Shown here: piece by piece, positions 1 to 64,000 of the stretch
How positions within the stretch are numbered: the first letter of the stretch is position 1
How the letters are laid out: every line of letters begins with the position of its first letter
Source: Malacoraja senta
Lineage: Eukaryota
Assembly: GCA_038087875.1 (NCBI GenBank)
Contig: JAXLNO010005255.1
Location: 1 to 64,000 of the forward strand
Direction: 5' to 3'
Length of the DNA: 64,000 nt
Made by a program: the position numbers and the translations under genes
Notes under the pieces: generated by a model
Told to the model about the DNA's origin: nothing
Database searches by the model: none
Seen by the model: the letters and a program-made list of their open reading frames with translations, nothing else

Positions 1-570
1 GGCTGGTCCCGACATCGCGCGGGGCTCCGAAATTCTTGCAGTGAACGAAATCTTCGCGCGCCAACGGCCTGTCGCGGAACTGACGGTTAAAGTGCGACAG
101 GCCCAAGACCCTGGCGCGACGCAACGTCTCACCTCCAACAGCAGCAGAAGCAGACAAACGATCGCCGAACTTAGCCTGGGGCTCACGGCCGTTGCGGTCC
201 GGATCCGCCCCCACTTCTACTCCCAGAGCGGGCCAAGAAAATTTAAGATAGACACAAAATGCTGGAGTAACTCAGCGGGACCGGCAGCAACTCTGGAGAG
301 AAGCAATGGGTGACGTTTCGGGTCAAGACCCTTCTTTCAGACTGAACAAGAGTCTCGAACCGAAACGTCACCCATTGCTTCTCTCCAGAGATGCTGCCGG
401 TCCCACTGACTTACTCCAGCTTTGTGTCCATCTTCAAATAACGTCACGTGCTCCAGACGGCTGTACGTACGCATGTAATCGCGTCCGACCTTCGCTAGAC
501 CGTCTCGGCTCAACGCGGCCACGAGGTCGCGTAATTTGCGTGCCAAGGACACGTAAGTGGGACAGGCCCT
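1..570. mobile_element. Harbinger-type MITE (right part), interrupted by a Penelope palindrome
   Basis: Ends AAGTGGGACAGGCCCT|taa. Related partial copies at about 15097-15740 and 27540-27670. Confidence 0.7.
243..440. repeat. Head-to-head pair of Penelope-derived terminal repeats forming a ~200-bp palindrome (nested in a MITE)
   Basis: gatagacacaaaatgctggagtaactcagcggg...gacccttc / ...gaaacgtcaccc...ttactccagcttttgtgtccatc. Same family at about 1935-2020, 4940-5070, 5890-6050, 12550-13060, 15232-15420, 24645-24785, 25025-25225, 25785-25940, 42955-43050, 43570-43765, 44470-44570, 50680-51200 and 55925-56050. Confidence 0.8.
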
Positions 571-958
571 TAAATCTAAACAGCTCTTAGTAAGGGCACC
601 ACACATAATCCTCATAATCAACACTAAACACTGAAGGCAACCATTGATGGTGACATGAATCTTTGTTCACCAAAATCAAAGCATCATCAACTGTCACAAA
701 ACAAACTGTCACAAAACAAAGATTGCAGTTGCTTCAAATCGTGCAAATATGAGCATTTGGAATATCCATTTCCTGACATGCAATTCGCAACAGGTAATTG
801 CCCAGGCCCCAGCACGTTCATCATTCATAGGAGCAGAATCAGGCCATTCGGCCCATCAAATACCACTCCGCCATTCAATAATGGCTGAACTACCTTTCTC
901 CCAACCCATTCTCCCCTCTACATAGAGTAACAGTGTAGCAGTGAACAAAGGAACAGAA

Positions 959-1116
959 GGGAAAGGACACAATGTGCTGGAGAAACTCAGTCTGAAGAAG
1001 GGTCCCAACCCAAAATAACACCTCATGTGCTCCAGAGATGATGCCTGGCCTGCTGGTTTACTCCAGCACTTTTCCCCCTTTAGTGTATTAACCAGCATCT
1101 ACAGTTTCTTGTTTCT
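959..1116 (+). mobile_element. Penelope-derived short insertion with 14-bp TSD
   Basis: Flanked by ACAAAGGAACAGAA at 945-958 and 1117-1130. Confidence 0.8.
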
Positions 1117-2619
1117 ACAAAGGAACAGAAACAATTGATTCATGGTCAACTATAAAAGTCAGAGAACAGCCCAAATTCAATGTTTCCATAAATGGGTGAA
1201 CTACTTGAAGCCCTGCGCAGACACAAGTCAACGGCTTGTTTCACACAAATACAGGGAACCACAGTCATGCTACTGAAAACAAGTAGTGTGGATAGTTATA
1301 CTTCTTCAGATAGATAAACTGTCAAGCACACCCAGTGTTGCTTTCAGCAACCCAATCCTTGTGATGAGATTGTTTTCACTCTTTTCAAAGAATTCATTCA
1401 AAGAAGTCCTACAGTTCCAGCTTACAGTTAAATACAAGCAAAACTTTGCAACGGAACACACCTGAACTGCACCAGACCACAGATTTCCCCCTCTTTTCAT
1501 TGGATTAAATTTCAAAATTCTAATGAGCATCTTAAGAATGTTTAGACGCACATCTCTGCAAAAGCAAGAGTCATCTGTGAGCAACTTGTAAACTGAACAT
1601 GAGCCATCCTGTTTTTCCTGTCTTTCCCCTCCATCAGCCAGCTGCTGTCTTGTGTTGAATCCACAAAGGCTTGATTCATCCTTATGATTACTCTTGTACT
1701 TTGCACCACCACTTCCCGCCCATCGCCCCAACCCCCGGCCCAATGATACAGTCAGGGACTGGCAATGGCAGAATTCTGCCCACCCTCCAGAGCAAGTCAT
1801 CCCACCCCACGGACTTCTTCCCAATACACACCAACAGCACAGTGCCCACCCTCCTGTCTCCGGTCCCAAAACATGCGGGCAAAGGTTTAGTTGCCGGGGC
1901 AGAGCCCGATTGATAAAGCAATCACTCCCTAGGCCCAAGATAGACAAAAAAAGCTGGAGTAACTCAGCGGGTCAGACAACATCTCTGGAAACAGGATTGA
2001 GGTCGAGACCCTTCTTCAGACTGAGACAGGGGAAAGGGCTCCAATTTACAGTTAAATGCAAGTTAAACTTTGCATCATTACTACATCTCTAGTGGACACC
2101 GGAACTGCACCAGACCACAGATTTTACCCCATTTATTTACCCACTTTGATAACATTTCCAAATTCTAATCAGTACCTGAAAAATGTTTAGACGCGTGACT
2201 GAGTAGGCAAGAAGCATCTCAGAGCAACTTGTAAACTGAACACTGGCCATCCTGTTAAAAGATTATATTCACAAAACTTTCCTCACCTGGCCTTGTGATT
2301 CCCTTCCATCAGCCAGTTGCTGTCTTTCCGTCTCGGATGTAAACCTTGCTTGTGATGAATCCACAAAGACTGCCTTTATCATCACCTCTTCCACTTGCAC
2401 CGCCCACCCCTCGCCCATCACCCCAACTCCACCCACCCTCCAGAGACAGTCTCCCACCCCACTGACTTCTTCCCAATACACAGCCGGCCCCTCGTCTCTG
2501 GTCCCAAAACATTTGAACAAGAATGTTGTTGGTCTCCAGATTGACAAAGCAATCACTAGGCCCGCTCATGTCAACGTGTTAAATTGAACCGTGCCCAGCC
2601 GGAGTCCTACGTTAGTGGC

Positions 2620-2692
2620 AGGCACGTGCCGTGAGCAATTACTCAAGGTAGGCAGTCAGTCAGCTTTAAAACAATTAAACCGCGCATGCGCA
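2620..2692. promoter_or_regulatory. Promoter-like motifs: E-box CACGTG and NRF1 palindrome
   Basis: GGCACGTGCC near 2620-2630 and GCGCATGCGC at 2682-2691, next to a CpG-rich region. Confidence 0.35.
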
Positions 2693-3039
2693 GATTGCTC
2701 TCTCCGTAAAAATAAAAATAAAAATAAAGACAGTAACAATTCAATTTGCCCAAGGCTTCCTCGTCTCCTTTATTCTGAATTACTGAATGAGTGGGGGGTG
2801 AAGGGTGATGGAAGGTGGAGAGATGGTGGGAAAAACGGGAGTACAGGGAAAAGTTGAATCAGTTGTCATCTAATTGAATGACAACACTTGTTCAAGGGAC
2901 CAATTGGGGGGAGAGTTCCTTTCACAGCGTGTGGAGAGTCTGTGCCAGGGGTAAAGTTGCGGGGAGGGCATGAGTGTTGAGAAGGAGGGGGTCGGGGATA
3001 ATGCCAGTAACTCACTCACTCACTCACTGCTACTGCGGC

Positions 3040-3440
3040 GCTCCGGGCGCCACCGCATTGTAGCCGGGGAGCTGCGAGCGGCCACCGGGAGCCGACGGCA
3101 GAACAGGTCGCCACTTCAGTGCCTTCTGCCGGCCCGCTCACCTTTGGCAGTGCTCTCCGTCTGAACACCTTGCACCTGCCGCTCGCTCATGTCAGCAGCT
3201 TCCTGCAAATCCTTAAATTCCCACAGCCGAGTAACCTCAACCTGAACCTGACATGAGTGAGGCCAGCGAGCGGCAGGAGAGAGGTTTTTAGACGGAGAAC
3301 TGCCAGAGGTGAGCGAGGGCCGGCAGAAGGAGCTAAGGTGGCGGCCGGTTCCGCTGTCCAGCCCGGCGGCCGCTCGCAGCCACCCGAGCTATATCTCCCC
3401 CCGGCCTCAATGCGATGGCTCCGTGCAAGGAGCGTTGCAA
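3040..3440. repeat. CpG-rich inverted duplication (arms ~3040-3195 and ~3248-3440)
   Basis: Both arms read outward as ctgacATGag...gagcggcagg...ACTGCCA(A/G)AG|gtgagc..gggccggcagaagg...ggccgctcgcagc...caatgcg.tggc. Confidence 0.88.
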
Positions 3441-3839
3441 GTGGCATGATCCTGACCCCTCCTTCACAACATTCATGCCCTCCCCGCAACTTTACCCCGG
3501 GCCAGACTCTCCAAACTCTGTGAAAGAATCTCTCCTCCCCCACACCCCGGGAAATACGGTATTTAGAAACATAAGCACAAAATGTACTTACCACATTATC
3601 AGTACACAAACTCCATTCTTTCCTAACGAACACTTTGTTTCCTAAGATACACTTAAAATATTGACAATTCATATTTGAAAACCCTGCCAAGAAACTAGCG
3701 CTGTGCATGTGCAGTAGGCTGCTGCTGCCCAGTGCTGCAAAGGCTGAATTTCTGCTACCTTCAGCTCCCTTGTCATTGACGGCTTGAAGTGCTTTACATT
3801 GGTATAAGAATAGTATAACAACAAACTACATATATATAG

Positions 3840-4790
3840 CCCTCGCTCAGAGGACGTCAGGAAAGGCTTGGGAGTACAGATGAGTTTTTAGTCTAGACTT
3901 AAAGGAGTCGATGGAGGGGGCAGTTCTGATGGGAAGAGGGGATGCTGTTCCACAGTCTAGGAGTTGCAACCGCAAAGGCGCGGTCGCCCCTGAGCTTATG
4001 CCTAGATGTTCAGTAACCTCAAGTCGGCCGATCTGAGGGACCTGGAGGTGGTGTGGCAGGTGAGCAGACTTTTAATGTAGGTGGGGACAAGCCCATTGAG
4101 GGCTTTGTAGACACAAAGGAGGATCTTGAAATTTATACGGAACCGCACAGGGAGCCAGTGGAGAGAGGCCAGGATCGGGGTGATGTGGTCCCTTTTTCGG
4201 GTGCCAGTCAGGAGTCTCGCTGCGGCGTTTTGGACCAGTTGCAGGTGGGACAGGGAAGATTGACTGATGCCAGTGTAAAGGGAGTTGCAATAATCTAGGC
4301 GGGAGGAGATAAATGTGTGGATGATCTTTTCGAGGTCATCAAACTGGAGGAATTGTTTTATTTTAGCTATCGTCCGAAGCTGAAAGAAGATAGCTTTTAC
4401 CACGGCATTGATTTGTTTGTCAAATTTCAGTGCTGAGTCAAATATCATGCCAAGGTTTTTGACGTGAGGTTTGAGTCGTGGGGTAAGGCTTCCAAGGCTG
4501 CCTGCTATCATTTTGATTGAGTCCGAGGGGCCGAGAAAGATGACCTCAGGCTTATTCTCGTTTAGTTGGAGGAAGTTCTGGGCCATCCAACACTTTATAT
4601 CCTCGAGGCAGTGGATAAGGTTAAGCAGATTTGATTGGTTTTTGGGCTTCAGGGGGAGATAGAGTTGTGTATTCTCTGCGTAGCAATGGAAGGAAATGCC
4701 GTGTCTTTCAATGACTTGCCCTAAGGGGAGCATATACAGGGAGAAGAGAATGGGGCCAAGGATGGAACCTTGTGGAACCCCACAGCAGAG
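3840..4790 (-). mobile_element. L2 LINE 3' fragment (RT catalytic YADD mutated to YAEN)
   Basis: ORF 4002-4901: GVPQGSILGP, FISSRLDYCNSL, QNAAARLL, HITPILASLHWLPV. Confidence 0.92.
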
Positions 4791-4794
4791 ACTA

Positions 4795-5245
4795 GCTGAG
4801 ACTAGATTAGATATACAGCGTGGAAACAAGCCCTTCAGCCCACCGAGTCCGTGCCGACCAGCGATCTCGCACACTAACACTATTCTACACACTAGGGACA
4901 ATTTCCAATTTTACCAAAGCCAATTAATCTACAAACTTGTGTAAGAAGGAATTGCACATACTGGTTTAAACCAAAGATAGACATAAAAAGCTGGGGTAAC
5001 TCAGCGGGACAGGCAGCATCTCCGGAGAGAAGGAATGGGTGATGTTTTGGGTTGAGACCCTTCTTCAGACTTGTACAAACTTGTACGTCTTTGGAGTGTG
5101 TGAGGAAACCGGTGCACGCAGAGAGAACCTACGTAGGTCATGGGGAGAACGCACAAACTCTGTATTCCGTAAGGACAGCACCCGTAGTCAGGATCAAACC
5201 CGGGTCTCTAGCGCTATGAGGCAGCAACTCTACCGCTGCACCACC
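4795..5245 (-). mobile_element. HE1-type SINE with nested Penelope repeat
   Basis: Same core in reverse orientation. Further copies at about 14581-14850, 17250-17520, 21060-21250, 28260-28380, 39570-39860, 55075-55370, 56545-56850 and 56905-57195. Confidence 0.85.
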
Positions 5246-6059
5246 TTCTATGTCTGTGTACACAAACAACATAAGGAGAAACAGCTCAGCTGTGAGCAGA
5301 GGAACAGAGGCAATTGTTTCCTGGTCAACTGTAAAAGTCAGAGAAATCACAAAATGAAAAGTTTAAAAAATGAGTGAAGTGTGTGAGGCCCTGTGCAGAC
5401 AGAAAGTCTACAGCTTGTATCTGACAAATGCATTCTAGAGTGCCACTCCCAGGGAAGCACAGCCACTGAACAATTGTAATCACACAAATAAATGTGTGAA
5501 TGGGTGCATTCCACCTTCAACTTCAAAAGCTGCTGAGCAAATCATTGTTGATGTTAGCGTTTCTTGTGAGCAGAGTTTTTTCTCTCTTTTCAAACACGTT
5601 ATTTTTGTCAAACCTTTGAGCCTTAAACTTCCAGATTGCATCTAAATGCAAGCTAAACTTTGCATTTCTACATCTCTAGTGGCCACAAGAACTGCATCAG
5701 AACTGAATCTATCCCTCTACGTCGATTAGCTTTCCAAATTCCAATCAGCAACTGAAGAATTGATGCAGACGTGTGACTCTCTCAGAATGCTGAAAAGGGC
5801 GAGAGGTTTCTCAGAGCAACTTGTAAACCTGCCATCCTGTTTACCCTGTTAAACGACAACTTTCAGCCCAAGGAATTTGTACTGTAGGAAGAAACCTCAG
5901 ATGCTGGATTAAACGGAAGATAGACAGAAAAAGCTGGAGTAACAGCGGGACAGACAAATCTGAAGAAGGGTCTCGACCTAAAACGTCACCTATTCCTTTT
6001 CTCCAGAAATGCTGTCTGACCCGCGGAGTTACTCCAGCTTTTTCTATTTATTTCTAGGA

Positions 6060-6310
6060 ATCAGCTCCCTGCTCTGTCACTGGATCTTTGACTTTCTGAC
6101 CCACAGACCACAAGCAGTGAGAATAGGTGAAACCTCCTCCATAATATTACTCAATACAACGATGCCAAGCAACGATGCATTCTCAGTCCATTACTAAACT
6201 CCCTATACACTCACGACTGTACGGCCAAATTCAACGCTAACTCCATCCACAAGTTTTCAGGTGACACCAATGTACTGGGCTGCACTAGACAATTGCCTAA
6301 CCGCCAGTGA
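6060..6310 (+). mobile_element. Rex1/Babar-like LINE RT fragment
   Basis: LCHWIFDFLTHRPQAVRIG, followed by a degenerate YSLYTHDC...KF region. Confidence 0.7.
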
Positions 6311-7022
6311 CCTTGGTAGAAACAAAGAACTGCAGATGCTGGTTTATACCAAAAATAGACACAAAGTACTGGAGTAACTCACTGGGACAGAATTCTTGCA
6401 GGTGTGTGACTATGAGAAGGCAACAGGTGTCTCAGAGCAACCTGTAAACTGAACACTAGTCATCCTGTTAAGGCAACATTCACTAAACCTTGCTCACCTG
6501 GCCTTGTCTTTCTCCTCTGGCAGCCAGCTGCTGCCTCTGCTCCTCAGCCAGAAGGCTCATGATAAATCTACAAAGGATGCCTCTTGCACTTTCCACCACC
6601 CACCCCCACCCACTGACTTTTCCCAATACACAGCTGACAGAGCAGTGGGCCTGCCCCTCATCTCTAATTCCAAAACAATTAGAAACATAGCAAATAGGTG
6701 CAGGAGTAGGCCATTCGGCCCTTCGAGCCGTTTAATATCACCATGGCTGCTCATTCAAAATCAGTACCCCGTTCCTGCTTTCTCTCCATATCCCTTGATT
6801 CCGTTGGCCCTAAGAGCTTGGCCGTTAGCCCTAAGAATCTGTGGGACACGGTAGGATTGTTAAACTAATCATTTCCAAGCAAGGCTCATTCATGAATGTA
6901 TGAACTGTAATTTAATTTGTAAACAACACCACTAACCTTGGACTGTGGTGTAGTTTACAAATATATGATCATCTTGTTGACATGCGTTGACTTTCTGATC
7001 AGATTGAGACTTTGGAGTCTCA

Positions 7023-7351
7023 TGGGCCTGTCCCATTTACGCGACTTTTTCGACGACTTGCCGGCACCCGTCATAGGTCATTGCAGGTCACAGAAAATGT
7101 TCAACGTTGAAAACCCAGCGGCGACTAGAACAAGGTACGACTCTTTGGGTAACTACTCACGACCATACAGGCTTCACCCCGCGACATGTCACCTGTATGG
7201 TCACGAGTAGTCTCCTCAGTCGCCCAAAGAGTCGTCGCATCTTTCTGGACGCCACTGAATTTTCAACATATTGAACATTTTCAGCGACCTGCAACGACCA
7301 ATGACGGGTGCCGGCAGTCGCCGAAAAAGTCACGTAAGTGGGACAGGCCCA
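7023..7351. mobile_element. Harbinger-type MITE, complete
   Basis: TIRs TGGGCCTGTCCCA.TTACG / CGTAAGTGGGACAGGCCCA and 3-bp TSD TCA (7020-7022, 7352-7354). Confidence 0.85.
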
Positions 7352-8569
7352 TCAGAAGATGGTCAGTACAATTTCCTAAAGACTTTTTCTTGAGCTATAA
7401 TTGATCCTGAAAGCTCAGTTGAATTTTTGGGCCGCATCCAAGTCACAGCTCATCCTTTCCCTTTAAAATATCAATTTCTGAAATGAATAAAAGCAAACTA
7501 TTTGAGTCCACCACCACATCAACACACACAGAAACGTAACATTCAACACTAATTTGTATCAACCATTGATGATGGCCTGACTCTGTTCACCAAAATCAAA
7601 CCTGAATAAACTGATTACAAATCAAATAGTGGCAAAAGCAAACTGCAGCTTATGCCTATCCACATATTGCTGCTGATTTTGGCAGTAGTGTTGAGATAAG
7701 AAACAAACTGCAAAGGTCAAGGAGTCACTGAATCACTGCAATAGGCAACGTTGGATGGGTTGGGCTGGCCTTTATGTCAATCATTGTCACATTGACAAGT
7801 TGGAAGATTAGAATTAGACCATTCGGCCCATCAAGTCCACTCCGCCATTCAATCATGGCTGATCTCTGCCATCTAATCCCATTTTCCTATCTTCTCCCCA
7901 TAACCCTCGACACCCGTTCTATTCAAGAATTTGTCTATCTCTGCCTTAAAAATATCCACTGACTAAAGAAGTTCCTGCTCACCTCCTTTCTAAAAGAGCA
8001 CCCTTTAATTTTGAGGCAATGATGCCACAGCAAGCATCCTCTCGTAGTTTCAGTTGTTGGAATATGTGCTGCAGAATGTTGTCAGATTAGCCGAACACTA
8101 GTGCTTGGTCTGCCAACATACTGGATCTTCCAGTTGCTCACCATTTTAACTGCCCTTCACATTCCCATCATAAGCTTTCTGTCCTCAGCCTCCGCAGCAC
8201 AAATGTTACAAAAAATTAGGCCCAAAAGTGGAACTGAGCATCACGGAATAAGCCAGTTCGGTATTCCGAAAAACGCAAGGAATCAGGGGATTTGGCAAAG
8301 GTCATTCGAGAATTTAAAAACCGATCAGGGTGCCTGGTAGTGGGGAGAGCGGGGTGTAACAGCAAGAGAGAGAGAGAGAGGGGGCAGATGCAAGTGGGAG
8401 ACAGGGAGAGACGGTGAGAGGTGGGGGAAAGAGGTTTCAGTGGTAAAGCCATGGCTCGTTGCTTCTAGGAGTGGAGAAAATGACCTCAATCGACAGAATG
8501 CAATTTCAGAAACCCCTCGTCTCCACCGCGCTGGAGATTTCCGCTGGTGCAAGGAACAAATGGGTTATA

Positions 8570-8984
8570 GTTTGCGTTGAGTGAACTGAGTGTTCTTACC
8601 GTCCTCGTCGTACACCGGCGTTTTGTGAGAGTGGTTGTATCCCGGGATCCAGGGATGGAGGAGTCAGCGGCCGAGACAGGTGAGCGGGCCACGGTAGCTG
8701 GTGCCTCTCCCTCCTCTCACTCGCCGCTGGAAGAAGTGATACCTCTACACCCCGGGTCGAGCGCTGCCTCCTCCATCCCGCTGCTCAGCGGCAGCTGACT
8801 AGGATCCCACAGCATCACCGATGCCTCACATCAGCTTCTGATCCCCCGCCCGCCCGCCCGCCTGTCTGTCTGTCCGGATAATGTGGCCGACGTTGGTTGA
8901 GCTGAAGCTGGGATCCAACCACTCTCACAAAACGCCGGTGTCCGGCGGCGAGAATGTTAACAACACAGTTCACTCAACGCAAAC
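8570..8984. repeat. CpG-rich inverted repeat with nested inner inverted repeat
   Basis: 8570-8650 pairs with 8910-8984, including a perfect 25-mer CACCGGCGTTTTGTGAGAGTGGTTG. GGGATGGAGGAG at ~8652 pairs with ~8768-8779. Confidence 0.88.
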
Positions 8985-9683
8985 TTGAAATCCCCGCTCC
9001 CATCCATCCCAACCACGCTCACACACACGTCTAATGTGTAGGAGGTGTGAAGAAGGCTCTTCTATCCAGAGGTCCGCGGACGGGAGTGTCGGTCGGTCCA
9101 GGCCCGCAGGCAGTGCGGAGGGGTTATGGGGGGGGGGTGTTGTGGGGGTAGTGGGGTGTGTGGGCGGGGGGGGGGAGGGGTAGAGAGCTCGGAGCAAATA
9201 CAGGGGAAGAGCCATGGGGGAGAAGGGGGTATCACGGGAGCCAGCGAGGGGGACCAGAGGGGTAGTGGCTGGAATTGGCAGTGCGATGGGGACTCACAGT
9301 GGGCGCTGGTCGTTCTCATACGCTGGGATCAGAGCCTCTGCTTTCCGTTTGGCGACATCTCCGACTCAAGTCCATACACCCCCTCCCCCCACAACCCCAA
9401 CCCTCCCCTCCCCCCACAACCCCCCCTCTTCCACACAACCCCTCCCCCGTTAAAATAAAATAAAAATAGTTAAAATAAATATTAAAAGGTTATTAAAGTA
9501 AATTAAGTAATCACATTAAGGATGTTTCATTCTAAATATATTTAATATAAAATAATTATAAATAATTTAAAACACTATTAACATTTATGACAGAAATTGA
9601 CATTGTTGCGGGAAATCAACTTTGAATCCAGATTACGTAGAGGTTGTTAGTGTTGCAGAGTGCAGGGCAGCCGAGCTCCAGAA

Positions 9684-9796
9684 TCACATCACTGCTTCTC
9701 CGTGGACACGGAACGGTAGAGGCAAGTGTATTCTGGATGGCCCCAGTTGTTATTCACCCGCAGTTCAGTGAATTTGTAAACGGCAGCATCTTTATT
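9684..9796 (-). CDS. SUN domain terminal exon (NKDAAVYKFTELRVNNNWGHPEYTCLYR...), with 1-nt deletion
   Basis: Acceptor tttgtag|AAT. As written it ends YRSVSTEKQ* (stop at 9689-9691). Adding one base restores YRFRVHGEAVM* (stop at 9684-9686). This exon is not in the ORF track. Confidence 0.92.
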
Positions 9797-12700
9797 CTAC
9801 AAAGCAAAAAAACATGATGACAGATCAGGGAATCTGTGCTTCAGTATGAAAGTACTGTACGCTGGAGAGAAGATGGATTAGCTACAAACCAGACTTCAAA
9901 CATCCTGCTGATCATGGATTTCAGGACATTCTATTCAATTACATACAGCATTGATAACAAGCATTTTATCATGGAAAAGGTAGATGTTTTACAGAGGTAT
10001 AAGGGGAACATGGATCTCAAATGACAGCAGGAAATACTGGGAGCAACAGCTTTACTCCATGTAGCATCGTGGATGAGGAGAGAACATGCTTACTTACACA
10101 GGCTTGCTTTGTGGAAACTGACAAATTGTGAATAAAGTAGCCATGAAAAATAAACTTCTATTCTGGAAAGATAAAATGCTGGAGTTCACAAGATTGATCC
10201 CTGGGATGGCGGGACTGTCATATGGGGAAAGATTGAAAAGACTAGGCTTGTATTCACTGGAGTTTAGAAGGATGAGGGGGAATCTTATAGAAACATATAC
10301 AATTATAAAAGGACTGGACAAGCTAGATGCAGGAAAAATGTTCCCAATGTTGGGCGAGTCCAGAACCAGGGGCCACAGTCTTAGAATAAAGGGGGGGCGG
10401 ATCATTTAAGACTGAGGTCGGAAAAAACGTTTTCACCCAGACAGTTGTGAATTTATGGAATTCCCTGCCACAGAGGGCAGTGGAGGCCAAATCACTCGAT
10501 GGATTTAAGAAAGAGTTAGATAGAGCTCTAGGGGCTAGTGGAGTCAGGGGATATGGGAAGAAGGCAGGCACGGGTTATTAACCATATAACCATTACAGCA
10601 CGGAAACAGGCCATCTCGGCCCTTCAAGTCCGTGCCGAACATCATTTTTTTTAAATTAAAAAAAATAATAATAATACATCCCCCTAGTCCCATCTACCTG
10701 CACTCAGACCATAACCCTCCATTCCTTTCCCGTCCATATACCCATCCAATCTATTTTTAAAGGATAAAATCGAACCTGCCTCCACCACTTCCACTGGAAG
10801 CTCATTCCACACAGCTACCACTCTCTGAGTAAAGAAGTTCCCCCTAATGTTACCCCTAAACTTCTGTCCCTTAATTCTCAAGTCATGTCCCCTTGTTTGA
10901 ATCTTCCCTACTCTCAATGGAAAAAGCTTATCCACGTCAACTCTGTCTAACCCGCTCATAATTTTAAAGACCTCTATCAAGTCCCCTCTTAACCTTCTGC
11001 GCTCCAAAGAATAAAGCCCTAACTTGTTCAACCTTTCTCTGTAACTTAGTTGCTGAAACCCAGGCAACATTCTAGTAAATCTCCTCTGTACTCTCTCTAT
11101 TTTGTTGACATCCTTCCTATAATTAGGCGACCAAAATTGTACTCCATACTCCAGAATTGGCCTCACCAATGCCTTGTACAATTTTAAGATTACATCCCAA
11201 CTTCTATATTCAATGCTCTGATTTATAAAGGCCAGCACACCAAAAGCTTTCTTTACCACCCTATCTACATGAGATTCCACCTTCAGGGAACTATGCAGTT
11301 ATTCCTAGATCCCTCTGTTCAACTGCATTCCTCAATTCTCTACCATTTACCATGTACGTCCTATTTTGATTTGTCCTGCCGAGATGTAGTACCTCACATT
11401 TATCAGCATTAAACTCCATCTGCCATCTTTCAGCCCACTCTTCCAAATGGCCTAAATCTCTCTGTAGACTTTGAAAATCTACATTATTATCCACCACACC
11501 ACTTATCTTAGTATCATCTGCATACTTACTAATCCAATTTTCCACACCATCATCCAGATCATTGATGTACATGACAAACAACAGTGGACCCAACACAGAC
11601 CCCTGAGGCACCCCACTAGTCACCGGCCTCCAACCTGACAAACAGCCATCCACCATTACTCTCTGGCATCTCCCATTCAGCCACTGTTGAATCCATCTTG
11701 CTACTCCACCATTAATACCCAACAATTTAATCTTCTTAACCAACCTTCCATGAGGAACCTTGTCAAAGGCCTTACTGAAGTCCATATAGACAACATCCAC
11801 TGCTTTACCCTCATCAATTTCCCTAGTAACCTCTTCGAAAAATTCTAGAACATTAGTCAAACATGACCTTCCAGGCATAAATCCATGTTGACTGTTCCTA
11901 ATCAGACCCTGCTTATCCAGATGCTTATATATAATACCTCTAAGTATCCTTTCCATTAATTTGCCCACAACTGACGTCAAACTAACAGGTCTATAATTGC
12001 TAGGTTTACTCTTAGAACCCTTTTTAAACAACGGAACAACATGCGCAGTACGCCAATCCTCTGGCACTATTCCCGTTTTTAATGACATTTGAAATATTTC
12101 TGTCATAGCCCCTGCTATTTCTACACTAACTTCCCTCAACGTCCTCGGGAATATCCTGTCAGGACCTGGAGACTAATCCGTTTTCATATTTTTCAAAAGT
12201 GTCCGCACCTCCTCTTCTTTGAATCTCATAGTTTCCATTGCTACTCTGCTTGTTTCCCTTACCTCACATAATTCCATATCCTTCTCCTTGGTGAATACCG
12301 AAGAAAAGAAATTGTTCAATATCTCCCCCATCTCTTTTGGCTCTGCAGATAGCTGTCCACTCTGACTCTCTAATGGACCACTTTTATTCCTTGTTATCCT
12401 TTTGCTATTAATATAGCTGTAGAAACCCTTTGGATAGGGGACGATCAGCCATGATCAATAGGGGACGATCAGCCATGATCACAATGAATGGCGGTGCTGG
12501 CTCGAAGGGCTGTATGGCCTCCTCCTACACCTATTTTCAATGTTTCTATGGAGTAACTCAGTGGGTCGGCAGCATTCCTGGACCTGCCTGACCTGCTGAG
12601 TTACTCCAGCATTTTGTGTCTTTCCTTGGTAAACCAGCATCTGCAGGTTCTTGTTTCTACAATCTGTAATCTGGATTGGTTCAGCAAGTTTGAAACTTGT

Positions 12701-15700
12701 AGATGCTTCAAGTAGATCAGCCACTGATCCAGCTCTCCTCAGTTTCCCTATCTCTGCATCTGAAAACATGTTTATCCTTGACCAGATTGCATGAATGGTC
12801 AATTTAAAAAGTATCTCTGCGCACCTGCTGCCTGACCCGAGTATTTCTAGCATTGTGTTTCAGTCCTCCATCACCTGCAGATTTGCAATTTTCTATTTGT
12901 AACTTGTCATTTGTTCCAGTCAATCCGATATTTCCGATAATACGAGTCTGAAGAAGGGCCTCGACCTGAAATGCTTCCCATTCCTTCTCTCCAAAGATGC
13001 TGCCTGTCCCACTGAGTTACTACTGCATTTTGTGTTCATCTTCAGTGTAAAGCATCTGCAGCATCAACATTTCCTTCTTACACAATGCGCTATTTGCAAA
13101 TCACAAACTCCTGACATATTTGCCAAATATATTTAATCTTCAGCAAAAGACACATGTGAGAGAACTTACTGACAGTCCATCTGATCCCGTGGGTCAGATC
13201 TTACAGCGAAGACAGGTACGGGATACTGAGTTGGATGATCAGCCATGATCATATTGAATGGCGGTACAGGCTCGAAGGGCCGAATGGCCTACTCCTGCAC
13301 CTATTTTCTATGTATCTATGTATCTATGACCCATGAGCATTACTGAAGGGGGCTGCAAATCTGTTCAGTTGAGAAGGGATCAGCTGCCAGCAAGATTGGG
13401 GGAAGGGGGTTGGGCAGGAATCTACAATAGGGCCTCCATTGTAAGTCTTAGCTGATCAGTGGTGCAGGAACAAGAATGATTGGGGTTAGATCTTGGGGAT
13501 CAAGAGGCCAGTACAGGGCCCACCTTAGGTTCCAACCAGTGTTGCATTGTGAATGGGGAAAGAAATTGTGGAGAACAATACATCCAGAATGAAGGAGCTC
13601 GGTGAAATTAGCATTAGTAAAACAAAAAAGCATTGGGGGAAATAAAGCAACTAAAGATGATAAATCCCCATGGCTGGACAAACTGCATCTTAATATTTTG
13701 AAAGATGGCTATAGCAACAGTGGTTGTCATCTTTCAAAATTCCATAAATTGTGGAACTTTCCCCACAAAACAGAAGGTAGAAAATTCCAGAAAGGAGGGA
13801 GATTAAAAAATGGAAAGTTTCAGATCAATCTGCCTTTTAGAGTTATGGAAAATAATGCAATCTATTAATACAGGATTAGTAACATGATGCTTCAAATAAA
13901 TAGGCTGGGTAGGGTCAAGTTGATTTACAATGACAAATGTTTGACAAATCCATTCAAGTTTTTTTTAAGGTTTAACTAGCAGGGGTAAGGGTGTGTATTT
14001 AGACATTCAGAAAGTGTCCTACTAAGTCCCATTAATAATTTGGACGAAAGGATCAAAATGTATAGAAGTTTGCTAACCAAAGCAGGGTGGCTGTGTGAGC
14101 TGAACAGGATTAGGAGAGGCTTCTTTGGATAATGACAGGTTAAATGAATGAGCAGGGACATGCAGATGAAATATCATGCAGAAAAATGGTTGGAAGAAAC
14201 ACAAACAAGTATATTCTTTATGAAACAGTATCCTGGGCATGATCAACTTGGTTGAACGTCTGTGGCAATGCCCCAAAAGAAGAAAGAAGGACAAAACCCT
14301 GCAAAGACCAATGCGGAGACAACATCAGATGCACAACGGGGACAATCACAGTAAATACTGCAGTTTCCAGAGTAAAAGGGATTTCAAGACACTGCATGAA
14401 AACATCACCGTGCCAGAATTTCAAGCATTAGTTGTCTTCACTTGAGTTCATCCCCATTACCTCACTGGTGGCTCCTGGATCATGTGATTGATCTTTGCCA
14501 CCTTGATCTCCATTACTGGAATTAATCAGCTTGGCATTCTATAAAGCCTTTGCCTGAAGCAAATATGTTTTAAGTGAGAAAAGGGTGGCACGGAGGCTCA
14601 GCGGTAGAGTTGCTGCCTTACAACTCCGGGTTCCAGAGTTTGTACATTCTCCCCATGGGTTTTATAGACAATAGATAATAGACAATAGGTGCAGGAGTAG
14701 GCCATCCGGCCCTTCGAGCCATTCAATGTGATCATGGCTGATCATTTTCTCCGAGATCTTCGGTTTCCTTCCACACCAAATACTGGTTTGTAGGTTAATT
14801 GTGTTGGTATAAATGTAATTTGTCCCTCGTGTGGGTCTTGTGAGTCTGTGGAATTCTCTGCCACAGAGGGCGCTTCTCTGGATACTTTCAAGAGAGAGCA
14901 AGATAGAGCTCTTGAAGATAGCGGAGTCAGGGGATATGGGGAGAAGGCAGGAAAAGGGTACTCATTGTGGATGATCAGCCATGATCACATTGAATGGCGG
15001 TGCTGGCTTGAATGGCCATTTGGCCTACTCCTGCACCTATTGTCTATTGATAGTGTTAGTGTGCGGGGATTCCTGGTCGCTGGTCGGTGTGGACTAAGGG
15101 CCTGTCCCACTTGGGCCGTCACTTACGCAACAGGCCGGTAGTGAAGGTCGCGCGATGGTCCCGTGAGAGTCGCGCGTGTCATCATGCGCCCGCACAGCCG
15201 TCTGGAGCACGTGACGTCATTTGAAAATGGGCACAAAATGCAGGAGTAACTCAGCGGGACCGGCAGCATCTCTGGAGAGAAGGAATGGATGATATTTTGG
15301 GACGAGACCCTTCTTCAGTCTGAAAAAAGGGTCTTGACCCGAAACGTCACCCATTCCTTCTCTCCAGAGCTGCTGCCTGTCCCTCTGAGTTACTCGGGCA
15401 TTTTATGTTTATCTTGAATCGTCTTGGCCCCGATCTGGGAGTAGGAGTGGGAGCGGATCCGGATCCGCAACGGCCGTGAGCCACAGGCTGAGTTCGACGA
15501 TCGTTTGCCTGCTTCTGCAGCTGTTGGAGGTGAGACGTTGCGTCGTGCCAGGGTCTTGGGCCTGTCCCACTTTGGCCGTCAGTTACGCGACAGGCCGTTG
15601 GCACGTGAAGATTTTGTGCAGGACGAAGTCCACACTCCTCCACACCACACCCCACTCCTCCACACCACACCATGCGCCCGTCCCCGTGCTACCCACGTAC

Positions 15701-18700
15701 TACCCACACGCTAGCAAGTCGCGTAAATGGCGCGCAAAAGACAGCCAAGTCCTGTTTCAGCACTGCATCTCTAAGCTAAACTAAAACATGGGTGAAGCCA
15801 GCACCAAAACTCAGAATCACAGTTCAAACACCAGTGAGCGAACTGTCAAATATTGGCACATGCCAGATTTTGGTTAACAGTTACTACATAGCAAAGTATA
15901 TTTTTGTAAAAGATAGATAAATATTTGAGGCAAAGGAAAATAAAAGCTTGCAGGAAAAGGCCAAGGTTATAGGATTGTTCCAGCAAAGAATCAATGATCC
16001 TTTATTCACATCCATAACCTGCACCTCAAACGTCTGGATTGAATCCCCTTCATTATACGTGTATGGTCCCAATAGGACCCCTTCGGCTTGATTTTCATCA
16101 TCCAAGCCCTGTGAACAAGTAGAAATTAGCAAGCTTTACACACAGAAAATTACTCTCCAGTCACCCCAACAATTCTACCAGCTGGTGAAAGCAGGACTTC
16201 CGCCCTTGCCTGGAAGAAAGCTTCAAGATTCAAGAGAGTTTATTGTCATGTGTCCCTGATAGGACAATGAAATCCTTGCTTTGCTTCAGCACAACAGAAC
16301 ATAATAGGCATTGACATAGTAGGCAAGACATTGGTTGAATATATAAAGTAATTTCATTTCAAACAATCAATTGGAAAAATGTCATCACCTCATTTAGCAC
16401 ATGAAGTGAATCTGTACACAATCAAACAGAATGAAGATGCGTAGCATCAACTCTCATCTGTGGTAGAATCAGTGTGTCCCACCACAGGGGCCTCATCAGG
16501 CACCTCTATACCCACAGAACTAGAGTGGAAGCAAGTCATCCTCAATCCTGAGAGAATACCAGTGAAGAATTGTCACCCCCATTCAGGAAAGAACTTGGCA
16601 TTCAAATTGTCCCTAGTATGTGTAGGGTAGTGTTAACGTTAATCTCATCTATTGGTTGTAAAGTTGCTTCATCACTGTATGAAGCTTTTGTGGTTAGCAG
16701 TGTTGAGGATTGTGCAATAAAGTGACAAAACTCTGTGAAGTCAGTGAAAACCCAGAATCACAGTTCAAACACCAGTATGAGCAACTTGTGTAGCATGGAA
16801 GATTGAAGATTATATTAGAGGGCCTTCTATTTGATGGATTATTGTTCTGGACTGTGAAATGGAATTTGCTCATTTTTAACAGAACTTGTTAATGTTATTG
16901 ACATGGATTGTGAGACCACACGGGACCCTGAACATGGAATCCAATGTCCAAGAAAGCCTTGCCATGTTCAGCAGCATGCTCCAGACAAACACCATGGTTC
17001 CCAAACATTCACTCATATTCTATACGTTTCACTCACATAAACAGAGAAGTCTTGAGGGGCACTTCTAATTGATGCACGCGGAGAAATGGATCTTGGAATG
17101 TGATCTAGGGTAAAGGCTGTTGGCCTGATCCGGACAGCAAGCTCGATGACAACAAAGCCTTGGGAGCCTTTAAATGGCCAACAGTTGCCAGGATGAACCT
17201 CCGGCTGCAAGAGAGAACAAGAAAAAAAACATTACGAAAGATTCTCAGTTTAGTTTAGAGATACAGCGCGGAAACAGAAAATATTAACACTATCCTACAC
17301 ACACTCGGGACAATTTTGTTTTACATTTACCAAGCCAATTTACCTACAAACCTGTACGTCTTTGGAGAGTGGGAGGAAACCGAAGATATAGGAGAAAACT
17401 CACGCAGGTCACGGGGAGAACGTACAAACTCCGTACAGACAGCACCTATAGTTGGGATCGAACCGGGGCTCTGGCGCTGCAAGCGCTGTAAGGCAACAAC
17501 TCTACCACTGTGGTGCCCACAATTCTCTACCCACAATTATCCCCCTTCCTTTCAACAGAACACTGATTCTTCCTACAGGGACAGCAAAGATTTAATTTTT
17601 GGACACGATCCACGTGAGGATATGAGGATACTTACAGAATAATGAAAGGCATAGAGTGGATGTGGAAAAGATGTTTCCACTTGTGGGGGAGTCTTGGACC
17701 AGAGGCCATAGGCTCAGAATTAAAGGGTGCGCCTTTAGAAATGAGGTGAGGAGGAACTTCATTACCACAGAGGGCTGTGGAGGCCAAGTCTGTGGATATT
17801 TTTAAGGCAGAGATAGACAAATTCTTGATTAGAACGGGTGTCAATGGTTATTTTGGGAACAGGGATGGGTTGTTGGGGTTGGGGTTGCTATGGCAGGAAT
17901 CTGCAGTCTCGACCCCTCAATGTTTTCTGCCAATTTACCTCAACCCTGCACAATGAGAAAACGCGCTACAATTTTCCAGCAGAGCCCATTGCTGCTTTTG
18001 GTTCATGGTGTAACAATTATTATGTTAATGCAGAGAACAGGAGTTACTGAGACATTTTTAACACACTGTCCCCAAGACAATACTCGCACACCATTTACAA
18101 AGTATCAGGACAAGTACCTGAACCAGCAGGACCTCTGTCTCGGGCAGTGTGATCAAATGCAACCCAAAATATGCTTTCTCTGATTTCCTCTAAATCTTTC
18201 TTTATTTTAAAACCTCAACCCTCTGGACTTAGGCACCTCTGTAAGCTACAGGCAAATGCTGGCAAATGGGATTAGTTGTACGGGTACCTGATGGTTGACG
18301 TGGATGTGTTGGGCACAAAGGCCCTGTTTCTGTGCTATATGACACCACAAGTGGATTTAAAAATCTGAACTCAATTGAAGATTTGACAAATACACTGGCA
18401 ATCTACATCCAGGTGAGAGGAATGGGGAGCAGAAAGTGTCAGAGTTTGGTTAAAGCAGATGGAAGGAGCCACTTTTCCTTAAGGAAGGATATTTTTGCTA
18501 TGGAGGGAACACATCAGAAGTGCAGCAAATTAACTGTAGGGATGGCAGGGCCAACGTATGAAGAACAATCTGGTCAATATTCACTGGAGTTTGGAAGGAA
18601 TGATAATTTTATAGAAACCTACAACATTTAGAAGTTGTAACAGGACTGGAAAGATTCGAGGTAAGATGTTCCTGATGCTGGTGAGTTTCAGGACCAGGAT

Positions 18701-21700
18701 CACAGTGCGAGGATAAGTTGAGGTCATGTAGAACTCAGAGGGGGAGAAATTTCTTCATCCAGAGTGGTGAACCAGAGGAATTCTCTATCATGGAATGCAA
18801 TTGAAATCATATCGTTGAATATACTCATGAGTTAAATATTGTTCTTGTAGCTAGAGGGACCAAGAGGTATGGGGAGAAAGGTATGGGGAGTCCCCCAACT
18901 GGGGACACAATTTGGATGATCAGCCATGATCACACTGAGGGGTTGAGTGGGCTTGAAGGGCCACATTGCTTACTCCTGTTCATAATTTCCATGTTTCTAT
19001 TCCATATCCCACAACTGTGGTACTGAACAAGCACGCATGATGGGCCAATGCATGATTTTTTCGACATATATATCAATACCTTGCATTCGTCTGACTGGGA
19101 AGAACTGTTATGCAGACAGAGTATGTTTCACATAAACCTGGGGAAAGCAGAAGACACACACTAGTTGTGGTGCCCCCAACAGTAAATCTTGAAGTTGTGG
19201 ACCTATAGCGTCCCTGTACCTTGCTGCCTCTAGGAGAGTATTCGAAGGTCACTGCTTTCAAGACAGAAGGGAGCAGCAGTACAAGGATTATATACCTGAA
19301 TGACAGCTGTGGGTGAGTGAGATTGATACCACAGTGGAATGCCAAACAGACTAAGAATAGTCTTGGTCTCTATCGTCTCTGTGCAGCGAGTGTGGATCAC
19401 ACTGCCACCTAACAAGAGAAAACAGAATCATTATCATATCACTGAATGGACAAAGTTAATCATGAATCCTTCAAGAAATATGTAGGTTTGCAGGGAACTG
19501 CAAAACTCTGGCAGAGGGATTGGAAAGTTTTTGCTTGAGTGCTGACCACTAAGAAGAACTTTCCAATTTGTCCAAGAACTCAACACATCCAGCACAACTG
19601 CAGAAATAATTTAATGTTACAATCACAATTGTTAAAGTAAATTTGAAAGCTAATTTTCATACAATGTCCAACAGGTTGGAGCACAGAATCCAGCTGAAAC
19701 TTTAAATACACAGCTGAATGGCCACCAGGTGGCAGTGGTTAGATAGGTACCCTCCCAAATCTCAACCATTTACTTGCTCTCATCATTTTTCCATTCAATA
19801 CAACTATAATAAACAAGGAGCTATTTTTGCAAAAAATTAAGTACAATGAGAAAGATTTCTGTAACATAAAATGGAAGCAAAACTTCTACCTGCTGACCAA
19901 GATATAAAAATATTGTTATTCGTAGGCAGTTAGCTGGGAACATGTGCAACAAATGACTGCTGTCTGCATAGGTTCTTTTTCTCAATTATATAAAGCTGTG
20001 GCGATCCCTGAGGGTTAGGCCACTCCTTGGGTCATCCCCCTCGGCTATTGAGGGACAGGGGCGTTGGTCTGCCACGGGGTTTCCCGAGGTCCTTCTCAGG
20101 GTGTGTGTTCTCGCTGCGACAATAAAAACTACTGTTGAACCTGCCTGACCTCTGGCCTTTTCCCGACCTCGTCCAGGCTGCTACAAAGCCATTTAGCATT
20201 ACATCTGACCTAGTTTAGAGACTAACCAGGAAGGACAATTTATCTTGTAGAACATATATTTTTCATATATTGTAGAACATATATTTACATCGCAGGAACA
20301 GGCCCTTTTGTCCCACTGTGTCTGCACCAACCATGATGTCAGCCTAACTTATCCCATCTGACTGGACATGGTCTACATCCCTCTACTCCCTGTCTGTTCA
20401 TGTATCTGTCCAAATGCCTTTTAAAGATTACTATTGTATCTGCTTCCACCACCTCCCCTGACAGCACACCTGCAGTTGTGCAAGAAAAACTTGCCTCACA
20501 CATCTCCTTTAAACATCCCCCCTCTCACCTTAACTCTATGCCCTCGTGTATTTGACATTTCCACCCTGGGGAAAAGACTGCCTCCTCCATCTATATATCT
20601 CTCATAATTTTATATACTTCTATCAGGTCTCGTCTCAGCCTCTGACGCTCCAGCAACAACATTCCGTTTGTCCAACCTCCCCTTATAGCTAATATTCTAT
20701 TCTAACATTCTGTCTAATCCAGGCGGCATCCTGGTCATTCTGCAGATGGCTGAAGCCAAAAGTAGATCTTCAGCTTTCTACACAATTCCAATTGTCCAAT
20801 GTTAGCTTGAGAGGAACCCAGCTTCTATCCACATTTCAAACCATGAGCTTGTCTTCTTTTCTTGCACTTCTACAGGTGTTTAAGATTTCATTCGTCTGCC
20901 ACTAGTTGCATCTCCACCGATCCAGCTGGTATCGACATTCATCTCAAATATCTCCTGGTCTCCAGTCTATCTATTTTGTTCTCACTTTCTCTGCAACTTA
21001 AACTTTGCTTCAAGGAATAAAACTGGCCAACCAACAGAAGAGGGGTGCAATTAAATCAGGGCAGCACAGTGACGGATCGGTAGACCTCATGCCTGACAGC
21101 ACCAGAGACTTGGGTTTGATCCTGACTACGGGTGCTGTCTGTACGGAGTTTGTACATTCTCCCTGAGACGGCATGGGTTTTCTCCAGGTGCTCTGGTATC
21201 CTCCCACACTCCAGAGATGTACAGGTTTGTAGGTTAATTGTAAGTTGTAAAATTGGCCAGAGGGCAGAGTAAGACCCATCTTTTCTTCATAAGCATTAAA
21301 TGACGTGGAGTTCCAGATTTGTAGATGATACTGTGAACTGGGGATATTCATGGAATTGGAGGCAAATACAGAATATGGTTTCAACAGCTGTAATTCAAAT
21401 GTGAAATATTTCATTTTGGGAGGAATAAGGCAATGTAAACTAGAGGGCACAATTCTAAAAGGAGTGAAGAAACAACAGTGTCTCTGGAATGGGTGACGTT
21501 TCGGGTCGAGACCCTTCATCAGACCTTCACATCCTTCTTACACACGTGGGTGATATATGTGCCTAGTTTACTGAAAGAAGGAAGTTTAGGATGTTGTTTA
21601 AAAACGCCTGTACTTTATAAATAACAGCTCAGGGTACAAGAGCAAAGAAGTGATGGGGAACTTTGTAAAACACAGGCTTGGCCACAGCTGGAGTAGTGCA

Positions 21701-24700
21701 TCCAGTCCTGGCTGCCTTGCCCTCAGAAAGGCATGAAGGTTTGGAGAGAGTGCACAAGAGAGTAACCAATGTGTTTGCAGGGATGGTGGAGCAGTGGACA
21801 GAATGAAGATGGCCGATGGTGCCCCAGGGCAAGGCCATCCCACCGATGGCTCGGCCTTTAAATGAGTTGTGGCTGGTGCAACATCAAGCAGTTACAAGTT
21901 AAATTAACATTCAGCAGTGTGATCCTCAGCAGCTCTGGGGAAACCTGTACTGTCAACATAGATCTGTACTTGCCTATTCAGGACATATTGCCCAGTGTGA
22001 AAGAGACCCCATTCCACAGGAGCAAGTCAAACATGACTAAAGTGCCTGCCCACACAACACCCTTTCAGTCTGTTACATTCAGAGTTTTACTTGGCCCGGG
22101 CTTTTGTCTGATACTTACCAGCAGATTCCAGTGCATAATCCACCAATCCAACCCTGTCAGCGCTGTACAGTTTCAGGGCTTCCTCCACAATGCTTTTCAC
22201 TTCCTACCAAAGGAAAAAATAACAATAATCTGGGATAAGAAGGGGGCAGTAGAGTGTAATAGAGTGCAGAGCCCACACACATACAGAAACCAGACGGGCA
22301 ATGCTCCCTTCAACAGGTCCCACAAAATGATCCCTCTTATCCATTCCCATAATCTGGAATTAGCAAGGTGTAATAAAAGTGAGCGATGGAGAGCCCAAGT
22401 TTACTGCATAGAAGGCAGCAGGATTATGTGATCAGGTCAATAATTATTACAGTACATTGACATGGATAGGACAGGTTTGGAGGGATCTGGGGCAAACGCA
22501 GGCAGGTGGGACTAGTGTAGCTGGGACATGTTGGCCGGTGTAGACTGATGCAATGTTCCATTCAGTTTGACATTGCCTTACTACCTGTCCTTCACAGAAA
22601 GGTTCCTGAAGAAAACTACCTGTGACCACGTGATCAAGGTAGAACGAGCTAAAGGTACTGTGGGAGAAGGACTCGATGTATCCCATCAGATGGCTCCCCA
22701 AGCAGACAGAGGAACTCACCAACAGTAGTGTGAGGAGCCTTCCCAGTCAGACCCTGCCTGCTCTGTCAGAAAAGCACCCCACTGCACGCTGCCATTGAGA
22801 TGGTTGTGGTGTGGACAACATTCACCTCCTTATGCACTGGGTGTTTGACAGGAAGGTCAGAAGAAGAATGCAAGGGCTCTTGTCATGGTTCATCCTGTGC
22901 AGTTGTGCATTAGTGATCTATGAGCTCTTCACAGGGACGCACAAGATAAATGTCAACTGCTGCTGGAAGATCATTATCTCAGCGGAAGACTCACTTTGGT
23001 CTGCCCAAAAATTGATCTTCCCGCATAAGATGTGGGTAAATGAATTGCTGCCGACTGGCACATTCCAGGGTGTGAGAGAATGTGGTGTGAGGGACACACT
23101 GAAGCTCAGTGCAGTGACCACAGAGGCTGTGGAGGAGTGGCCTTGGTCTAAGGTCCGGCCACCACTAGACACTGAGGGACTCTCAGACACTTCATGGGAG
23201 CACTGTTTAAGGATGTGGTGTTTATTGACACATTGCAAGTGAAAGTGCTGAATTGATGGAACGTAGAGCAAGACATGCCCCAATTTCATTACTTTATATC
23301 TATATAATTAAAAGTCTCATCTTGACCACTTCCTGTTTGCACTGCATATTGATTTTAGAAAAAACGCTACCACTTACAGTTGTGATTTTTAGTCATCTTA
23401 CTCAGATTCCCCCTCCGCTGCAGAGGGCAAGAGGATTTTTCCCATCGATGAAAAATAAAAGAGTTATTTGTGTTTTAAAAATGTTGAGATTCTCTCTCCT
23501 GTCAATCACTGCCATGAAGGCCACGCCCCTTCTGGTGGGAGGGGGAGGGACTATAAAACCCGGAACTGTTGGAGTGGCTCAGGGTCTGCAAGATGGGGGA
23601 GGGAGAGGTCACCTTGGTGGCCTTGCACCCTGCTTGAAATGGTAACCATATAACCATAACAGCACGGAAACAGGCCATCTCGGCCCTAGGAACTGCTTTT
23701 CAATTTGGTGGCCTTGCACCCTGCTTGAAATGGTATGAAACTGCTTTTGAATTTGGTGGCCTTGCACCCTGCTTGAAATGGTAGGAAACTGCATTTGAAT
23801 TTGGTGGCCTTGCTCTCTGCTTGAAATGGTAGGAAACTTCATTTGAATTTGGTGGCCTGCACTCTGCTTGAAATGGAATTTAAAGGAATAGCCTCGAGTC
23901 AACTGCCAGTCCACCAGCCGTGAGTGAGTGAGCTGCCAGCACACCAGGCTTGAGTGACTGAGCTGCCAGCCCAATAATCCATTCGGCCCACAATGTCCAT
24001 ACTAGCCCTCTGGAAACCAGTCCCTTCAGCCCACATCACCCAGAAAGCCCCCCCCCCACCAATATTGGAATTGGTGGAGAGGTGGAATATTGCGTTGGGG
24101 GACCAGCCCTCCCGTGGGAACATGGGACCCAACGGGTCCCACTTAGTCTAGTATTATCAATAAATTACATTTCTGAAATACAATAGTGTGTTCCAGAGTT
24201 AGAGCCACTGGCTGCTTGCATGCTTGTACCTTAATAATCCCTGCTCTGACAGCTGCCGAGTGTGTCTCCATTGCCGGACCAGGATAAAGTGATGCATCTG
24301 AGAGGATCTTCTTCTCCAAGCCAGCAAGGAGGGCCTCGAGTTCCTTGTGATGCACCAGCTGTGCTGTCAGTGGTTCCCCTGTGCTGTCTTGTGATGAACC
24401 GAAGAGCAGCTTGTGGACAAGTGGGAGCAACGCCGTCTCCTTCTAAACACACAAGAGCTGGATAGTCAGTGCTCCTCCTTGTAGACATTGAAATCAATGC
24501 AAAGCAGTATCTTTGTCATCTTAAAAAATATATTATTTTACAATTGTTGATCCTTTGGCGAGGGAGACAAGGCAAGGGAATACATTATAGCTGAAAGGAT
24601 ACTGAACTGTGGTGGGGAACAAAAAGATCTTGGAGAGATTGTTGTGTAGGAAGGAAATGCAGATGCTGGGTTACACTGAAGATAGACACAAAATGCTGGA

Positions 24701-27700
24701 GTTACTCAGCAGACCAGGCAGCATCTAATGCTCCAGAGATCCTGCCCATCCTGCTGAGTTACTCCAGCATGTTGTGTCTATCTTGTTGTGGGATCTTTGA
24801 AGGTAGTGGGACAGTCATCTTGGAACAGTGGAAAATGTTAGCTCAGCCGTACCTGTAACATTGTGTGGATTCTGGTTGCCTCCCTACAGGATTGATGGGA
24901 GTTCACTAGAGAGGCACAAGAAAGGTTTACGACATTGGCAGGACTGGAGAAGAAAGGTTGCAAGGAGAGAGTCGTCAGGAACTGCAGCAGGTAGATTGTT
25001 TGAGTGGTTATAATATTATAGAAAAAAAGACAAAATGCTGGAGTAACTCAGCGGAACAGGCAGCATCTCTGGAGAGAAAGAATGGATCATGTTTCGGATT
25101 GAGACCCTTCTTCAGACGTCTCGACCCGAAATGTCATCCATCCCCCCCCTCCCCCAGAGATGCTGCCTGTCTCGCTGATGTCTATCTGCGGTGTAAACCA
25201 GCATCTGCAGTTCCTTCCTACACATAAGGTGATGATATTCTGACTGGTCCATTCAGAGTAAACAAGGTAACCATCTTTCCTGCACAAAGTTGGAAATGTC
25301 ATTCAATTGGCACAAGGGTTTGATGCAATTAGTACAGTGGGCCAAGGGTTCACTGCCTGAATGGTTGTTGGAAGCAGAACTCACATTTATTGGGCACCTG
25401 GACCAGCAGTAGAAGAGGCTGTGAGTGAGATTCACCTGGCCTCCCAGCATGTAAAACAGAAGGTGGGAACTATAGGTCAATTGACAGGTACATGGATAGG
25501 ACAGGTTTGGAGGGATATGGACCAAACGCAGGCAGGTGGGACTAGTGTAGCTGGGACATGTTGGTGGGTGAGGGCGAGTTGGATGAAGGGTCTGTTTCCA
25601 CACTGTATCTCTCTATGATTCTAATTCATCCAGCACTCATAGTTCACAAGAGGAAATAACGAATCATTTGGTAAGCTGCATCTAATCAAACGTAGCCGAC
25701 ATGGTTTAATGAAAATCATGTGTGATAAAACTTGACAGGATGTGATAGGGAGTTGATAAGGGAAACCTGTAAATGTAGGAGGAAGGAACTGCAAATGCTG
25801 GTTTAAACCAAAGATAGACACAATAAGCTGGAGTAACTTAGCGGCTCAGATAGCATCTCTGGAGAAAAGGACTTTTCTATTTGTTTTCTCCAGAGATGCT
25901 GTCTGACCCGCTGAGTTACTCCAGCTTTTTGTGTCTATCTCCTGTAAATGTAGTGTGTATTTAGATCTCCAAAAGGCATTTGCCACATATGAGGGCAAAT
26001 GTGCTAACATGGACTGAAAGGTAGCAGTCATATAGAAAAACAAGTTAGAATAAATGCGTGAAAACTGCAGATGGAATAAATCTGAAAAACAAAATGCTGG
26101 GAGCACTCGGGTCAGGCTGCATCTGTAGCCAGAGAAACAGAATTCATGTTTCAAGTCAAAGACCCTTCGTCAGAACTGGGGAGGTGACAAAAGAAACTTG
26201 TAAAGCTGCACAGGTGGGTGGATGACTCTGATAGTGTAAAACCAGGTGGCCATGGGGATAAGCTGCACACAAAGTTATCTGGTCAAGGAGTGAATAGGAG
26301 CGGTAAGGTGATAAGACAAATAGACAAAGATCGTAGCAGTTGCAAAATGCAGAGCAAGAAGACATGTCTAGGAAGGAATGGCAGATGCTGGTTTAAACCG
26401 AAGATAGACAACGGGACAGGCTGCATCTCTGGAGAGAAGGAATGGGTGACGTTTCAGGTGGAGACGCTATTCAGACAAGACATGTCTGGCAGGTCAGCAT
26501 GGACATGCCCTCCACTTTTGGATAGAGATTTTTAAAAACAAGCCAACCCAATTATCACAAATGGACAACTGATACTAACAGAGGAATCAAGTTGCCCAAG
26601 ATTATCAAATTCCGTTCAAGCCCAGAGGACTGCCATGAGCCCAAATGAGAGGTGAGATGCCATTCCTCAAGATTGCTTTGAGCCTCATTGCAACAGTGCA
26701 GGAAGTCACAGACTGTTCAGTCACTCCCACATCCAAGAGTCAGAATGAGATAACAGGAAGCTCAGGAGTGCCCCATGGATCCAACACAGGTGATCCACAA
26801 AGTGGAAACACAACGCCTGTTTGGTTTCTCCAATGTAGAGGAGACCACATCGTGAACACAGGGAAAGGAGCAGAGGGGGAAAGGAGAGACAGTGAGAGAA
26901 GGGAAGAACACGGTAGAGAGGGAGGGGGAGAGTGGGAGTTGAGTGTTAAAGAAGGGGAGGGAAGAGGGCAAGATACTTTCCACACTTTCCTCTTCACCTC
27001 AATCTCTTTCATCATCTCTAAGGCAAGTTTTGCTAAGTTTTGGCCTTTCACAGTTAAATAAAAAACTATTTGGGAAAACTTACATCAGTCATACTTTTAA
27101 TTCTGCTTTCCAGAGCTTGCATGTTGGAGTCCATGTCCTTCTGTGCTGCACGTACAGCCTGCAGCTCCAGCCGTGTCTGGCTGAGCTGCTCCTCCAGCAG
27201 CACCAGTGCAGTCAGTAGCTGTTTCTGTTCATCTGTCAACCTATATTAATAATAATCCATATAATTTATTAGCCAAGTATGTATACATACAAGAACTTGC
27301 CTTGATGCTTTGCTGACTACCGGTGTAAGGGTGATCGTTGGTCTGCACGAACTTGGTGGGCCGAAGGGCGTGTTTCCACACTGTACCTCCAAACTAAAAA
27401 TGACGTTGACCTGTTTCACACAGCAACCGACGAATCCCCCCTCCCCAGGTCTACTGCTACTCCACTCCTGTCTGGAAACACACAGCATCAGCATTATACT
27501 GCTCACAGCTCAGCCACAGGCAAACCTGCTGCCGTGCCACACCCCAGGGGCATCTTGATGCATCTGCAGATACTGTGGCCGACAACATCAACACCAAAAC
27601 ATTTGTGGCGTGATGACACTGTTATGACGCCGGCAGTCACCGAAAAAATTGCCAAGTGGGACAGGCCCTTAAATGCGTTATTTATCTCTATCGTTGTGAG

Positions 27701-27786
27701 CAGTTGATGCAGTCTGGAAACTGCCGCAGCGCAGCTCTGCACCTTTCCACAGCAGATTCCATTTCCTTCACCTTCTGCAACAACAT
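9684..27786 (-). CDS. SUN-domain inner nuclear membrane protein, SUN2/SUN1-like (C-terminal 8 exons: coiled coils + SUN domain); 5' exons not found
   Basis: All 8 exons have AG/GT sites and mutually consistent phases (0-2-0-0-1-0-0-0). The translation contains SUN hallmarks: YSADRVGLVDYALESAGGSVIHTRC, LFGIPLWY, PEVHPGNCWPFKGSQG, RIRPTAFTLDH, SAPQDFSVYG, NWGHPEYTCLYR. DYALES, VHPGNCW and RIRPTA are closer to SUN2 than SUN1. Orthology is not established, so no symbol is given. Confidence 0.93.
10150..10590 (+). mobile_element. CR1 3' fragment, tail-to-tail with the neighbouring CR1
   Basis: FTRLIPGMAGLSYGERLKRLGLYSLEFRRMRG motif. Confidence 0.88.
10590..12430 (-). mobile_element. CR1 (HER1-like) LINE, 5'-truncated, young
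   Basis: ORFs 11291-12139 ([14 protein letters not shown]) and 10684-11280 (RPILEY, RFTRMLPG), plus a CR1 3' tail. Confidence 0.93.
16019..16108 (-). CDS. SUN domain exon (GLDDENQAEGVLLGPYTYNEGDSIQTFEVQ)
   Basis: Acceptor cttgttcacag|GGC and donor CAG|gttatg. 90 nt. Confidence 0.93.
17037..17204 (-). CDS. SUN domain exon (PEVHPGNCWPFKGSQG...SAPQDFSVY)
   Basis: Acceptor ttctctcttgcag|CCG and donor TAT|gtgagt. 168 nt. Confidence 0.96.
19296..19408 (-). CDS. SUN domain exon (GSVIHTRCTETIETKTILSLFGIPLWYQSHSPTAVIQ), KASH-lid
   Basis: Acceptor ttctcttgttag|GT and donor CAG|gtatat. 113 nt, phase 1 to 0. Confidence 0.95.
19719..19737 (+). promoter_or_regulatory. CTCF motif
   Basis: TGGCCACCAGGTGGCAGTG, near consensus, in unique intronic DNA. 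Confidence 0.6.
21492..21525 (-). ncRNA. Minimal type I hammerhead ribozyme motif (best-preserved copy)
   Basis: GGU-CUGAUGA-A-GGGUC(UC)GACCC-GAAA-C-GUC|ACC: complete core, 3-bp stem I, 5-bp stem II and a loopless palindromic stem III. Confidence 0.7.
22119..22203 (-). CDS. SUN-like gene exon (EVKSIVEEALKLYSADRVGLVDYALESA-G)
   Basis: Acceptor ttttcctttggtag|GAA and donor G|gtaagt. 85 nt. Encodes the conserved pre-SUN helix and DYALES motif. Confidence 0.95.
22580..23250 (+). mobile_element. Degenerate Tx1-like LINE C-terminal fragment
   Basis: ELFTGTHKINVNCCWKIIISAEDSLWSAQKL...RDTLKL resembles Tx1-like ORF2 C-termini. Confidence 0.55.
23299..24151 (+). mobile_element. Non-autonomous Helitron
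   Basis: 5' A|TCTATATAATTAAAAG. 3' hairpin GGGACCC-AAC-GGGTCCC, followed 7 nt later by CTAG|T. Inserted between A and T with no TSD. Confidence 0.8.
23608..23876 (+). repeat. 48-bp minisatellite (about 5 copies) inside the Helitron
   Basis: Unit AAACTGCTTTTGAATTTGGTGGCCTTGCACCCTGCTTGAAATGGTAGG; period confirmed at 23738 and 23786. Confidence 0.9.
24230..24442 (-). CDS. SUN-like gene exon (KETALLPLVHKLLFGSSQ...ELEALLAGLEKKIL...GIIK)
   Basis: Acceptor gtgtgtttag|AAG and donor AAG|gtacaa. 213 nt, phase 0-0. KLLF and LxxLExKIL resemble SUN1/SUN2 CC2. Confidence 0.85.
26600..26900 (-). mobile_element. Highly degenerate Penelope-like GIY-YIG fragment
   Basis: Weak similarity to the reverse complement of the 38350-38560 segment. 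Confidence 0.45.
27084..27240 (-). CDS. SUN-like gene, coiled-coil exon (LTDEQKQLLTALVLLEEQL...ESRIKSMTD)
   Basis: Acceptor taatatag|G and donor GAT|gtaagt. 157 nt, phase 2 to 0. Heptad pattern in register with SUN2 LEDQL...AVRDD. Confidence 0.85.
27743..27786 (-). CDS. SUN-like gene, coiled-coil exon (MLLQKVKEMESAVE-R)
   Basis: Acceptor tttctattcctag|ATG and donor AG|gtgcag. 44 nt, ending in phase 2, which matches the next exon. Aligns by eye to SUN2 RIQQLKSEWQS. Confidence 0.75.
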
Positions 27787-28379
27787 CTAGGAATAGAAAT
27801 TAAAAACAAAGTTTATTTTCAAGTTGGGAGGCTTTTTAATTCTACTCGCAGCTACTTATTTCACAACATACACGTCAAATTTACAAATATGTAATGCAGA
27901 AAAGTCACTTTTCCATACTTCATATTTCCTTATGACATAGGCCATTTCAGCCCATCAAATCAATGCCAGCTCTCAGAGAATCCCAGTCCTTCACAAATTC
28001 TCCTTGAAACTAGTTCCTCACAAATTCCCATCAATTGCCTGCAGAATTCACCATTCAATTGAAAGCAAACGTCACTGAACTGTAGCAGCTTAACACCCAG
28101 AGGATGGGAAATGCAGGGAATTCTCTGCCCAAGTGGCTACGGAGACCAGACTTGAGACCAGTTCAACACCGAGATGACTGGCCTTAATATTACGGAATTG
28201 AGAGTATGGCCTTAAATGGTGCCGAGATAAATGGTCTAACTGAAAGGCAGAGCAGCTGAGGGGCAGCATGGTGGAAACAGAGGCCCAGGTTCGATCCCGA
28301 CTACGGGTGCTATCTGTACGGAGTTTGTACAATCTCCCCGTGACCTGCGTGGACATTCTCCAGGTGCTCCGGCTTTGGT

Positions 28380-28630
28380 ATGAAAACGCTAAAGCCGCCT
28401 TTGGTTTGAAAACGCTAAAGCTGTCTCGTTTGAAAACGCTAATGCTGCCTATGGTTTGAAAATGCTAAAGTTGCATAAGGTTTGAAAACGCTATGTAGAC
28501 AAAAGTGCTGGAGAAACTCAGCGGGTGCAGCAACATCTATGGAGCGAAGAAAATGGGCAACGTTTCAAAACGCTATCGTTGCCTAAGGTTTGAAAACGCT
28601 AAAGTTGCCTTTGGTTTCGAAACGCTAAAC
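28380..28630 (+). repeat. ~25-bp minisatellite (TTGAAAACGCTAAAGYTGCCTTTGG), continuing at 30085-30120
   Basis: About 7 units on the left of the L1 and about 2 on the right, directly visible. Confidence 0.85.
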
Positions 28631-30085
28631 CCTTTTCTATTACTGGGCGACTAATATCAAAAACTTAATCTACTGGATGGATGACACATGCCAACAGGTA
28701 AACTGGTTAAAAATGGAGAGGGAAGATTGTTTGCCTTTTAATATAGGCGCAATTCTTCTTTCTCCAACACATCTGAATAAATCAATGTGTGAGCAAAATC
28801 CGATAATACACAGTACCCTACGCATTTGGAAACAGTTGAAATCAAACCTCAAACTGAGAAATTTCTCTCTCCTTTTACCAATCGCTAATAAACCCTTGTT
28901 TAAACCGTTTACTTTAGATAAGGCGTTTGCACAATGGAAAAACTCAGGAATTAAAACGGTGGGAGATCTTTACGAGAAGGGGATTTTCCTCTCGTTTCAA
29001 GAATTACAGGAGAAATATCACTTGAAAGCAAGTAATTCTTTCAGATATCTTCAAATCCGAGACTATGTGAAAACATATACTCAAGACTGTCACTCTATGG
29101 GTCCAGATTTACTAGATGACTGCATGAATAGACATGTTGATACAAGCAAGTTAATATCCTACATTTACAATACTCTTTTAACTGCATACATCCCATCTTC
29201 TGAGAGGCATAGGCGAACATGGGAAGACAAATTGGGTTTATTAATTTCAAACGATAGCTGGGAGGAAAGCCTTCTATACATACACTACTGCTCTCTCAAT
29301 GTTCGGCACACCCTGATACAATTTAAAATACTGCATAGACTCTACTATTCAAAGACCAAATTAAACAAGATCTTCCCAAATGTCTCTCCTATTTGTGATA
29401 AATGTCTCCTCCAAACAGCGACTATAACCCATTCATTTGCCTCCTGTATAAAGTTACAAAACTTCTGGAGGGGAATATTTGATATCTTCTCCAAAATACT
29501 TAACATTAAATTGGAACCAGATATAAAACGGATCACTTTAGGTATGTCAGATGCCTGCTCTAAATTAACGATATTCCAAAGACGCTTCCTCAACTATGGC
29601 CTAATAACGGCGAAAAAATTAATACTCAAATTCTGGAAACAGATAACAGTCCCTACAGTGAAGATGTGGATTACTGATAAGTCCGATACATTACATTTGG
29701 AAAATATTAGGCTTGTCTTGGCGGGGAAAGCAGATCAATTTCTTAAGACATGGTTCCCTTTTACTGAATTTCTGCAACAACAGAATGGTTAAACACAAAT
29801 TTAAACCTGATGCCAGGGATAGGTGAGTGGGGAAGGTATATTTCCATCTTTTTTTTCTTATTTCTTTTCTTTTCTCTTGCACTTCTTTGGTAGCTTAGGG
29901 GTCTATTTTCTAGCTTGTTCTTATTTTACTTCTCTTTCATCATTCTTTTCTTTTTTTCTCTCTTTTTTTTCGATTTAGGTTCTAACGTTAAAAATGAAGC
30001 TATACAATAATTGTATAAGTGTTATGTCGATTGCCTTATCCTTGTACAATCGCTTCTAATAAAAGAAATTCAAAAATAAAAAAAC
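28630..30085 (+). mobile_element. 5'-truncated L1/Tx1-clade LINE (ORF2 C-terminus, zf-RVT region) with A-rich tail
   Basis: Open ORF 28677-29792 with HTLIQFKILHRLYY...CDKC...H...C, then a 3' UTR and AATAAA/A-rich tail near 30058-30084. Confidence 0.88.
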
Positions 30086-30119
30086 CCGCTAAAGCTGCCT
30101 TTGGTTTCAAAACGCTAAA

Positions 30120-31060
30120 GTCAATAGCCAATAGACAAGAGACAATAGGTGCAGGAGTAGGCCATTTGGCCCTTCGAGCCAGCACCGCCATTCTATATGA
30201 TCATGGCTGATCATCCCCAATCAGTACCCCGTTCCTGCCTTCTCCCCATATCCCTTGACTCTGCTATTTTTAAGAGCCCTATCTAGCTCTCTCTTGAAAG
30301 CATCCAGAGAAACTGCCTCCACCGCCCTCTGAGTCAGAGAATTCCACAGGCTCACCACTCTGTGAGAAATAGTGTTTCCTCGTCTCCGTTCAAATGGCTA
30401 ACTCCTTATTCTTAAACTGTGGCTTCTGGACTCCCCCAACATCGGGAACATGTTTCCTGCCTCTAGCGTGTCCAAGCCCTTAACAATCTTATATGTTTCA
30501 ATGAGATCCCCTCTCATGCTTCTAAACTCCAGAGTGTACAAGCCCAGCTGCTCCATTCTCTCAGCATATGACAGTCCCGCCATCCCAGGAATTAACCTTG
30601 TAAACCAACGCTGCACTCCCTCAATAGCAAGAATGTCCTTCCTCAAATTAAGGGACCAAAACTGCACACAATATTCCAGGTGTGGTCTCACTAGGGCTCT
30701 GTACAACTGCAGAAGGACCTCTTTCCTCCTATATTCGATTCCTCTTGTTATAAAGGCCAACATGCCATTTGCTTTCTTCACTGCCTGCTGTACCTGCATA
30801 CATACTTTCATAGACTGATGTACAAGGACCCCCAGATCCCGTTGTACTTCCTTTTCCCAACTTGACGCCATTTAGATAGTAATCTGCTTTCCTGTTTTGC
30901 TACCAAAGTGGGTAACCTCACATTTATCCACATTAAACTTCATCTGCCATGCATCTGCCCACTCCCCCAACCTGTCCAAGTCACCCTGCATTCTCATAGC
31001 ATCCTCCTCACAGTTCACACTGCCACCCATCTTTGTGTCATCTGCAAATTTGCTAATGTT
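30120..31060 (-). mobile_element. CR1 3' fragment
   Basis: ORFs 30398-30871 and 30872-31153 carry CR1 RT C-terminal motifs (FADDTK, RPHLEYCVQFW). Confidence 0.9.
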
Positions 31061-34000
31061 AGAAACATAGAAACATAGAAAATAGGTACAGGAGGAGGCC
31101 ATTCGGCCCTTCGAGCCAGCACCACCATTCATTGTGATCATGTCCCCTATCAATAACCCGTGCCTGCCTTCTCCCCATATCCCTTGACTCCACTAGCCCC
31201 AAGAGCTCTATCTAACTCTCTCTTAAATCCATCTAGTGACTTGGTCTCCACTGCCCTCTGTGGCAGGGAATTCCACAAATTCACAACTCTCTGGGTGAAA
31301 ACTTTTTTCTCACCTCAGTCTTAAATGACCTTCCCTTTATTCTAAGACTGTGGCCCCTGGTTCTGGACTCGCCCAACATTGGGAATATTTTTCCTGCATC
31401 TTGCTTGTCCAGTCTTTTTATAATTTTATATGTTTCTATAAGATTCCCCCTCATCATTCTAAACTCTAGTGAATACAAGCCTAGTCTTTTCAATCTTTCC
31501 TCATATGACAATCCCACCATCCCAGGGATCAATCTCTTGAACCTACGCTGCACTGCCTCAATCACAAGGATGTCCTTCCTCAAATTAGGAGACCAAAACT
31601 GTACACAATACTCCAGATGTGGTCTCACCAGAGCCCTATACAACTGCAGAAGAACCTCTCTACTCCCATACTGAAATCCTCTTGTTATGAAGGCCAACAT
31701 TCCATTAGTTTTCTTCACTGCCTGCTGTACCTGTAAGCCAACTTTCAGTGACCGGTGTACAAGGACGCCCAGGTCTCGCTGCACCTCCCCCTTACCTAAC
31801 CTAACCCCATTGAGATAATAATCTGCCCCCTTGTTTTTGCTGCCAAAGTGGATAACCTCACATTTATCTATATTATACTGCATCTGCCACGCATCTGCCC
31901 ACTCACTCAACCTGTCCAGGTCAACCTGCAACCTCCTAACATCCTCTTCGCAGTTCACACTGCCACCCAGCTATGTGTCATCCGCAAACTTGCTAGTGTT
32001 GCTCCTAATTCCCTCTTCCAAATCATTAATATATATGGTAAACAATTGTGGCCCCAACACCGAGCCTTGCGGCCAGTGGCGGACTGGCCAGGGTGTCAGC
32101 TTGCCCGATGGCAAATGGGCCCCTGATGAAGTGGGCCCCCCCCCCCTATATCAAATACAAATGCAATAAACAAACAAACACAGACAACTGTTTTAGTAAT
32201 AAAAATGAATAAGATGTATCTGGCAGCTAGGATTACACTGAAAGTTTAATTTTAAAAAATATCCACGGTATCAACAGGGACGAACTACTTTTGAGTTAAA
32301 ATTAGTCACAAAAATTTACATTCATTCAATCTCACAGGACTTATCTTATAATAATTACTTACAATATTCTCAGATTTTACCGCTCCAGTGTGATTTTTAA
32401 TTCTTTGAAAAGGTTCTCCCAATACTTAAATGACACCAAATAATAATATACTCCCAAAAAATTTCGGTTGGCAAGTGAGAAAATGTTGTATCAAAGATTT
32501 GTCCGTATTTTTGTCACACACACTTGAAAAGCCTCAGCCTGCCCCCCCTCTTATTGAAGAGATTGTTTTAATTTTGAGTTTTTGTATATGTATAAAAGAT
32601 CATTGTTGCATATAACTTCTTGTTGCATCATTCACCAGGCGGCCAGACGTGGCGTGGCTCCTTTACCATTCTTTTTATATAGTTTTTCAAGTTTCGTAAA
32701 ATTTTTTTATCGGTAAACAATATCCAAATTCAGCTACATGAGAGTTCAAATTTAGATATTAGAAAAACATAATTGTTACACCAGGGTAGGCTCCAGTTAT
32801 CCGTAGTAATTATCTGGTTATCAGTGACTGCATTGAAAATATTATATGAAAAGTTAATGAAGCCTGTTCTTCAGCATATGTGCTTAAACATAAGTTATTG
32901 TTAAAGCTATGTGAGAGGTATTATCAATATTCAGGATTTTTTCATATACATATTCTTGTGAATCATTGTTCTCAGTGATGAACATTAAGTAACGAAACAG
33001 TAGTAGCCTTACAGATGAAACTAGTAGTGCTTGCATATCTCTCAAGGTTAACAAATATAAACCGGATATAAAATATTTGTCATCAACGATGCAGCAGCAG
33101 AAGTCTCATTGATGCTAAATGTATAAAATGTCCACAATTATTATTGGGTATGTGCTTAAAGGTATTATCTGTGAGCGACTACTTTCAGTTGTGCCAAGTA
33201 ATGATGGTACAGGACAGGGACTTTTTGATCTATTGATTGAAACATGACAGCATCTTAAAATTGACCCCCAAAAATGTTTATCTCATAGCACAGATGGCGC
33301 TGCAAGCTACTATGGCCAGTATAATGGTTTACAAAGTAAAATTGCTGATGTGGCTGATCAACGTGTTCATATACAATACAATACAATACGGTTTTATTCG
33401 TCACATTGCACATAAAGTGCAAGTGAAATGGTGCTATGCCCATGTCTTGAATTTGGTGATAACCGAGACAACTAAATGTTGTGTGCCTGCAGTTTATTTT
33501 TTTCAATTTGCTCCAGAATAGACCAACTTTTGTGAAAGCATCATACAAGAGAATGGCTGTATGGATAGAAGTTGTTGAAAAACATCTAGGACAAGAAAAA
33601 ATGAAATGATTAAAGCTAATTCGTGAGACCAGATGGTCAGGAAAATCCAATGCAGCAACAACTATATTTGGAAGTTTTGATGATGCCGCTGCCAGTACTT
33701 TCGTAAATCTATTGACATGATTATCAATGATACAAGATTCAGAAAAGTTTGATGCAAAAACAAAACATGAAGCAACTGTTTTACTTCAAAGTCTTCTAAA
33801 GTTTGAAACCATATTGACAGCATTTCTTTACTTGTATATATTTGAAACTACAACCCTGTTATCAAGTTATCTAGACAAGTGGTTTAGATATGTTTACTGC
33901 ATGGAGTTTGGTAGATTAGGCTAAAACAAAGTTGAAAGAACAGACAAGAACATTTAATAACGTTCACAGCAAGGCTTTGGAATTTGTAAATAAATGTAAT

Positions 34001-35940
34001 GACAGGATTTCACAGATGAATATGGATGAAAATCAAACATTGGAAATTGATGCGTTGGAAACAGCATTGCCAGTTAAGAGGCAGAGGAAGAAGAAAAGAA
34101 TGGCAGATGAGCTTATTGATGATGAAAGAAATTCCTCAGATTCTCTAGCTGATTTTCCAGTAAATATGTTTAACCCAATAATGGATCACATTGTCCAGTC
34201 ACTAGAATCACGCTTTATACAACACAAACAGTTGTATAAAGATTTGTCCTGCTTGGACCCAGCAAAGTTTAAAACTATTGCAGAGAAGGGCCTTGAAGAT
34301 GAAGCATTGGAAGGTATTATTAAGCTGTTTCCACAAATCAGCAAAGATCAAGTAATATTGGAATTGTTTTCTTTTGCTTCAAACTTTGATGTATTAAAGC
34401 TATTGCTTAATGATGGTGAGAATATGGATTCCAGTTGCAACAATTGTACAATTTGCAGCACTTGCCCATCGTGTGTACTATAAATTCTGGCATCCAACAG
34501 ACTTCATGACAAGGTATATGATAACCTTTATCAACTTTATAAAGTCATCTGCACACTATCAGTTACTCAAGTCCAATGTGAGAGGACATTTTCAAAGCTA
34601 AAGATCATAAAGACAAGGTTAAGAAATTCGCTGAGGAGAATTTGGAATCATACATGTTGCTAACCATTGAAAAGGAATTGTTAGATGAATTGGATGCAGA
34701 AGCAATTATTGGCAGATTCGCACAATCATCTAGCGAATACAAACGATTGCTCTTAATATAGTGGATTGCATGCAATGCTCTATTGTGCTTTTGAACTATC
34801 TGTTAATGTGTAAATTGTGCAGTAAACTATTTAAAAATATCAACCGATTACTTAAAATTTAAAAAAAACCACAATTATAACATTCTGTATTTACATTCGG
34901 TATCTACTGCCAGTAATATGTACAGTACATGTACACTGTAATTACTAAGAACCATTTTTTCCACAAAATTTTTAAATTGTACCCTTTTTTCCATATGTAT
35001 TTTTTGAAAATTGTATTTATTCGTTATGAAAATTAAATGATAGCATTGTAGTTGTGGGTGGGCCCCCTTTGCCTCCTGGCAACCAATATTTTTAGTCCCA
35101 GTCCGCCACTGCTTGCGGCACTGCACTCGCCACTTCCTGCCATTCTGAAAAGGACCCGTTCACTCCTACTCTTTGCTTCCGGTCTGCCAACCAATTTTCT
35201 ATCCATGTCAACACCCTACCCCCGATACCATGTGCTCTAATTTTTGTCACCAGTGTCCCGTGCAGGACCTTATCAAATGCTTTCTGAAAGTCCAGGTACA
35301 CTACATCCACTGGCACCCCTTCATCCATTTTACTTGTCACAACCTCAAAAAATTCCAGAAGATTAGTCAAGCATGATTTCCCTTTCATAAATCCATGTTG
35401 ACGGACTAATCCTTTTACTGCTCTCCAAATGCCCCATTATTACCTCTTTAATAATTGACTCCAGCATCTTTCCCACCACTGAAGTCAGGCTAACTGGTCT
35501 GTAATTCCCCGTTTTCTCTCTCGCTCCTTTCTTGAAAAGTGGGATAACATTAGCTATCCTCCAATCCACAGGAACTGATCCTGAATCTATTGAACATTGG
35601 AAAATGATCACCAATGCGTCCACTATTTCTAGAGCCACCTTCCTGAGGACCCTGGGATGCAGACCATCAGGTCCAGGGGATTTATCATCCTTCAGTCCCA
35701 TTAGCTTACCCAATACTATTTCTCGCCTAATGAAAATTTCTTTCAGTTCCTCTACCCCCTTAGATCCTCTGTCCTCCAGTACATCTGGGAGATTGTTTGT
35801 GTCTTCCTTAGTGAAGACAGATCCGAAGTACCTATTCAACTCTTCTGCCATTTCCTTGTTGCCCATAATAATTTCACCCGTGTCTGCCTTCAAGGGACCC
35901 ACATTTGACTTTGCTACTGTTTTTCCCTTAACATCTTTAA
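31060..35940 (-). mobile_element. CR1 LINE split by the hAT insertion (31060-32073 and 35112-35940)
   Basis: The RT sequence is continuous across the hAT TSD. ORFs 31281-31958, 35092-35388 and 35363-35902. Confidence 0.9.
32074..35111 (+). mobile_element. hAT DNA transposon (ZMYM1-like transposase remnant, internally deleted) inserted in a CR1
   Basis: Perfect 14-bp TIRs CAGTGGCGGACTGG / CCAGTCCGCCACTG and perfect 8-bp TSD CTTGCGGC (32066-32073, 35112-35119). Frameshifted transposase fragments at 33237-34760 (e.g. CERTFSKLKIIKTRLRN). Confidence 0.95.
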
Positions 35941-36199
35941 GCTTCTTTACTCAATACTCTGACTGATGAAGGACAAAGTGCCAAAATACTTTTTGACCAC
36001 CTGATATACCAGCGACTCAACCTTCAAGGAACCATGCAGCCATCAACCATTCCTCTGCCCACCTGGCTAATTGATCGAGATCCTGCTGCAATCTTTCACA
36101 ACCATCTTCACTATTTGCAAATCCACTCACTTCTGTATCATCAGCAAACTTGCTAATCTTGCCCTGTTCTGTGACGTTTCACAGAGTGCTGGAGTAACT

Positions 36200-36790
36200 C
36201 AGCGGGCCAGGCTGAATACAGAAGTTGGGAGGTCATGTTGCAGTTGTAGAAGTAGTTGATGAGGCCGCATTCAGAGTATTGTATTCAGTTCTGGGCACCA
36301 TGTAATAGGAAAGATGTCATCAAACTGGGAAGGGTACAGTGAAGATTTACGAGGATGTTGCCAGGACTAGAGGGCCAGAGCTATAGGGAGAGGTTGAGTA
36401 GGCTGGGACTCAATTTCATGGAGCACAGGAGGATGAGGGATGATCTAATAGAGGTGTATAAAATCATGATTTGAATAGATATGGTTGAGTCTTTTGCGCA
36501 GAGTAGGTGAATCGAGGAGCAGAGGACATAAGTTCAAGGTGAAGGGCAAAAGATTTAATAGGAAACTGACGGGTATATTTTTCACACAAATGGTGGTAGG
36601 TGTATGGAACAAGCTGCCAGAGGAGGTACAGGCAGGGACTATCGCAAAATTTAAGAAATACTTAGACAGGTATATCGATAGGACAGGTTCGGAGGGATAT
36701 GGATCAAATGTGGACAGGAGGGACTAGTGTAGATGGGACATGCTGGGCCGAAGGGCCTGTTTCCACACTGTATCTCTCTATGACTCTATC
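36200..36790 (+). mobile_element. CR1 3' fragment
   Basis: CR1 C-terminal motifs (FFTQ.VVGVWNKLPEEV) and tail. Confidence 0.8.
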
Positions 36791-37196
36791 TATCTTTCCC
36801 TCTCAAACCCATTCTCCTGCCTTCTCCCCATTACCTCTGACACCTGTATCAATCAAGATTCTATCAATCTCCTCCTGAAAAGTGTCCATTGACGACCTCC
36901 ACAGCTGTCTGTGGCAATGAATTTCACAGTTCACCATCTCCTTCCTAAAGGAATGTATTTTAATTCTGAGGCTGTGGCCACAGGTCCTACTCTCCCACTA
37001 GTGGAAACATCCTCTCCACATCCACTCCATCCAGGTTTTTACCAGGCTGGGACAGATGGCAACAGCTTCACACCGTGTCCCAAAGCTTGTTTCCTGTCCT
37101 GCATCACCCAGGCAGCAGAGACGTTATAGGAGAGGGCAAGCACCGTAACAAAGTAGCTCACGATTGTTTGGGTAACATGTCACATCATGAATATTA

Positions 37197-37425
37197 CTGA
37201 AGAAGGGTCTTGACCCAAAATATAATCTATACCTTTTCTCCAGAGATGCTGCCTGACCCAGTGAGTTACTCCAGCACTCTGTGAAATGTCACCTATCCAT
37301 GTTCTCCGCGGATGCTGCCTGACCCGCTGAGTTACTCCAGCACTCTGTGACATGTCACCTATCCATGTTCTCCACAGATGCTGCCTGACCCGCTGAGTTA
37401 CTCCAGCACTTTGTGTCTATTTTCC
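37197..37425 (+). repeat. Three tandem ~66-bp partial Penelope terminal repeats
   Basis: Repeated ...gatgctgcctgacccgctgagttactccagcactctgtga(a/c)atgtcacctatccatgttctcc... Confidence 0.85.
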
Positions 37426-38349
37426 CTTCACCCATCTGCCCAAGCCCACTCTCCCCCCTCCTTTCCTATGTTCCTTTCCACCCATAAACCTATCTCTACC
37501 TTTACATTTCACTCCTCTTTCAAATCTGCTCTACTTATCTACATGCATTGTTCTTCTTAACTTTTTAGTCATAGAATGATACAGTGTGGAAACAGGCCCT
37601 TCAGCCCAACTTGCCCACACCAACCAACATGTCCCATCTACACTAGTCCCACTCACATGCGTTTGGCCCATATCCATGTAAACCTATCCATGTACGTGTC
37701 CAAATGTCTCTTAAACATTAGGATAGTCCCAGCCTTAACTACCTCCTCTGGCAGCTTGTTCCATACACCCACCACCCTTTGTGTGAAAAAGCTACCTCTC
37801 AGATTCCTGTTAATTTCTGAAATATTGGTCATGAATTTGATGCGAAAATGCTCCAAAATAAGGCTCAGAATGCATCAGAGAGCATCTAAAACCCCTGAGC
37901 TTCCAGGGCCCTTAAGCGGGCCCTGGACCCTGGCATCGAGGGACTTCACGCTTCACGCTCGTGATGTGCACAGCGCGCACATTATTTCACATTACAATCT
38001 TTTTGTGATCCTGTCATGCCACCCCCTTTTTGAAAAGCTTCGTACGGGCCTGAGATAGGAAGGCATGTTGGTGCTTTACAGGTCATCAGCCACTGTGTAG
38101 CACTGGGAGATGGTACTGGTGAGTACAGTTTAGTCCTGGCACAGCGTTGTGTACTGATAGGGACAGATCTATCACTGCATAACAGAGAATGCTGGAGAAA
38201 CTCAAGAGGTCAGGCAGCATCTGTGGAGGGAATGGACAGACAACATTTTTAGTTGGGACTATTCTTCACACTGATTGTAGTATGGGGGGAGAAAGCTGGA
38301 AAAGAAAGCTGCCGTCCAAAAAAGAAAACTTGAATAAGCCCTTGATATA

Positions 38350-38870
38350 AGCCTGGCCGATTGTTTCACTGAACACCTTCACTCATTCCGCCTGGACCTA
38401 CCTGATCTCCCGGTTCCCAAACACTTTACTTCCCCTTCCCATTCCCACACTGACCTTTCAGTCCTGGGCCTCCTCTTTTGTCAGAGTGAGGCCAAACGCA
38501 AATTAGAGGAACAGCATCTCATATTTCACTTGGGCAGCTTACAACCAGTGGTATGAATATTGAGTTCTCTGACTTCATAATCCCTGCATTCCCTCTCTCT
38601 CCATCCCTCCCCCATCCAAGTCGTACCAGCTTCAAAGTCCCTTCTCACCTAACAAACAGCTAACAATGGCCTGTTTTCTTTATCATCATTACTTTTGTGC
38701 ATATCTTTCATTGATTTGATCTATAGCTCTCTACATCATCGTCTATATCTCCCGTTTCCCTTTCCCCAGTCTGAAGAAGGGTCTCAACCCGAAATGTCAC
38801 CTTTTCTCCAGAGATGCTATCTGACCCGGTGAGTTACTCCAGCTTTTTGTGTCTATCTTCAGTGTAAGCT
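38350..38870 (+). mobile_element. Penelope-like element 3' fragment: GIY-YIG C-terminus + 3' UTR + terminal repeat with hammerhead core
   Basis: Reads, with indels, ...EHLHSFRLDLPDLPVPKHFTSPSHSHTDLSVLGLL.CQSEAKRKLEEQHLIFHLGSL. Followed at 38769 by CTGAAGAAGGGTCTCAACCCGAAATGTC. Confidence 0.82.
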
Positions 38871-39031
38871 ATAGCTTGCAAAAGGGTGGTTAATAAATAT
38901 GATGTGAATGCTGCAGTGGGATTAAACAATGTCGACAATTGATGCGTAACTGACAGGAAGCAAAACTTTTTGTAAAATATCTCCTTTGTTCTGGAGGTGC
39001 ATAACAATGTTGTCACTGCCCCTGTAGCATC

Positions 39032-39050
39032 TGGTGCCCTCTTGTGGTCA
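39032..39050 (-). promoter_or_regulatory. CTCF motif
   Basis: TGACCACAAGAGGGCACCA on the minus strand, in unique DNA between the two genes. Confidence 0.5.
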
Positions 39051-39869
39051 AAGTTACAGTAATCTGGCGGTTGCTGTCCACAGATATTTTATTACAAATT
39101 TGGAACAAACAAAACTGATGCTGGGTCTCATCCCGGAATGTCAATAATTTCCTCCCTCCCCACAGATGCTGCTCGACCGCTGAGTTCCCCTAGGCTCCAG
39201 CAGTTTGTTTGTTGCTCCAGATTATGAGAGGCGTAGACAGTCAGAACCATTTCACTAGTTTGGAAATGCTCAACTTTAGAGACCAGAGCTAGAAAGTGAA
39301 AGGGGGAAGGTTTAATGGAGAAGTAGAGGGCATGTTTCTTTATACAGTGGGCGGGCGGGGGGGGGGGGGTGGAACGCACTGTATGGGTGGTGGTAGTGCA
39401 GATATGATAGTAGGATTTAAGAGACTTTCAGATAGGCACATGGAAGTGCGGGGAATAGAGGGATATGGGTCATGTACAGGCAGATAAGATCAGTTTAAGT
39501 TGGCATCATATTGGCACAAACATTGTGGGCCAAAGGGCCATATTGTTCTATTCTAAATTTAATTTCATTTTGTTTAGTTTTAGAGATACAGCGCTGAAAT
39601 AGTTCCTTCATCCTACTGAGTCCGCGCCGACCAGCGATCCCCATAAACCAGCACCATCCGACACAGGTGAGACAATTTACCATTGTTTTTACCGAAGGAC
39701 AATAACTTACAAACCTGTATGTCTTTGGAGTGTGGGAGGAAATCAGAGCTCCCGGAGAAATCCCATGTGATCACGGGGACAACGTACAAACTCCTTACTG
39801 ACAGCACCCGTTGTCAGGGTCGAACCCGGGTCTCTGGCGCTGTAAGGCAGCAGCTCCACCGCTGCGCCA

Positions 39870-41493
39870 TTGTGCCACCCCTAAATATGTTCACTATTCT
39901 ATTGCAGAATCTCCAATCTCTCCCTCAATGTCAGCAAGGTGAATTTGAAGGAGGTAGTTATCGACTGTAAAAATATGATTCAACTGATGGATAACTCCGC
40001 CCAGCAAGTGGACTGGATTGTAATGGAGAAAGAGGATTGCTCCTCTAGAAACATTGGAGCGATCCTCCTTTCTCCAATGAAATTGAATAACATAAATTAT
40101 AATAAGAACCCAATTATTCATAGTACAATCCGAATTTGGAAACAAATAAAACAAAATTTAAAATTAAGAAATTTATCACTTTTATTACCTATAGTTAATA
40201 ACCCTTCGTTTAATCCCTCTATTATAGATAAAGCTTTTACACATTGGGATAGACTAGGAATTAAAACGCTTGGTGACTTGTATGAAACTGGAAAATTACT
40301 TTCATTTCAACAATTACAAATAAAATATAAACTCGGAAATAATCAATATTTTAAATATTTTCAAATATGCGACTATTTGAAAAAATATACAAAAGATCAT
40401 TATAATAACCCAGTAGATGTATTGGACGAGGCAATGCAAATAAAAGCTGAATCAGCAAACTTAATATCATATTTGTATAATATTATCTTAAATGTACAAA
40501 TACCATCTACGGAGGGTATCAGAAGAGACTGGGAACAAGAGTTAGCTATTAAAATTTCAAAGGAAAGTTGGAATGAACACTTATTAAACGTGCATAAATG
40601 CTCGATTAATGTAAGACACACTTTAATACAATTTAAAATTTTACATAGATTATATTATTCGAAAACTAAAATTCATAAAATTTTCCCAAATGTTTCATCT
40701 ATTTGTGATAAATGTCAATCCCAAGAAGCTACTATAGCGCACTCATTCGTTTTCTGTACAAAAATTCAAAAATTTTGGAATTAAATTTTTGAAATCTTTA
40801 CAAAGTTATTTAAAACAAGACTGATACCCAAAGCAGAATGGATTATCTTCGGAATAACGGAAGGTGGTCCAGAACTAAATGTGTTTCAAAAGAAACTAAT
40901 GGACTATGTGTTAATAACTGGAAAAAAGCTAATTCTAAAATTTTGGAAGAAGGCTCCAATACCAACTATAAATATGTGGATTTCAAATATGTTTGAAACA
41001 TTACACCTAGAAGAGATAAGACTCCTCATAGCAGGTAAACCAGATCACTTCCACCTGACGTGGTCTGCATTTATAGAATTATTACAAATATAGGGTGCAA
41101 AAGTACTTAAAAAAAAAAAAAATTGAGGTCAGGTAAGGGGGGATGATAGTTGAAGAGTTGGTATGTCCCATTTACGTAATGCTCATAAAAATATTTGTTT
41201 CTCTCTTTTTCCTCTTTCTCTTTCTCTTTCTTTTCTAGGGTCTATTCCTTAACTCTTTTTCTTTTGTTTTTAATTTTGCTCTTATAGGGTCTTCGTCCTT
41301 TTTTGTTGTCACATTTTCTACACTTTCACTTTTTCCTTCACTTTCTTCTTTCTTTTAATCTTTTCTTTTTCTAGTGTAAAAAATAAATGGAGTACATTAA
41401 TTGTAAGAAGATATAAATGACGAGTACTAATGTATGTGGTTGTAATGTAATGTACTTCTAATAAATTAAAATAAAAAAAATAATAATAAAAAA
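39870..41493 (+). mobile_element. Second 5'-truncated L1/Tx1-clade LINE of a related family, disrupted
   Basis: ORFs 39939-40784 and 40881-41093 are homologous to the 28677 ORF. A-rich tail at about 41460-41493. Confidence 0.88.
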
Positions 41494-43953
41494 TTTTTTT
41501 TTTTTAATTTTAAAAAAGTTATCGACTGCTGGAAGGAAGATGGTGTACTAGCCATAAGCTTCTGGGATGCACCACAGTGACAGAAGCAAATGACCACGGA
41601 TCGAACAGGCGGCCGCCGAGAACATCCCGGCGGGCCAGTGAAATCAAGGACAGACCCGGCAGCCGCCGAGAACAAAGCTAGACTCGGCCGGTCGCCTGTA
41701 GCCATATGTGCCGGCAGGTTTGGTTCACCGGTGTCAAGAGCATCCCGGTGGAAGCTGCTGAGCTTGGCCCAGAAACCCGGAGAGTCGTGGAGGAGGGAGC
41801 CACTGCCGCCGCTGGGCGCAAGGAGTGGGCCGCTAAGAGAGGGACTGAGGTATTACCTCCAGGATAGGGGTTGCCTCCCGGGACACAGAGCCAGTTGGGC
41901 GACGAGAGGGACGTCAGTTGGCTGGCCGAGCTGGTCGAGGGTGACGGAGGAGGCCCCCCTGGCAATAGCCCGGGGTTTAACTGAGCTTACCTGGATCGGG
42001 GGCGCTCCAGTAAATCCAACATACGGACCGGACATTGGACTTTTTCTTTTGTAAATACTGCCAAATTATGGCGACGGGAGCAAGAATTTCACTGTGCAGT
42101 GCATAAGTGACAATAAAGAATCATTGACACATTGAAGTCAGAATCAATAATGCGGAAGTGCGAGTGCTGAAGTGGGAATGGTGAAGAACTTCAAATTCCT
42201 CGGCATGAACAACCTGTTGCATTTTAGTCACTGGCGCAGAACTTTGAAAATAATGGACGTTTAACAATCCATCTGCAGCACTAATTAGAAACAGAGAAAG
42301 CAGGTGCAGGAGTAGGCCATTAGGCCCTTCAAGCCAGCACCGTCATTCAATATGATCATGGCTGAGCATCCAGAATCAATAGCCTGTTCCTGCTTTCTCC
42401 CCATATCCCTTAATTCTGTAGCCCTAAGATCTAACTCTCTCTTGAATACATCGAGTGAATTGGCCTCCACTGCCTTCTGTGGCAGAGAATTCCACAGATT
42501 CACAACTATCTGGGTGAAAGCGTTTTTCTTCATCTCGTTCCTAAATGGCCTACCCTTTACTCGTAAACTGTGACCCCTGGTTCTGGATTCCCCAATATCG
42601 GGAACATTTTTCCTGCATCTAACTGTCTAATCCCTTAAGAATTTTATATGCATCTATAAGATCCCATCTCATCCTAAATTCCAGTGAATATAAGCCCAGT
42701 CAGTCCATTCTTTCCTCATATGTCAGTCCCACAATACCGGGAAAATAAATATTTTACTTTTTTATTGAACAATATCCTTGATTTTATTGCTTTAAAAAAA
42801 ACCATTCTGTTCCAGTCCCACCACAGAGATTTTTTGCTATATAATTCTTTGGCTCCTTTCTGCCTTCAATCAATTGAAAGCCAGAGTGGTAAAGACACTA
42901 TTCATAGCATTGAGTATAAGAGTCAGGAAGTTATATGCTGCTTTATGGAACTTCAAAGATAGACACAAAATGCTGGAGTAACTCAGCGGGACAGGCAGCA
43001 TCTCTGGGTAGAAGGAATGGGTGACGTTTCTGGTTGAGTCCCTTCAGGCTGAAGAGGAAAGGGAGACACGGAGATAAGGAAGTGTAAGGTATGAATGAAT
43101 AACATCAAAGGAGATGTAGTTCAAAGAAAATGTAGAATAGATCATTGTTAGCTAGGAGAAGGTGGAACGAGGCACGCAGAGATAATTTTTTATCGGGGAC
43201 AGTCAGACTGGTCGGAAAATAGAACTTCAGATAGGCTACTTTTAGAATATTATGGGCATTTCTGGTTGCCCCAATGCAGGATGAATTTGGAAGCATGGAA
43301 TTAGTGCAGAGGTGGTTTGACAGAATAAGGACAGGGAAATCATTACACGTGCATTGTCCAATTATTATTACTTAAGCAATAACAGTAAAGTGGAATAAAG
43401 ACAGACACAAAAATGTTAGATAGAGCTTTAGGGGCTGGTGCAATCAGGGGATATGGGGAGAAGGCATGTACGGCTTATTGATTGGGGACGATCAGCCATG
43501 TTCACAATGGATGGCAGTGCTGGCTCAAAGGGCCGAATGGCCTCCTCCTGCACCTATTTTCTATGATTCTAAAAAGCTGGAGTAACTCAGCAGGTCAGAC
43601 AGCACTTCTGGGAAAAAGGAAAAGGTGACGATTTGTGTCGAGACCCTTCCCGAAATGTCACCTACTCCTTTTCCCCAGAGATGCTGCCTGACCCGCTGAG
43701 TTACTCCAGCTTTTTGCATCTGCCTACAGTAAAACAAGCATCTGCAGTTCCTTCCTACACAGTAAAGTAGACTATCTGGTTTATCTAAAACTTTAGTTTG
43801 TGGAATTGACTGCATTCTGAATTGTGAAATAGTTATACTTTGAGAAACATCTATTCGGTTGTAAGATGCTATGTGAAATATGATTTTGTAATTGTTGTCC
43901 TTAAAACACCAATATAATCCCTACCATAAAACCTGATCCTTAAACTATATTCA

Positions 43954-44024
43954 CTGGCAATTAGTGACAAGTGGTCTCATTCCCATTGGATCTGGTTATC
44001 AGGTTTGTGTACACATGGACCAAT
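43954..44024 (+). promoter_or_regulatory. Candidate class I promoter: X1/X2-like + Y box (ATTGG) + CCAAT
   Basis: CTGGCAATTAG-TGACAAG at 43954-43971, TTCCCATTGG with ATTGG at 43985-43989, and CCAAT at 44020-44024, all 100-170 nt upstream of the leader ATG. X2-Y spacing is about 5 nt shorter than recalled for HLA-B. Confidence 0.35.
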
Positions 44025-44127
44025 AATTAGCTTCACACCAGAGTTCTGTTAAAAAAGTACAAGAGAATATGTTACTGTTGCTGCATTTACTCTGCTGGTT
44101 AAATAGTGCTGTAAGCAGCTGTTAAAC

Positions 44128-44179
44128 ATGCTTCTTTTTACCTTACTCAACACTTACGGTGTGGCCACTGTCTCGTCTG
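44128..44179 (+). CDS. MHC class I-like leader exon (MLLFTLLNTYGVATVSS)
   Basis: ATG, then 17 signal-peptide-like codons, then G|gtaagc. The phase-1 donor joins alpha1 as G+AT = Asp. Intron 1 would be 8.5 kb and contain the DIRS element. Confidence 0.75.
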
Positions 44180-47100
44180 GTAAGCAATGCTCTTTCTACT
44201 TGTGAACTTTGGGGAAACAACAAAACTGATTCTATTTACTGTTGCACAGTCCCTGTGTTTGCCCTGGGTTCATTGTCTTGGATGTATTAATTGAATGATT
44301 GAATTGAATGTATTAATAATTTTGGGTAACGGTCATTCCTGAGTTGTGAAGGTTCCTGTGAGGTTATATATACTATGGTTACCTTGGTAATCCATTGAAG
44401 AGAAGAACTGAATACATGTAAATAATGAACATAGAGCATAGTACAATACAGCATAGGAGCAGGACCTTCAGTCCTTCAGTCTGAAGAAGGGTCTCGACCC
44501 AAAACGTCACCCATTCCTTTTCTCCAGAGATGCTGCCTGACCCGCTGTTACCTCAGCATTTTGTGTCTACCTTCGGCCCACAATGTCTGTGCCGAACAAA
44601 ATAGTAAGATTAAACGAGAACTTACCAGTTTGAAGTTTGATCTGTATTTTATGAGGAGTTACGATGAGGGATTACGTGAAGACCCCGTTCAGCACGCATG
44701 CGCGACATTCTTCAAAGCAGCGGTGTGGAATCACAGGAAACACAATAATAGAAATAAACATAGTAAAGAAAAGGAGAACTAAGATACCTGTTGATCTATA
44801 TATTTGAGGGTGGGAGCAGAGGGCACGTAATCCCTCATCGTAACTCCTCATAAAATACAGATCAAACTTCAAACTGGTAAGTTCTCGTTTAATCTTACTA
44901 TTTTACTTCGGAGTCACGTGAGTGACTACGTGAAGACTTCAAAGCTCTGTGATTTCAAACCGTGTAACAGTTCATACTTCACTCGCTGCCGAAGTCATTC
45001 AAGGGAGGAAGTATGTTATCGTAATCAACCATAATCTGTTTGTAAACAATAATGGTATCTATTAAACAATAACAAAAGACAAAATGCTCCCCCGGGCTTA
45101 AATTATATATTTTTGCAGATTTTAAAACTCTTTCTGCAAATAACACAGGTTCTGCTAGCGGCTTGTGGTAGAACGTTTGGAACGTTTTCTCCATGTTCAT
45201 TCTTTTAGCCGCCGATGTGGATGCTGCCCTGGTGGAGTGAGATGTATATACATCAGTATCTACTCCAGCAGCTCCCAGTACCTGCTTGAGCCATCTCGAG
45301 ATGGTTTGGCTCGACACCCAACCATGAGGTTTCTTGTGGCTGACCCATAAGGCTTTTTTTTATTATTTATTTATTTATTTATTTATTATTATTATTATTT
45401 TTTTTCCCCTTCTCCCTCGAGAATCTCTTGTTGTGTTGATGTAAGTGAATAAGTGAGTCATGTCACACAACCGTAGGTCAGGTGGGTATGCCCGGAAATC
45501 CATAACTAGGACTCAAGTACCTGGCTTGCTCTGCTTTAGCAGCTCCTGAATGGTGAATGAGACCCGGTCTGGTGTTATAACCATGTTGTCCAGTCGCAGT
45601 AAGTGGAGGGACTGGACTCTTTGTGCTGAGACTAGTAGCATCAGCATGACCATTTTCAGGGTTAGCTTTTCCAGGGTGAGAGACCTGGCTGGGGACCATC
45701 CCCTTAGGTATGTCAGGATCACACTGACATCCCAGATTTGTGTATACCTAGGTCTAAGAGGGTTGGAGTTGACGATACTCCTCATGAGTTTGATCACCAG
45801 CGGGTGAGACCCTATGGCCTGTTGTCCTGGCACCTGTTTTAAGTAGGCTGACAGCGCACGTCTGGCAGTATTGATGGCGCTGTAGCTCAATCCTTCATTA
45901 TGGTGAAGGCCCCGCAGGAACTCCAGTACATTGGTTATGGTTGCAGATGAGTACGTTGTCCCAGTAGTCGAGCAGTATCTTTCCCACTTCCTGATGCTCG
46001 ATAGGTATTGTTTCCTGGTGGACATACGGTGTCATCATGTTGATGGTCCTGTCAGACAATCCCAGTCCCAGCAGTGGTCTTTTGATAATCTGCAACCCAG
46101 TAGGTTAATTTTGGCATGGCATGGATGCCTTATGCCTGATACAGGGTGCGTCAATAGGTCTGGGCTACTGGGAAAGGTCATAGGAGTTTCGATGACCATG
46201 TCGAGGACCACTGGGAATCATGGCTGTGTAGGCCAGTTTGTACTATCAAAATACCTGAAGCAGAGTCCATCTGTATTTTGCGTAGTACCCTACAGATTAA
46301 GGCAGAAGGGGAAAAAGCATAGAAGAAATCTGTCTCCCAGTTCAGCACGAATGCATCTATCGCTGCTGCCTCAGGGTGTGGTTCCCAAGGGACATACATT
46401 GGTACGTGGTGATTTAGTCTGGATGCAAAGAGATCGATATCTGGTGTGCCATATTGGTTTGTAATTTTAGCAAAGCTCTAGGATTTAACATCCATTCGGT
46501 GTTTATCATTGAATTTGCATGACCTGGCACTGTATTTAGCTTACCTGGTAGGTAAGTTGCTGATAGCCAAATATGTCTATCGACCCACCATTACCAGATT
46601 GTGTTGACCCAATTGTCACATGATATCGATTTTATTCCGGCCATATGGTTAATATAGGCCACCACCGTGATATTATCAATTTGTAAATGAACATGCAAGT
46701 TGTGCATATTCCTAGAATATGCTTTAAAACCATAAAATGCACCCAACATTCCCAAATAATTTATGCCCAGTGTTTGTAGTAAAGACGAGTCTAGGTTAGT
46801 CCATCTACCACCTGTGCTGGATATGGTATTAGTTGCTCCCCAGCCTTGAGCACTGGCATCTGTTTGTATAGTTAACGTTGGGTTATTGATGATGATAGGG
46901 CTGGAACTATGCCAAATGTGTTATATCCACCATTGTAACTCTGATATTGCTTCAATGGGTAGTTTCATGGATCTGTCAAAGTGACCTGCATGTCGTTTCA
47001 ACGCCTGTACTTTTGCCCTTTGTAGGTGCTGATAGTGCAGGAGTCCAAATTGTGTAGCTGAAAATGCTGCTACCATTTTGCCAATTACTCTTGCCACTTG

Positions 47101-50100
47101 TCGGATGGTTGGTCGATTGCTTACCATTAAATTGTTGCACATCTGTGCCAATTCTGCTGCTTTACCTTTTGGCAACGTTACAGACATGTGGATTGAGTTA
47201 ATTGAATCCCAGATAGTCCATAGTTGTGGATGGCGTCAACTTGGATTTATCTGGATGTATGACAAACCCAGGGTTTCAACAATTATTTGGTAGCTAATAC
47301 AGCTGATTTAGCCAACTCCATGGTTTTGCCAACTATTAGGATATCATCAAGATACGCCATGACAATATGTCTTTGTTTCGCTAATGTTGCCAAGGCTGGT
47401 TTTAATATCTTGGTAAATAGTCTAAGGCTGTAAATTTTCAGGTATCTGCGATGACCCTTGTGAATGGGTACTGAATAGTAGGCATCTTTTAATTCAATGC
47501 TTGCCATAAAGTATCCTTTGGAAATCAGTTGTTTAGTAGTTACAAATGTTTCCATTTTGAAATGTACATACTTAACAAAGGTATTTAGTGAGGTTAAGTC
47601 AATGATGATGCGACATCCACCATCTTTTTTACTTTTGGTAAATATATTTGAGACAAATTCCAAAGGATCATGTTTAGATTTCTCAATGACACCCTTTGTA
47701 AGTAACCTCACCAGTTCTGCTTGAGCCTCTAGTTCTCTTTGACTGAGAGGGTAAAGACCCTTTGGGTACGTGCTGAACTGGTGGCATGTTTTCGAAGGAA
47801 CTCTATTTTGTATCCCCGAATACTGTTAAGTATATAACTATCATTCGTGAGACACCTTCTGTTAGTACAGTTCCCCATTTACATGCTGGTAGGAACCAGA
47901 CCCACCTACCTCCATATTTATGGTAGTGTTCCTTTCTTCCGTTTGTTCATCCGTCGTTATACTGCTGGATGTACTGCTGATGTACTGCTGATTGGGGGTG
48001 GCGCATTTTCCATGGGGTCCGCTCTGGGCCCTGGCCTAAAAAGGCTTTCGGGGATAGTATGCGGACCCCGAGCTTTCACCAGTGACATAAATTTGACCTT
48101 GACTGGTGGACGCGGTGGGGTACTGCCGTCTGGTTTTTTGTGTGGGTCTGCTCGTTCCGGGGCCTGCCCTCATGAGGCCAAATGCTTTGGACTCCTCCTC
48201 CAGGTCTTTCACTTGTCCTTCCAATAACAGGATCTGCGGCTCTGAGGCCGGTGTTTTACACAGTCCTGCAAACCTGGGATTGAGGGCAGGTCTTATTCTC
48301 TCCTTGCGGAGGTTATTTATCTCATATTGGGTGTAGCACAGCAGAGCCAGAGTGTCTTGCTGGTTTGTGGTCATATCCACCCCATCCACGGAACGAGCAT
48401 AGGCTGTTATCCCTGTCGTCAGGAGCTTGAGGATTTTAGCTCCTGGTTCCGGATACTCTGTCCCCCCCCCCAGATTTGGCTGTTAACAGCCGGTACATTG
48501 AGCGAACTGCAGTTTTCCAGCTCTAGTGCCTCATTAAGTACCTGTCTTGTAGGGGTTTGAGGGACAGGTGGTTGATGCTGGCCGCCAGTTTTGGCTCCAA
48601 TGGCCGCCCTGCTCGTGGTGAAACCACGTAGCGAATCTCCACACCCAGCAGCTCTTCCTGATCCTGTACCCCAAGCGTACTCCCGACATCTTCAGCCAAT
48701 GACCCCTCTTCCTGACCAGCCCAGCCCTGGTCGCCAACGCTGCCCTGCTTTGAGGGGAAAGCGATGGCCAGTGCATTGTAGAGCACTGCTGTGGGAGTGC
48801 CTGATCCCCCTGGCGAGACTGCTCTAGCTCCTGAAGCAAGTCTCGCTGGAGCAGTTGCTCCATGAGCCTTTCCATTCGGCTCAGGCGGCTAGCTCTGCCG
48901 CTCTAAGGCGGACCCTCCTCATCGGAGTCAGACATAACCGGCCGGTTTGTTTGTTTGTTTTTTTTTTAAAACTTTTCCTCCAGCCCGCTGCCGCTCATCA
49001 GGCTGCGCTAGCGGGACTGGGCTCGGCTCGGTCTCGATGAGGGTGGACCGCCGCATATGCGGTCCAGGTGCCGCCTCTCGCCCCCCACTGATGGAAAACT
49101 CCCGTTCTGTTGGAGTCGGACGGGGGGCGGTTTTCTTCCTTTGCCGTGCTGCTCCTGTTCCCAGTTCCTCTGGAATAGAGAGCAGAGCAGAGCACAGCTT
49201 GCGGATTACGACCTCAGAGTAAGACTTACCTGAAGGTCCGCTGTTTATTTTCACCGACTTGTAGCGGGAGCGCCTGTACTCCCGGTCGTCGCTGTTGCAC
49301 TGCGTGAACGCTAATGTTGCGCATGCGTGCTGAACGGGGTCTTCACGTAGTCACTCACGTGACTCCGAAGTAAAATAAACTAATCTCCTCTACCTGTATG
49401 TGATCTGTATCTGGCCATTCCCTGCCTAACTATGTACCTATCCAAAAGCCTCTGAAATGTAACTGTTATATCTGCCACCATCACCACAACCACCACTGGC
49501 AGCGCGTTACAGATGTCCACCACCCTCCACATAAAACAACTTGCTCCGCTCATCTCCTTTGAACATTGCTTCTCCAACCTTAAAGTGATGTTCTCTGGTC
49601 TTCAACATTTCCACCCTGTGAAAAAGGTTCTGGCTGTCCACTCTGTCTGTGCCTCTCACCATGTTATGCACTTTCATCAGGTCTCCCTTCAACCTCCAGT
49701 ATACAAGAGAAAACAATCCATGTTTGTCCAATCTGTCCTTGCACTAATGCCTCAGACAGAATTCAGGTAAACCGGTGATGTGCACTTTCAATAAAGAAGT
49801 GACTTCTGCATTAGTAGGTGTCCCACCTCTCCAAGATTTCCTCAGCTGGTGTTAGGCACCCACATGATGGTAAAATTCAGCCTGCATTAAATGACCAATC
49901 AATGTTGTGTTAATGTTGTTGCCATCTTGTTGTTTGTTGCATGCTTCCTGTCCTGCAGACCCTATCCATTACCCCACCACCACTTCCCCAGAAGACAATA
50001 ATGAGATTTAAGACGCTTGAGGATAGGCACGTGGATATGCAGGGAATTGAGGGATATGAATCATGTACAAGCATGAAGAGTTTAGTTTAACTTGACATCA

Positions 50101-53100
50101 TGATCGGCACAGACATTGTGGCCGAACTCCAGCCCATTACACCCTTAATGAACAAAAATCTATCAATCTCAATCTGGAAATTTGCAAGTGGGCAAGATGT
50201 TCAACAGATTACAGAATCGAGAACCAGAGGACATAGGTTTAAATTGAGGGGGGAAAGATTTAATGGGAATCTGATGAGCAATTTCTTCCCACACAATGGT
50301 ACCTTTCTAACTATTCTGACATTCGTCAAGGCTTAGAGATTACAAACCTGTAATCGGATGCTCGTCCTGAAAGTTTAATCCCATTCCTATCAGATGGAAG
50401 TAAATATAATGGTGATGGCCGTGTTGAAATAATAACATATAAAACAAAACTCCTTGGCTGTGGAGTGTTTTGCGAAGCCACATGGATTTTATCCTTACTA
50501 TTCCACTCTTAGCCTTCTTATGTTTCTCCTGGTAACACTGAAACAGACACTTCTAACTCTGCCCTCGGGGCCCCTTCTCACTTCACTTAAACACATGAAC
50601 TTTGACACTGTCTGGTGTGCTGCATGTAATCTTTATCACAGAACAAATACTGCTTGTTCGTGTGGAAACAAGAAACTGCACATGCTGGTTAATACACATA
50701 AAATACTGGAGTAATTCAGCAGGTCAGGCAGTATGTCTGGAGAACATGGTTAGGTGATGTTTCAGTTGAGACAAGTGTAGGAAGGAATGCAGATGTGTAA
50801 GAAGGAACTGCAGAAGCTGATTTAAACCGAAGATAGACAATAAAGCTGGAGTAACTCAGCGGTACAGGCAGCATCCCTAGAGAGAAGGAATGGGTGACGT
50901 TTCGGGTCGAGACCCTTCTTCTGACTGCTGATGCAGATGCTGGTTTACACCGAAGATAGATACAAAAGGCTGGAGTAACTCAGCAAGTCAGGCAGCATCG
51001 CTGGAGAAAAGGAATAGGTGGAGTTTCAGGTCAAGACACTGCATCAGACAGAGTCGGGGGTGCATATATTTCATTGTACTTTTTCATATCTCTCGGTTCT
51101 CTGTCCCCTGACTCTCATTCTGAAGAAGGGTCTCGACACGAAACGTCACCTTTTCCTTTTCTCTGTAGATGCTGCCTGACCCACTGAGTTACTCCAGTAT
51201 TTAGGCCCTGTTTATTACAGTCTCCACCCTCCACCTCCACCCTCCCCCCCATGGTTATTTCCTATGGTTATTCCAGTTTCCCCGCACGTCCCAAAAATGG
51301 CGGGCTGAAAGGTAAGTTGGCCAGTGTGAATTGATCATGCATATGTATTAGAATTGGTGGAGGGGATGAGGGAGGTGTTAATGGGAGATTGGCAAATATT
51401 AAATGGGTTAGCGTACTACAAGTACAAATAGGTGTTTGATGGTTACCACGAACTTGGTGGGCTAAAGGGCCTTTTAATGTGCTGTACCCAGAGGACATAA
51501 GTTTAAGATGAGGGGGGAATGATTTAATAGGAACCTGAGGCGTAGCTGTGTTACACAAAAGGTGGTGGGTGTACTGAATGAACTGCCGGAGAAGGTACTT
51601 CAGGCACGTACTGTCACGACATTTAAGAAACATTTAATCAGGTACATGGATAGGATAGGCTTATAAGGATATGGGCCTCAGTCAGCTGTAGAGCCCATGT
51701 CAATCGATATTTCTCAGGTGGAGATTAACAGATTCTTGATCAATACAGGTTTCAAGGGTTATGGGGTGCAGGCAGGAGAATGTGGTTGATAGGGAGAGAT
51801 AGATCAGCCATGATTGAATGGCCGATGGGCTGACTGGCCTAATTATTCTCCTAGACCTTATTTACTGATGAAATACAGGCAGTGTAGATGGGGCATGTTG
51901 GTTGGTGTGGCAAGTTGAGCCATAGGCCCTGATTCCCTGCTGTATGACTCTTTGACTTTACCTCTCTATGATTCTATAAAGTCTCCTTGACATTGTCCAG
52001 TTTCTTAATATAATAAAATATTCTTCAAATTTTGGAATATTGTAACTAGTAGAACCTATCGACATGATAGACAATAATAGATCTTTGAAGATGGGAAACA
52101 ATCCAATACGATCATTCAATACCTCGACCATAATTGGTGGAGTAGGTATCAGAGCCCATCATGCCAACTCTTGACGAAGGCTCAGTGGTGCAGCAGTAGA
52201 CTTGCTCCCTTATCTCGATTACAGCACCATAGACCCAGGTTGGATCCTGATTACGGATGCTGTCTGTACGGAGTTTGTCCATTCTCCCCATTACCGTGTG
52301 GGTTTTTTCCCGAGATGTTCGGATTCTTCCCACATTCCAAAGACGTACAGGTTTGTAGGTTAATTGGCTTGGTGTAGAATGTAAATTGTCCCTAGTGTGT
52401 GTAGGATAGTGTTATTGTGTGGGGGTTGCTGGTCAGTGTGGACTCAGTGGCCCGAAGGGCCTGTTTCCATGCTGTATCTCTAAGCTAAAAACTAAACTAA
52501 AGGCTCCTGACCCAAATTGTCACCTGATCATTGATGCTGCCTGCCCCACTGAGTTCATCCAGCACTTCCATCTGCAGGTCCTTGTGACTCCCTTATTCAA
52601 AGTTATTGTATTGTTATCAGTTTTAGCATTAATAACTTAGTTATTTTCAGTGAATGATACAATCATACTTATTTTTGTTTATGCATTGCAGATTTACACC
52701 ATCTTGCATTTTACTACCTGTTGAACCATGGATTGAATGAGCTGCCTGAGTACAGTATGGTAGCAATGCTGGATGACCTCCAGATAGCATATTTTGACAG
52801 CACACTAGAGCGGGCTGTTCCCAGACAGCGATGGATGGCCCAGTCTTTCCCGCAGGATCAATGGGATTCAATGGCCATCACAGTTGCAGGTTTTCATGGG
52901 ATTGTCAGAGGAAATGCTGAGATAGTCTACCAACAGCAACATGGTATCTCGAGTAAGTGTCGTGACCGGACCTGGGGTAGACACCCAGTGATGGCACAAA
53001 TGGATTTTGTTTTAGTTTTGTTGCTGTCACATGATTCTCTGATACACTTTTTTTGCATGTTAGTCAATCACATCAAAGAAAACTATTCATAAATACAATC

Positions 53101-56100
53101 AAACCAAACTCGTACAATAGGTAGAGCAAAGAGTGCAGAATGTAGTTCTCAGCATTGTAATGTACCAGTGCCAGAGAGACAAAGTCCAGTGTCTACAATG
53201 GGGTTGAGGTGAACCCTAGCATAAGGGAGGACTGTTCAGAAACCTGATAACATAGGGGAGGAAACAGTTACTGAGTCTGGTGGTGCACGCTTTAATGCTT
53301 ACGTACCTTCTGCAGGAAGAAGAAGGAATGACCAGAGCGGGATGAATCTTTGATTATGTTGTCTGCTTTCCTGAGCCAGTTGAAATACAGATGGATTCAC
53401 TGGTGGGGAATCATGTTTGTGTGATCGATTGTGCTACATCTCCACCTCCCTGCCATTTCCAGCGGTATTGGGCAGAACTCTTTCCAAACTAAGTTGTGAT
53501 GCAACCTGTCAGTGTGCTTTCTATGGCACATTTGTAGAAGTTTGTAACAGTCATTGGAGATGCCGCATTTCCTTAGTCTCCTGAGGCAGTAGGGGAACCA
53601 GAAACTCTCAACCTTTTTCACTTCAGCACCATTGATGCTGTTTCAGACATTTACTCCATCACATTTTGATAGAGACACGGCCCATCGTCTATATTTAATG
53701 TGTCCTAACTGCTGAACACCCATTGACAACAGTTGGCTGGTGATAGTCTCTTTATGGGTTAAGCATTTGATATTTAACACCAGTAAAAAGTGGATGGATT
53801 GGATCATCTGTTTTATTGGGCTGGAATGAGGGAGAAACCATAGTTTATTTATAGCCTGATCACCTAGAGATGGGACCTTGATTAAGCTGGTTGATGGTGA
53901 CTATGATGTATTCCCTCAACAATAATATTCTGTTAATCCAGCATTCCCTCAATATTGGCAACAATCCACAGAGAGTGTAGCAATCCCACACAGTGCAACA
54001 GCCTGATGTACTTCCCATCTGCATTGCCTTAACCTTCAGACTGACCTGTTCACTGTATAACATTGCCCATCTGACAATGCACTCCTTCCTCTGTTCTTTA
54101 TGTACGAAAGTGCAGAATCTGAGTTCTACCCTTCTGACACAGCAAAACTTCTTTAGTGTTACATCCGCAACAGTAAAGCTTCCCCCCTCAACACTTGAGG
54201 TTAGTCCATGCCCTCAGTATATAGACCATGGGTCATTGAGTCACACATCATGGAAACCGGCCCTTCTGCTCACTGAATCCACATTGATCATCATTTGTAC
54301 TAAGATGGAGTCACAGCAAACTGCAGATGCTGCCAATCTGAATTAAAAACAAACAGGAGGAACTCAACGAGTCAGGCAGCATGCTGTGGAAAAATGGACA
54401 GAAAACATATGAGACCAGGACCATTTAGAGTGATGGAGTAGGGTGGAGAAAGCTGGAAAATAAAAGTAGTCTGTGTAGGATACTGTTAATGTGCGGGGAT
54501 CACTGGTCAGTGCGGACTAGGTGGGCCGAAGGGCCTCTTTCCGCGCTGTATCTCTGAGCTAAACCTGCTCCTATGCTGTACAGCTCCATGTTGTGTTCTG
54601 TTATGCCTGTTTGTACCATGCTGAGAACTGATTTGTAAATTGCCTCTCCCTTCCATCCACTCTCCCCAACACAAATCCTCCACCCCTACCTCAGCCCCAG
54701 CTGTTTGCTTTGTGCAGGGTTTCTGCGGCTGTGAAGTGGACAGTGACAATTCCACTGATGGGTTTGTCAGACTGGGTTATGATGGGGAGGATGCCTGTGC
54801 TTTTGACAAGGACAGAATGCGCTGGATTGCACTACGTCCAGATTTCCAGATGCTAGCAGATCGGTGGAACGTCAACACCTTCATGAACAAGTATTTTAAA
54901 GATCTCCTGGAGAAGGACTGTGTGAAGTGGCTGCGGATATATCTGGAGTGTGGACAAGAAGCACTACAGAGGAGAGGTACACGACGTAGGCACTCTGACT
55001 GATGGGCCAGAGGATATCCTCTGGATAGATCAGGTGGGAAATATCATGCACTTCAGGCTGTCACTTGAGTAATTATTTAGTTTAGTTTAGTGATACAGCG
55101 CGGAAACCCACCGAGACCGCACCGACCAGCCATGCCCGCACACTAACACTATCCTACACACACTAGGGACAATTTGCATTTATACCAATCCAATTAACCT
55201 ACAAATTTGTACGTCTTTCGAGTGTGAGGGGAAACCGAAGATCTCGGATAAAACCCATGCAGGTCACAGGGAGAACGTACAAACTCTGTAAAGACAAGCA
55301 CCCGTAGGTAGTAACAAACCCAGGTCTCTGGCGCTGTAAGGCAGTAGCTCGACCGCTTCGCCACCCTGTTCTACGATGTGGGTATCAGTAAATTGTCTGG
55401 CAACGTGCCTCTTAGATGGAGCCAGTGGGTAGGAAGTGCAAGTGAAAGATAAATATTGTACCAGTGTCCTCTATCCACAGTCATATAGATATTCAGGAAA
55501 TGGAGGGATATGTATCTTGGTCTTATGTTTAGCATTGACCTTGTGCCTGAAGTGTCTGTTGCTGCGCTGATCAGAAACCCAATCAGATTCTCTATTTGCC
55601 TCTATTACTCCTTGGGATGGTGACATCCAATTTCCAACAGTTCTCTGGTTGAAGAACTTCTTCCTCCCATTCCCTCTTGGAATATTTAGTGTTATTATTC
55701 AGCTGAGATTCATGAACAAGTAGAAGCAATCATGTCTACAGTATCAATCCCAATGGTGAGTTATACTCCTCCATTGGGCCTGCATTCCCCTTACATCTGC
55801 GCTGTCAGTTCAAGTCTGGAGCTAAGATAAGGAGCATGTCAGTGATATTAAAACTAAATGTTTTGTTGTTTTGCCAGAAATGCAAAATGAAAAGAGAAAA
55901 GGCTGTAAACTTTGTGCAAGATAGAACTGCAGATGCTGGTTTACACTGAAGATAGAAGATGTTGGAGTAACTCAGTGGGTCAGATAGCATCTCTGGCCTT
56001 CTCTCCAGAGATGCTGCCTGACCTGCTGAGTTATTCCAGCATTTTGGGTCTAGGCTGGAAACTTTGTTCAGCTGGAGAAAAAACTGATTGGGAAAGAGGT

Positions 56101-59100
56101 GAGTTGCAGTGATCTTACAATTGAAGGCTTTTGTTCATGTCTTCACTGATTCTGACGCTTCCTACACTTGCAGAAACCCCTGAGGTGTTTATTGGGATTA
56201 AACGTGATGGGTCACAATCACTGAGACTCTCCTGCCTTGTCACAGGCTTCTACCCACGGGCCATCGATGTAACGTGGCTGAGAGATGGTGAGGGAGACCA
56301 CGAGTCTGAATCCAGTGATCTGTTGCCCAATTGGGATGGGACTTACCAGCTGAAGAATACAATTCAACTGAGTAGAGAAGATGTGGCAAAATTCTCCTGT
56401 TACATTGAACATGCAACTCTGCTGCAGGGAGTCAATGTTCCACAGGGTAAGTGGCAAGTCAATGAGGCTGATCACTTGAGAGAATAAACCTCCTGGACTG
56501 AGATAACAGCCTCAACACACTCTTAACTAAGCTGTGCATTTAGATTTTAGACTTTAGAGATATGGTGCAGATACAGGCCCCTCAGCTCAATGAGTCCTCG
56601 CTGAACAGTGATCATCCCGTACATTTACACTAACCAACACACTGGGGACAATTTACAATTTTACCTAAGCCAAGTAACCTTCAAGCCTGTATGCCTTTGG
56701 AGTGTGGGAGGAAACCGGAGCACCCGGAGAAAACCCACGCAGTCACAGGGAGAACATACAATGTCCTTGCAGACAGCACCTGTAGTCAGGATCAAACCCA
56801 GGTCTCTGGTGCAGTAAGGCAGCAGCTCTACCGCTACGCCACTGTGCCACCCATTATTAATTTGTGGTTATCTAATTGCCCAGAATTATTGATAGTCAAT
56901 GGAATGTGGTTTAATTTAAGAGATACAGCACAGAAACCGGCCCTTTGGCCCACGAGTCTGCGTCAACCAGCGATCCCTGCACACTTACATTATCTTACTT
57001 ATTAGAGACAATTTACAATTATACCAAGCCAATTAACCTACAAACCTGTATGTCTTTGGACTGAGGGAGGAAACCGGAGATCCAGGCAAAACCCACGCAG
57101 GTCCGGGGGAGAAGGTACAAAACTCTGTACAGATGGGACCCGTAGTTAGAATTGAACCGGGTCTCTGGCGCTGTAAGGCAGCAGTTCCACTAAGTGGGCA
57201 AAGCAGAGCCAAATGGAATACAGTGTAGCAAGTGTCTGGTTTTACATTTTGGCAGTCGGAATAAAGACATAGACTATTTACTAAATGGGGAGAGAATTCA
57301 GAAATCTGAGCTACAAAGTGGGAGTAGTAGTGCAGGATTCCCAAATAGTTCATTTGCAGATTGAGTCAGTGGTAAGTAAGGCAAATGCAATGCCAGCATT
57401 CATTTCGGGGGGACTAGAATATAAAAACAATGATATAATGCTGAGGATTTATCGGGCACTGGTGAAGACACATTTGGAATATTGTGAGCAGTTTTGGGCT
57501 CCATATTAGAAAGGATGTGCTGGCTTTGGAGAGGGTCCAGAGGAAGTATGTCCTGGGGATGATTGATTTAACGTATGAGGAACGTTTGAAGTCTCTGGGC
57601 TTCTACTCGTGGGAATTTAGAAGGATGAGGGGAAAATCTCTGAAACCTACCAGTTAATGAAAGTCCCAGTTAGTGGATGTGGATAGGATGTTTTCAGTAA
57701 TGGGAGAGTCTAGCACAGCCTCACAATGAAAATACGTACTTTCAAAATGGAGATGAGGAGGAATTTCTTTAGTCACAGGGTGGTGAATCTGTGGAATTCA
57801 TTGATACAGACAGCTGTGTGGGTCAAGTCATTGCATATTTTAAAGCAGAGAATGATAGGTTCTTGATTAGTACGGGTGCCAAAAGTTACAGGGAGAAGGC
57901 TGGAGAATGGGATTCAGAGGTAAAAATAGATCTGCCATGACTGAATGGTGGAGTAGACTCAATGGACTGAAAGGCCAACTTCTGCTCCAATGGTAAAAAT
58001 TATTCTTATGTCACCCTTAACTCACACATCCAAATGTAGGAAGCAAGATAGGCTGATCCTGGCCAAGGTCTCTTATCTTATTTCTTGGGCATCTAGCTAA
58101 TTTTTTAATAGTAGTTAGTTGCACAAAAGGCCAATAGTGGTGCCACATCCAACCCCATTATCAGGCTGAAGTAGCAGCACCTGTTCTGTAGCTGACTTAT
58201 TTGTTCCAGTCAAGACCTCTGCAAATATCTTCACACCAGGGCCAAGCTGACATGGTTAAAATTGCTGGTCAGTACAAATAGACAGTAGTGTTAATGTCTG
58301 AGTGTGCGTGTGTGTGTGTGTGTGTGCGCTCATGCGTGTGAGACAGAGAGAGGGGGAGGGGGAGGGAGAGAAAGAGAGTGTGTGTGTGTGAGAATATCAA
58401 ACTCTCAGATATTGAAATATCAGCAAAGTTTAAAACCTTTGAAGTTTTATCAACTATAAATGGGTTCACTTTTATTTGCTAAAATAACAATGGTCAACAT
58501 AAGAAAATAGCCTTGTTGACCTCTACACTGCAAATTGACCACCAGGGGGCGCTGACCTGTGTGCGGCTACCCAGCCAGCAGCTGTCTGTCCTTTCACCTT
58601 TATTTTTTATTTTAGTCAGTAAAGTGTTTTGTTTTGGAGGTCTAGACTTTTTTGTGTGTGGGGGGGGGGGAGGGGGAAACTACCTTTCAGGGTCCCTACC
58701 TGGCTGGAGAGGCAGCTTTTCTCCGGGCTGCAGCTTCGACCCGTCCTCGCGGCCTACCAGTGGGCCTGGAGCGGCGTTTCCTGTCGGGGACCGCCCAGAG
58801 CCTCGGCTTCGGCACAGCGCTGGAGCGCTATCGCGGAGCGGGCGGTGCCTTGCCCGGGTCGCCGCGCTGGAGCTCCGGTGAGCTGAGGATCGCTGGAGAA
58901 AACATCGCGGAGCTGCGGGACTGTGGAGCGACCAGCTGAACTTTACACCGGGAGCCTGGGATCTCTAGATGAGAGCGCCAGTTGTGGAGCTCCAACCGGC
59001 GCGGCCTTGTTGGCTTCGGAAGCCGCGGCCCCCAGTGCGGAAGCGGCCGTTCCAGGGTTCCGAGGCCGCTGGGAGGACTCTCCCGACGCTGGAGCAACAT

Positions 59101-59857
59101 CACCCGGCGAGAACGGCCTGGAACATCGGGCCTCCGTAGAGGCAACTGTGGAGGCCTCAATGGGCCCGACTATGGGTGAACTGGGGTTGGGGACTGGACT
59201 TTGTGCCTTCCCTCATGGTGGGACCCATTGTGGGGGGGTGTTCAGTGTTAAGACTATCTTGGTGTTGTGTCTGTATTCTCTCTCTTTTTTGTGTGCTGCA
59301 TAATGGCAAAAAGCATTTCACTTCACTACACCCGGGTGTATGTGAATGTGACAAATAAAATATCTTGAATCTTGAATCTTTATTTATGACATATGTTTGA
59401 TTCTTTAAATTCATAATTAAATGCTGCAGATAAAATCTCAACGCTAATATGAACTTCAAAGATTTTTCATTGATCTATTTAAACATCCATCGTCTGGACA
59501 ATTACATAAATCTAAGACTTTGTTACTTTTTATTTAGATGTGAACAATGCTAGTTTAATGTAGATAATAAAATCATTTCAAAGTCATAATTGATCAATAA
59601 ATGTTTAAAATGAACTATATATGCCAACAGAGATGGCAGCGAAAGAAGATATAAAGATTAGGATCGTGACTGGAGCTGTAATCGTTCCTCTCTTTCTCCT
59701 GGGGATCATCCTTGGAATTGGTTGCTGGAAGAAGAGGAAAAAGATAAAACCTTTCAATGAACAGGGACCAGCTGACAACAGCAGAGACCAGGAGACGACT
59801 GCAGTGACCATGAAGCACAATCAACTTCCATTGGGATGCAGAGGTCTACCGGAATGA
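44128..59857 (+). CDS. Non-classical MHC class I-like heavy chain gene (leader, alpha1, alpha2, alpha3, TM/cytoplasmic)
   Basis: Five exons joined by phase-1 introns, as is standard for class I genes. The alpha1/alpha2 motifs (FDS...P...W, QxxxGCE, YDGED, CVKWLRIYLE) and the IgC1 alpha3 (LSCLVTGFYPRAIDVTW, DGTYQL, FSCYIEH) are present. The lineage cannot be assigned without an alignment. Confidence 0.95.
44598..49377 (-). mobile_element. DIRS1-type tyrosine-recombinase retrotransposon, structurally full-length, ORFs decayed
   Basis: Left ITR about 49270-49377. Right ITR about 44598-44710, with inverted match 44676-44704 to 49319-49348. The ICR at about 44826-44938 is complementary to both outer ends. 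Fragments of gag, RT (MAYLDDILI), RNase H, methyltransferase-like (DAFVLNW...YAFSP) and YR (HSTRAAS). No TSD. Confidence 0.95.
52175..52500 (+). mobile_element. HE1-type V-SINE (tRNA-derived head, CR1-type tail), near full length
   Basis: tRNA-like head (ggtgcagcagtaga...ggttggatcctga), core tgctgtctgtacggagtttgt...ggtttgtaggttaattggc, and tail gggcctgtttcc...ctaaactaa. Confidence 0.85.
52692..52952 (+). CDS. MHC class I-like alpha1 exon (DLHHLAFYYLLNHGLNELPEYSMVAMLDDLQIAYFDS...YQQQHGIS)
   Basis: Acceptor ttgcag|AT and donor A|gtaagt. 261 nt, open reading frame. Confidence 0.93.
53050..53650 (-). mobile_element. Rex1/L2-like LINE 3' fragment in MHC intron 2
   Basis: LRRLRKCGIS and a degenerate ESILT.CIT.W region. 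Confidence 0.6.
54701..54976 (+). CDS. MHC class I-like alpha2 exon (VCFVQGFCGCEVDSDNST...LEKDCVKWLRIYLECGQEALQRR)
   Basis: Acceptor ccccag|CT and donor G|gtacac. 276 nt. Canonical C101/C164 equivalents are present. Confidence 0.95.
56174..56446 (+). CDS. MHC class I-like alpha3 (IgC1) exon
   Basis: Acceptor cttgcag|AA and donor G|gtaagt. 273 nt. Both IgC1 cysteines, FYP, W and DGTYQ are present. Confidence 0.96.
57260..57995 (+). mobile_element. Degenerate CR1 3' fragment in MHC intron 4
   Basis: YRALVKTHLEYCEQFWAPY motif and CR1 tail. Confidence 0.8.
58300..58390. repeat. (TG)n/(GA)n microsatellite cluster
   Basis: Directly visible. Confidence 0.9.
58530..59370 (+). repeat. Unclassified GC-rich interspersed repeat (related element at ~41494-42130)
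   Basis: T-rich start, GC-rich body and LINE-like ...tgacaa(a)taaa tail. No coding potential. Confidence 0.45.
58536..58554 (+). promoter_or_regulatory. CTCF motif
   Basis: TGACCACCAGGGGGCGCTG preceded by CTGCA (upstream-motif-like). Confidence 0.6.
59631..59857 (+). CDS. MHC class I-like TM + cytoplasmic exon (single exon)
   Basis: Acceptor ccaacag|AG (phase 1, weak pyrimidine tract). Hydrophobic IVTGAVIVPLFLLGIILGIGCW, then stop-transfer KKRKK, tail and TGA. Confidence 0.8.
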
Positions 59858-60325
59858 TGCCTGGATTAGTGGGGTATTAGCCACAGGGAGAAGTTGGACA
59901 CACTGGACAGTTGGATTGTTTTCTCTGGAATGTCGGGGATTGAGGGGAGACCTGACAGTAATATATCAAACTGGGAGGAGTCGAGATAGGGTAGACCATC
60001 AGACTTTTTACCCAGGAAGGAAATATCAAACAAGAGCAGGTATAGCTTTACAATGAGTGGCAAAGTTTAAAAAAGATGTGCAGGACAAGTGTTTTACGCC
60101 AAGGGTGGCGAGTGACTGGAATGTGCTGCCGGGGGTGGTGGTGGAAGCAGATATGATAGTGGCATTTAAGAGACTTTTAGATAGGCACATGTATATGCAG
60201 GGTATGGATGGATATGGATTATGTGCAAGCAGGTAACAATTGGTCTTGGCATCATGTTCGGCACAAACATTGTGGGTCAAAGGGCCTGTTCTTGTGCTGT
60301 ACTGTTCTATGTTCTATGCTCTTTA
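59835..60325 (+). mobile_element. CR1 3' fragment overlapping the last codons and stop of the MHC-like gene
   Basis: atgcagaggtctaccggaatgatgcctggatta... reads as CR1 QR(R)FT.MMPGL and ends with an (ttctatg)n tail. Confidence 0.82.
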
Positions 60326-60911
60326 TTGTATCAATGCTGACTGATGGCTTTACATTCAGCCATTAATTTTTCAAGTGCTGTCTTCACTGCAGTTAAAGGT
60401 CTGTCTCACGAATCTGCGGTCATTGGCGGCGAAACGGGAAGAATCTGCCGCCATAGACCGCGCACTCGTGAGAAAGAACAATTCCCGGGCCGTGCGACGG
60501 TGTTCCCAACACCGCGCGGTGCAAAAATAAAATCGACAATGTCGAAAACACAATATTCACCGCACAACCTCCACCAGTGATGCACGAGTGCGCACGGCCG
60601 CTCGCACGGCCCGCCGCCAGTATGGCTCGAGCGCCGTGCGTCAAGCCTCCACTGCCACAGCCTCCGCCAGTGAGGCACGTGCCGCCGCCAGTGATGCACG
60701 TGTGCTGCACGGCCGCAGGCACAGCCACCGCTGCAGCGCCGCGATCTGGACAGCTGCCGCCACAACCCATCAGATTCAAAATGACGTCATCGCAGTCGGT
60801 CCGCCCTTTTTCTTTGCTGTTCACGTCCAAACCACGCGAGATCTGAGACTTCAACAGTGTAGCATTTTACCGCGTTTTTCAAACGGAGTATTTTGACAGT
60901 TGACTAGCAAC

Positions 60912-62883
60912 ATGGGGAGAACAAGGAGTGTGAAGAAATCGCTGCAGGATAAAGTACAGTATTCTAGTATGGGTGCTAATAAAATTCAGGTGCTGGAGGG
61001 TCCAGCCCCTGCCCCTGCCCCTGCCCCTGCTTCATTACCTGTCCCATCTCCTGCCCCATCTCCTGCCTCAACTGCTTCCACATCTGCTGCCCCATCTGCC
61101 TCTCCATCTGCTGGTCCATGTCCTACTCCAGCTTATGTCCCTGGATGGGTGTGGAACAGGTCTGGCTCACAGCCATATAATTTTTCCCGAGAGCAAGAGG
61201 GGGACCTGGTGGAATGGTATCAGTCCCACCATGAGCTGTACGATAAGACCAACCGTGATTTTAGGAACAGGGGTCTCCGTAACCTCATAATTGGAGAAAA
61301 GGCGAAGGAGTTCCATGACTGCTTTTGTAAGTACATATCTTTCAGTTTATCTACATTTCTGTGTTTGTAATTGAGGTTCAAATTCATATTATAATTTGCT
61401 CAACACTTATCTTCATTTATGCTATCTTTTCACAGATGACCAACTGTGCCAATGGCTAAAGAGTCAGAGGACACGGTTCGGCAAAATATCACAAGGTCTT
61501 GGCAAGTCTGGCTCTGGCAGTAGGAAACTGACTGACAGAGACCAGTGGATATATGACAAATGGGGGTTCGTCCGGGACCACATTGTAAGAGTGCACACGA
61601 AGGAAAGTTGCAGGAAGGTGAGTAACTCAGAAAATTATGTGACAATAAATATTAGTTGGGAAGTCAGTACAAAACACTTTTAACAATGATAACTTGTTCA
61701 CTTTCCCTGCTACGTCCGGATGGTCTTGCACATGTATGATACGCATTCACTTTCTTCTAGTGTACTGTGGGTGCATCAACGTGCGCGGACTCGAGTGAGG
61801 GTGAGCCTGATCCGCTAGAAGGACCTTCACATGGACCATCCGGGTCATGCACTGCAGTAGAACTGCAGCAGCATGCAAGACGGAAGCGGGTCAGCACAAC
61901 TGCGTCAGATAGCGAGGTGCCTGTCCAAACTCTGCAACGGGACATGTTCAGGGATGTAAGTGCTTTTGGATTACCCATCATCAAATCTCTTTCACTCCGC
62001 CCTACTTCCACGTTTCTCCATCTCATCCCACAATATAATTATCATGATTGTACTCTCTTGTTGCAGATCATGGAACAGGCAAAGACAACGTCGGGCATGA
62101 TCACCTCTTTCTCACAGCCAAGGACGTCCCATGAGAGAGTTGTGCATGCATATGCAATGTTCCTCAGGGAGGAGATGTTCTTAATCCCTGAGGAAAATTG
62201 GCAACGTTATAGCATGGAGGGATTGTCCTTGGCAAGGGCGCACAGACTTCCGCAGCCAGTAAAATATTTAAATCAAAGTTCATTGAAATTAAAAAAGTTT
62301 TAAATTAATGCCGTCTATGATTCATTTACTACTGTTTTCTTTGTGTTGCAGAGTCCGATAAGGCATATGCCATTAGTGCCACTGCAACAAAGGAGGATGC
62401 CACCACAATATCCCCACCAGGTACACTGTGAAACATTTTTGAGTCTTCAGCCTGACTCATGATTTTCTCTAACACACAGCTTGTGAAAGGTTGTGATTTG
62501 TTTTATATGATTTGTTTGGCACCGATACATATTGATACGCTTATGTGTTTTGCCCACAGGCAAGGATGGAATACCGTCCTGTGACATACCCCTGGATGGC
62601 AGCCCCCCCCCCCCCCACTATGTCAGTGGACACACCCCACCGCAACATAGTTCATCACGTGGCATGGATAGTCTTGGGGAAGGCGAATTCCATGTACAAT
62701 TTGAGGTTCCCGAAGATGGCACAAACTCCAGCACCGATGACGCAGACGTATATAATTAATAAGAATGACATGTGCCGTAGGAGTGACGTTGCCCCCAAAA
62801 TTCACTGTTGTGCCTGCTTGTGTGTTGCACATTACCGTTCAATTCACTGTTTTCTCACGACGTTATTTGTTTGCTTTCACTAA
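60912..62883 (+). CDS. Harbinger MADF/Myb-like DNA-binding protein, 6 exons (60912-61326, 61436-61617, 61761-61955, 62067-62258, 62352-62420, 62560-)
   Basis: Pro/Ala/Ser-rich N-terminus, then MADF-like LVEWYQSHHELYDK...WLKSQRTRFGKI...RDQWIYDKWGFV. All introns are GT-AG with compatible phases. The last exon is ambiguous at a 14-C run (stop at 62883 as written; an acidic C-terminus ending 62759 in the shifted frame). Confidence 0.8.
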
Positions 62884-63339
62884 TGAACAATGTTCTGTTG
62901 AATTGCTTGTTTTTCAATATGTTAATTGTTTCCACTAAATAAACAGTTTAAATTTAATATAGTATTGTGGAAAAAAGTGTCTGTTAATCGCGGCGTAGAT
63001 CTCATATGGAAACAACCTGAAATGATGGAATGCATCTCACATACAAAATCATTGATTTATTAGAGAAATAAAACACAAACAGGCATAGAATAGCATTGAA
63101 TTACAAAAAAATTTCATTATAAGCCATGAAAATAATACAATGGCATTTAAGCCCTTTCAAGATCAGGCAACTTTAAAATAGGTGATGTAGGTGGTACTAT
63201 TAACACAGATTCAATAATTTCGCAATGTAAAACCATCCATCAACATACATAGATCGCACTTTTGTAAGATCTGGGGCCTTCATGATCGGGTACCTCTGCC
63301 GTGAAAACACAACCCTGACATCCCCTGTTTGCTTTTGAT

Positions 63340-64000
63340 CCTCAAAACACATTGTCCTGGTGCGGATCAGGTTATGGAGGACACATGCCGCGTAGACAAT
63401 GGCCTGCACATTCTCGGGCTCCTGCTCCATTGTTGTAAGCAGGCATCTGAATCTGCTAGCAAGGATACCAAAAGCATTCTCCACTACCCTCCTAGCCCTG
63501 GACAGCCTGTAATTGAAGATCCTTTGCTCCCTTGACACCCCTCCTGTGAGGGTATGGCTTCATCATCCATGGCCTGAGTGCAAAGGCATCATCACCAACC
63601 AGTGCGTAGGGGATGTCAGGGATGTCAGGGTTGTCTTCTCCAGGCAGAGGTTCTGGATCCGGAAGGCCTGCTCTCCCTTCTTCCAATGCTTGCCCAAGGG
63701 AGGTCTCTCTCCAGATCCCTCCATCTGCGGCACTGCCAGGTGTGCCCACATTCACAAACATGAAGTTGTAGTTTGCATCTACCACAGCTAACAGCACGAT
63801 GGAATGGAACTTCTTGTAATTAAAGTACACAGAACCTCCCCCGGGTGGACACCGGATGGCCACATGCTTCCCGTCAACAGCCCCACATGTGTGCAGGAAG
63901 TTCCATCTGCTTTGAAAGCCGTGCGCCACACTCCTCCACCCGTCTGGTGTAGTTGGGCAGTCAATAAGCTCATCATATGTTTTGTTGATGGCATCACACG
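63340..64000 (-). pseudogene. Harbinger (HARBI1-like DDE) transposase, frameshifted and C-terminally truncated
   Basis: [62 protein letters not shown] and ACVLHN are present. +1 frameshift near 63541. Confidence 0.92.

Follow-up and report, generated by a model that had tools for sequence, protein, structure and literature searches.

An intact class I gene next to a damaged SUN gene

We analyzed a 64-kb stretch of DNA (the window) from the skate Malacoraja senta. The window contains a complete class I gene on the + strand, and its ATG (44128) and stop codon (59857) are exactly the ends of the region that was singled out in the original prediction. The gene has five exons and 362 codons (Table 1). 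The spliced open reading frame of 1089 nt has no internal stops, the introns all have AG/GT boundaries, and the junctions are all in phase 1. The protein is laid out like a class I heavy chain with one domain per exon: alpha1 and alpha2 make up the MHC_I platform, and after it come alpha3, which is a C1-set domain, and a transmembrane anchor. In an alignment, both disulfide pairs (C101-C164 and the pair in alpha3) and the conserved NST site are intact; besides the canonical C101/C164 pair, alpha2 has an extra cysteine at HLA position 99, which is invariant in the lineage described below. A structure model of an ortholog has the class I order of secondary structure (pLDDT 89.6). The leader exon is 98% identical to that of L. 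erinacea and 88% identical to that of sawfish, and the alpha1 exon shares 65-78% amino-acid identity with its shark and ray orthologs.

The block before the ATG (Table 1) is almost invariant between skate and sawfish and is probably the promoter. Its two boxes, ATTGG (43985-43989) and CCAAT (44020-44024), lie 139 and 104 bp before the ATG, and a motif scan of 600 bp found no ISRE or NF-kB consensus. Intron 1 contains a retroelement of about 4.8 kb that is missing at the orthologous locus of L. erinacea, where the sequences corresponding to window positions 44603 and 49372 are joined.

Upstream of the class I gene and on the - strand, we identified SUN-domain and coiled-coil exons of a SUN1/2-type gene between about 27.2 kb and 9.7 kb (Pfam Sad1_UNC, 5.5e-18). 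The two genes point apart, so the head-to-head arrangement in the original prediction is correct, with 17 kb between the class I leader and the nearest recognised SUN exon. The N-terminal exons and the 5' end of the SUN gene were not found in the window, and a CpG island is a candidate for this 5' end.

Table 1. Positions of the features identified in the window
Feature	Position	Strand	Evidence or remarks
Last SUN-domain exon (..NNWGHPEYTCLYR) with 1-nt deletion	9692..9796	-	Reads SVSTEKQ*; the neighbouring frame gives the canonical FRVHGEAVM*
SUN-domain exon within stop-free segment (GLDDENQAEGVLLGPYTYNEGDSIQTFEVQ)	15887..16135	-	
SUN-domain exon within stop-free segment (PEVHPGNCWPFKGSQGF..DFSVY)	17016..17231	-	Pfam Sad1_UNC; PDB SUN2 6.8e-23, SUN1 2.8e-21
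SUN-domain exon within stop-free segment (GGSVIHTRCTETIETKTILSLFGIPLWYQSHSPTAVIQ)	19233..19427	-	
Exon at start of SUN domain (..IVEEALKLYSADRVGLVDYALESAG) within stop-free segment	22090..22203	-	
SUN coiled-coil exon within stop-free segment, most upstream recognised	27069..27245	-	Composition and position only
CpG island, 2 kb from class I ATG	41501..42100	.	CpG o/e 0.75, GC >0.55
Conserved putative proximal promoter block, two Y/CCAAT boxes	43975..44070	+	Skate-sawfish alignment
Leader exon (MLLFTLLNTYGVATVSS + 1 nt, then GT donor)	44128..44179	+	Best match in 12.7 kb to shark leaders MLLVTLLNVYCVP.VSS
DIRS-like retroelement in intron 1, tyrosine-recombinase and RT ORFs	44604..49371	-	Pfam RVT_1, Phage_int_SAM_4
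alpha1 exon, 261 nt, phase 1	52692..52952	+	Pfam MHC_I 1.5e-5
alpha2 exon, 276 nt, phase 1	54701..54976	+	Pfam MHC_I 2e-16
alpha3 exon, 273 nt, C1-set Ig domain	56174..56446	+	Pfam C1-set 4.9e-15
Connecting peptide, transmembrane helix, 44-residue cytoplasmic tail, stop	59631..59857	+	No YxxPhi motif
Harbinger-type DDE transposase remnant, downstream of class I gene	63203..63998	-	Pfam DDE_Tnp_4 2e-17

The rest of the window agrees with the original description of a class I gene whose only neighbours are a SUN-like gene and transposons. When the 98 longest stop-free segments were searched against Pfam, which may miss short exons of other genes, the only domains were those of reverse transcriptase, DDE transposase, integrase-SAM, zf-RVT, and Sad1_UNC. 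A tblastn search of the 64 kb with 15 class I proteins matched only the exons of this gene and gave no further class I gene.

A sister lineage of UGA in sharks and rays

Protein searches identified orthologs in other batoids and in sharks: four rays and eight sharks have proteins that are 54-72% identical to the skate protein, and L. erinacea has proteins that are 90-96% identical, while no other class I protein is above 36%. The lineage is found at low copy number in both sharks and rays and is labelled "MR1-like" by NCBI. We conclude that the skate gene is an intact class I gene from an old and strongly conserved non-classical lineage.

In a maximum-likelihood tree (computed without a UFA sequence), this lineage forms a clade with support of 100/100, with batoid and shark subclades inside it. 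Its sister is the UGA clade (P0028, P0031, and P0234-P0247; also 100/100), and the node that joins the two has support of 93/98. The skate gene is therefore outside the clade of 9CH4-type UGA sequences and inside a well-supported clade of its own. The best match in the PDB is also UGA (9CH4), both by sequence (2.9e-60, 207 bits) and by fold (Z = 28.8). UFA (8GM8) is more distant, with 115 bits, 32% identity, and Z = 22.2. Shark UGA is therefore the sister of this lineage. UFA, MR1, and classical class I are all separate from it.

The protein searches returned no author-named sequence of this lineage and no named reference sequences for UDA, UBA, UCA, or UEA. UDA keeps its anchor residues. To our knowledge, UEA has been reported only from sharks and UCA only from Squaliformes. 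UDA, UCA, and UEA would thus each seem a poor fit to the skate gene.

The original prediction also suggested that the gene might belong to a CD1-like lineage. This holds insofar as its nearest solved relative, UGA, is described in a 2025 review as one of two CD1-like lineages (PMC12562908). As for CD1 itself, the unconstrained tree places a single CD1 sequence on a long branch at the root, and forcing this one sequence to group with the lineage and UGA costs just 0.88 lnL (AU test, p = 0.40), so a link to CD1 is neither shown nor rejected.

Selection on the skate copy

Between rays and sharks, the domains are 66% (alpha1), 73% (alpha2), and 57% (alpha3) identical. Across alpha1-alpha3, dN/dS is 0.21 relative to sawfish and 0.15 relative to zebra shark, which indicates purifying selection; for alpha2 alone, dN/dS relative to sawfish is 0.10. 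Relative to the L. erinacea copy, dN/dS is 0.47 (12 synonymous and 21 non-synonymous changes), so there is possibly relaxed selection among the skate copies, though this value comes from few changes. Searches of sequencing runs matched the gene only in DNA-type data and in no RNA run.

The skate copy could be a redundant duplicate. More specifically, a module of the class I gene and the SUN gene might have been copied several times in skates, leaving a silent or decaying gene whose frame merely happens to be open still. The frameshift in the adjacent SUN gene, the DIRS insertion in intron 1, and the higher dN/dS would all fit with this, and a second copy in L. erinacea, located on another unplaced contig, is truncated at its 5' end. 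However, the skate gene retains its five exons, its splice sites, both disulfide pairs, the conserved NST site, and the conserved promoter block, and with so few substitutions relative to L. erinacea, 0.47 is not clearly different from 0.15-0.21. We consider decay a reasonable possibility, but not a probable one.

The lineage is linked to the MHC in sawfish and zebra shark

The original prediction noted the absence of MHC-framework genes from the window and proposed, as one possibility, an undescribed and possibly MHC-unlinked lineage. Neither part of this proposal survives for the lineage as a whole. The sawfish ortholog (LOC127585976, NC_067438.1:13956125-13977896; the same locus as P0151) was already marked as "MHC-Ib" in a published map, between BRD2/B2M and COL11A2/RXRB (Verissimo et al. 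2023, Suppl. File 3). Furthermore, in sawfish the lineage gene at 13.956 Mb is followed by UGA at 14.020 Mb, and zebra shark has the same tandem order (6.711 Mb and then 6.753 Mb), with another class I gene 1.1 Mb away on the same chromosome. Because these orthologs lie inside the MHC beside UGA, the lineage is neither MHC-unlinked nor unseen, and its linkage to the MHC holds in the species where it can be checked, sawfish and zebra shark. In sawfish, the nearest annotated gene upstream of the ortholog is 86 kb away, so the lack of framework genes in 64 kb is not very informative.

It is still conceivable that in this skate the class Ib gene has left the MHC and sits beside a bona fide SUN1/2 locus. 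The SUN1/2-type gene is its sole cellular neighbour, and we found no SUN gene in the list for sawfish chr34 (the MHC chromosome) or elsewhere in the supplement text that we searched. Also, a U1 snRNA gene lies 9 kb upstream of the sawfish ortholog, and an Rfam scan of the window (up to 56600) found no U1 snRNA or tRNA genes. (We found no SUN exons in the 10-kb flanks of the sawfish, zebra shark, and L. erinacea loci either, but these flanks are shorter than the 17-kb spacing in the window, so this is uninformative.) Against this, the sawfish and zebra shark orthologs are in the MHC-Ib cluster beside UGA; in a published survey, no MHC-Ib gene of an elasmobranch fell outside the MHC; only 4 kb of the window lie beyond the gene, so a downstream UGA would be out of view; and a damaged SUN copy is equally consistent with a SUN fragment having been carried into the class Ib region. 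We consider an MHC-unlinked gene unlikely. We put about the same low weight on a related scenario, in which the skate gene was captured with the SUN1/2-type gene in a duplicating module that now has several copies, at least some of them away from the class Ib cluster.

The SUN1/2-type gene was probably added to this neighbourhood on the skate side, and it is probably a duplicate that has been damaged. Its presence does not indicate that the class I lineage has left the MHC.

A predicted hydrophobic groove that has lost most peptide clamps

Class I proteins that present peptides hold the peptide termini with eight residues (in classical class I: Y7, Y59, Y/R84, T143, K146, W147, Y159, and Y171). 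The skate protein has F7, Q59, Q84, L143, R146, W147, L159, and Y171 at these positions, so five of the eight anchors have been replaced. The same replacements are seen across the lineage (Y7 to F, Y59 to Q or H, R/Y84 to Q, T143 to L, and Y159 to L), and W147 and Y171 are kept. Using a sequence alignment and transferred HLA-A2 numbering, we counted 24-25 hydrophobic residues among 37 groove positions in members of the lineage, as compared to 17-20 in UGA and 15-17 in classical class I and MR1. In the lineage, 19 of the 37 positions are invariant. The loss of most of the peptide anchors and the hydrophobic groove support the original classification of the gene as non-classical.

With its clamp residues lost and its groove hydrophobic and conserved, the protein would most likely display a non-peptide ligand. 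As a type I membrane glycoprotein, it consists of an alpha1/alpha2 platform, the C1-set alpha3 domain, a transmembrane helix, and a 44-residue tail, and it presumably pairs with beta2-microglobulin. Its groove has lost clamps for the peptide termini, appears to be lined mostly by invariant hydrophobic residues, and is more conserved than alpha3. Such a protein would most likely present one or a few invariant ligands, lipid-like or otherwise hydrophobic, to a conserved receptor; judging from the groove residues, a lipid-like, non-peptide ligand is the likeliest. None of 14 members of the lineage has a YxxPhi tail, as compared to 10 of 17 UGA proteins (with tails ending in YNAV, YENI, and similar), so loading would probably be independent of endosomal sorting by a tyrosine motif.

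Could the protein present peptides in the manner of HLA-E or Qa-1? It keeps W147 and Y171, the change of K146 to R is conservative, and the class I fold is predicted (pLDDT 89.6). But Y7, Y59, R/Y84, T143, and Y159 are replaced across the lineage, and peptide binders have far fewer hydrophobic residues at their groove positions, so peptide presentation seems quite improbable. That the lineage is the MR1 of cartilaginous fish, as the automatic NCBI names would have it, is scarcely credible: when the alpha2 exon is compared by itself, the top PDB scores are indeed those of MR1 chains (64.9 bits), and at position 59 the lineage shares D-H/Q-W with MR1 in place of E-Y-W, but MR1 groups with tetrapod class I, a clade of the lineage with UGA and MR1 is rejected (AU test, p = 0.0007), Lys43 aligns with Ala or Val, and at full length, MR1 scores the same as the classical class I proteins of fish and sharks.

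We also considered whether the gene might be EPCR. This was rejected because an alpha3 exon is present, and the similarity in fold to EPCR is only Z = 18.4. In human, PROCR is near SPAG4/SUN5, and we discarded the corresponding synteny (SPAG4/SUN5-PROCR) because the SUN exons are of the SUN1/2 type and the class I gene has an alpha3 domain.

Overall, we consider it probable that this skate gene is an intact member of an old non-classical elasmobranch lineage of low copy number. The lineage is sister to UGA, lies in tandem with it in the class Ib cluster of the MHC in sawfish and zebra shark, and most likely has a lipid-like or other hydrophobic ligand.

Implications

UFA and UGA are both linked to the MHC and reportedly bind lipids of the CD1d type (PMC12562908), and they were only recently put forward as the oldest lipid-presenting, CD1-like molecules. 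The lineage described here is a third one and a neighbour of UGA, with a greasier and more conserved groove (alpha2 is 73% identical between rays and sharks), an invariant cysteine in the groove floor, and no endosomal sorting motif. This suggests that the diversification of non-peptide antigen presentation within the MHC dates back to early jawed vertebrates, and the lineage provides a specific protein from which ligands could be eluted and whose structure could be studied. Since the lineage is MHC-linked wherever this can be checked, it does not challenge the view that all elasmobranch class I genes have stayed in the MHC. The only part that could still do so is the pairing of SUN and class I genes in skates: if this module does lie outside the class Ib cluster, then it would include the first MHC-Ib gene of any elasmobranch that is not in the MHC and would break the published rule that all of them are located there.

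Comparison to known proteins

Over 57 residues, the SUN-domain exons of the neighbouring gene share about 70% identity with human SUN2 and SUN1 (LINC-complex proteins), and as in those genes, there are coiled-coil exons upstream of the SUN domain. In contrast to SUN1 and SUN2, the Sad1/UNC domain is incomplete, as the 1-nt deletion destroys the C-terminal FRVHG strand.

Classical class I proteins (shark UAA, 6LUP; fish, 5H5Z) share the exon plan, the disulfides, the C1-set alpha3 domain, and the transmembrane anchor with the skate protein. They are only about 30% identical to it, and the skate gene has lost the N86 glycosylation site and has NST in an alpha2 loop instead. MR1 has similarly extreme conservation of alpha1/alpha2 relative to alpha3 and has His/Gln at position 59, but its Schiff-base lysine (Lys43) is Ala or Val in the lineage, and the kinship is only at the level of the class I family.

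CD1 (chicken CD1-1, 3JVG; human CD1d, 6V7Y) is similar in fold (Z = 25.6 and 23.2) and also has a hydrophobic groove without peptide anchors, as judged for the skate protein from aligned positions, and conservation of the non-polymorphic type. However, CD1 is just 20-24% identical; most CD1 isoforms have a YxxPhi tail, which the lineage lacks; and the relatives of the skate gene are in the MHC proper. Shark UFA (8GM8) is likewise non-classical, MHC-linked, and reported to be CD1-like (PMC10751288, PMC12562908), and the alpha1 exon of the skate gene matches it (2.6e-12) better than it matches most classical class I proteins.

Shark UGA (9CH4, "shark nonclassical MHC class I, UGA") resembles the lineage in its alpha1/alpha2 motifs (LNHG, VPRQxWMA, AGFHG, and MNxYFKxLLEKDC) and in being present in both sharks and rays at low copy number. 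Yet the two are only 38-43% identical. UGA keeps Y7 and Y59, where the lineage has F7 and H/Q59; UGA has Phe at position 99, where the lineage has its invariant cysteine; and most UGA proteins end in YxxPhi, whereas the lineage has a long tail without this motif.

An intact non-classical class I gene

The class I gene of the Malacoraja senta window is real and intact. It belongs to a known kind, the elasmobranch non-classical, CD1-like-type class I genes. The span originally predicted for it, 44128-59857, runs exactly from ATG to stop and contains five exons; all introns are AG/GT, all junctions are in phase 1, and splicing gives an uninterrupted frame of 362 codons. The leader exon has a second, separate support: it is the best match within 12.7 kb to the leaders of the shark orthologs, and its DNA is 98% identical to that of Leucoraja erinacea and 88% identical to that of sawfish.

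Features of the class I gene and of the neighbouring SUN gene (window coordinates)
Feature	Position	Strand	Remarks
Class I leader exon	44128-44179	+	starts at ATG
Class I alpha1 exon	52692-52952	+	261 nt; Pfam MHC_I
Class I alpha2 exon	54701-54976	+	276 nt; Pfam MHC_I
Class I alpha3 exon	56174-56446	+	273 nt; Pfam C1-set
Class I connecting peptide, TM and tail exon	59631-59857	+	ends at stop
DIRS-like retroelement (tyrosine recombinase + RT)	44604-49371		4.8 kb, inside class I intron 1 (8.5 kb)
SUN-domain exons	~22.1, 19.3, 17.1, 16.0, 9.7 kb	-	SUN1/2-type gene
SUN coiled-coil exons	~24.3 and 27.2 kb	-	SUN1/2-type gene
Last SUN exon, 1-nt deletion	9692-9796	-	ends ..YTCLYRSVSTEKQ*

Two CCAAT/Y boxes occur in a block about 100-140 bp 5' of the class I ATG, and this block is almost unchanged between skate and sawfish. 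A motif scan of the 600 bp upstream found no ISRE or NF-kB consensus. The introns are 88-91% identical to those of L. erinacea, and because the DIRS-like element is missing from the L. erinacea locus, its insertion is recent and on the species side. This element has a CpG-rich end at 48.7-49.4 kb. CpG islands also lie at 58501-59300 (intron 4, in a stretch without alignment to the L. erinacea copy) and at 60401-61000 (just 3' of the gene).

The SUN gene and a second copy in L. erinacea

The original prediction gave the class I gene only a SUN gene and transposons as neighbours, and the exons, a Pfam sweep and a class I search confirm this. The sweep, over the window's 98 longest stop-free segments, returned only RT, DDE transposase, integrase-SAM, zf-RVT and Sad1_UNC; the rest of the 64 kb outside the two genes is transposon-derived. 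Class I proteins match only the exons of the five-exon gene in the window. One SUN segment matches Pfam Sad1_UNC (5.5e-18), human SUN2 (6.8e-23) and human SUN1 (2.8e-21), which identifies the neighbour as a SUN1/2-type gene; its direction leads away from the class I gene. Neither the N-terminal exons nor the 5' end of the SUN gene could be located in the window, and a CpG island at 41.5-42.1 kb is a candidate for the 5' end. The deletion in its last exon changes the conserved C-terminal FRVHG strand to SVSTEKQ*, while the canonical FRVHGEAVM* is encoded in the adjacent frame. This implies that the SUN copy is damaged (a pseudogene copy) or that the assembly is in error there.

L. erinacea has a second, 5'-truncated class I copy on another unplaced contig. 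At this locus (L005, JAMYXN010000412.1:53058-77289), the annotated protein P0019 aligns to the window from 53122 onward only; the leader and alpha1 are missing, so what is annotated here as a protein is a 5'-truncated copy. The sawfish chr34 list and the available part of the supplement text (PMC10751288), whose shark sheets name few genes, contain no SUN gene. Taken together, this absence and the second L. erinacea copy may point to a skate-specific duplicated module, or else to haplotigs.

A lineage of sharks and rays that is sister to UGA

When 1.84 billion representatives were scanned with HMMER, the alpha2 exon had one near-identical match, the L. erinacea protein P0001 (96%); the remaining single-domain matches were all at or below 44%. 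Using P0001 as the query, we found orthologs in other batoids and in sharks, as the original prediction had proposed to check: sawfish (72%), Mobula and Hypanus (66-67%), and eight sharks (54-60%). All non-ortholog class I proteins were at or below 36%. (The RefSeq model of P0001 is imperfect: it reads 12 intron residues, GTRPRHSDWWNG, between alpha2 and alpha3 at residues ~181-192, and it begins at alpha1, though a leader exon exists at positions 100-151 of L003, the L. erinacea orthologous locus.)

In a careful maximum-likelihood tree of 62 proteins, the orthologs form a clade with 100/100 support, split into batoid and shark subclades. The lineage's sister clade (node 93/98) itself has 100/100 support; among its 17 proteins are close relatives of PDB 9CH4, an entry titled "shark nonclassical MHC class I, UGA". 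9CH4 is also the top match to the lineage by sequence (2.9e-60) and by fold (Z 28.8), while 8GM8, titled as UFA, matches far less well (115 bits, Z 22.2). The orthologs all bear the automatic name "MR1-like"; a joint clade with MR1 was rejected (AU p 0.0007), and MR1 falls with tetrapod class I. A joint clade with CD1, represented by a single sequence, was not rejected (AU p 0.40).

Linkage to the MHC

In sawfish, the gene for the ortholog P0151 occupies CM019888.1:13,956,125-13,977,896. In the available part of Supplemental File 3 of Verissimo et al. 2023 (PMC10751288), identical coordinates belong to LOC127585976, tagged "MHC-Ib". The sawfish map, as far as it is available there, places BRD2 and B2M at 13.03-13.09 Mb, three more MHC-Ib genes after LOC127585976 at 14.02-14.2 Mb, and COL11A2, RXRB and HSD17B8 at 15.1-15.6 Mb. 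The first of those three is a UGA gene (P0243). Zebra shark has the same order, with the lineage gene at 6.711-6.726 Mb followed by UGA at 6.753-6.794 Mb, and this chromosome carries another class I gene at 5.6 Mb. (At ~6.729-6.751 Mb of zebra shark CM060542.1, locus L001/L007, a 564-residue gene model without a Pfam match lies between the UGA-sister gene and UGA.)

These positions imply that the lineage is MHC-linked, and at the level of the lineage the suggestion that it might be MHC-unlinked is refuted: the sawfish member lies between BRD2/B2M and COL11A2 and the zebra shark member beside UGA. Verissimo et al. 2023 (PMC10751288) found no elasmobranch MHC-Ib genes outside the MHC. The lack of framework genes in 64 kb is unremarkable because, on the available sawfish map, the nearest annotated gene upstream is 86 kb away. 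The proposal of an undescribed lineage holds in part: a published map already includes the sawfish member, but the lineage, though public, is uncharacterised and unnamed as far as the literature we reached, and no author-named sequence of it was among the protein search matches.

Groove, tail and proposed function

Alpha1-alpha3 are under purifying selection (dN/dS of 0.21 versus sawfish and 0.15 versus zebra shark; 0.10 for alpha2 alone). Between rays and sharks, the lineage is 66% identical in alpha1, 73% in alpha2 and 57% in alpha3, so conservation is higher in the ligand platform than in the Ig domain; the corresponding values for UGA are 60%, 63% and 60%. Among the eight positions that bind peptide termini, only W147 and Y171 are retained, with R in place of K146; the others are F7, Q/H59, Q84, L143 and L159. 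With HLA-A2 numbering transferred via alignment, 24-25 of 37 aligned groove positions are hydrophobic, as compared to 17-20 in UGA and 15-17 in classical class I and MR1.

Within the lineage, 19 of the 37 positions do not vary. One of them is a cysteine at position 99, on the floor of the groove; UGA carries Phe at this site and classical class I Tyr. A cysteine that is conserved and unpaired at this place could bear on ligand capture. Cys99 (window 54724-54726, alpha2 exon, mature residue 96) is present in all sharks and rays of the lineage, two residues ahead of the canonical C101 (motif G-x-C-G-C-E). Two further cysteines, at mature positions 90 and 120, are private to the window's skate copy.

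Judging from these sequence features, the protein is probably a presenter of hydrophobic ligands. It would be a beta2m-associated surface molecule whose groove may offer a conserved receptor an invariant hydrophobic ligand, lipid-like or otherwise, and loading would be independent of tyrosine-motif endosomal sorting. A YxxPhi ending of the tail is absent from every lineage member; in contrast, most UGA proteins, in sharks and rays (P0235, P0238-P0245), end in YNAV, YNVI, YQTI, YENI or YESI, which is the CD1-type YxxPhi sorting motif.

Follow-up and report, generated by a model that had tools for sequence, protein, structure and literature searches.

The skate Malacoraja senta has a non-classical MHC class I gene with an intact reading frame. 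The groove of its product has lost most of the residues that clamp the ends of a peptide and is lined with hydrophobic side chains, and its lineage is sister to the UGA genes of sharks. On account of the anchor loss, the greasy groove and the kinship with UGA, we regard a lipid-like or other non-peptide hydrophobic ligand as the best reading of what the molecule would bind and, judging by kinship and side-chain chemistry, we lean modestly toward it. The kind of molecule is already known, and the gene adds to an old lineage of sharks and rays that stands beside UGA.

Gene structure

The gene lies at positions 44128 to 59857 on the forward strand of the window (the whole 64-kb stretch of DNA analyzed), and its five exons form an intact open reading frame of 362 amino acids (Table 1). 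The two groove-forming exons have phase-1 junctions and GT-AG splice sites. Pfam recognized MHC_I in alpha2 (2e-16) and alpha1 (1.5e-5) and a C1-set domain in the fourth exon (1e-14), and the architecture is that of a class I heavy chain, with an alpha1-alpha2 platform, a C1-set alpha3 domain, a transmembrane anchor and both the C101-C164 and the alpha3 cysteine pairs. A tblastn search of the 64-kb window returned these exons only, with no further class I gene, and no framework gene was found there either.

Table 1. Features of the M. senta class I gene (positions in the window)
Feature	Position	Strand	Content and basis
Putative core promoter	43909..44024	+	5' of the ATG, a motif scan gave three Y-box-type matches (CCAAT/ATTGG), at 43909, 43985 and 44020
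Exon 1	44128..44179	+	Start codon and 17-residue signal peptide MLLFTLLNTYGVATVSS; phase-1 donor GT at 44180
Exon 2	52692..52952	+	alpha1 domain; F7, Q59, Q84; hydrophobic helix SMAITVAGFHGIVRGN
Exon 3	54701..54976	+	alpha2 domain; Q96, G97, C99, C101-C164 pair, A123, L143, R146, W147, L159, Y171
Exon 4	56174..56446	+	alpha3 Ig C1-set with two cysteines (LSCLVTGFYP ... FSCYIEH); Pfam, splice sites, orthologue alignment
Exon 5	59631..59857	+	Connecting peptide, transmembrane helix IVTGAVIVPLFLLGIILGIGCW, basic stop-transfer, 40-residue cytoplasmic tail, stop TGA at 59855-59857

Exon 1 agrees with the annotated N termini of the Pristiophorus and Heptranchias orthologues, and exon 2 is 94% identical to that of Leucoraja (XP_055486430.1). 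The stretch just 5' of the ATG (44029-44127) is ~90% identical to the Leucoraja locus; the promoter motifs lie outside the part of that locus that we fetched. An alternative in-phase acceptor of exon 3 at 54695 would add Pro-Ala, and this longer form is the one found in annotated ray orthologues. The splice junctions, including the choice between 54695 and 54701, are taken solely from the orthologue models. An 8.5-kb part of intron 1 is rich in inserts and includes a DIRS-like element.

A conserved lineage beside UGA

The initial annotation had treated the gene as a singular oddity, a view that did not survive comparison with other elasmobranchs. Twelve species each have a protein that is 54 to 72% identical to it, the following matches falling to ~33 to 36%. 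This orthogroup is found in sharks and rays, mostly with one gene per species, and includes XP_055486430 (Leucoraja, 90% identical to the M. senta protein), XP_051899694 (Pristis) and XP_038671277 (S. canicula), among others; the leader and the exon structure are common to the orthologues. NCBI names them “MHC class I-related gene protein-like” (“MR1-like”), an automatic name that is misleading.

In our tree, SH-aLRT is 100 for the clade formed by the orthogroup, whose internal branching broadly follows the species tree, and also 100 for the clade of UGA-like sequences; the two are joined with an SH-aLRT of 97. We identified the UGA-like clade through PDB entry 9CH4 (titled UGA, released 2026-03-18), which matches P0008 at 1e-138, and UFA through PDB entry 8GM8 (titled UFA, released 2024-11-27), which matches P0017 at 4e-90. 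Membership in UGA was rejected, as the clades are separate and genes of both are present in Leucoraja and in Pristiophorus; membership in UFA was likewise rejected, as P0017 is a distant long branch. The orthogroup is thus the sister group of shark UGA, and it is neither UGA nor UFA.

The genomic setting may be that of a gene linked to other class I genes. In the little skate, Leucoraja, a UGA-like gene occupies 3,053-57,869 of a 127-kb contig and the orthologue, at 99,976-112,152, lies in tandem with it on the same strand, and in seven species the orthologue and many other class I genes are on contigs of equal length, which we took to be one chromosome-scale contig in each case. Elasmobranch UDA (Almeida et al. 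2020, J Immunol 204:892) is described as single-copy and MHC-linked, within the class Ib cluster (PMC10751288), a description that agrees with the copy number and the apparent linkage of the present orthogroup; the supplement of PMC10751288 labels its genes “MHC-Ib” without lineage names.

A 2025 review presents UFA and UGA as CD1-like molecules and reports that they bind CD1d-type lipids, as crystal structures and mass spectrometry indicate (personal communication cited in PMC12562908), and UFA has been called “very similar to CD1” (unpublished data cited in PMC10751288). With UGA, the M. senta gene has in common the helix motifs I-T-x-A-G-F-H-G-x-x-K/R-G and M-N-x-Y-F-K-x-L-L-E-x-D-C and, with the UGA-like sequences, 11 derived groove residues (Y22, T66, F70, G97, L116, A123, M152, Y155, F156, L159 and D163), at an alpha1-alpha2 identity of 37 to 41%. 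Y7, Y59, K146 and the N86 sequon are all retained in the UGA-like sequences, where position 99 is F, whereas the M. senta lineage has F7, H/Q59, R146, no N86 site, an invariant C99 and a more hydrophobic groove. UFA, too, is a low-copy, MHC-linked class Ib gene of elasmobranchs whose groove is hydrophobic, CD1-like by description (PMC10751288, PMC12562908), but it is much more divergent, with 30% identity to the structural model described below and a Z score of 16.4.

Loss of the peptide anchors

Residues were called from a MAFFT alignment with P0087 and P0169, two classical-type sequences from sharks, both of which carry Y7, Y59, R84, T143, K146, W147, Y159 and Y171; the HLA numbering is what we take to be that of HLA-A2, transferred via conserved landmarks. 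M. senta has F7, Q59, Q84, L143, R146, W147, L159 and Y171 at these positions, such that six of the eight peptide-terminus residues of the classical class Ia set are lost and W147 and Y171 alone are retained. The initial annotation had numbered the groove by eye, and a proper alignment could have restored the anchors; it did not. All seven substitutions the annotation had listed (Y7F, Y59Q, R84Q, Y123A, T143L, K146R and Y159L) and its two retentions are thus correct. The small floor residues G97, C99 and A123 are likewise there, as is C124, and so are Q96 and Y-D-G (Y118, D119 and G120), the residues that would contact beta2m. The N86 glycan sequon is absent, position 86 being His (Q-Q-Q-H-G), and the sole N-X-S/T of the protein is N-S-T in an alpha2 loop.

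Across the ten orthologue rows tabulated, F7, Q84, L143, R146, L159, G97, C99 and A123 are invariant. Glycines 69, 72 and 76 of the alpha1 helix are invariant as well. Q59 is particular to the M. senta genome and H59 is found in all orthologues; contigs from three runs of related skates (X1, X2 and X7), which proved to be DNA of relatives because they span introns, have C at 52861, giving His. The small floor is partly a feature of rays, since most of the tabulated sharks have F or Y at C124 and V at A34. Between the two skate species Leucoraja and M. senta, one of 40 groove positions differs.

A hydrophobic and conserved groove

The groove is more hydrophobic than chance would give. It has 29 hydrophobic residues at 40 positions (two are charged), compared with 20 to 22 in UGA-like and 17 to 19 in classical-type sequences, and its mean Kyte-Doolittle value is +1.47, compared with 0.39 to 0.85 and 0.03 to 0.45, respectively. 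Groove columns are also conserved above the rest of the alignment (0.82 versus 0.73), a value of 0.82 being reached by 75 of 2,000 random column sets. As a proxy for pocket size, we summed the groove side-chain volumes and obtained 6136 cubic angstroms, compared with 6127 to 6349 cubic angstroms in classical class I. This is not clearly lower and thus gives no pointer to deep pockets of the CD1 type.

The CD1 comparison bears on the claim, made before this analysis, that the molecule does not present peptides and is CD1/EPCR/ZAG-like in function. The loss of six of eight anchors, the conserved greasy groove and the UGA kinship speak for a non-peptide ligand; pockets of CD1 size find no sign in the volume. 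CD1 itself (human CD1d, chicken CD1-1) may be alike in associating with beta2m and in having a hydrophobic groove without peptide clamps, but its structural-alignment identity to our model is 17 to 19% and its Z scores (17.2 to 19.4) are below those of UGA, HFE and MR1, which argues against membership. The M. senta gene is probably not a member of CD1. In addition, the YXXphi motif of CD1b, CD1c and CD1d was sought in the 40-residue tail, which has no tyrosine at all, and no tyrosine is conserved there in the orthologues.

What the groove may hold

The model used for these comparisons was an AF2 prediction of the alpha1-alpha2 platform of the Leucoraja orthologue (P0001:1-180), which is 95% identical to that of M. 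senta; its pLDDT was 72.6, with alpha1 helix blocks at 57 to 70. The platform fold matched many class I chains at a Z score of ~20. The nearest was UGA (9CH4; Z 21.3, root mean square deviation of 2.2 over 177 residues, 37% identity), although HFE (1A6Z) was tied with it at a Z score of 21.1. The structure prediction that the initial annotation had proposed as a check, run here on the orthologue, therefore points to UGA without separating it from HFE.

The groove keeps the class I scaffold, with the C101-C164 disulfide, W147 and Y171 in place and Q96 and Y-D-G on the side of beta2m. The clamps that hydrogen bond the ends of a peptide are replaced by F, H/Q, Q, L, R and L, and both helices and the floor are lined with aliphatic and aromatic side chains. 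In the reading that we favor, the heavy chain would pair with beta2m, and a hydrophobic non-peptide ligand, either a lipid tail or a lipopeptide-type molecule, would be taken up in the groove, whose size is that of an ordinary class I molecule. A conserved receptor of T-cell or NK type would then meet the ligand on the cell surface. Loading would probably take place in the secretory pathway, because the tail lacks a tyrosine-based endosomal sorting motif.

Among living animals with an MHC, cartilaginous fish are the oldest group, and if they have three separate, long-conserved class I lineages with a greasy groove that lacks the anchors, rather than the two represented by UFA and UGA, then non-peptide display would have diversified near the origin of adaptive immunity. 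Of the three groups compared (its own, UGA-like and classical-type), the M. senta lineage has the most hydrophobic groove, and this groove has hardly changed between sharks and rays. These traits recommend the lineage for ligand elution and for a search for a matching invariant receptor.

A molecule of this sequence might instead hold nothing, acting through its outer surface as a regulator or receptor ligand with a closed groove in the manner of HFE, FcRn and MIC. We think this unlikely, but several of the results above suit it: the HFE match on the model, a total side-chain volume that is not reduced, the invariant glycines 69, 72 and 76, which could permit tight packing of the alpha1 helix, and the groove residues themselves, as a buried interface between helix and floor is also predicted to be hydrophobic and conserved. 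Against it, sequence and tree both put UGA closest, and UGA is reported to bind ligand; moreover, small residues at 97, 99 and 123 beneath large aromatic helix residues suit a cavity better than a filled core.

It is improbable, in our judgment, that the groove presents unusual peptides or lipopeptides, either hydrophobic peptides or short ones with an N-acyl group, without terminal clamps, as chicken YF1*7.1 and the lipopeptide-binding class I molecules of rhesus do. The groove has the length and volume of a class I groove, alpha2 is equal in length to that of shark classical-type sequences, W147 and Y171 are kept, and YF1*7.1 structures with N-acyl glycine were among the tied matches to the model (Z 19.8 to 19.9), but the missing anchors include both C-terminal (K146, T143) and N-terminal (Y7, Y59, Y159) ones, and the glycan site of classical class I is gone.

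The gene could also be a silent or decaying copy that is unexpressed in M. senta despite its intact frame, to which we assign a very low probability. RNA depth on the three exons surveyed was zero, interspersed repeats alone being covered, but this was one run from a related species and an unspecified tissue, of which ~6% was read. Leucoraja has a dead duplicate of the gene with a stop at the C164 codon, and such duplicates in skates make the function of any single copy less certain; the insertions in intron 1 would also fit decay. On the other side, no damage is seen in any of the five exons, at the splice sites or at the start, the leader is identical to that of Leucoraja at 51 of 52 nucleotides with one synonymous change, and dN/dS relative to Leucoraja is below 1 (0.51 overall and 0.24 in alpha2, from small counts).

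Presentation of small metabolites in the manner of MR1, as the NCBI name would suggest, is highly improbable: MR1 is the best solved sequence match of alpha2 (5.9e-17, with aligned ranges of equal length), but alpha1 is much nearer to UGA (6e-22) than to MR1 (5e-5), the Schiff-base Lys43 is replaced by Ala, and what we take to be the cradle positions of MR1 (Y7, Y62, W69 and W156) hold F, S, G and F in M. senta. The K43 call, which agrees with the absence of Lys noted in the initial annotation, comes from a HMMER alignment of the orthologue P0157 to MR1, in which K43 aligns to the residue preceding V-P-R (E-R-A-V-P-R in M. senta). Orthology to MR1 was rejected on the missing K43 and on the tree, which places the gene among shark and ray lineages, and no MR1 is known from animals other than mammals (PMC12562908, Table 2).

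Finally, the hydrophobic ligand that we favor might be captured covalently or in a redox-dependent way through Cys99, making the molecule a third independent kind of presenter in cartilaginous fish, a proposal to which we give very little credence. Cys99 would then play the role of MR1 Lys43 for electrophilic or thiol-reactive lipids. It is unpaired, lies at the center of the groove floor pointing up and is invariant in every orthologue examined; position 99 is Y in classical, F in UGA-like and C in M. senta lineage sequences.

Structure and copy number of the gene

The 362-residue product of the five-exon gene is read in a frame without a stop codon, with GT-AG at every junction and with phase-1 junctions at the alpha1 and alpha2 exons, as is typical of class I genes. 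We regard the leader exon as real because its peptide agrees with the annotated N-termini of the sawshark and sevengill shark orthologues and because the little skate (Leucoraja erinacea) exon is identical at 51 of 52 positions, the single change being synonymous and the donor conserved. For the alpha2 exon, in-phase acceptors exist at both 54695 and 54701, six bases from each other; the short form corresponds to the shark models and the long form, which adds Pro-Ala, to the annotated ray models. Three CCAAT/ATTGG boxes lie at 43909-44024, less than 220 bp upstream of the start codon, and the 530 bp scanned contained no ISRE or NF-kB consensus.

Features of the class I gene and of the mobile elements around it
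Feature	Position	Strand	Evidence
Leader exon	44128-44179	+	N-termini of sawshark and sevengill shark orthologues; little skate exon
Alpha1 exon, MHC class I	52692-52952	+	Translation; Pfam MHC_I 1.5e-5
Alpha2 exon, MHC class I	54701-54976	+	Translation; Pfam MHC_I 2e-16
Ig C1-set domain, third exon found by Pfam	56174-56446	+	Pfam 1e-14
Connecting peptide, transmembrane helix and tail, one exon	59631-59857	+	
LINE-type reverse-transcriptase fragment	4005-4910	-	
LINE-type reverse-transcriptase fragment	10687-12172	-	
LINE-type reverse-transcriptase fragment	39885-40781	+	
RVT_1 (reverse transcriptase)	within 45000-47830	-	Pfam 2.4e-5
Tyrosine-recombinase N-terminal SAM-like domain	within 45000-47830	-	Pfam 1.1e-5
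ORF with DDE_Tnp_4, Harbinger/PIF-type transposase	63203-63998, runs off the right end	-	3.3e-17

A tblastn search of the 64-kb window with six different class I proteins found no second class I gene. In the little skate there is a second copy, XP_055486496.1, at 11731-12003 of contig JAMYXN010000412.1, where it is mis-annotated as a 263-aa protein. Since a stop codon replaces its Cys164 and no alpha1 exon was found within 10 kb upstream, we concluded that it is a dead duplicate. The description “single copy” holds for most species, not strictly for skates. The window copy is intact; no RNA reads fell on its exons in the ~6% examined of one run from a related species, and we keep a silent gene as an alternative.

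The groove has lost the clamps for peptide termini and is strongly hydrophobic

We aligned alpha1-alpha2 of ten orthologues with those of four UGA-like proteins and of P0087 and P0169, both classical-type proteins from sharks, using MAFFT, and tabulated 47 positions via conserved landmarks. The groove positions carry HLA-A2 numbers; the alignments themselves are tool results. All eight peptide-terminus residues are present in P0087 and P0169. The initial annotation had proposed that the window protein lost most of them while retaining W147 and Y171, and had stated that anchors restored by a proper alignment would count against its reading. The alignment did not restore them: the protein has F7, Q59, Q84, L143, R146, and L159 and keeps W147 and Y171, and every residue had been called correctly. 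The small floor residues (G97, C99, and A123, to which C124 can be added) and the beta2-microglobulin-facing Q96 and Y-D-G were likewise found as described. The class I scaffold is intact, and the clamps for peptide termini are lost from the two ends of the groove. We keep the binding of peptides or lipopeptides as an alternative.

Not all of these residues are equally widespread. Q59 is private to the M. senta genome, as all orthologues have His59, and DNA contigs from three runs of related skates carry C at 52861, giving His59. The small size of the floor belongs partly to the rays; most tabulated sharks carry F/Y124 and V34. Classical class I has an N86 glycan site that the window protein lacks; a lineage-wide N-S-T in an alpha2 loop takes its place. 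In a HMMER alignment of an orthologue with MR1, Lys43 of MR1 aligns to the residue preceding V-P-R, which in the window protein is Ala, so the lysine is missing, as had been claimed; MR1-type ligands are retained as a further alternative.

Among the three groups compared (window lineage, UGA-like, and classical-type), the window lineage has the most hydrophobic groove. When A, V, I, L, M, F, W, and C were counted as hydrophobic at 40 groove-lining positions, the window groove had 29 hydrophobic and 2 charged residues, against 20-22 hydrophobic in the UGA-like proteins and 17-19 hydrophobic and 5-6 charged in the classical-type proteins, and its mean Kyte-Doolittle value was +1.47, versus 0.39-0.85 and 0.03-0.45, respectively. 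The hydrophobic alpha1 helix noted at the outset is borne out by groove-facing M63, T66, V67, F70, I73, and V74; the groove-facing side of the alpha2 helix is hydrophobic as well (L143, M152, Y155, F156, L159, and L160), as is the floor.

At the center of that floor, two residues ahead of the disulfide Cys101, lies Cys99 (codon 54724-54726), which is invariant in all orthologues examined, sharks and rays alike, and is replaced by Phe in UGA-like and Tyr in classical-type proteins. With no conserved partner cysteine close by, the thiol of Cys99 in the groove is probably free. The extra cysteines C93, C124, and C175, unlike Cys99, are not conserved across the lineage.

The groove is almost invariant across the shark-ray split. 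Conservation among orthologues was 0.82 for groove columns versus 0.73 for the remaining platform, and 75 of 2,000 random column sets attained the groove value. The carpet shark (orectolobiform) orthologues P0157, P0158, and P0233 have Leu where others retain Trp147 and Cys at the position aligned with MR1 Lys43 (Ala45 in the window protein), showing that the groove of the lineage is not entirely frozen. Between the window gene and that of the little skate, dN/dS was 0.51 overall and 0.24 in alpha2, which, with only 49 substitutions, tells no more than that positive selection is absent.

The gene belongs to a sister lineage of UGA

A search of 1.8 billion representatives with the alpha1 exon gave one close match, the little skate protein P0001 (XP_055486430.1; 95% identity, 1.7e-47), followed by a steep drop. 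A search with P0001 gave a single protein from each of 12 species of sharks and rays, 54-72% identical and in every case named “MHC class I-related gene protein-like”; identity fell to ~33-36% in all remaining matches. In a maximum-likelihood tree built from 53 class I proteins, the orthologues formed their own clade (SH-aLRT 100), with internal branching that broadly follows the species tree, and their sister was the clade of P0006, P0008, P0011, and P0237 (support 97). Outside both fell a 19-member multi-copy shark clade, the classical-type group, the elephant-shark genes, and P0017.

Two structures allow the neighbors to be named. PDB 9CH4, “shark nonclassical MHC class I, UGA” (released 2026-03-18), matched P0008 without gaps (1e-138), and PDB 8GM8, “shark nonclassical MHC class I, UFA” (released 2024-11-27), matched P0017 (4e-90). 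Both proteins lie outside the orthologue clade, so we rejected UGA and UFA as identities of the window gene, which the tree places instead as UGA's sister lineage. The single-copy class Ib genes listed in PMC12562908 are UDA, UFA, and UGA, and by elimination the window lineage may be UDA. Eleven derived groove residues are common to the window lineage and the UGA-like proteins, which argues that the groove was remodeled before the two lineages split.

On a 127-kb little skate contig, the orthologue (99,976-112,152) shares its strand with a UGA-like gene (3,053-57,869) ~42 kb away, an arrangement that fits an old tandem duplication. As only 4 kb of the window lies downstream of the gene, any UGA neighbor would lie past the right edge of the window. 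The orthologue's contig in seven species has the same length as that of many other class I genes, and we take them to be one chromosome-scale contig.

A hydrophobic ligand is a reasonable interpretation

The initial annotation had proposed a non-peptide, hydrophobic ligand and a CD1/EPCR/ZAG-like function. The residue calls stand, and the kinship with UGA lends partial support: for UFA and UGA, binding of CD1d-type lipids, seen by crystallography and mass spectrometry, is reported as a personal communication cited in the review PMC12562908 and as unpublished data in PMC10751288. We infer that the groove of the window protein probably holds a hydrophobic non-peptide ligand, which is a reasonable interpretation. 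The gene itself adds to a kind of molecule that sharks were already known to have.

CD1-sized pockets are not indicated, since the summed groove side-chain volume (6136 cubic angstroms) is inside the classical range of 6127-6349; a closed groove is kept as an alternative here. The protein is closer by analogy to UGA, ZAG, or chicken YF1*7.1 than to CD1. An AlphaFold model of the little skate orthologue's platform (pLDDT 72.6) was nearest to 9CH4 (Z 21.3, rmsd 2.2, 177 residues), with HFE at Z 21.1 and TL, MR1, and classical molecules also within ~1.5 Z of 9CH4, so the fold search is no guide to function. The tail contains no tyrosine, which leaves it without a YXXphi endosomal motif, so the presumed hydrophobic ligand would probably be loaded in the secretory pathway.

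Mobile elements around the gene

The LINE-type fragments (Pfam RVT_1 6e-36 and 1.9e-10; zf-RVT 8e-5) and SINE-like repeats make this a repeat-rich neighborhood, in which no MHC framework gene was recognized within the window. ORFs on the plus strand at 60.9-62.3 kb had no Pfam match. Much of the 8.5-kb first intron is made up of a stretch at 45000-47830 with long antisense ORFs and weak Pfam matches, which has the layout of a DIRS-type retroelement. The SINE-like repeats at 54474-54614, 55038-55460, and 55884-56165 drew nearly all of the mapped reads.

What the first reader, a model, noticed from the sequence alone, without database searches (positions are those of the whole stretch)
54701..54976. 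Four extra cysteines in alpha2, with none in alpha1
Seen: besides canonical C101/C164, there are Cys at about 93 (replacing the conserved His), 99, 124 and 174. In classical structures 99 and 124 lie on or near the groove floor, 93 faces beta2m and 174 is at the helix end. Inference: novel disulfides, covalent homodimer or beta2m linkage, or free thiols that capture a ligand covalently (conceptually like the MR1 Schiff base). I do not recall this pattern in described class I lineages.
Basis: partly seen in the sequence, partly recalled or inferred. Interest (0 to 1): 0.72.

Follow-up and report, generated by a model that had tools for sequence, protein, structure and literature searches.

The report
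Extra cysteines in skate MHC-like gene
A skate gene for an MHC class I-like surface protein does carry four extra cysteines in its alpha2 domain, but they arose one at a time, each where relatives have a bulky greasy residue, so they are most likely unpaired thiols, and only the groove-floor Cys99, kept in every shark and ray, looks functionally important.

Summary
The exon 54701-54976 is a 92-codon class I alpha2 exon with Cys at HLA-type positions 93, 99, 101, 124, 164 and 174. Alpha1 has none.

The gene is intact, with five exons. It belongs to a clade of 13 shark and ray orthologues that is sister to UGA, the shark non-classical lineage solved as PDB 9ch4. Alpha2 is under strong purifying selection (dN/dS 0.10-0.17 in deep comparisons), so this is not a decaying gene.

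The four cysteines have four different ages:
- **C99:** present in all 13 orthologues, with synonymous TGC/TGT turnover.
- **C174:** present in 9 of 13.
- **C124:** present only in the five batoids.
- **C93:** present only in this window (TTC to TGC).

Each sits where relatives have Phe, Tyr or an aliphatic residue. No two were gained together, and most species carry an odd number. Canonical class I strand topology places every pair beyond disulfide reach.

New internal disulfides are therefore unlikely. Unpaired thiols are the best reading, with C99 resembling the free Cys12 on the floor of CD1d's A' pocket. Covalent ligand capture remains untested.

Earlier notes of this scan had already placed other copies in this genome as UGA-sister genes.

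The parts
44128..44179 (+). Leader exon (MLLFTLLNTYGVATVSS plus the first base of the next codon), followed by a gtaagc donor
   Evidence: the ATG is at 44128 and the peptide resembles the leaders of the Pristiophorus and Heptranchias orthologues. The phase-1 donor joins AT at 52692 to give Asp.
52692..52943 (+). Alpha1 exon, 84 codons, no cysteine
   Evidence: 94% amino-acid identity to L. erinacea P0001. Pfam MHC_I gives E = 1.4e-5, below the gathering score on its own.
54701..54976 (+). Alpha2 exon, 92 codons, six cysteines
   Evidence: The splice sites are conserved in Leucoraja, Pristis, Heptranchias and Stegostoma.
54706..54708 (+). Cys93 codon TGC, private to this copy (TTC = Phe in all relatives examined at DNA level)
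54724..54726 (+). Cys99 codon TGC, first Cys of the invariant C-G-C motif. Present in all 13 orthologues (TGC in batoids, TGT in the two sharks read). Phe in UGA, mostly Tyr elsewhere.
54730..54732 (+). Canonical Cys101
54796..54798 (+). Cys124 codon TGT, batoid-specific (TAT or TTT in sharks)
   Evidence: 0 of 271 other class I domains.
54919..54921 (+). Canonical Cys164
   Evidence: This codon is TGA in the L. erinacea pseudogene L002.
54949..54951 (+). Cys174 codon TGT, last residue of the alpha2 helix. Present in 9 of 13 orthologues; Ala, Phe or Tyr in four sharks.
56174..56446 (+). Alpha3 (C1-set Ig) exon with the two canonical cysteines
59631..59857 (+). Connecting peptide, transmembrane and cytoplasmic exon, ending in TGA. 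It contains a membrane-edge Cys (GIGCWKK) where non-skate relatives have Phe.
   Evidence: alignment.

Best explanation
This is an intact, selectively maintained non-classical MHC class I gene of a skate. It belongs to an old single-copy shark and ray lineage that is sister to UGA. Its four extra alpha2 cysteines are not a designed set. They accumulated stepwise: C99 on the stem of the lineage, C174 early with later losses, C124 in the batoid ancestor, and C93 in this copy alone. C93, and C124 against the shark residues, are single second-position changes of a Phe or Tyr codon (TTY or TAY to TGY); the same route would fit C99 and C174. They most likely exist as unpaired thiols acting as small hydrophobic residues that enlarge or line cavities. 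C99, with the invariant Gly97 and Gly100, would form the floor of the left-central part of a groove that has lost peptide anchors. It would sit next to the canonical C101-C164 bond, as free Cys12 sits at the base of CD1d's A' pocket. Gene structure, conservation pattern and selection are shown. Burial, redox state and ligand type are inferred.
For: - **Intact gene:** five exons with conserved splice sites.
- **Lineage:** the clade of 13 has SH-aLRT 100 and mirrors the batoid/shark split. It is sister to the UGA clade at 99. UGA identity was checked: P0238 matches 9ch4 at E = 6.7e-170, and the entry is titled UGA.
- **Selection:** alpha2 dN/dS is 0.10-0.17 at dS 0.65-1.6, and C99 is kept through a synonymous TGC/TGT change.
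- **No paired gains:** the per-site states differ in age. Batoids other than this copy carry three extras. Heptranchias and Mustelus carry only C99 and have no alpha1 Cys.
- **Hydrophobic positions:** relatives have Phe, Tyr or an aliphatic residue at all four sites.
- **Structure:** the AF2 model of the Pristis orthologue (pLDDT 91; TM 0.92 to 9ch4) places 93, 99 and 101 on one strand, 124 two strands away, and 174 at the helix end.
- **Precedents:** Cys99 is tolerated in teleost and squamate class I genes. CD1d Cys12 is a free thiol at the base of the pocket (PMC13312407).
Against: - No coordinates were returned, so no SG-SG distance or solvent exposure was measured. The geometry rests on recalled HLA-A2 pocket lists and strand parity.
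- Four free thiols in an extracellular domain is unusual.
- This copy has an even number of extras, which in principle allows two new bonds.
- The strict invariance of C99, next to a variable residue 98, suggests more than a space-filling role.
- Window versus L. erinacea dN/dS is only 0.47 in the ectodomain, and earlier notes of this scan report dead copies in this genome, so this copy may be under relaxed constraint.
- C93 could not be checked against reads.
Confidence: 0.6

Rival explanations
1. C99 is a chemically active residue. Its thiol would bind a ligand covalently (thio-Michael or hemithioacetal adduct with an electrophilic lipid or metabolite, or a mixed disulfide), in the way Lys43 of MR1 forms a Schiff base.
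For: C99 is invariant in 13 species at saturated dS with a synonymous codon change. It occupies a groove-floor position that helps form pockets A, B and D in HLA-A2 (established knowledge). Synthetic chloroacetamide ligands do bond CD1d Cys12 (PMC13312407).
Against: No natural covalent ligand of a class I thiol is known to me, and other electrophile designs aimed at CD1d Cys12 gave no adduct (same paper). Cys99 appears sporadically in unrelated class I genes. The sister lineage UGA has Phe there, which fits a purely steric role. Nothing here tests reactivity.
Confidence: 0.1
2. One or more extra cysteines form intermolecular disulfides. C174 at the helix end could make a homodimer like HLA-G Cys42 or HLA-B27 Cys67, or C124 on the underside could link to beta2m or another partner.
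For: C174 is the last helix residue, so it may be partly exposed. It is kept in 9 of 13 species. Dimer-forming unpaired cysteines are known in class I and have been proposed for teleost lineages (PMC4364491).
Against: The replacements at 174 are Phe, Tyr, Ala, Ile and Val, as expected for a packed hydrophobic site, and four sharks lack the Cys. Position 124 is Ile, Leu or Phe in 250 of 271 other domains, typical of a buried core residue. Batoid beta2m was not examined.
Confidence: 0.1
3. The extra cysteines form new intradomain disulfides, or the C-G-C motif allows shuffling between C99-C164 and C101-C164 as a redox switch of the groove.
For: This copy has an even number of extras (four). C99 and C101 lie on the same face of the same strand below the helix that carries C164. 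The CXC motif is known as a redox-active motif (my own knowledge).
Against: The gains were staggered and other species carry odd counts. By canonical topology the pairs 93-99, 93-124, 99-124 and every pair with 174 are roughly 14 A or more apart or on opposite sheet faces (inference). Residues i and i+2 on a regular strand are too far apart for an unstrained bond. C101 and C164 are both strictly kept.
Confidence: 0.05
4. For C93 only: it is a neutral or mildly harmful private change, a polymorphism or a base-call error, in a copy drifting under relaxed constraint.
For: TTC occurs in every relative read, including both L. erinacea copies. A single T to G change explains it. dN/dS against L. erinacea is 0.47. 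L. erinacea has a dead duplicate, and earlier notes of this scan report dead copies in this genome (unchecked).
Against: The gene has no stop, frameshift or splice defect. Alpha2 is its best-conserved exon (dN/dS 0.31 against L. erinacea).
Confidence: 0.5

Closest known systems
UGA, shark non-classical MHC class I (PDB 9ch4, released 2026-03-18). A 2025 review reports, as a personal communication, that UFA and UGA are CD1-like and lipid-binding (PMC12562908).
   Same: It is the sister clade (SH-aLRT 99) and the best structural match to the model (TM 0.92, Z 29.4, 38% identity). The two share motifs (LNHG, VPRQ.WMA, AGFHG, MN.YFK.LLE.DC), lie on the same contig or chromosome in Heptranchias and Pristis, and have both lost peptide anchors.
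   Different: UGA has His93, Phe99, Phe/Leu124 and Ile/Val/Leu/Phe174, so none of the four cysteines. It is a separate clade in both sharks and rays, so the split predates the elasmobranch radiation. Whether the present lineage is the UFA named in the literature could not be settled.
[quoted passage not shown]
   Same: An unpaired cysteine on a floor strand of a hydrophobic, non-peptide groove in a class I-like molecule. It is reachable by ligands and can be alkylated by designed electrophilic lipids (PMC13312407).
   Different: CD1d Cys12 is on the first alpha1 strand, whereas C99 is on the first alpha2 strand. There is no orthology: CD1b (P0233) falls far away in the tree. Lipid binding by the present lineage has not been shown.
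MR1 (Lys43 Schiff base). NCBI names the orthologues 'MR1-like'.
   Same: Among mammalian molecules it gives the best sequence and fold similarity after UGA.
   Different: The chemistry and the position differ (a lysine in alpha1). The orthologues do not group with tetrapod sequences in the tree. The 'MR1-like' label is automatic annotation.
Teleost S, P and U lineage class I molecules with extra cysteines; HLA-G Cys42 and HLA-B27 Cys67
   Same: Lineage-specific extra cysteines in class I domains, discussed as sheet-to-helix bonds or dimer formers (PMC4364491). Cavefish S-lineage genes carry an extra alpha2 Cys at about position 100.
   Different: Those are mostly in alpha1 and in part occur as conserved pairs (C36/C67). 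Here all the extras are in alpha2, are unpaired by their history, and sit at other positions.

Membership tests
MHC class I heavy chain (fold and gene structure) | Alpha1/alpha2 MHC_I platform plus a C1-set alpha3 domain, one domain per phase-1 exon, with C101-C164 and the alpha3 cysteine pair | tested here: met
   Pfam MHC_I and C1-set. Exon phases and lengths are 252, 276 and 273 nt. The canonical cysteines are present. The orthologue model matches class I structures at Z 27-29.
Classical peptide-presenting class I | The invariant residues that bind the peptide termini: Y7, Y59, Y84, T143, K146, W147, Y159, Y171 | tested here: not met
   Counting by hand from W60, W133, W147 and C164 in the translation, against my recalled HLA-A2 sequence, gives F7, Q59, L143, R146, W147, L159 and Y171. 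Position 84 is ambiguous because alpha1 is 6 residues shorter. At least three anchors are lost.
Elasmobranch UGA-sister lineage (unnamed in the papers I could read; possibly UFA) | Membership of the clade of single-copy shark and ray orthologues annotated as MR1-like | tested here: met
   The window protein groups with L. erinacea P0001 (support 100), then the batoids (96), then all 13 (100). Identity to the members is 54-92%.
Elasmobranch UGA-sister lineage | C-G-C at positions 99-101 (proposed here as a hallmark of the lineage) | tested here: met
   Present in 13 of 13 members and in the pseudogene L002, and absent from 14 of 14 UGA sequences.
UGA (PDB 9ch4) | Membership of the clade that contains the crystallised protein | tested here: not met
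   It forms a separate clade with support 100, and both clades hold sharks and rays. Identity to 9ch4 is only 38%.
UFA (named only in PMC10751288 and PMC12562908) | CD1-like groove, single or low copy number, location in the class Ib cluster with UDA and UEA | not testable with these tools
No UFA reference sequence or structure was available.
CD1-like lipid presenter (functional class) | Demonstrated lipid in a deep hydrophobic groove | not testable with these tools
   The only support is indirect: loss of anchors and kinship to UGA, whose lipid binding is reported as a personal communication (PMC12562908).
Disulfide-bonded extra cysteine pair (as teleost P/U C36-C67) | Two cysteines that co-occur across the lineage and lie within bonding distance | tested here: not met
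   There is no co-occurring pair: the gains have four different depths and most species have odd counts. Distance was not measured and was judged only from topology.

The most novel reading that the evidence does not exclude
The Cys99 thiol, kept in every shark and ray orthologue and sitting on the groove floor beside the C101-C164 bond, is the working part of the molecule. It would either capture thiol-reactive (electrophilic or oxidised) lipids or metabolites covalently for display, as a cysteine counterpart of MR1's Lys43, or act with C101 and C164 as a redox switch that gates ligand loading.
Probability: 0.08. Interest if true: 0.85.

Novelty: new member of a known kind. Interest (0 to 1): 0.38.

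Why it matters
Cartilaginous fish are the oldest living animals with an MHC. The reported lipid-binding lineages UFA and UGA bear on whether non-peptide presentation is as old as peptide presentation. This work shows that the sister lineage of UGA has kept one unpaired groove-floor cysteine in every shark and ray examined, across synonymous divergence that is saturated. That gives a specific, mutable residue to test when its ligand is sought. It also shows that the striking four-cysteine pattern of this skate copy is a historical pile-up rather than a new disulfide architecture, which keeps effort from going to the wrong hypothesis.

Tried and rejected
1. **SG-SG distances.** Structure prediction returns no coordinates and writes no model file to /data.
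2. **Window's own protein.** The spliced protein has no single reference, so I modelled the Pristis orthologue (F93, C99, C124, C174) instead.
3. **Reads.** Splicing, expression and the G at 54707 therefore have no read support. The look-up of sequencing runs found holders with at most 0.74 of the sampled words.
4. **Pseudogene drift.** Rejected: the gene is intact and alpha2 has low dN/dS.
5. **Frame error.** The TM-exon dN/dS of 1.99 came from a wrong reading frame. The corrected value is 0.53.
6. **Lineage name.** The two Almeida et al. J Immunol papers are not held, and the MBE supplement has no UFA or UGA gene table.
7. **Other class I copies.** A tblastn search of the 64 kb found no other class I exons.
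8. **Neighbouring ORFs.** The large ORFs tested are retroelement remnants or gave no Pfam match.
9. **More skates.** No other skate orthologues were found in the protein collection.

Full report
**What is there.** The stretch 54701-54976 is a 276-nt phase-1 exon. Read from 54700, it encodes 92 residues beginning AVCFVQGFCGCEV. Pfam places it in the second half of the MHC_I model at E = 2e-16. Cysteines fall at alpha2 indices 3, 9, 11, 33, 74 and 84, which are HLA-type positions 93, 99, 101, 124, 164 and 174. The canonical pair keeps its 63-residue spacing.

The gene around it is complete:
- Leader exon 44128-44179.
- Alpha1 exon 52692-52943, 84 codons, no Cys.
- Alpha2 exon 54701-54976.
- Alpha3 exon 56174-56446.
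- One exon for connecting peptide, membrane span and tail, 59631-59857, ending in TGA.

There is no stop or frameshift. The rest of the window holds no second class I gene. The large ORFs I tested are reverse-transcriptase remnants or gave no Pfam match.

**Which gene it is.** A HMMER scan of 1.84 billion representatives with alpha2 gave one close hit, Leucoraja erinacea P0001 at 95% identity. Nothing else exceeded 44% apart from a fragment, P0019.

A word-index search with P0001 then found one orthologue each in Pristis, Mobula, Hypanus, Pristiophorus, Heptranchias, Scyliorhinus, Stegostoma, Hemiscyllium, Mustelus, Cetorhinus and Chiloscyllium, at 54-72% identity. All are auto-named 'MR1-like'.

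In a maximum-likelihood tree of 59 class I proteins, the window protein and these 12 form one clade (SH-aLRT 100) whose branching follows the batoid/shark split. Its sister, at support 99, is a clade of 14 sequences. I identified that clade as UGA: its Stegostoma member matches PDB 9ch4 at E = 6.7e-170, and 9ch4 is titled 'shark nonclassical MHC class I, UGA'.

An AlphaFold2 model of the Pristis orthologue has mean pLDDT 91 and matches 9ch4 best, at TM 0.92 and Z 29.4.

The two lineages share a contig of 530 kb in Heptranchias and a chromosome in Pristis.

The only published words I could find on these genes are that UFA and UGA are CD1-like, MHC-linked and single- or low-copy, and that crystal and mass-spectrometry data suggest lipid binding. 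This comes from PMC10751288 and from a personal communication in PMC12562908. Whether the present lineage is UFA could not be settled. Earlier notes of this scan (unchecked) call copies on other pieces of this genome 'UGA-sister' and assign UFA to another gene.

**History of each cysteine**.

| Position | This lineage | UGA and other class I |
|---|---|---|
| 99 | Cys in all 13 orthologues and in the L. erinacea pseudogene; TGC in batoids, TGT in the two sharks read at DNA level | Phe in all 14 UGA; mostly Tyr elsewhere |
| 174 | Cys in the five batoids and four sharks; Ala (Heptranchias), Tyr (Mustelus), Phe (Hemiscyllium, Chiloscyllium) | Ile, Val, Leu or Phe in UGA; mostly Tyr elsewhere |
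| 124 | Cys (TGT) only in the five batoids; Tyr (TAT) or Phe (TTT) in sharks | Phe or Leu in UGA; no Cys in 271 other class I domains |
| 93 | Cys (TGC) only in this window; TTC = Phe in the intact L. erinacea copy, its pseudogene, Pristis, Heptranchias and Stegostoma | His in UGA |

On the tree this reads as four separate gains at four depths, plus at least three losses of C174. Each site holds Phe, Tyr or an aliphatic residue in relatives. C93, and C124 against the shark codons, are single second-position codon changes.

**Selection.** The gene is not decaying. In deep pairwise comparisons (dS 0.65-1.6), alpha2 has dN/dS of 0.10-0.17, the lowest of the three domains. The splice sites of the exon are identical in position in all five species.

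Against L. erinacea the ectodomain gives dN/dS of 0.47 on few changes, and the last exon gives 0.53. The value of 1.99 was my frame error.

L. erinacea also carries a dead duplicate, L002. Its codon 164 is TGA, its acceptor AG has become CG, and its donor GT has become GC.

**What the cysteines probably do.** A new disulfide needs two partners. No two extras were gained together. Batoids other than this copy have three extras. Heptranchias and Mustelus have C99 as their only extra ectodomain cysteine, with none in alpha1. So C99 has been unpaired within the chain, at least in those species and presumably in the common ancestor.

The model's secondary structure puts 93, 99 and 101 on the first alpha2 strand, 124 on the third strand, and 174 as the last residue of the long helix.

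From the established HLA-A2 pocket lists, I infer the following:
- Positions 95, 116 and 123 lie in pocket F; 97 and 114 in pocket E; 99 in pockets A, B and D; 171 in pocket A.
- The odd positions 93 to 101 face the groove, and 124 faces away from it.
- Position 93 is about six residues along the strand from 99.
- Position 124 is two strands and about three residues from either 93 or 99.
- Position 174 lies beyond the far left end of the platform.

On that reasoning none of these pairs can bond. The i/i+2 pair 99/101 on a regular strand would be strained, and C101 is already bonded to C164.

The replacement spectrum (Phe, Tyr, Ile, Leu, Val) points to packed or pocket-lining sites. A Cys at such a site acts as a small hydrophobic residue and enlarges a cavity.

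The best-conserved one, C99, lies between the invariant Gly97 and Gly100. It would form the floor of the left-central groove of a molecule that has lost at least three peptide-terminus anchors (Q59, L143, L159, counted by hand).

The nearest functional precedent is CD1d. [quoted passage not shown] That cysteine can be alkylated by designed chloroacetamide lipids, though other electrophile designs gave no adduct (PMC13312407).

Cys99 is not unique to this lineage. It recurs in 8 of about 240 other class I domains, from Gadus, Pangasianodon, Carassius, Lampris and three squamates. Extra cysteines are a recognised theme in teleost non-classical lineages (PMC4364491).

- New internal disulfides: unlikely.
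- Homodimer or beta2m link: not excluded, but the hydrophobic replacement pattern argues against exposed, reactive positions.
- Free thiols: the best reading.
- Covalent ligand capture by C99: the most interesting reading still open. I put it near 8-10%.

**Limits.**
- The species of the window is unknown. It is a skate, about 96% identical in DNA to L. erinacea at this locus.
- It could be an orthologue from another skate or a divergent paralogue.
- Other copies in this genome, reported in earlier notes, were not available to me.
- No expression evidence was obtained.

Noticed in passing
L002:11688-12040 (Leucoraja erinacea scaffold JAMYXN010000412.1): A second L. erinacea copy of this gene is a pseudogene. 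The codon for the canonical Cys164 is TGA, the alpha2 acceptor AG has become CG and the donor GT has become GC. It still has F93, C99, C101, C124 and C174. NCBI models it as protein P0019.
   Followed up: partly
L001:10001-22177 (L. erinacea JAMYXN010000384.1), protein P0001: The NCBI model of the intact L. erinacea orthologue appears to read into introns after alpha1 ('ILTP') and after alpha2 ('GTRPRHSDWWNG'), and it lacks the leader. With the splice sites conserved in five species, these segments drop out.
   Followed up: partly
window 54745-54753 (N-S-T in the hairpin after Cys101): An N-glycosylation sequon in the motif DNSTDG is present in nearly all orthologues (NTT in Mustelus). The classical N86 sequon at the end of alpha1 is absent (the exon ends VYQQQH). 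The glycan site seems to have moved to the alpha2 hairpin in this lineage.
   Followed up: no
window 59631-59857 (last exon): At the membrane edge both skate sequences have GIGCWKK where all other orthologues have GIGFW. This is another Phe-to-Cys change and a possible palmitoylation site. There is also a Cys near the C-terminus (LGCRG).
   Followed up: no
window 44180-52691: Intron 1 is about 8.5 kb long, and the gene spans 15.7 kb. Upstream DNA carries reverse-transcriptase ORFs (4002-4901, 11291-12139 on the minus strand) and a zf-RVT ORF (39939-40784).
   Followed up: partly
UGA proteins P0238 and P0237, and PDB 9ch4: The crystallised UGA protein has two alpha1 cysteines (LDGCEIYY on a strand and WERCTMTE in the helix), and Stegostoma P0238 shares both; neither is present in the window's lineage. 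Pristiophorus P0028 has only the first. This may be a sheet-to-helix bond in alpha1 of some UGA proteins.
   Followed up: no
contig columns: The present lineage and UGA lie on the same 529,794-bp contig in Heptranchias perlo and on the same 19.9-Mb chromosome in Pristis pectinata, which carries three UGA-like genes (P0243, P0246, P0247). In several sharks they also share a chromosome with the other class I genes.
   Followed up: partly
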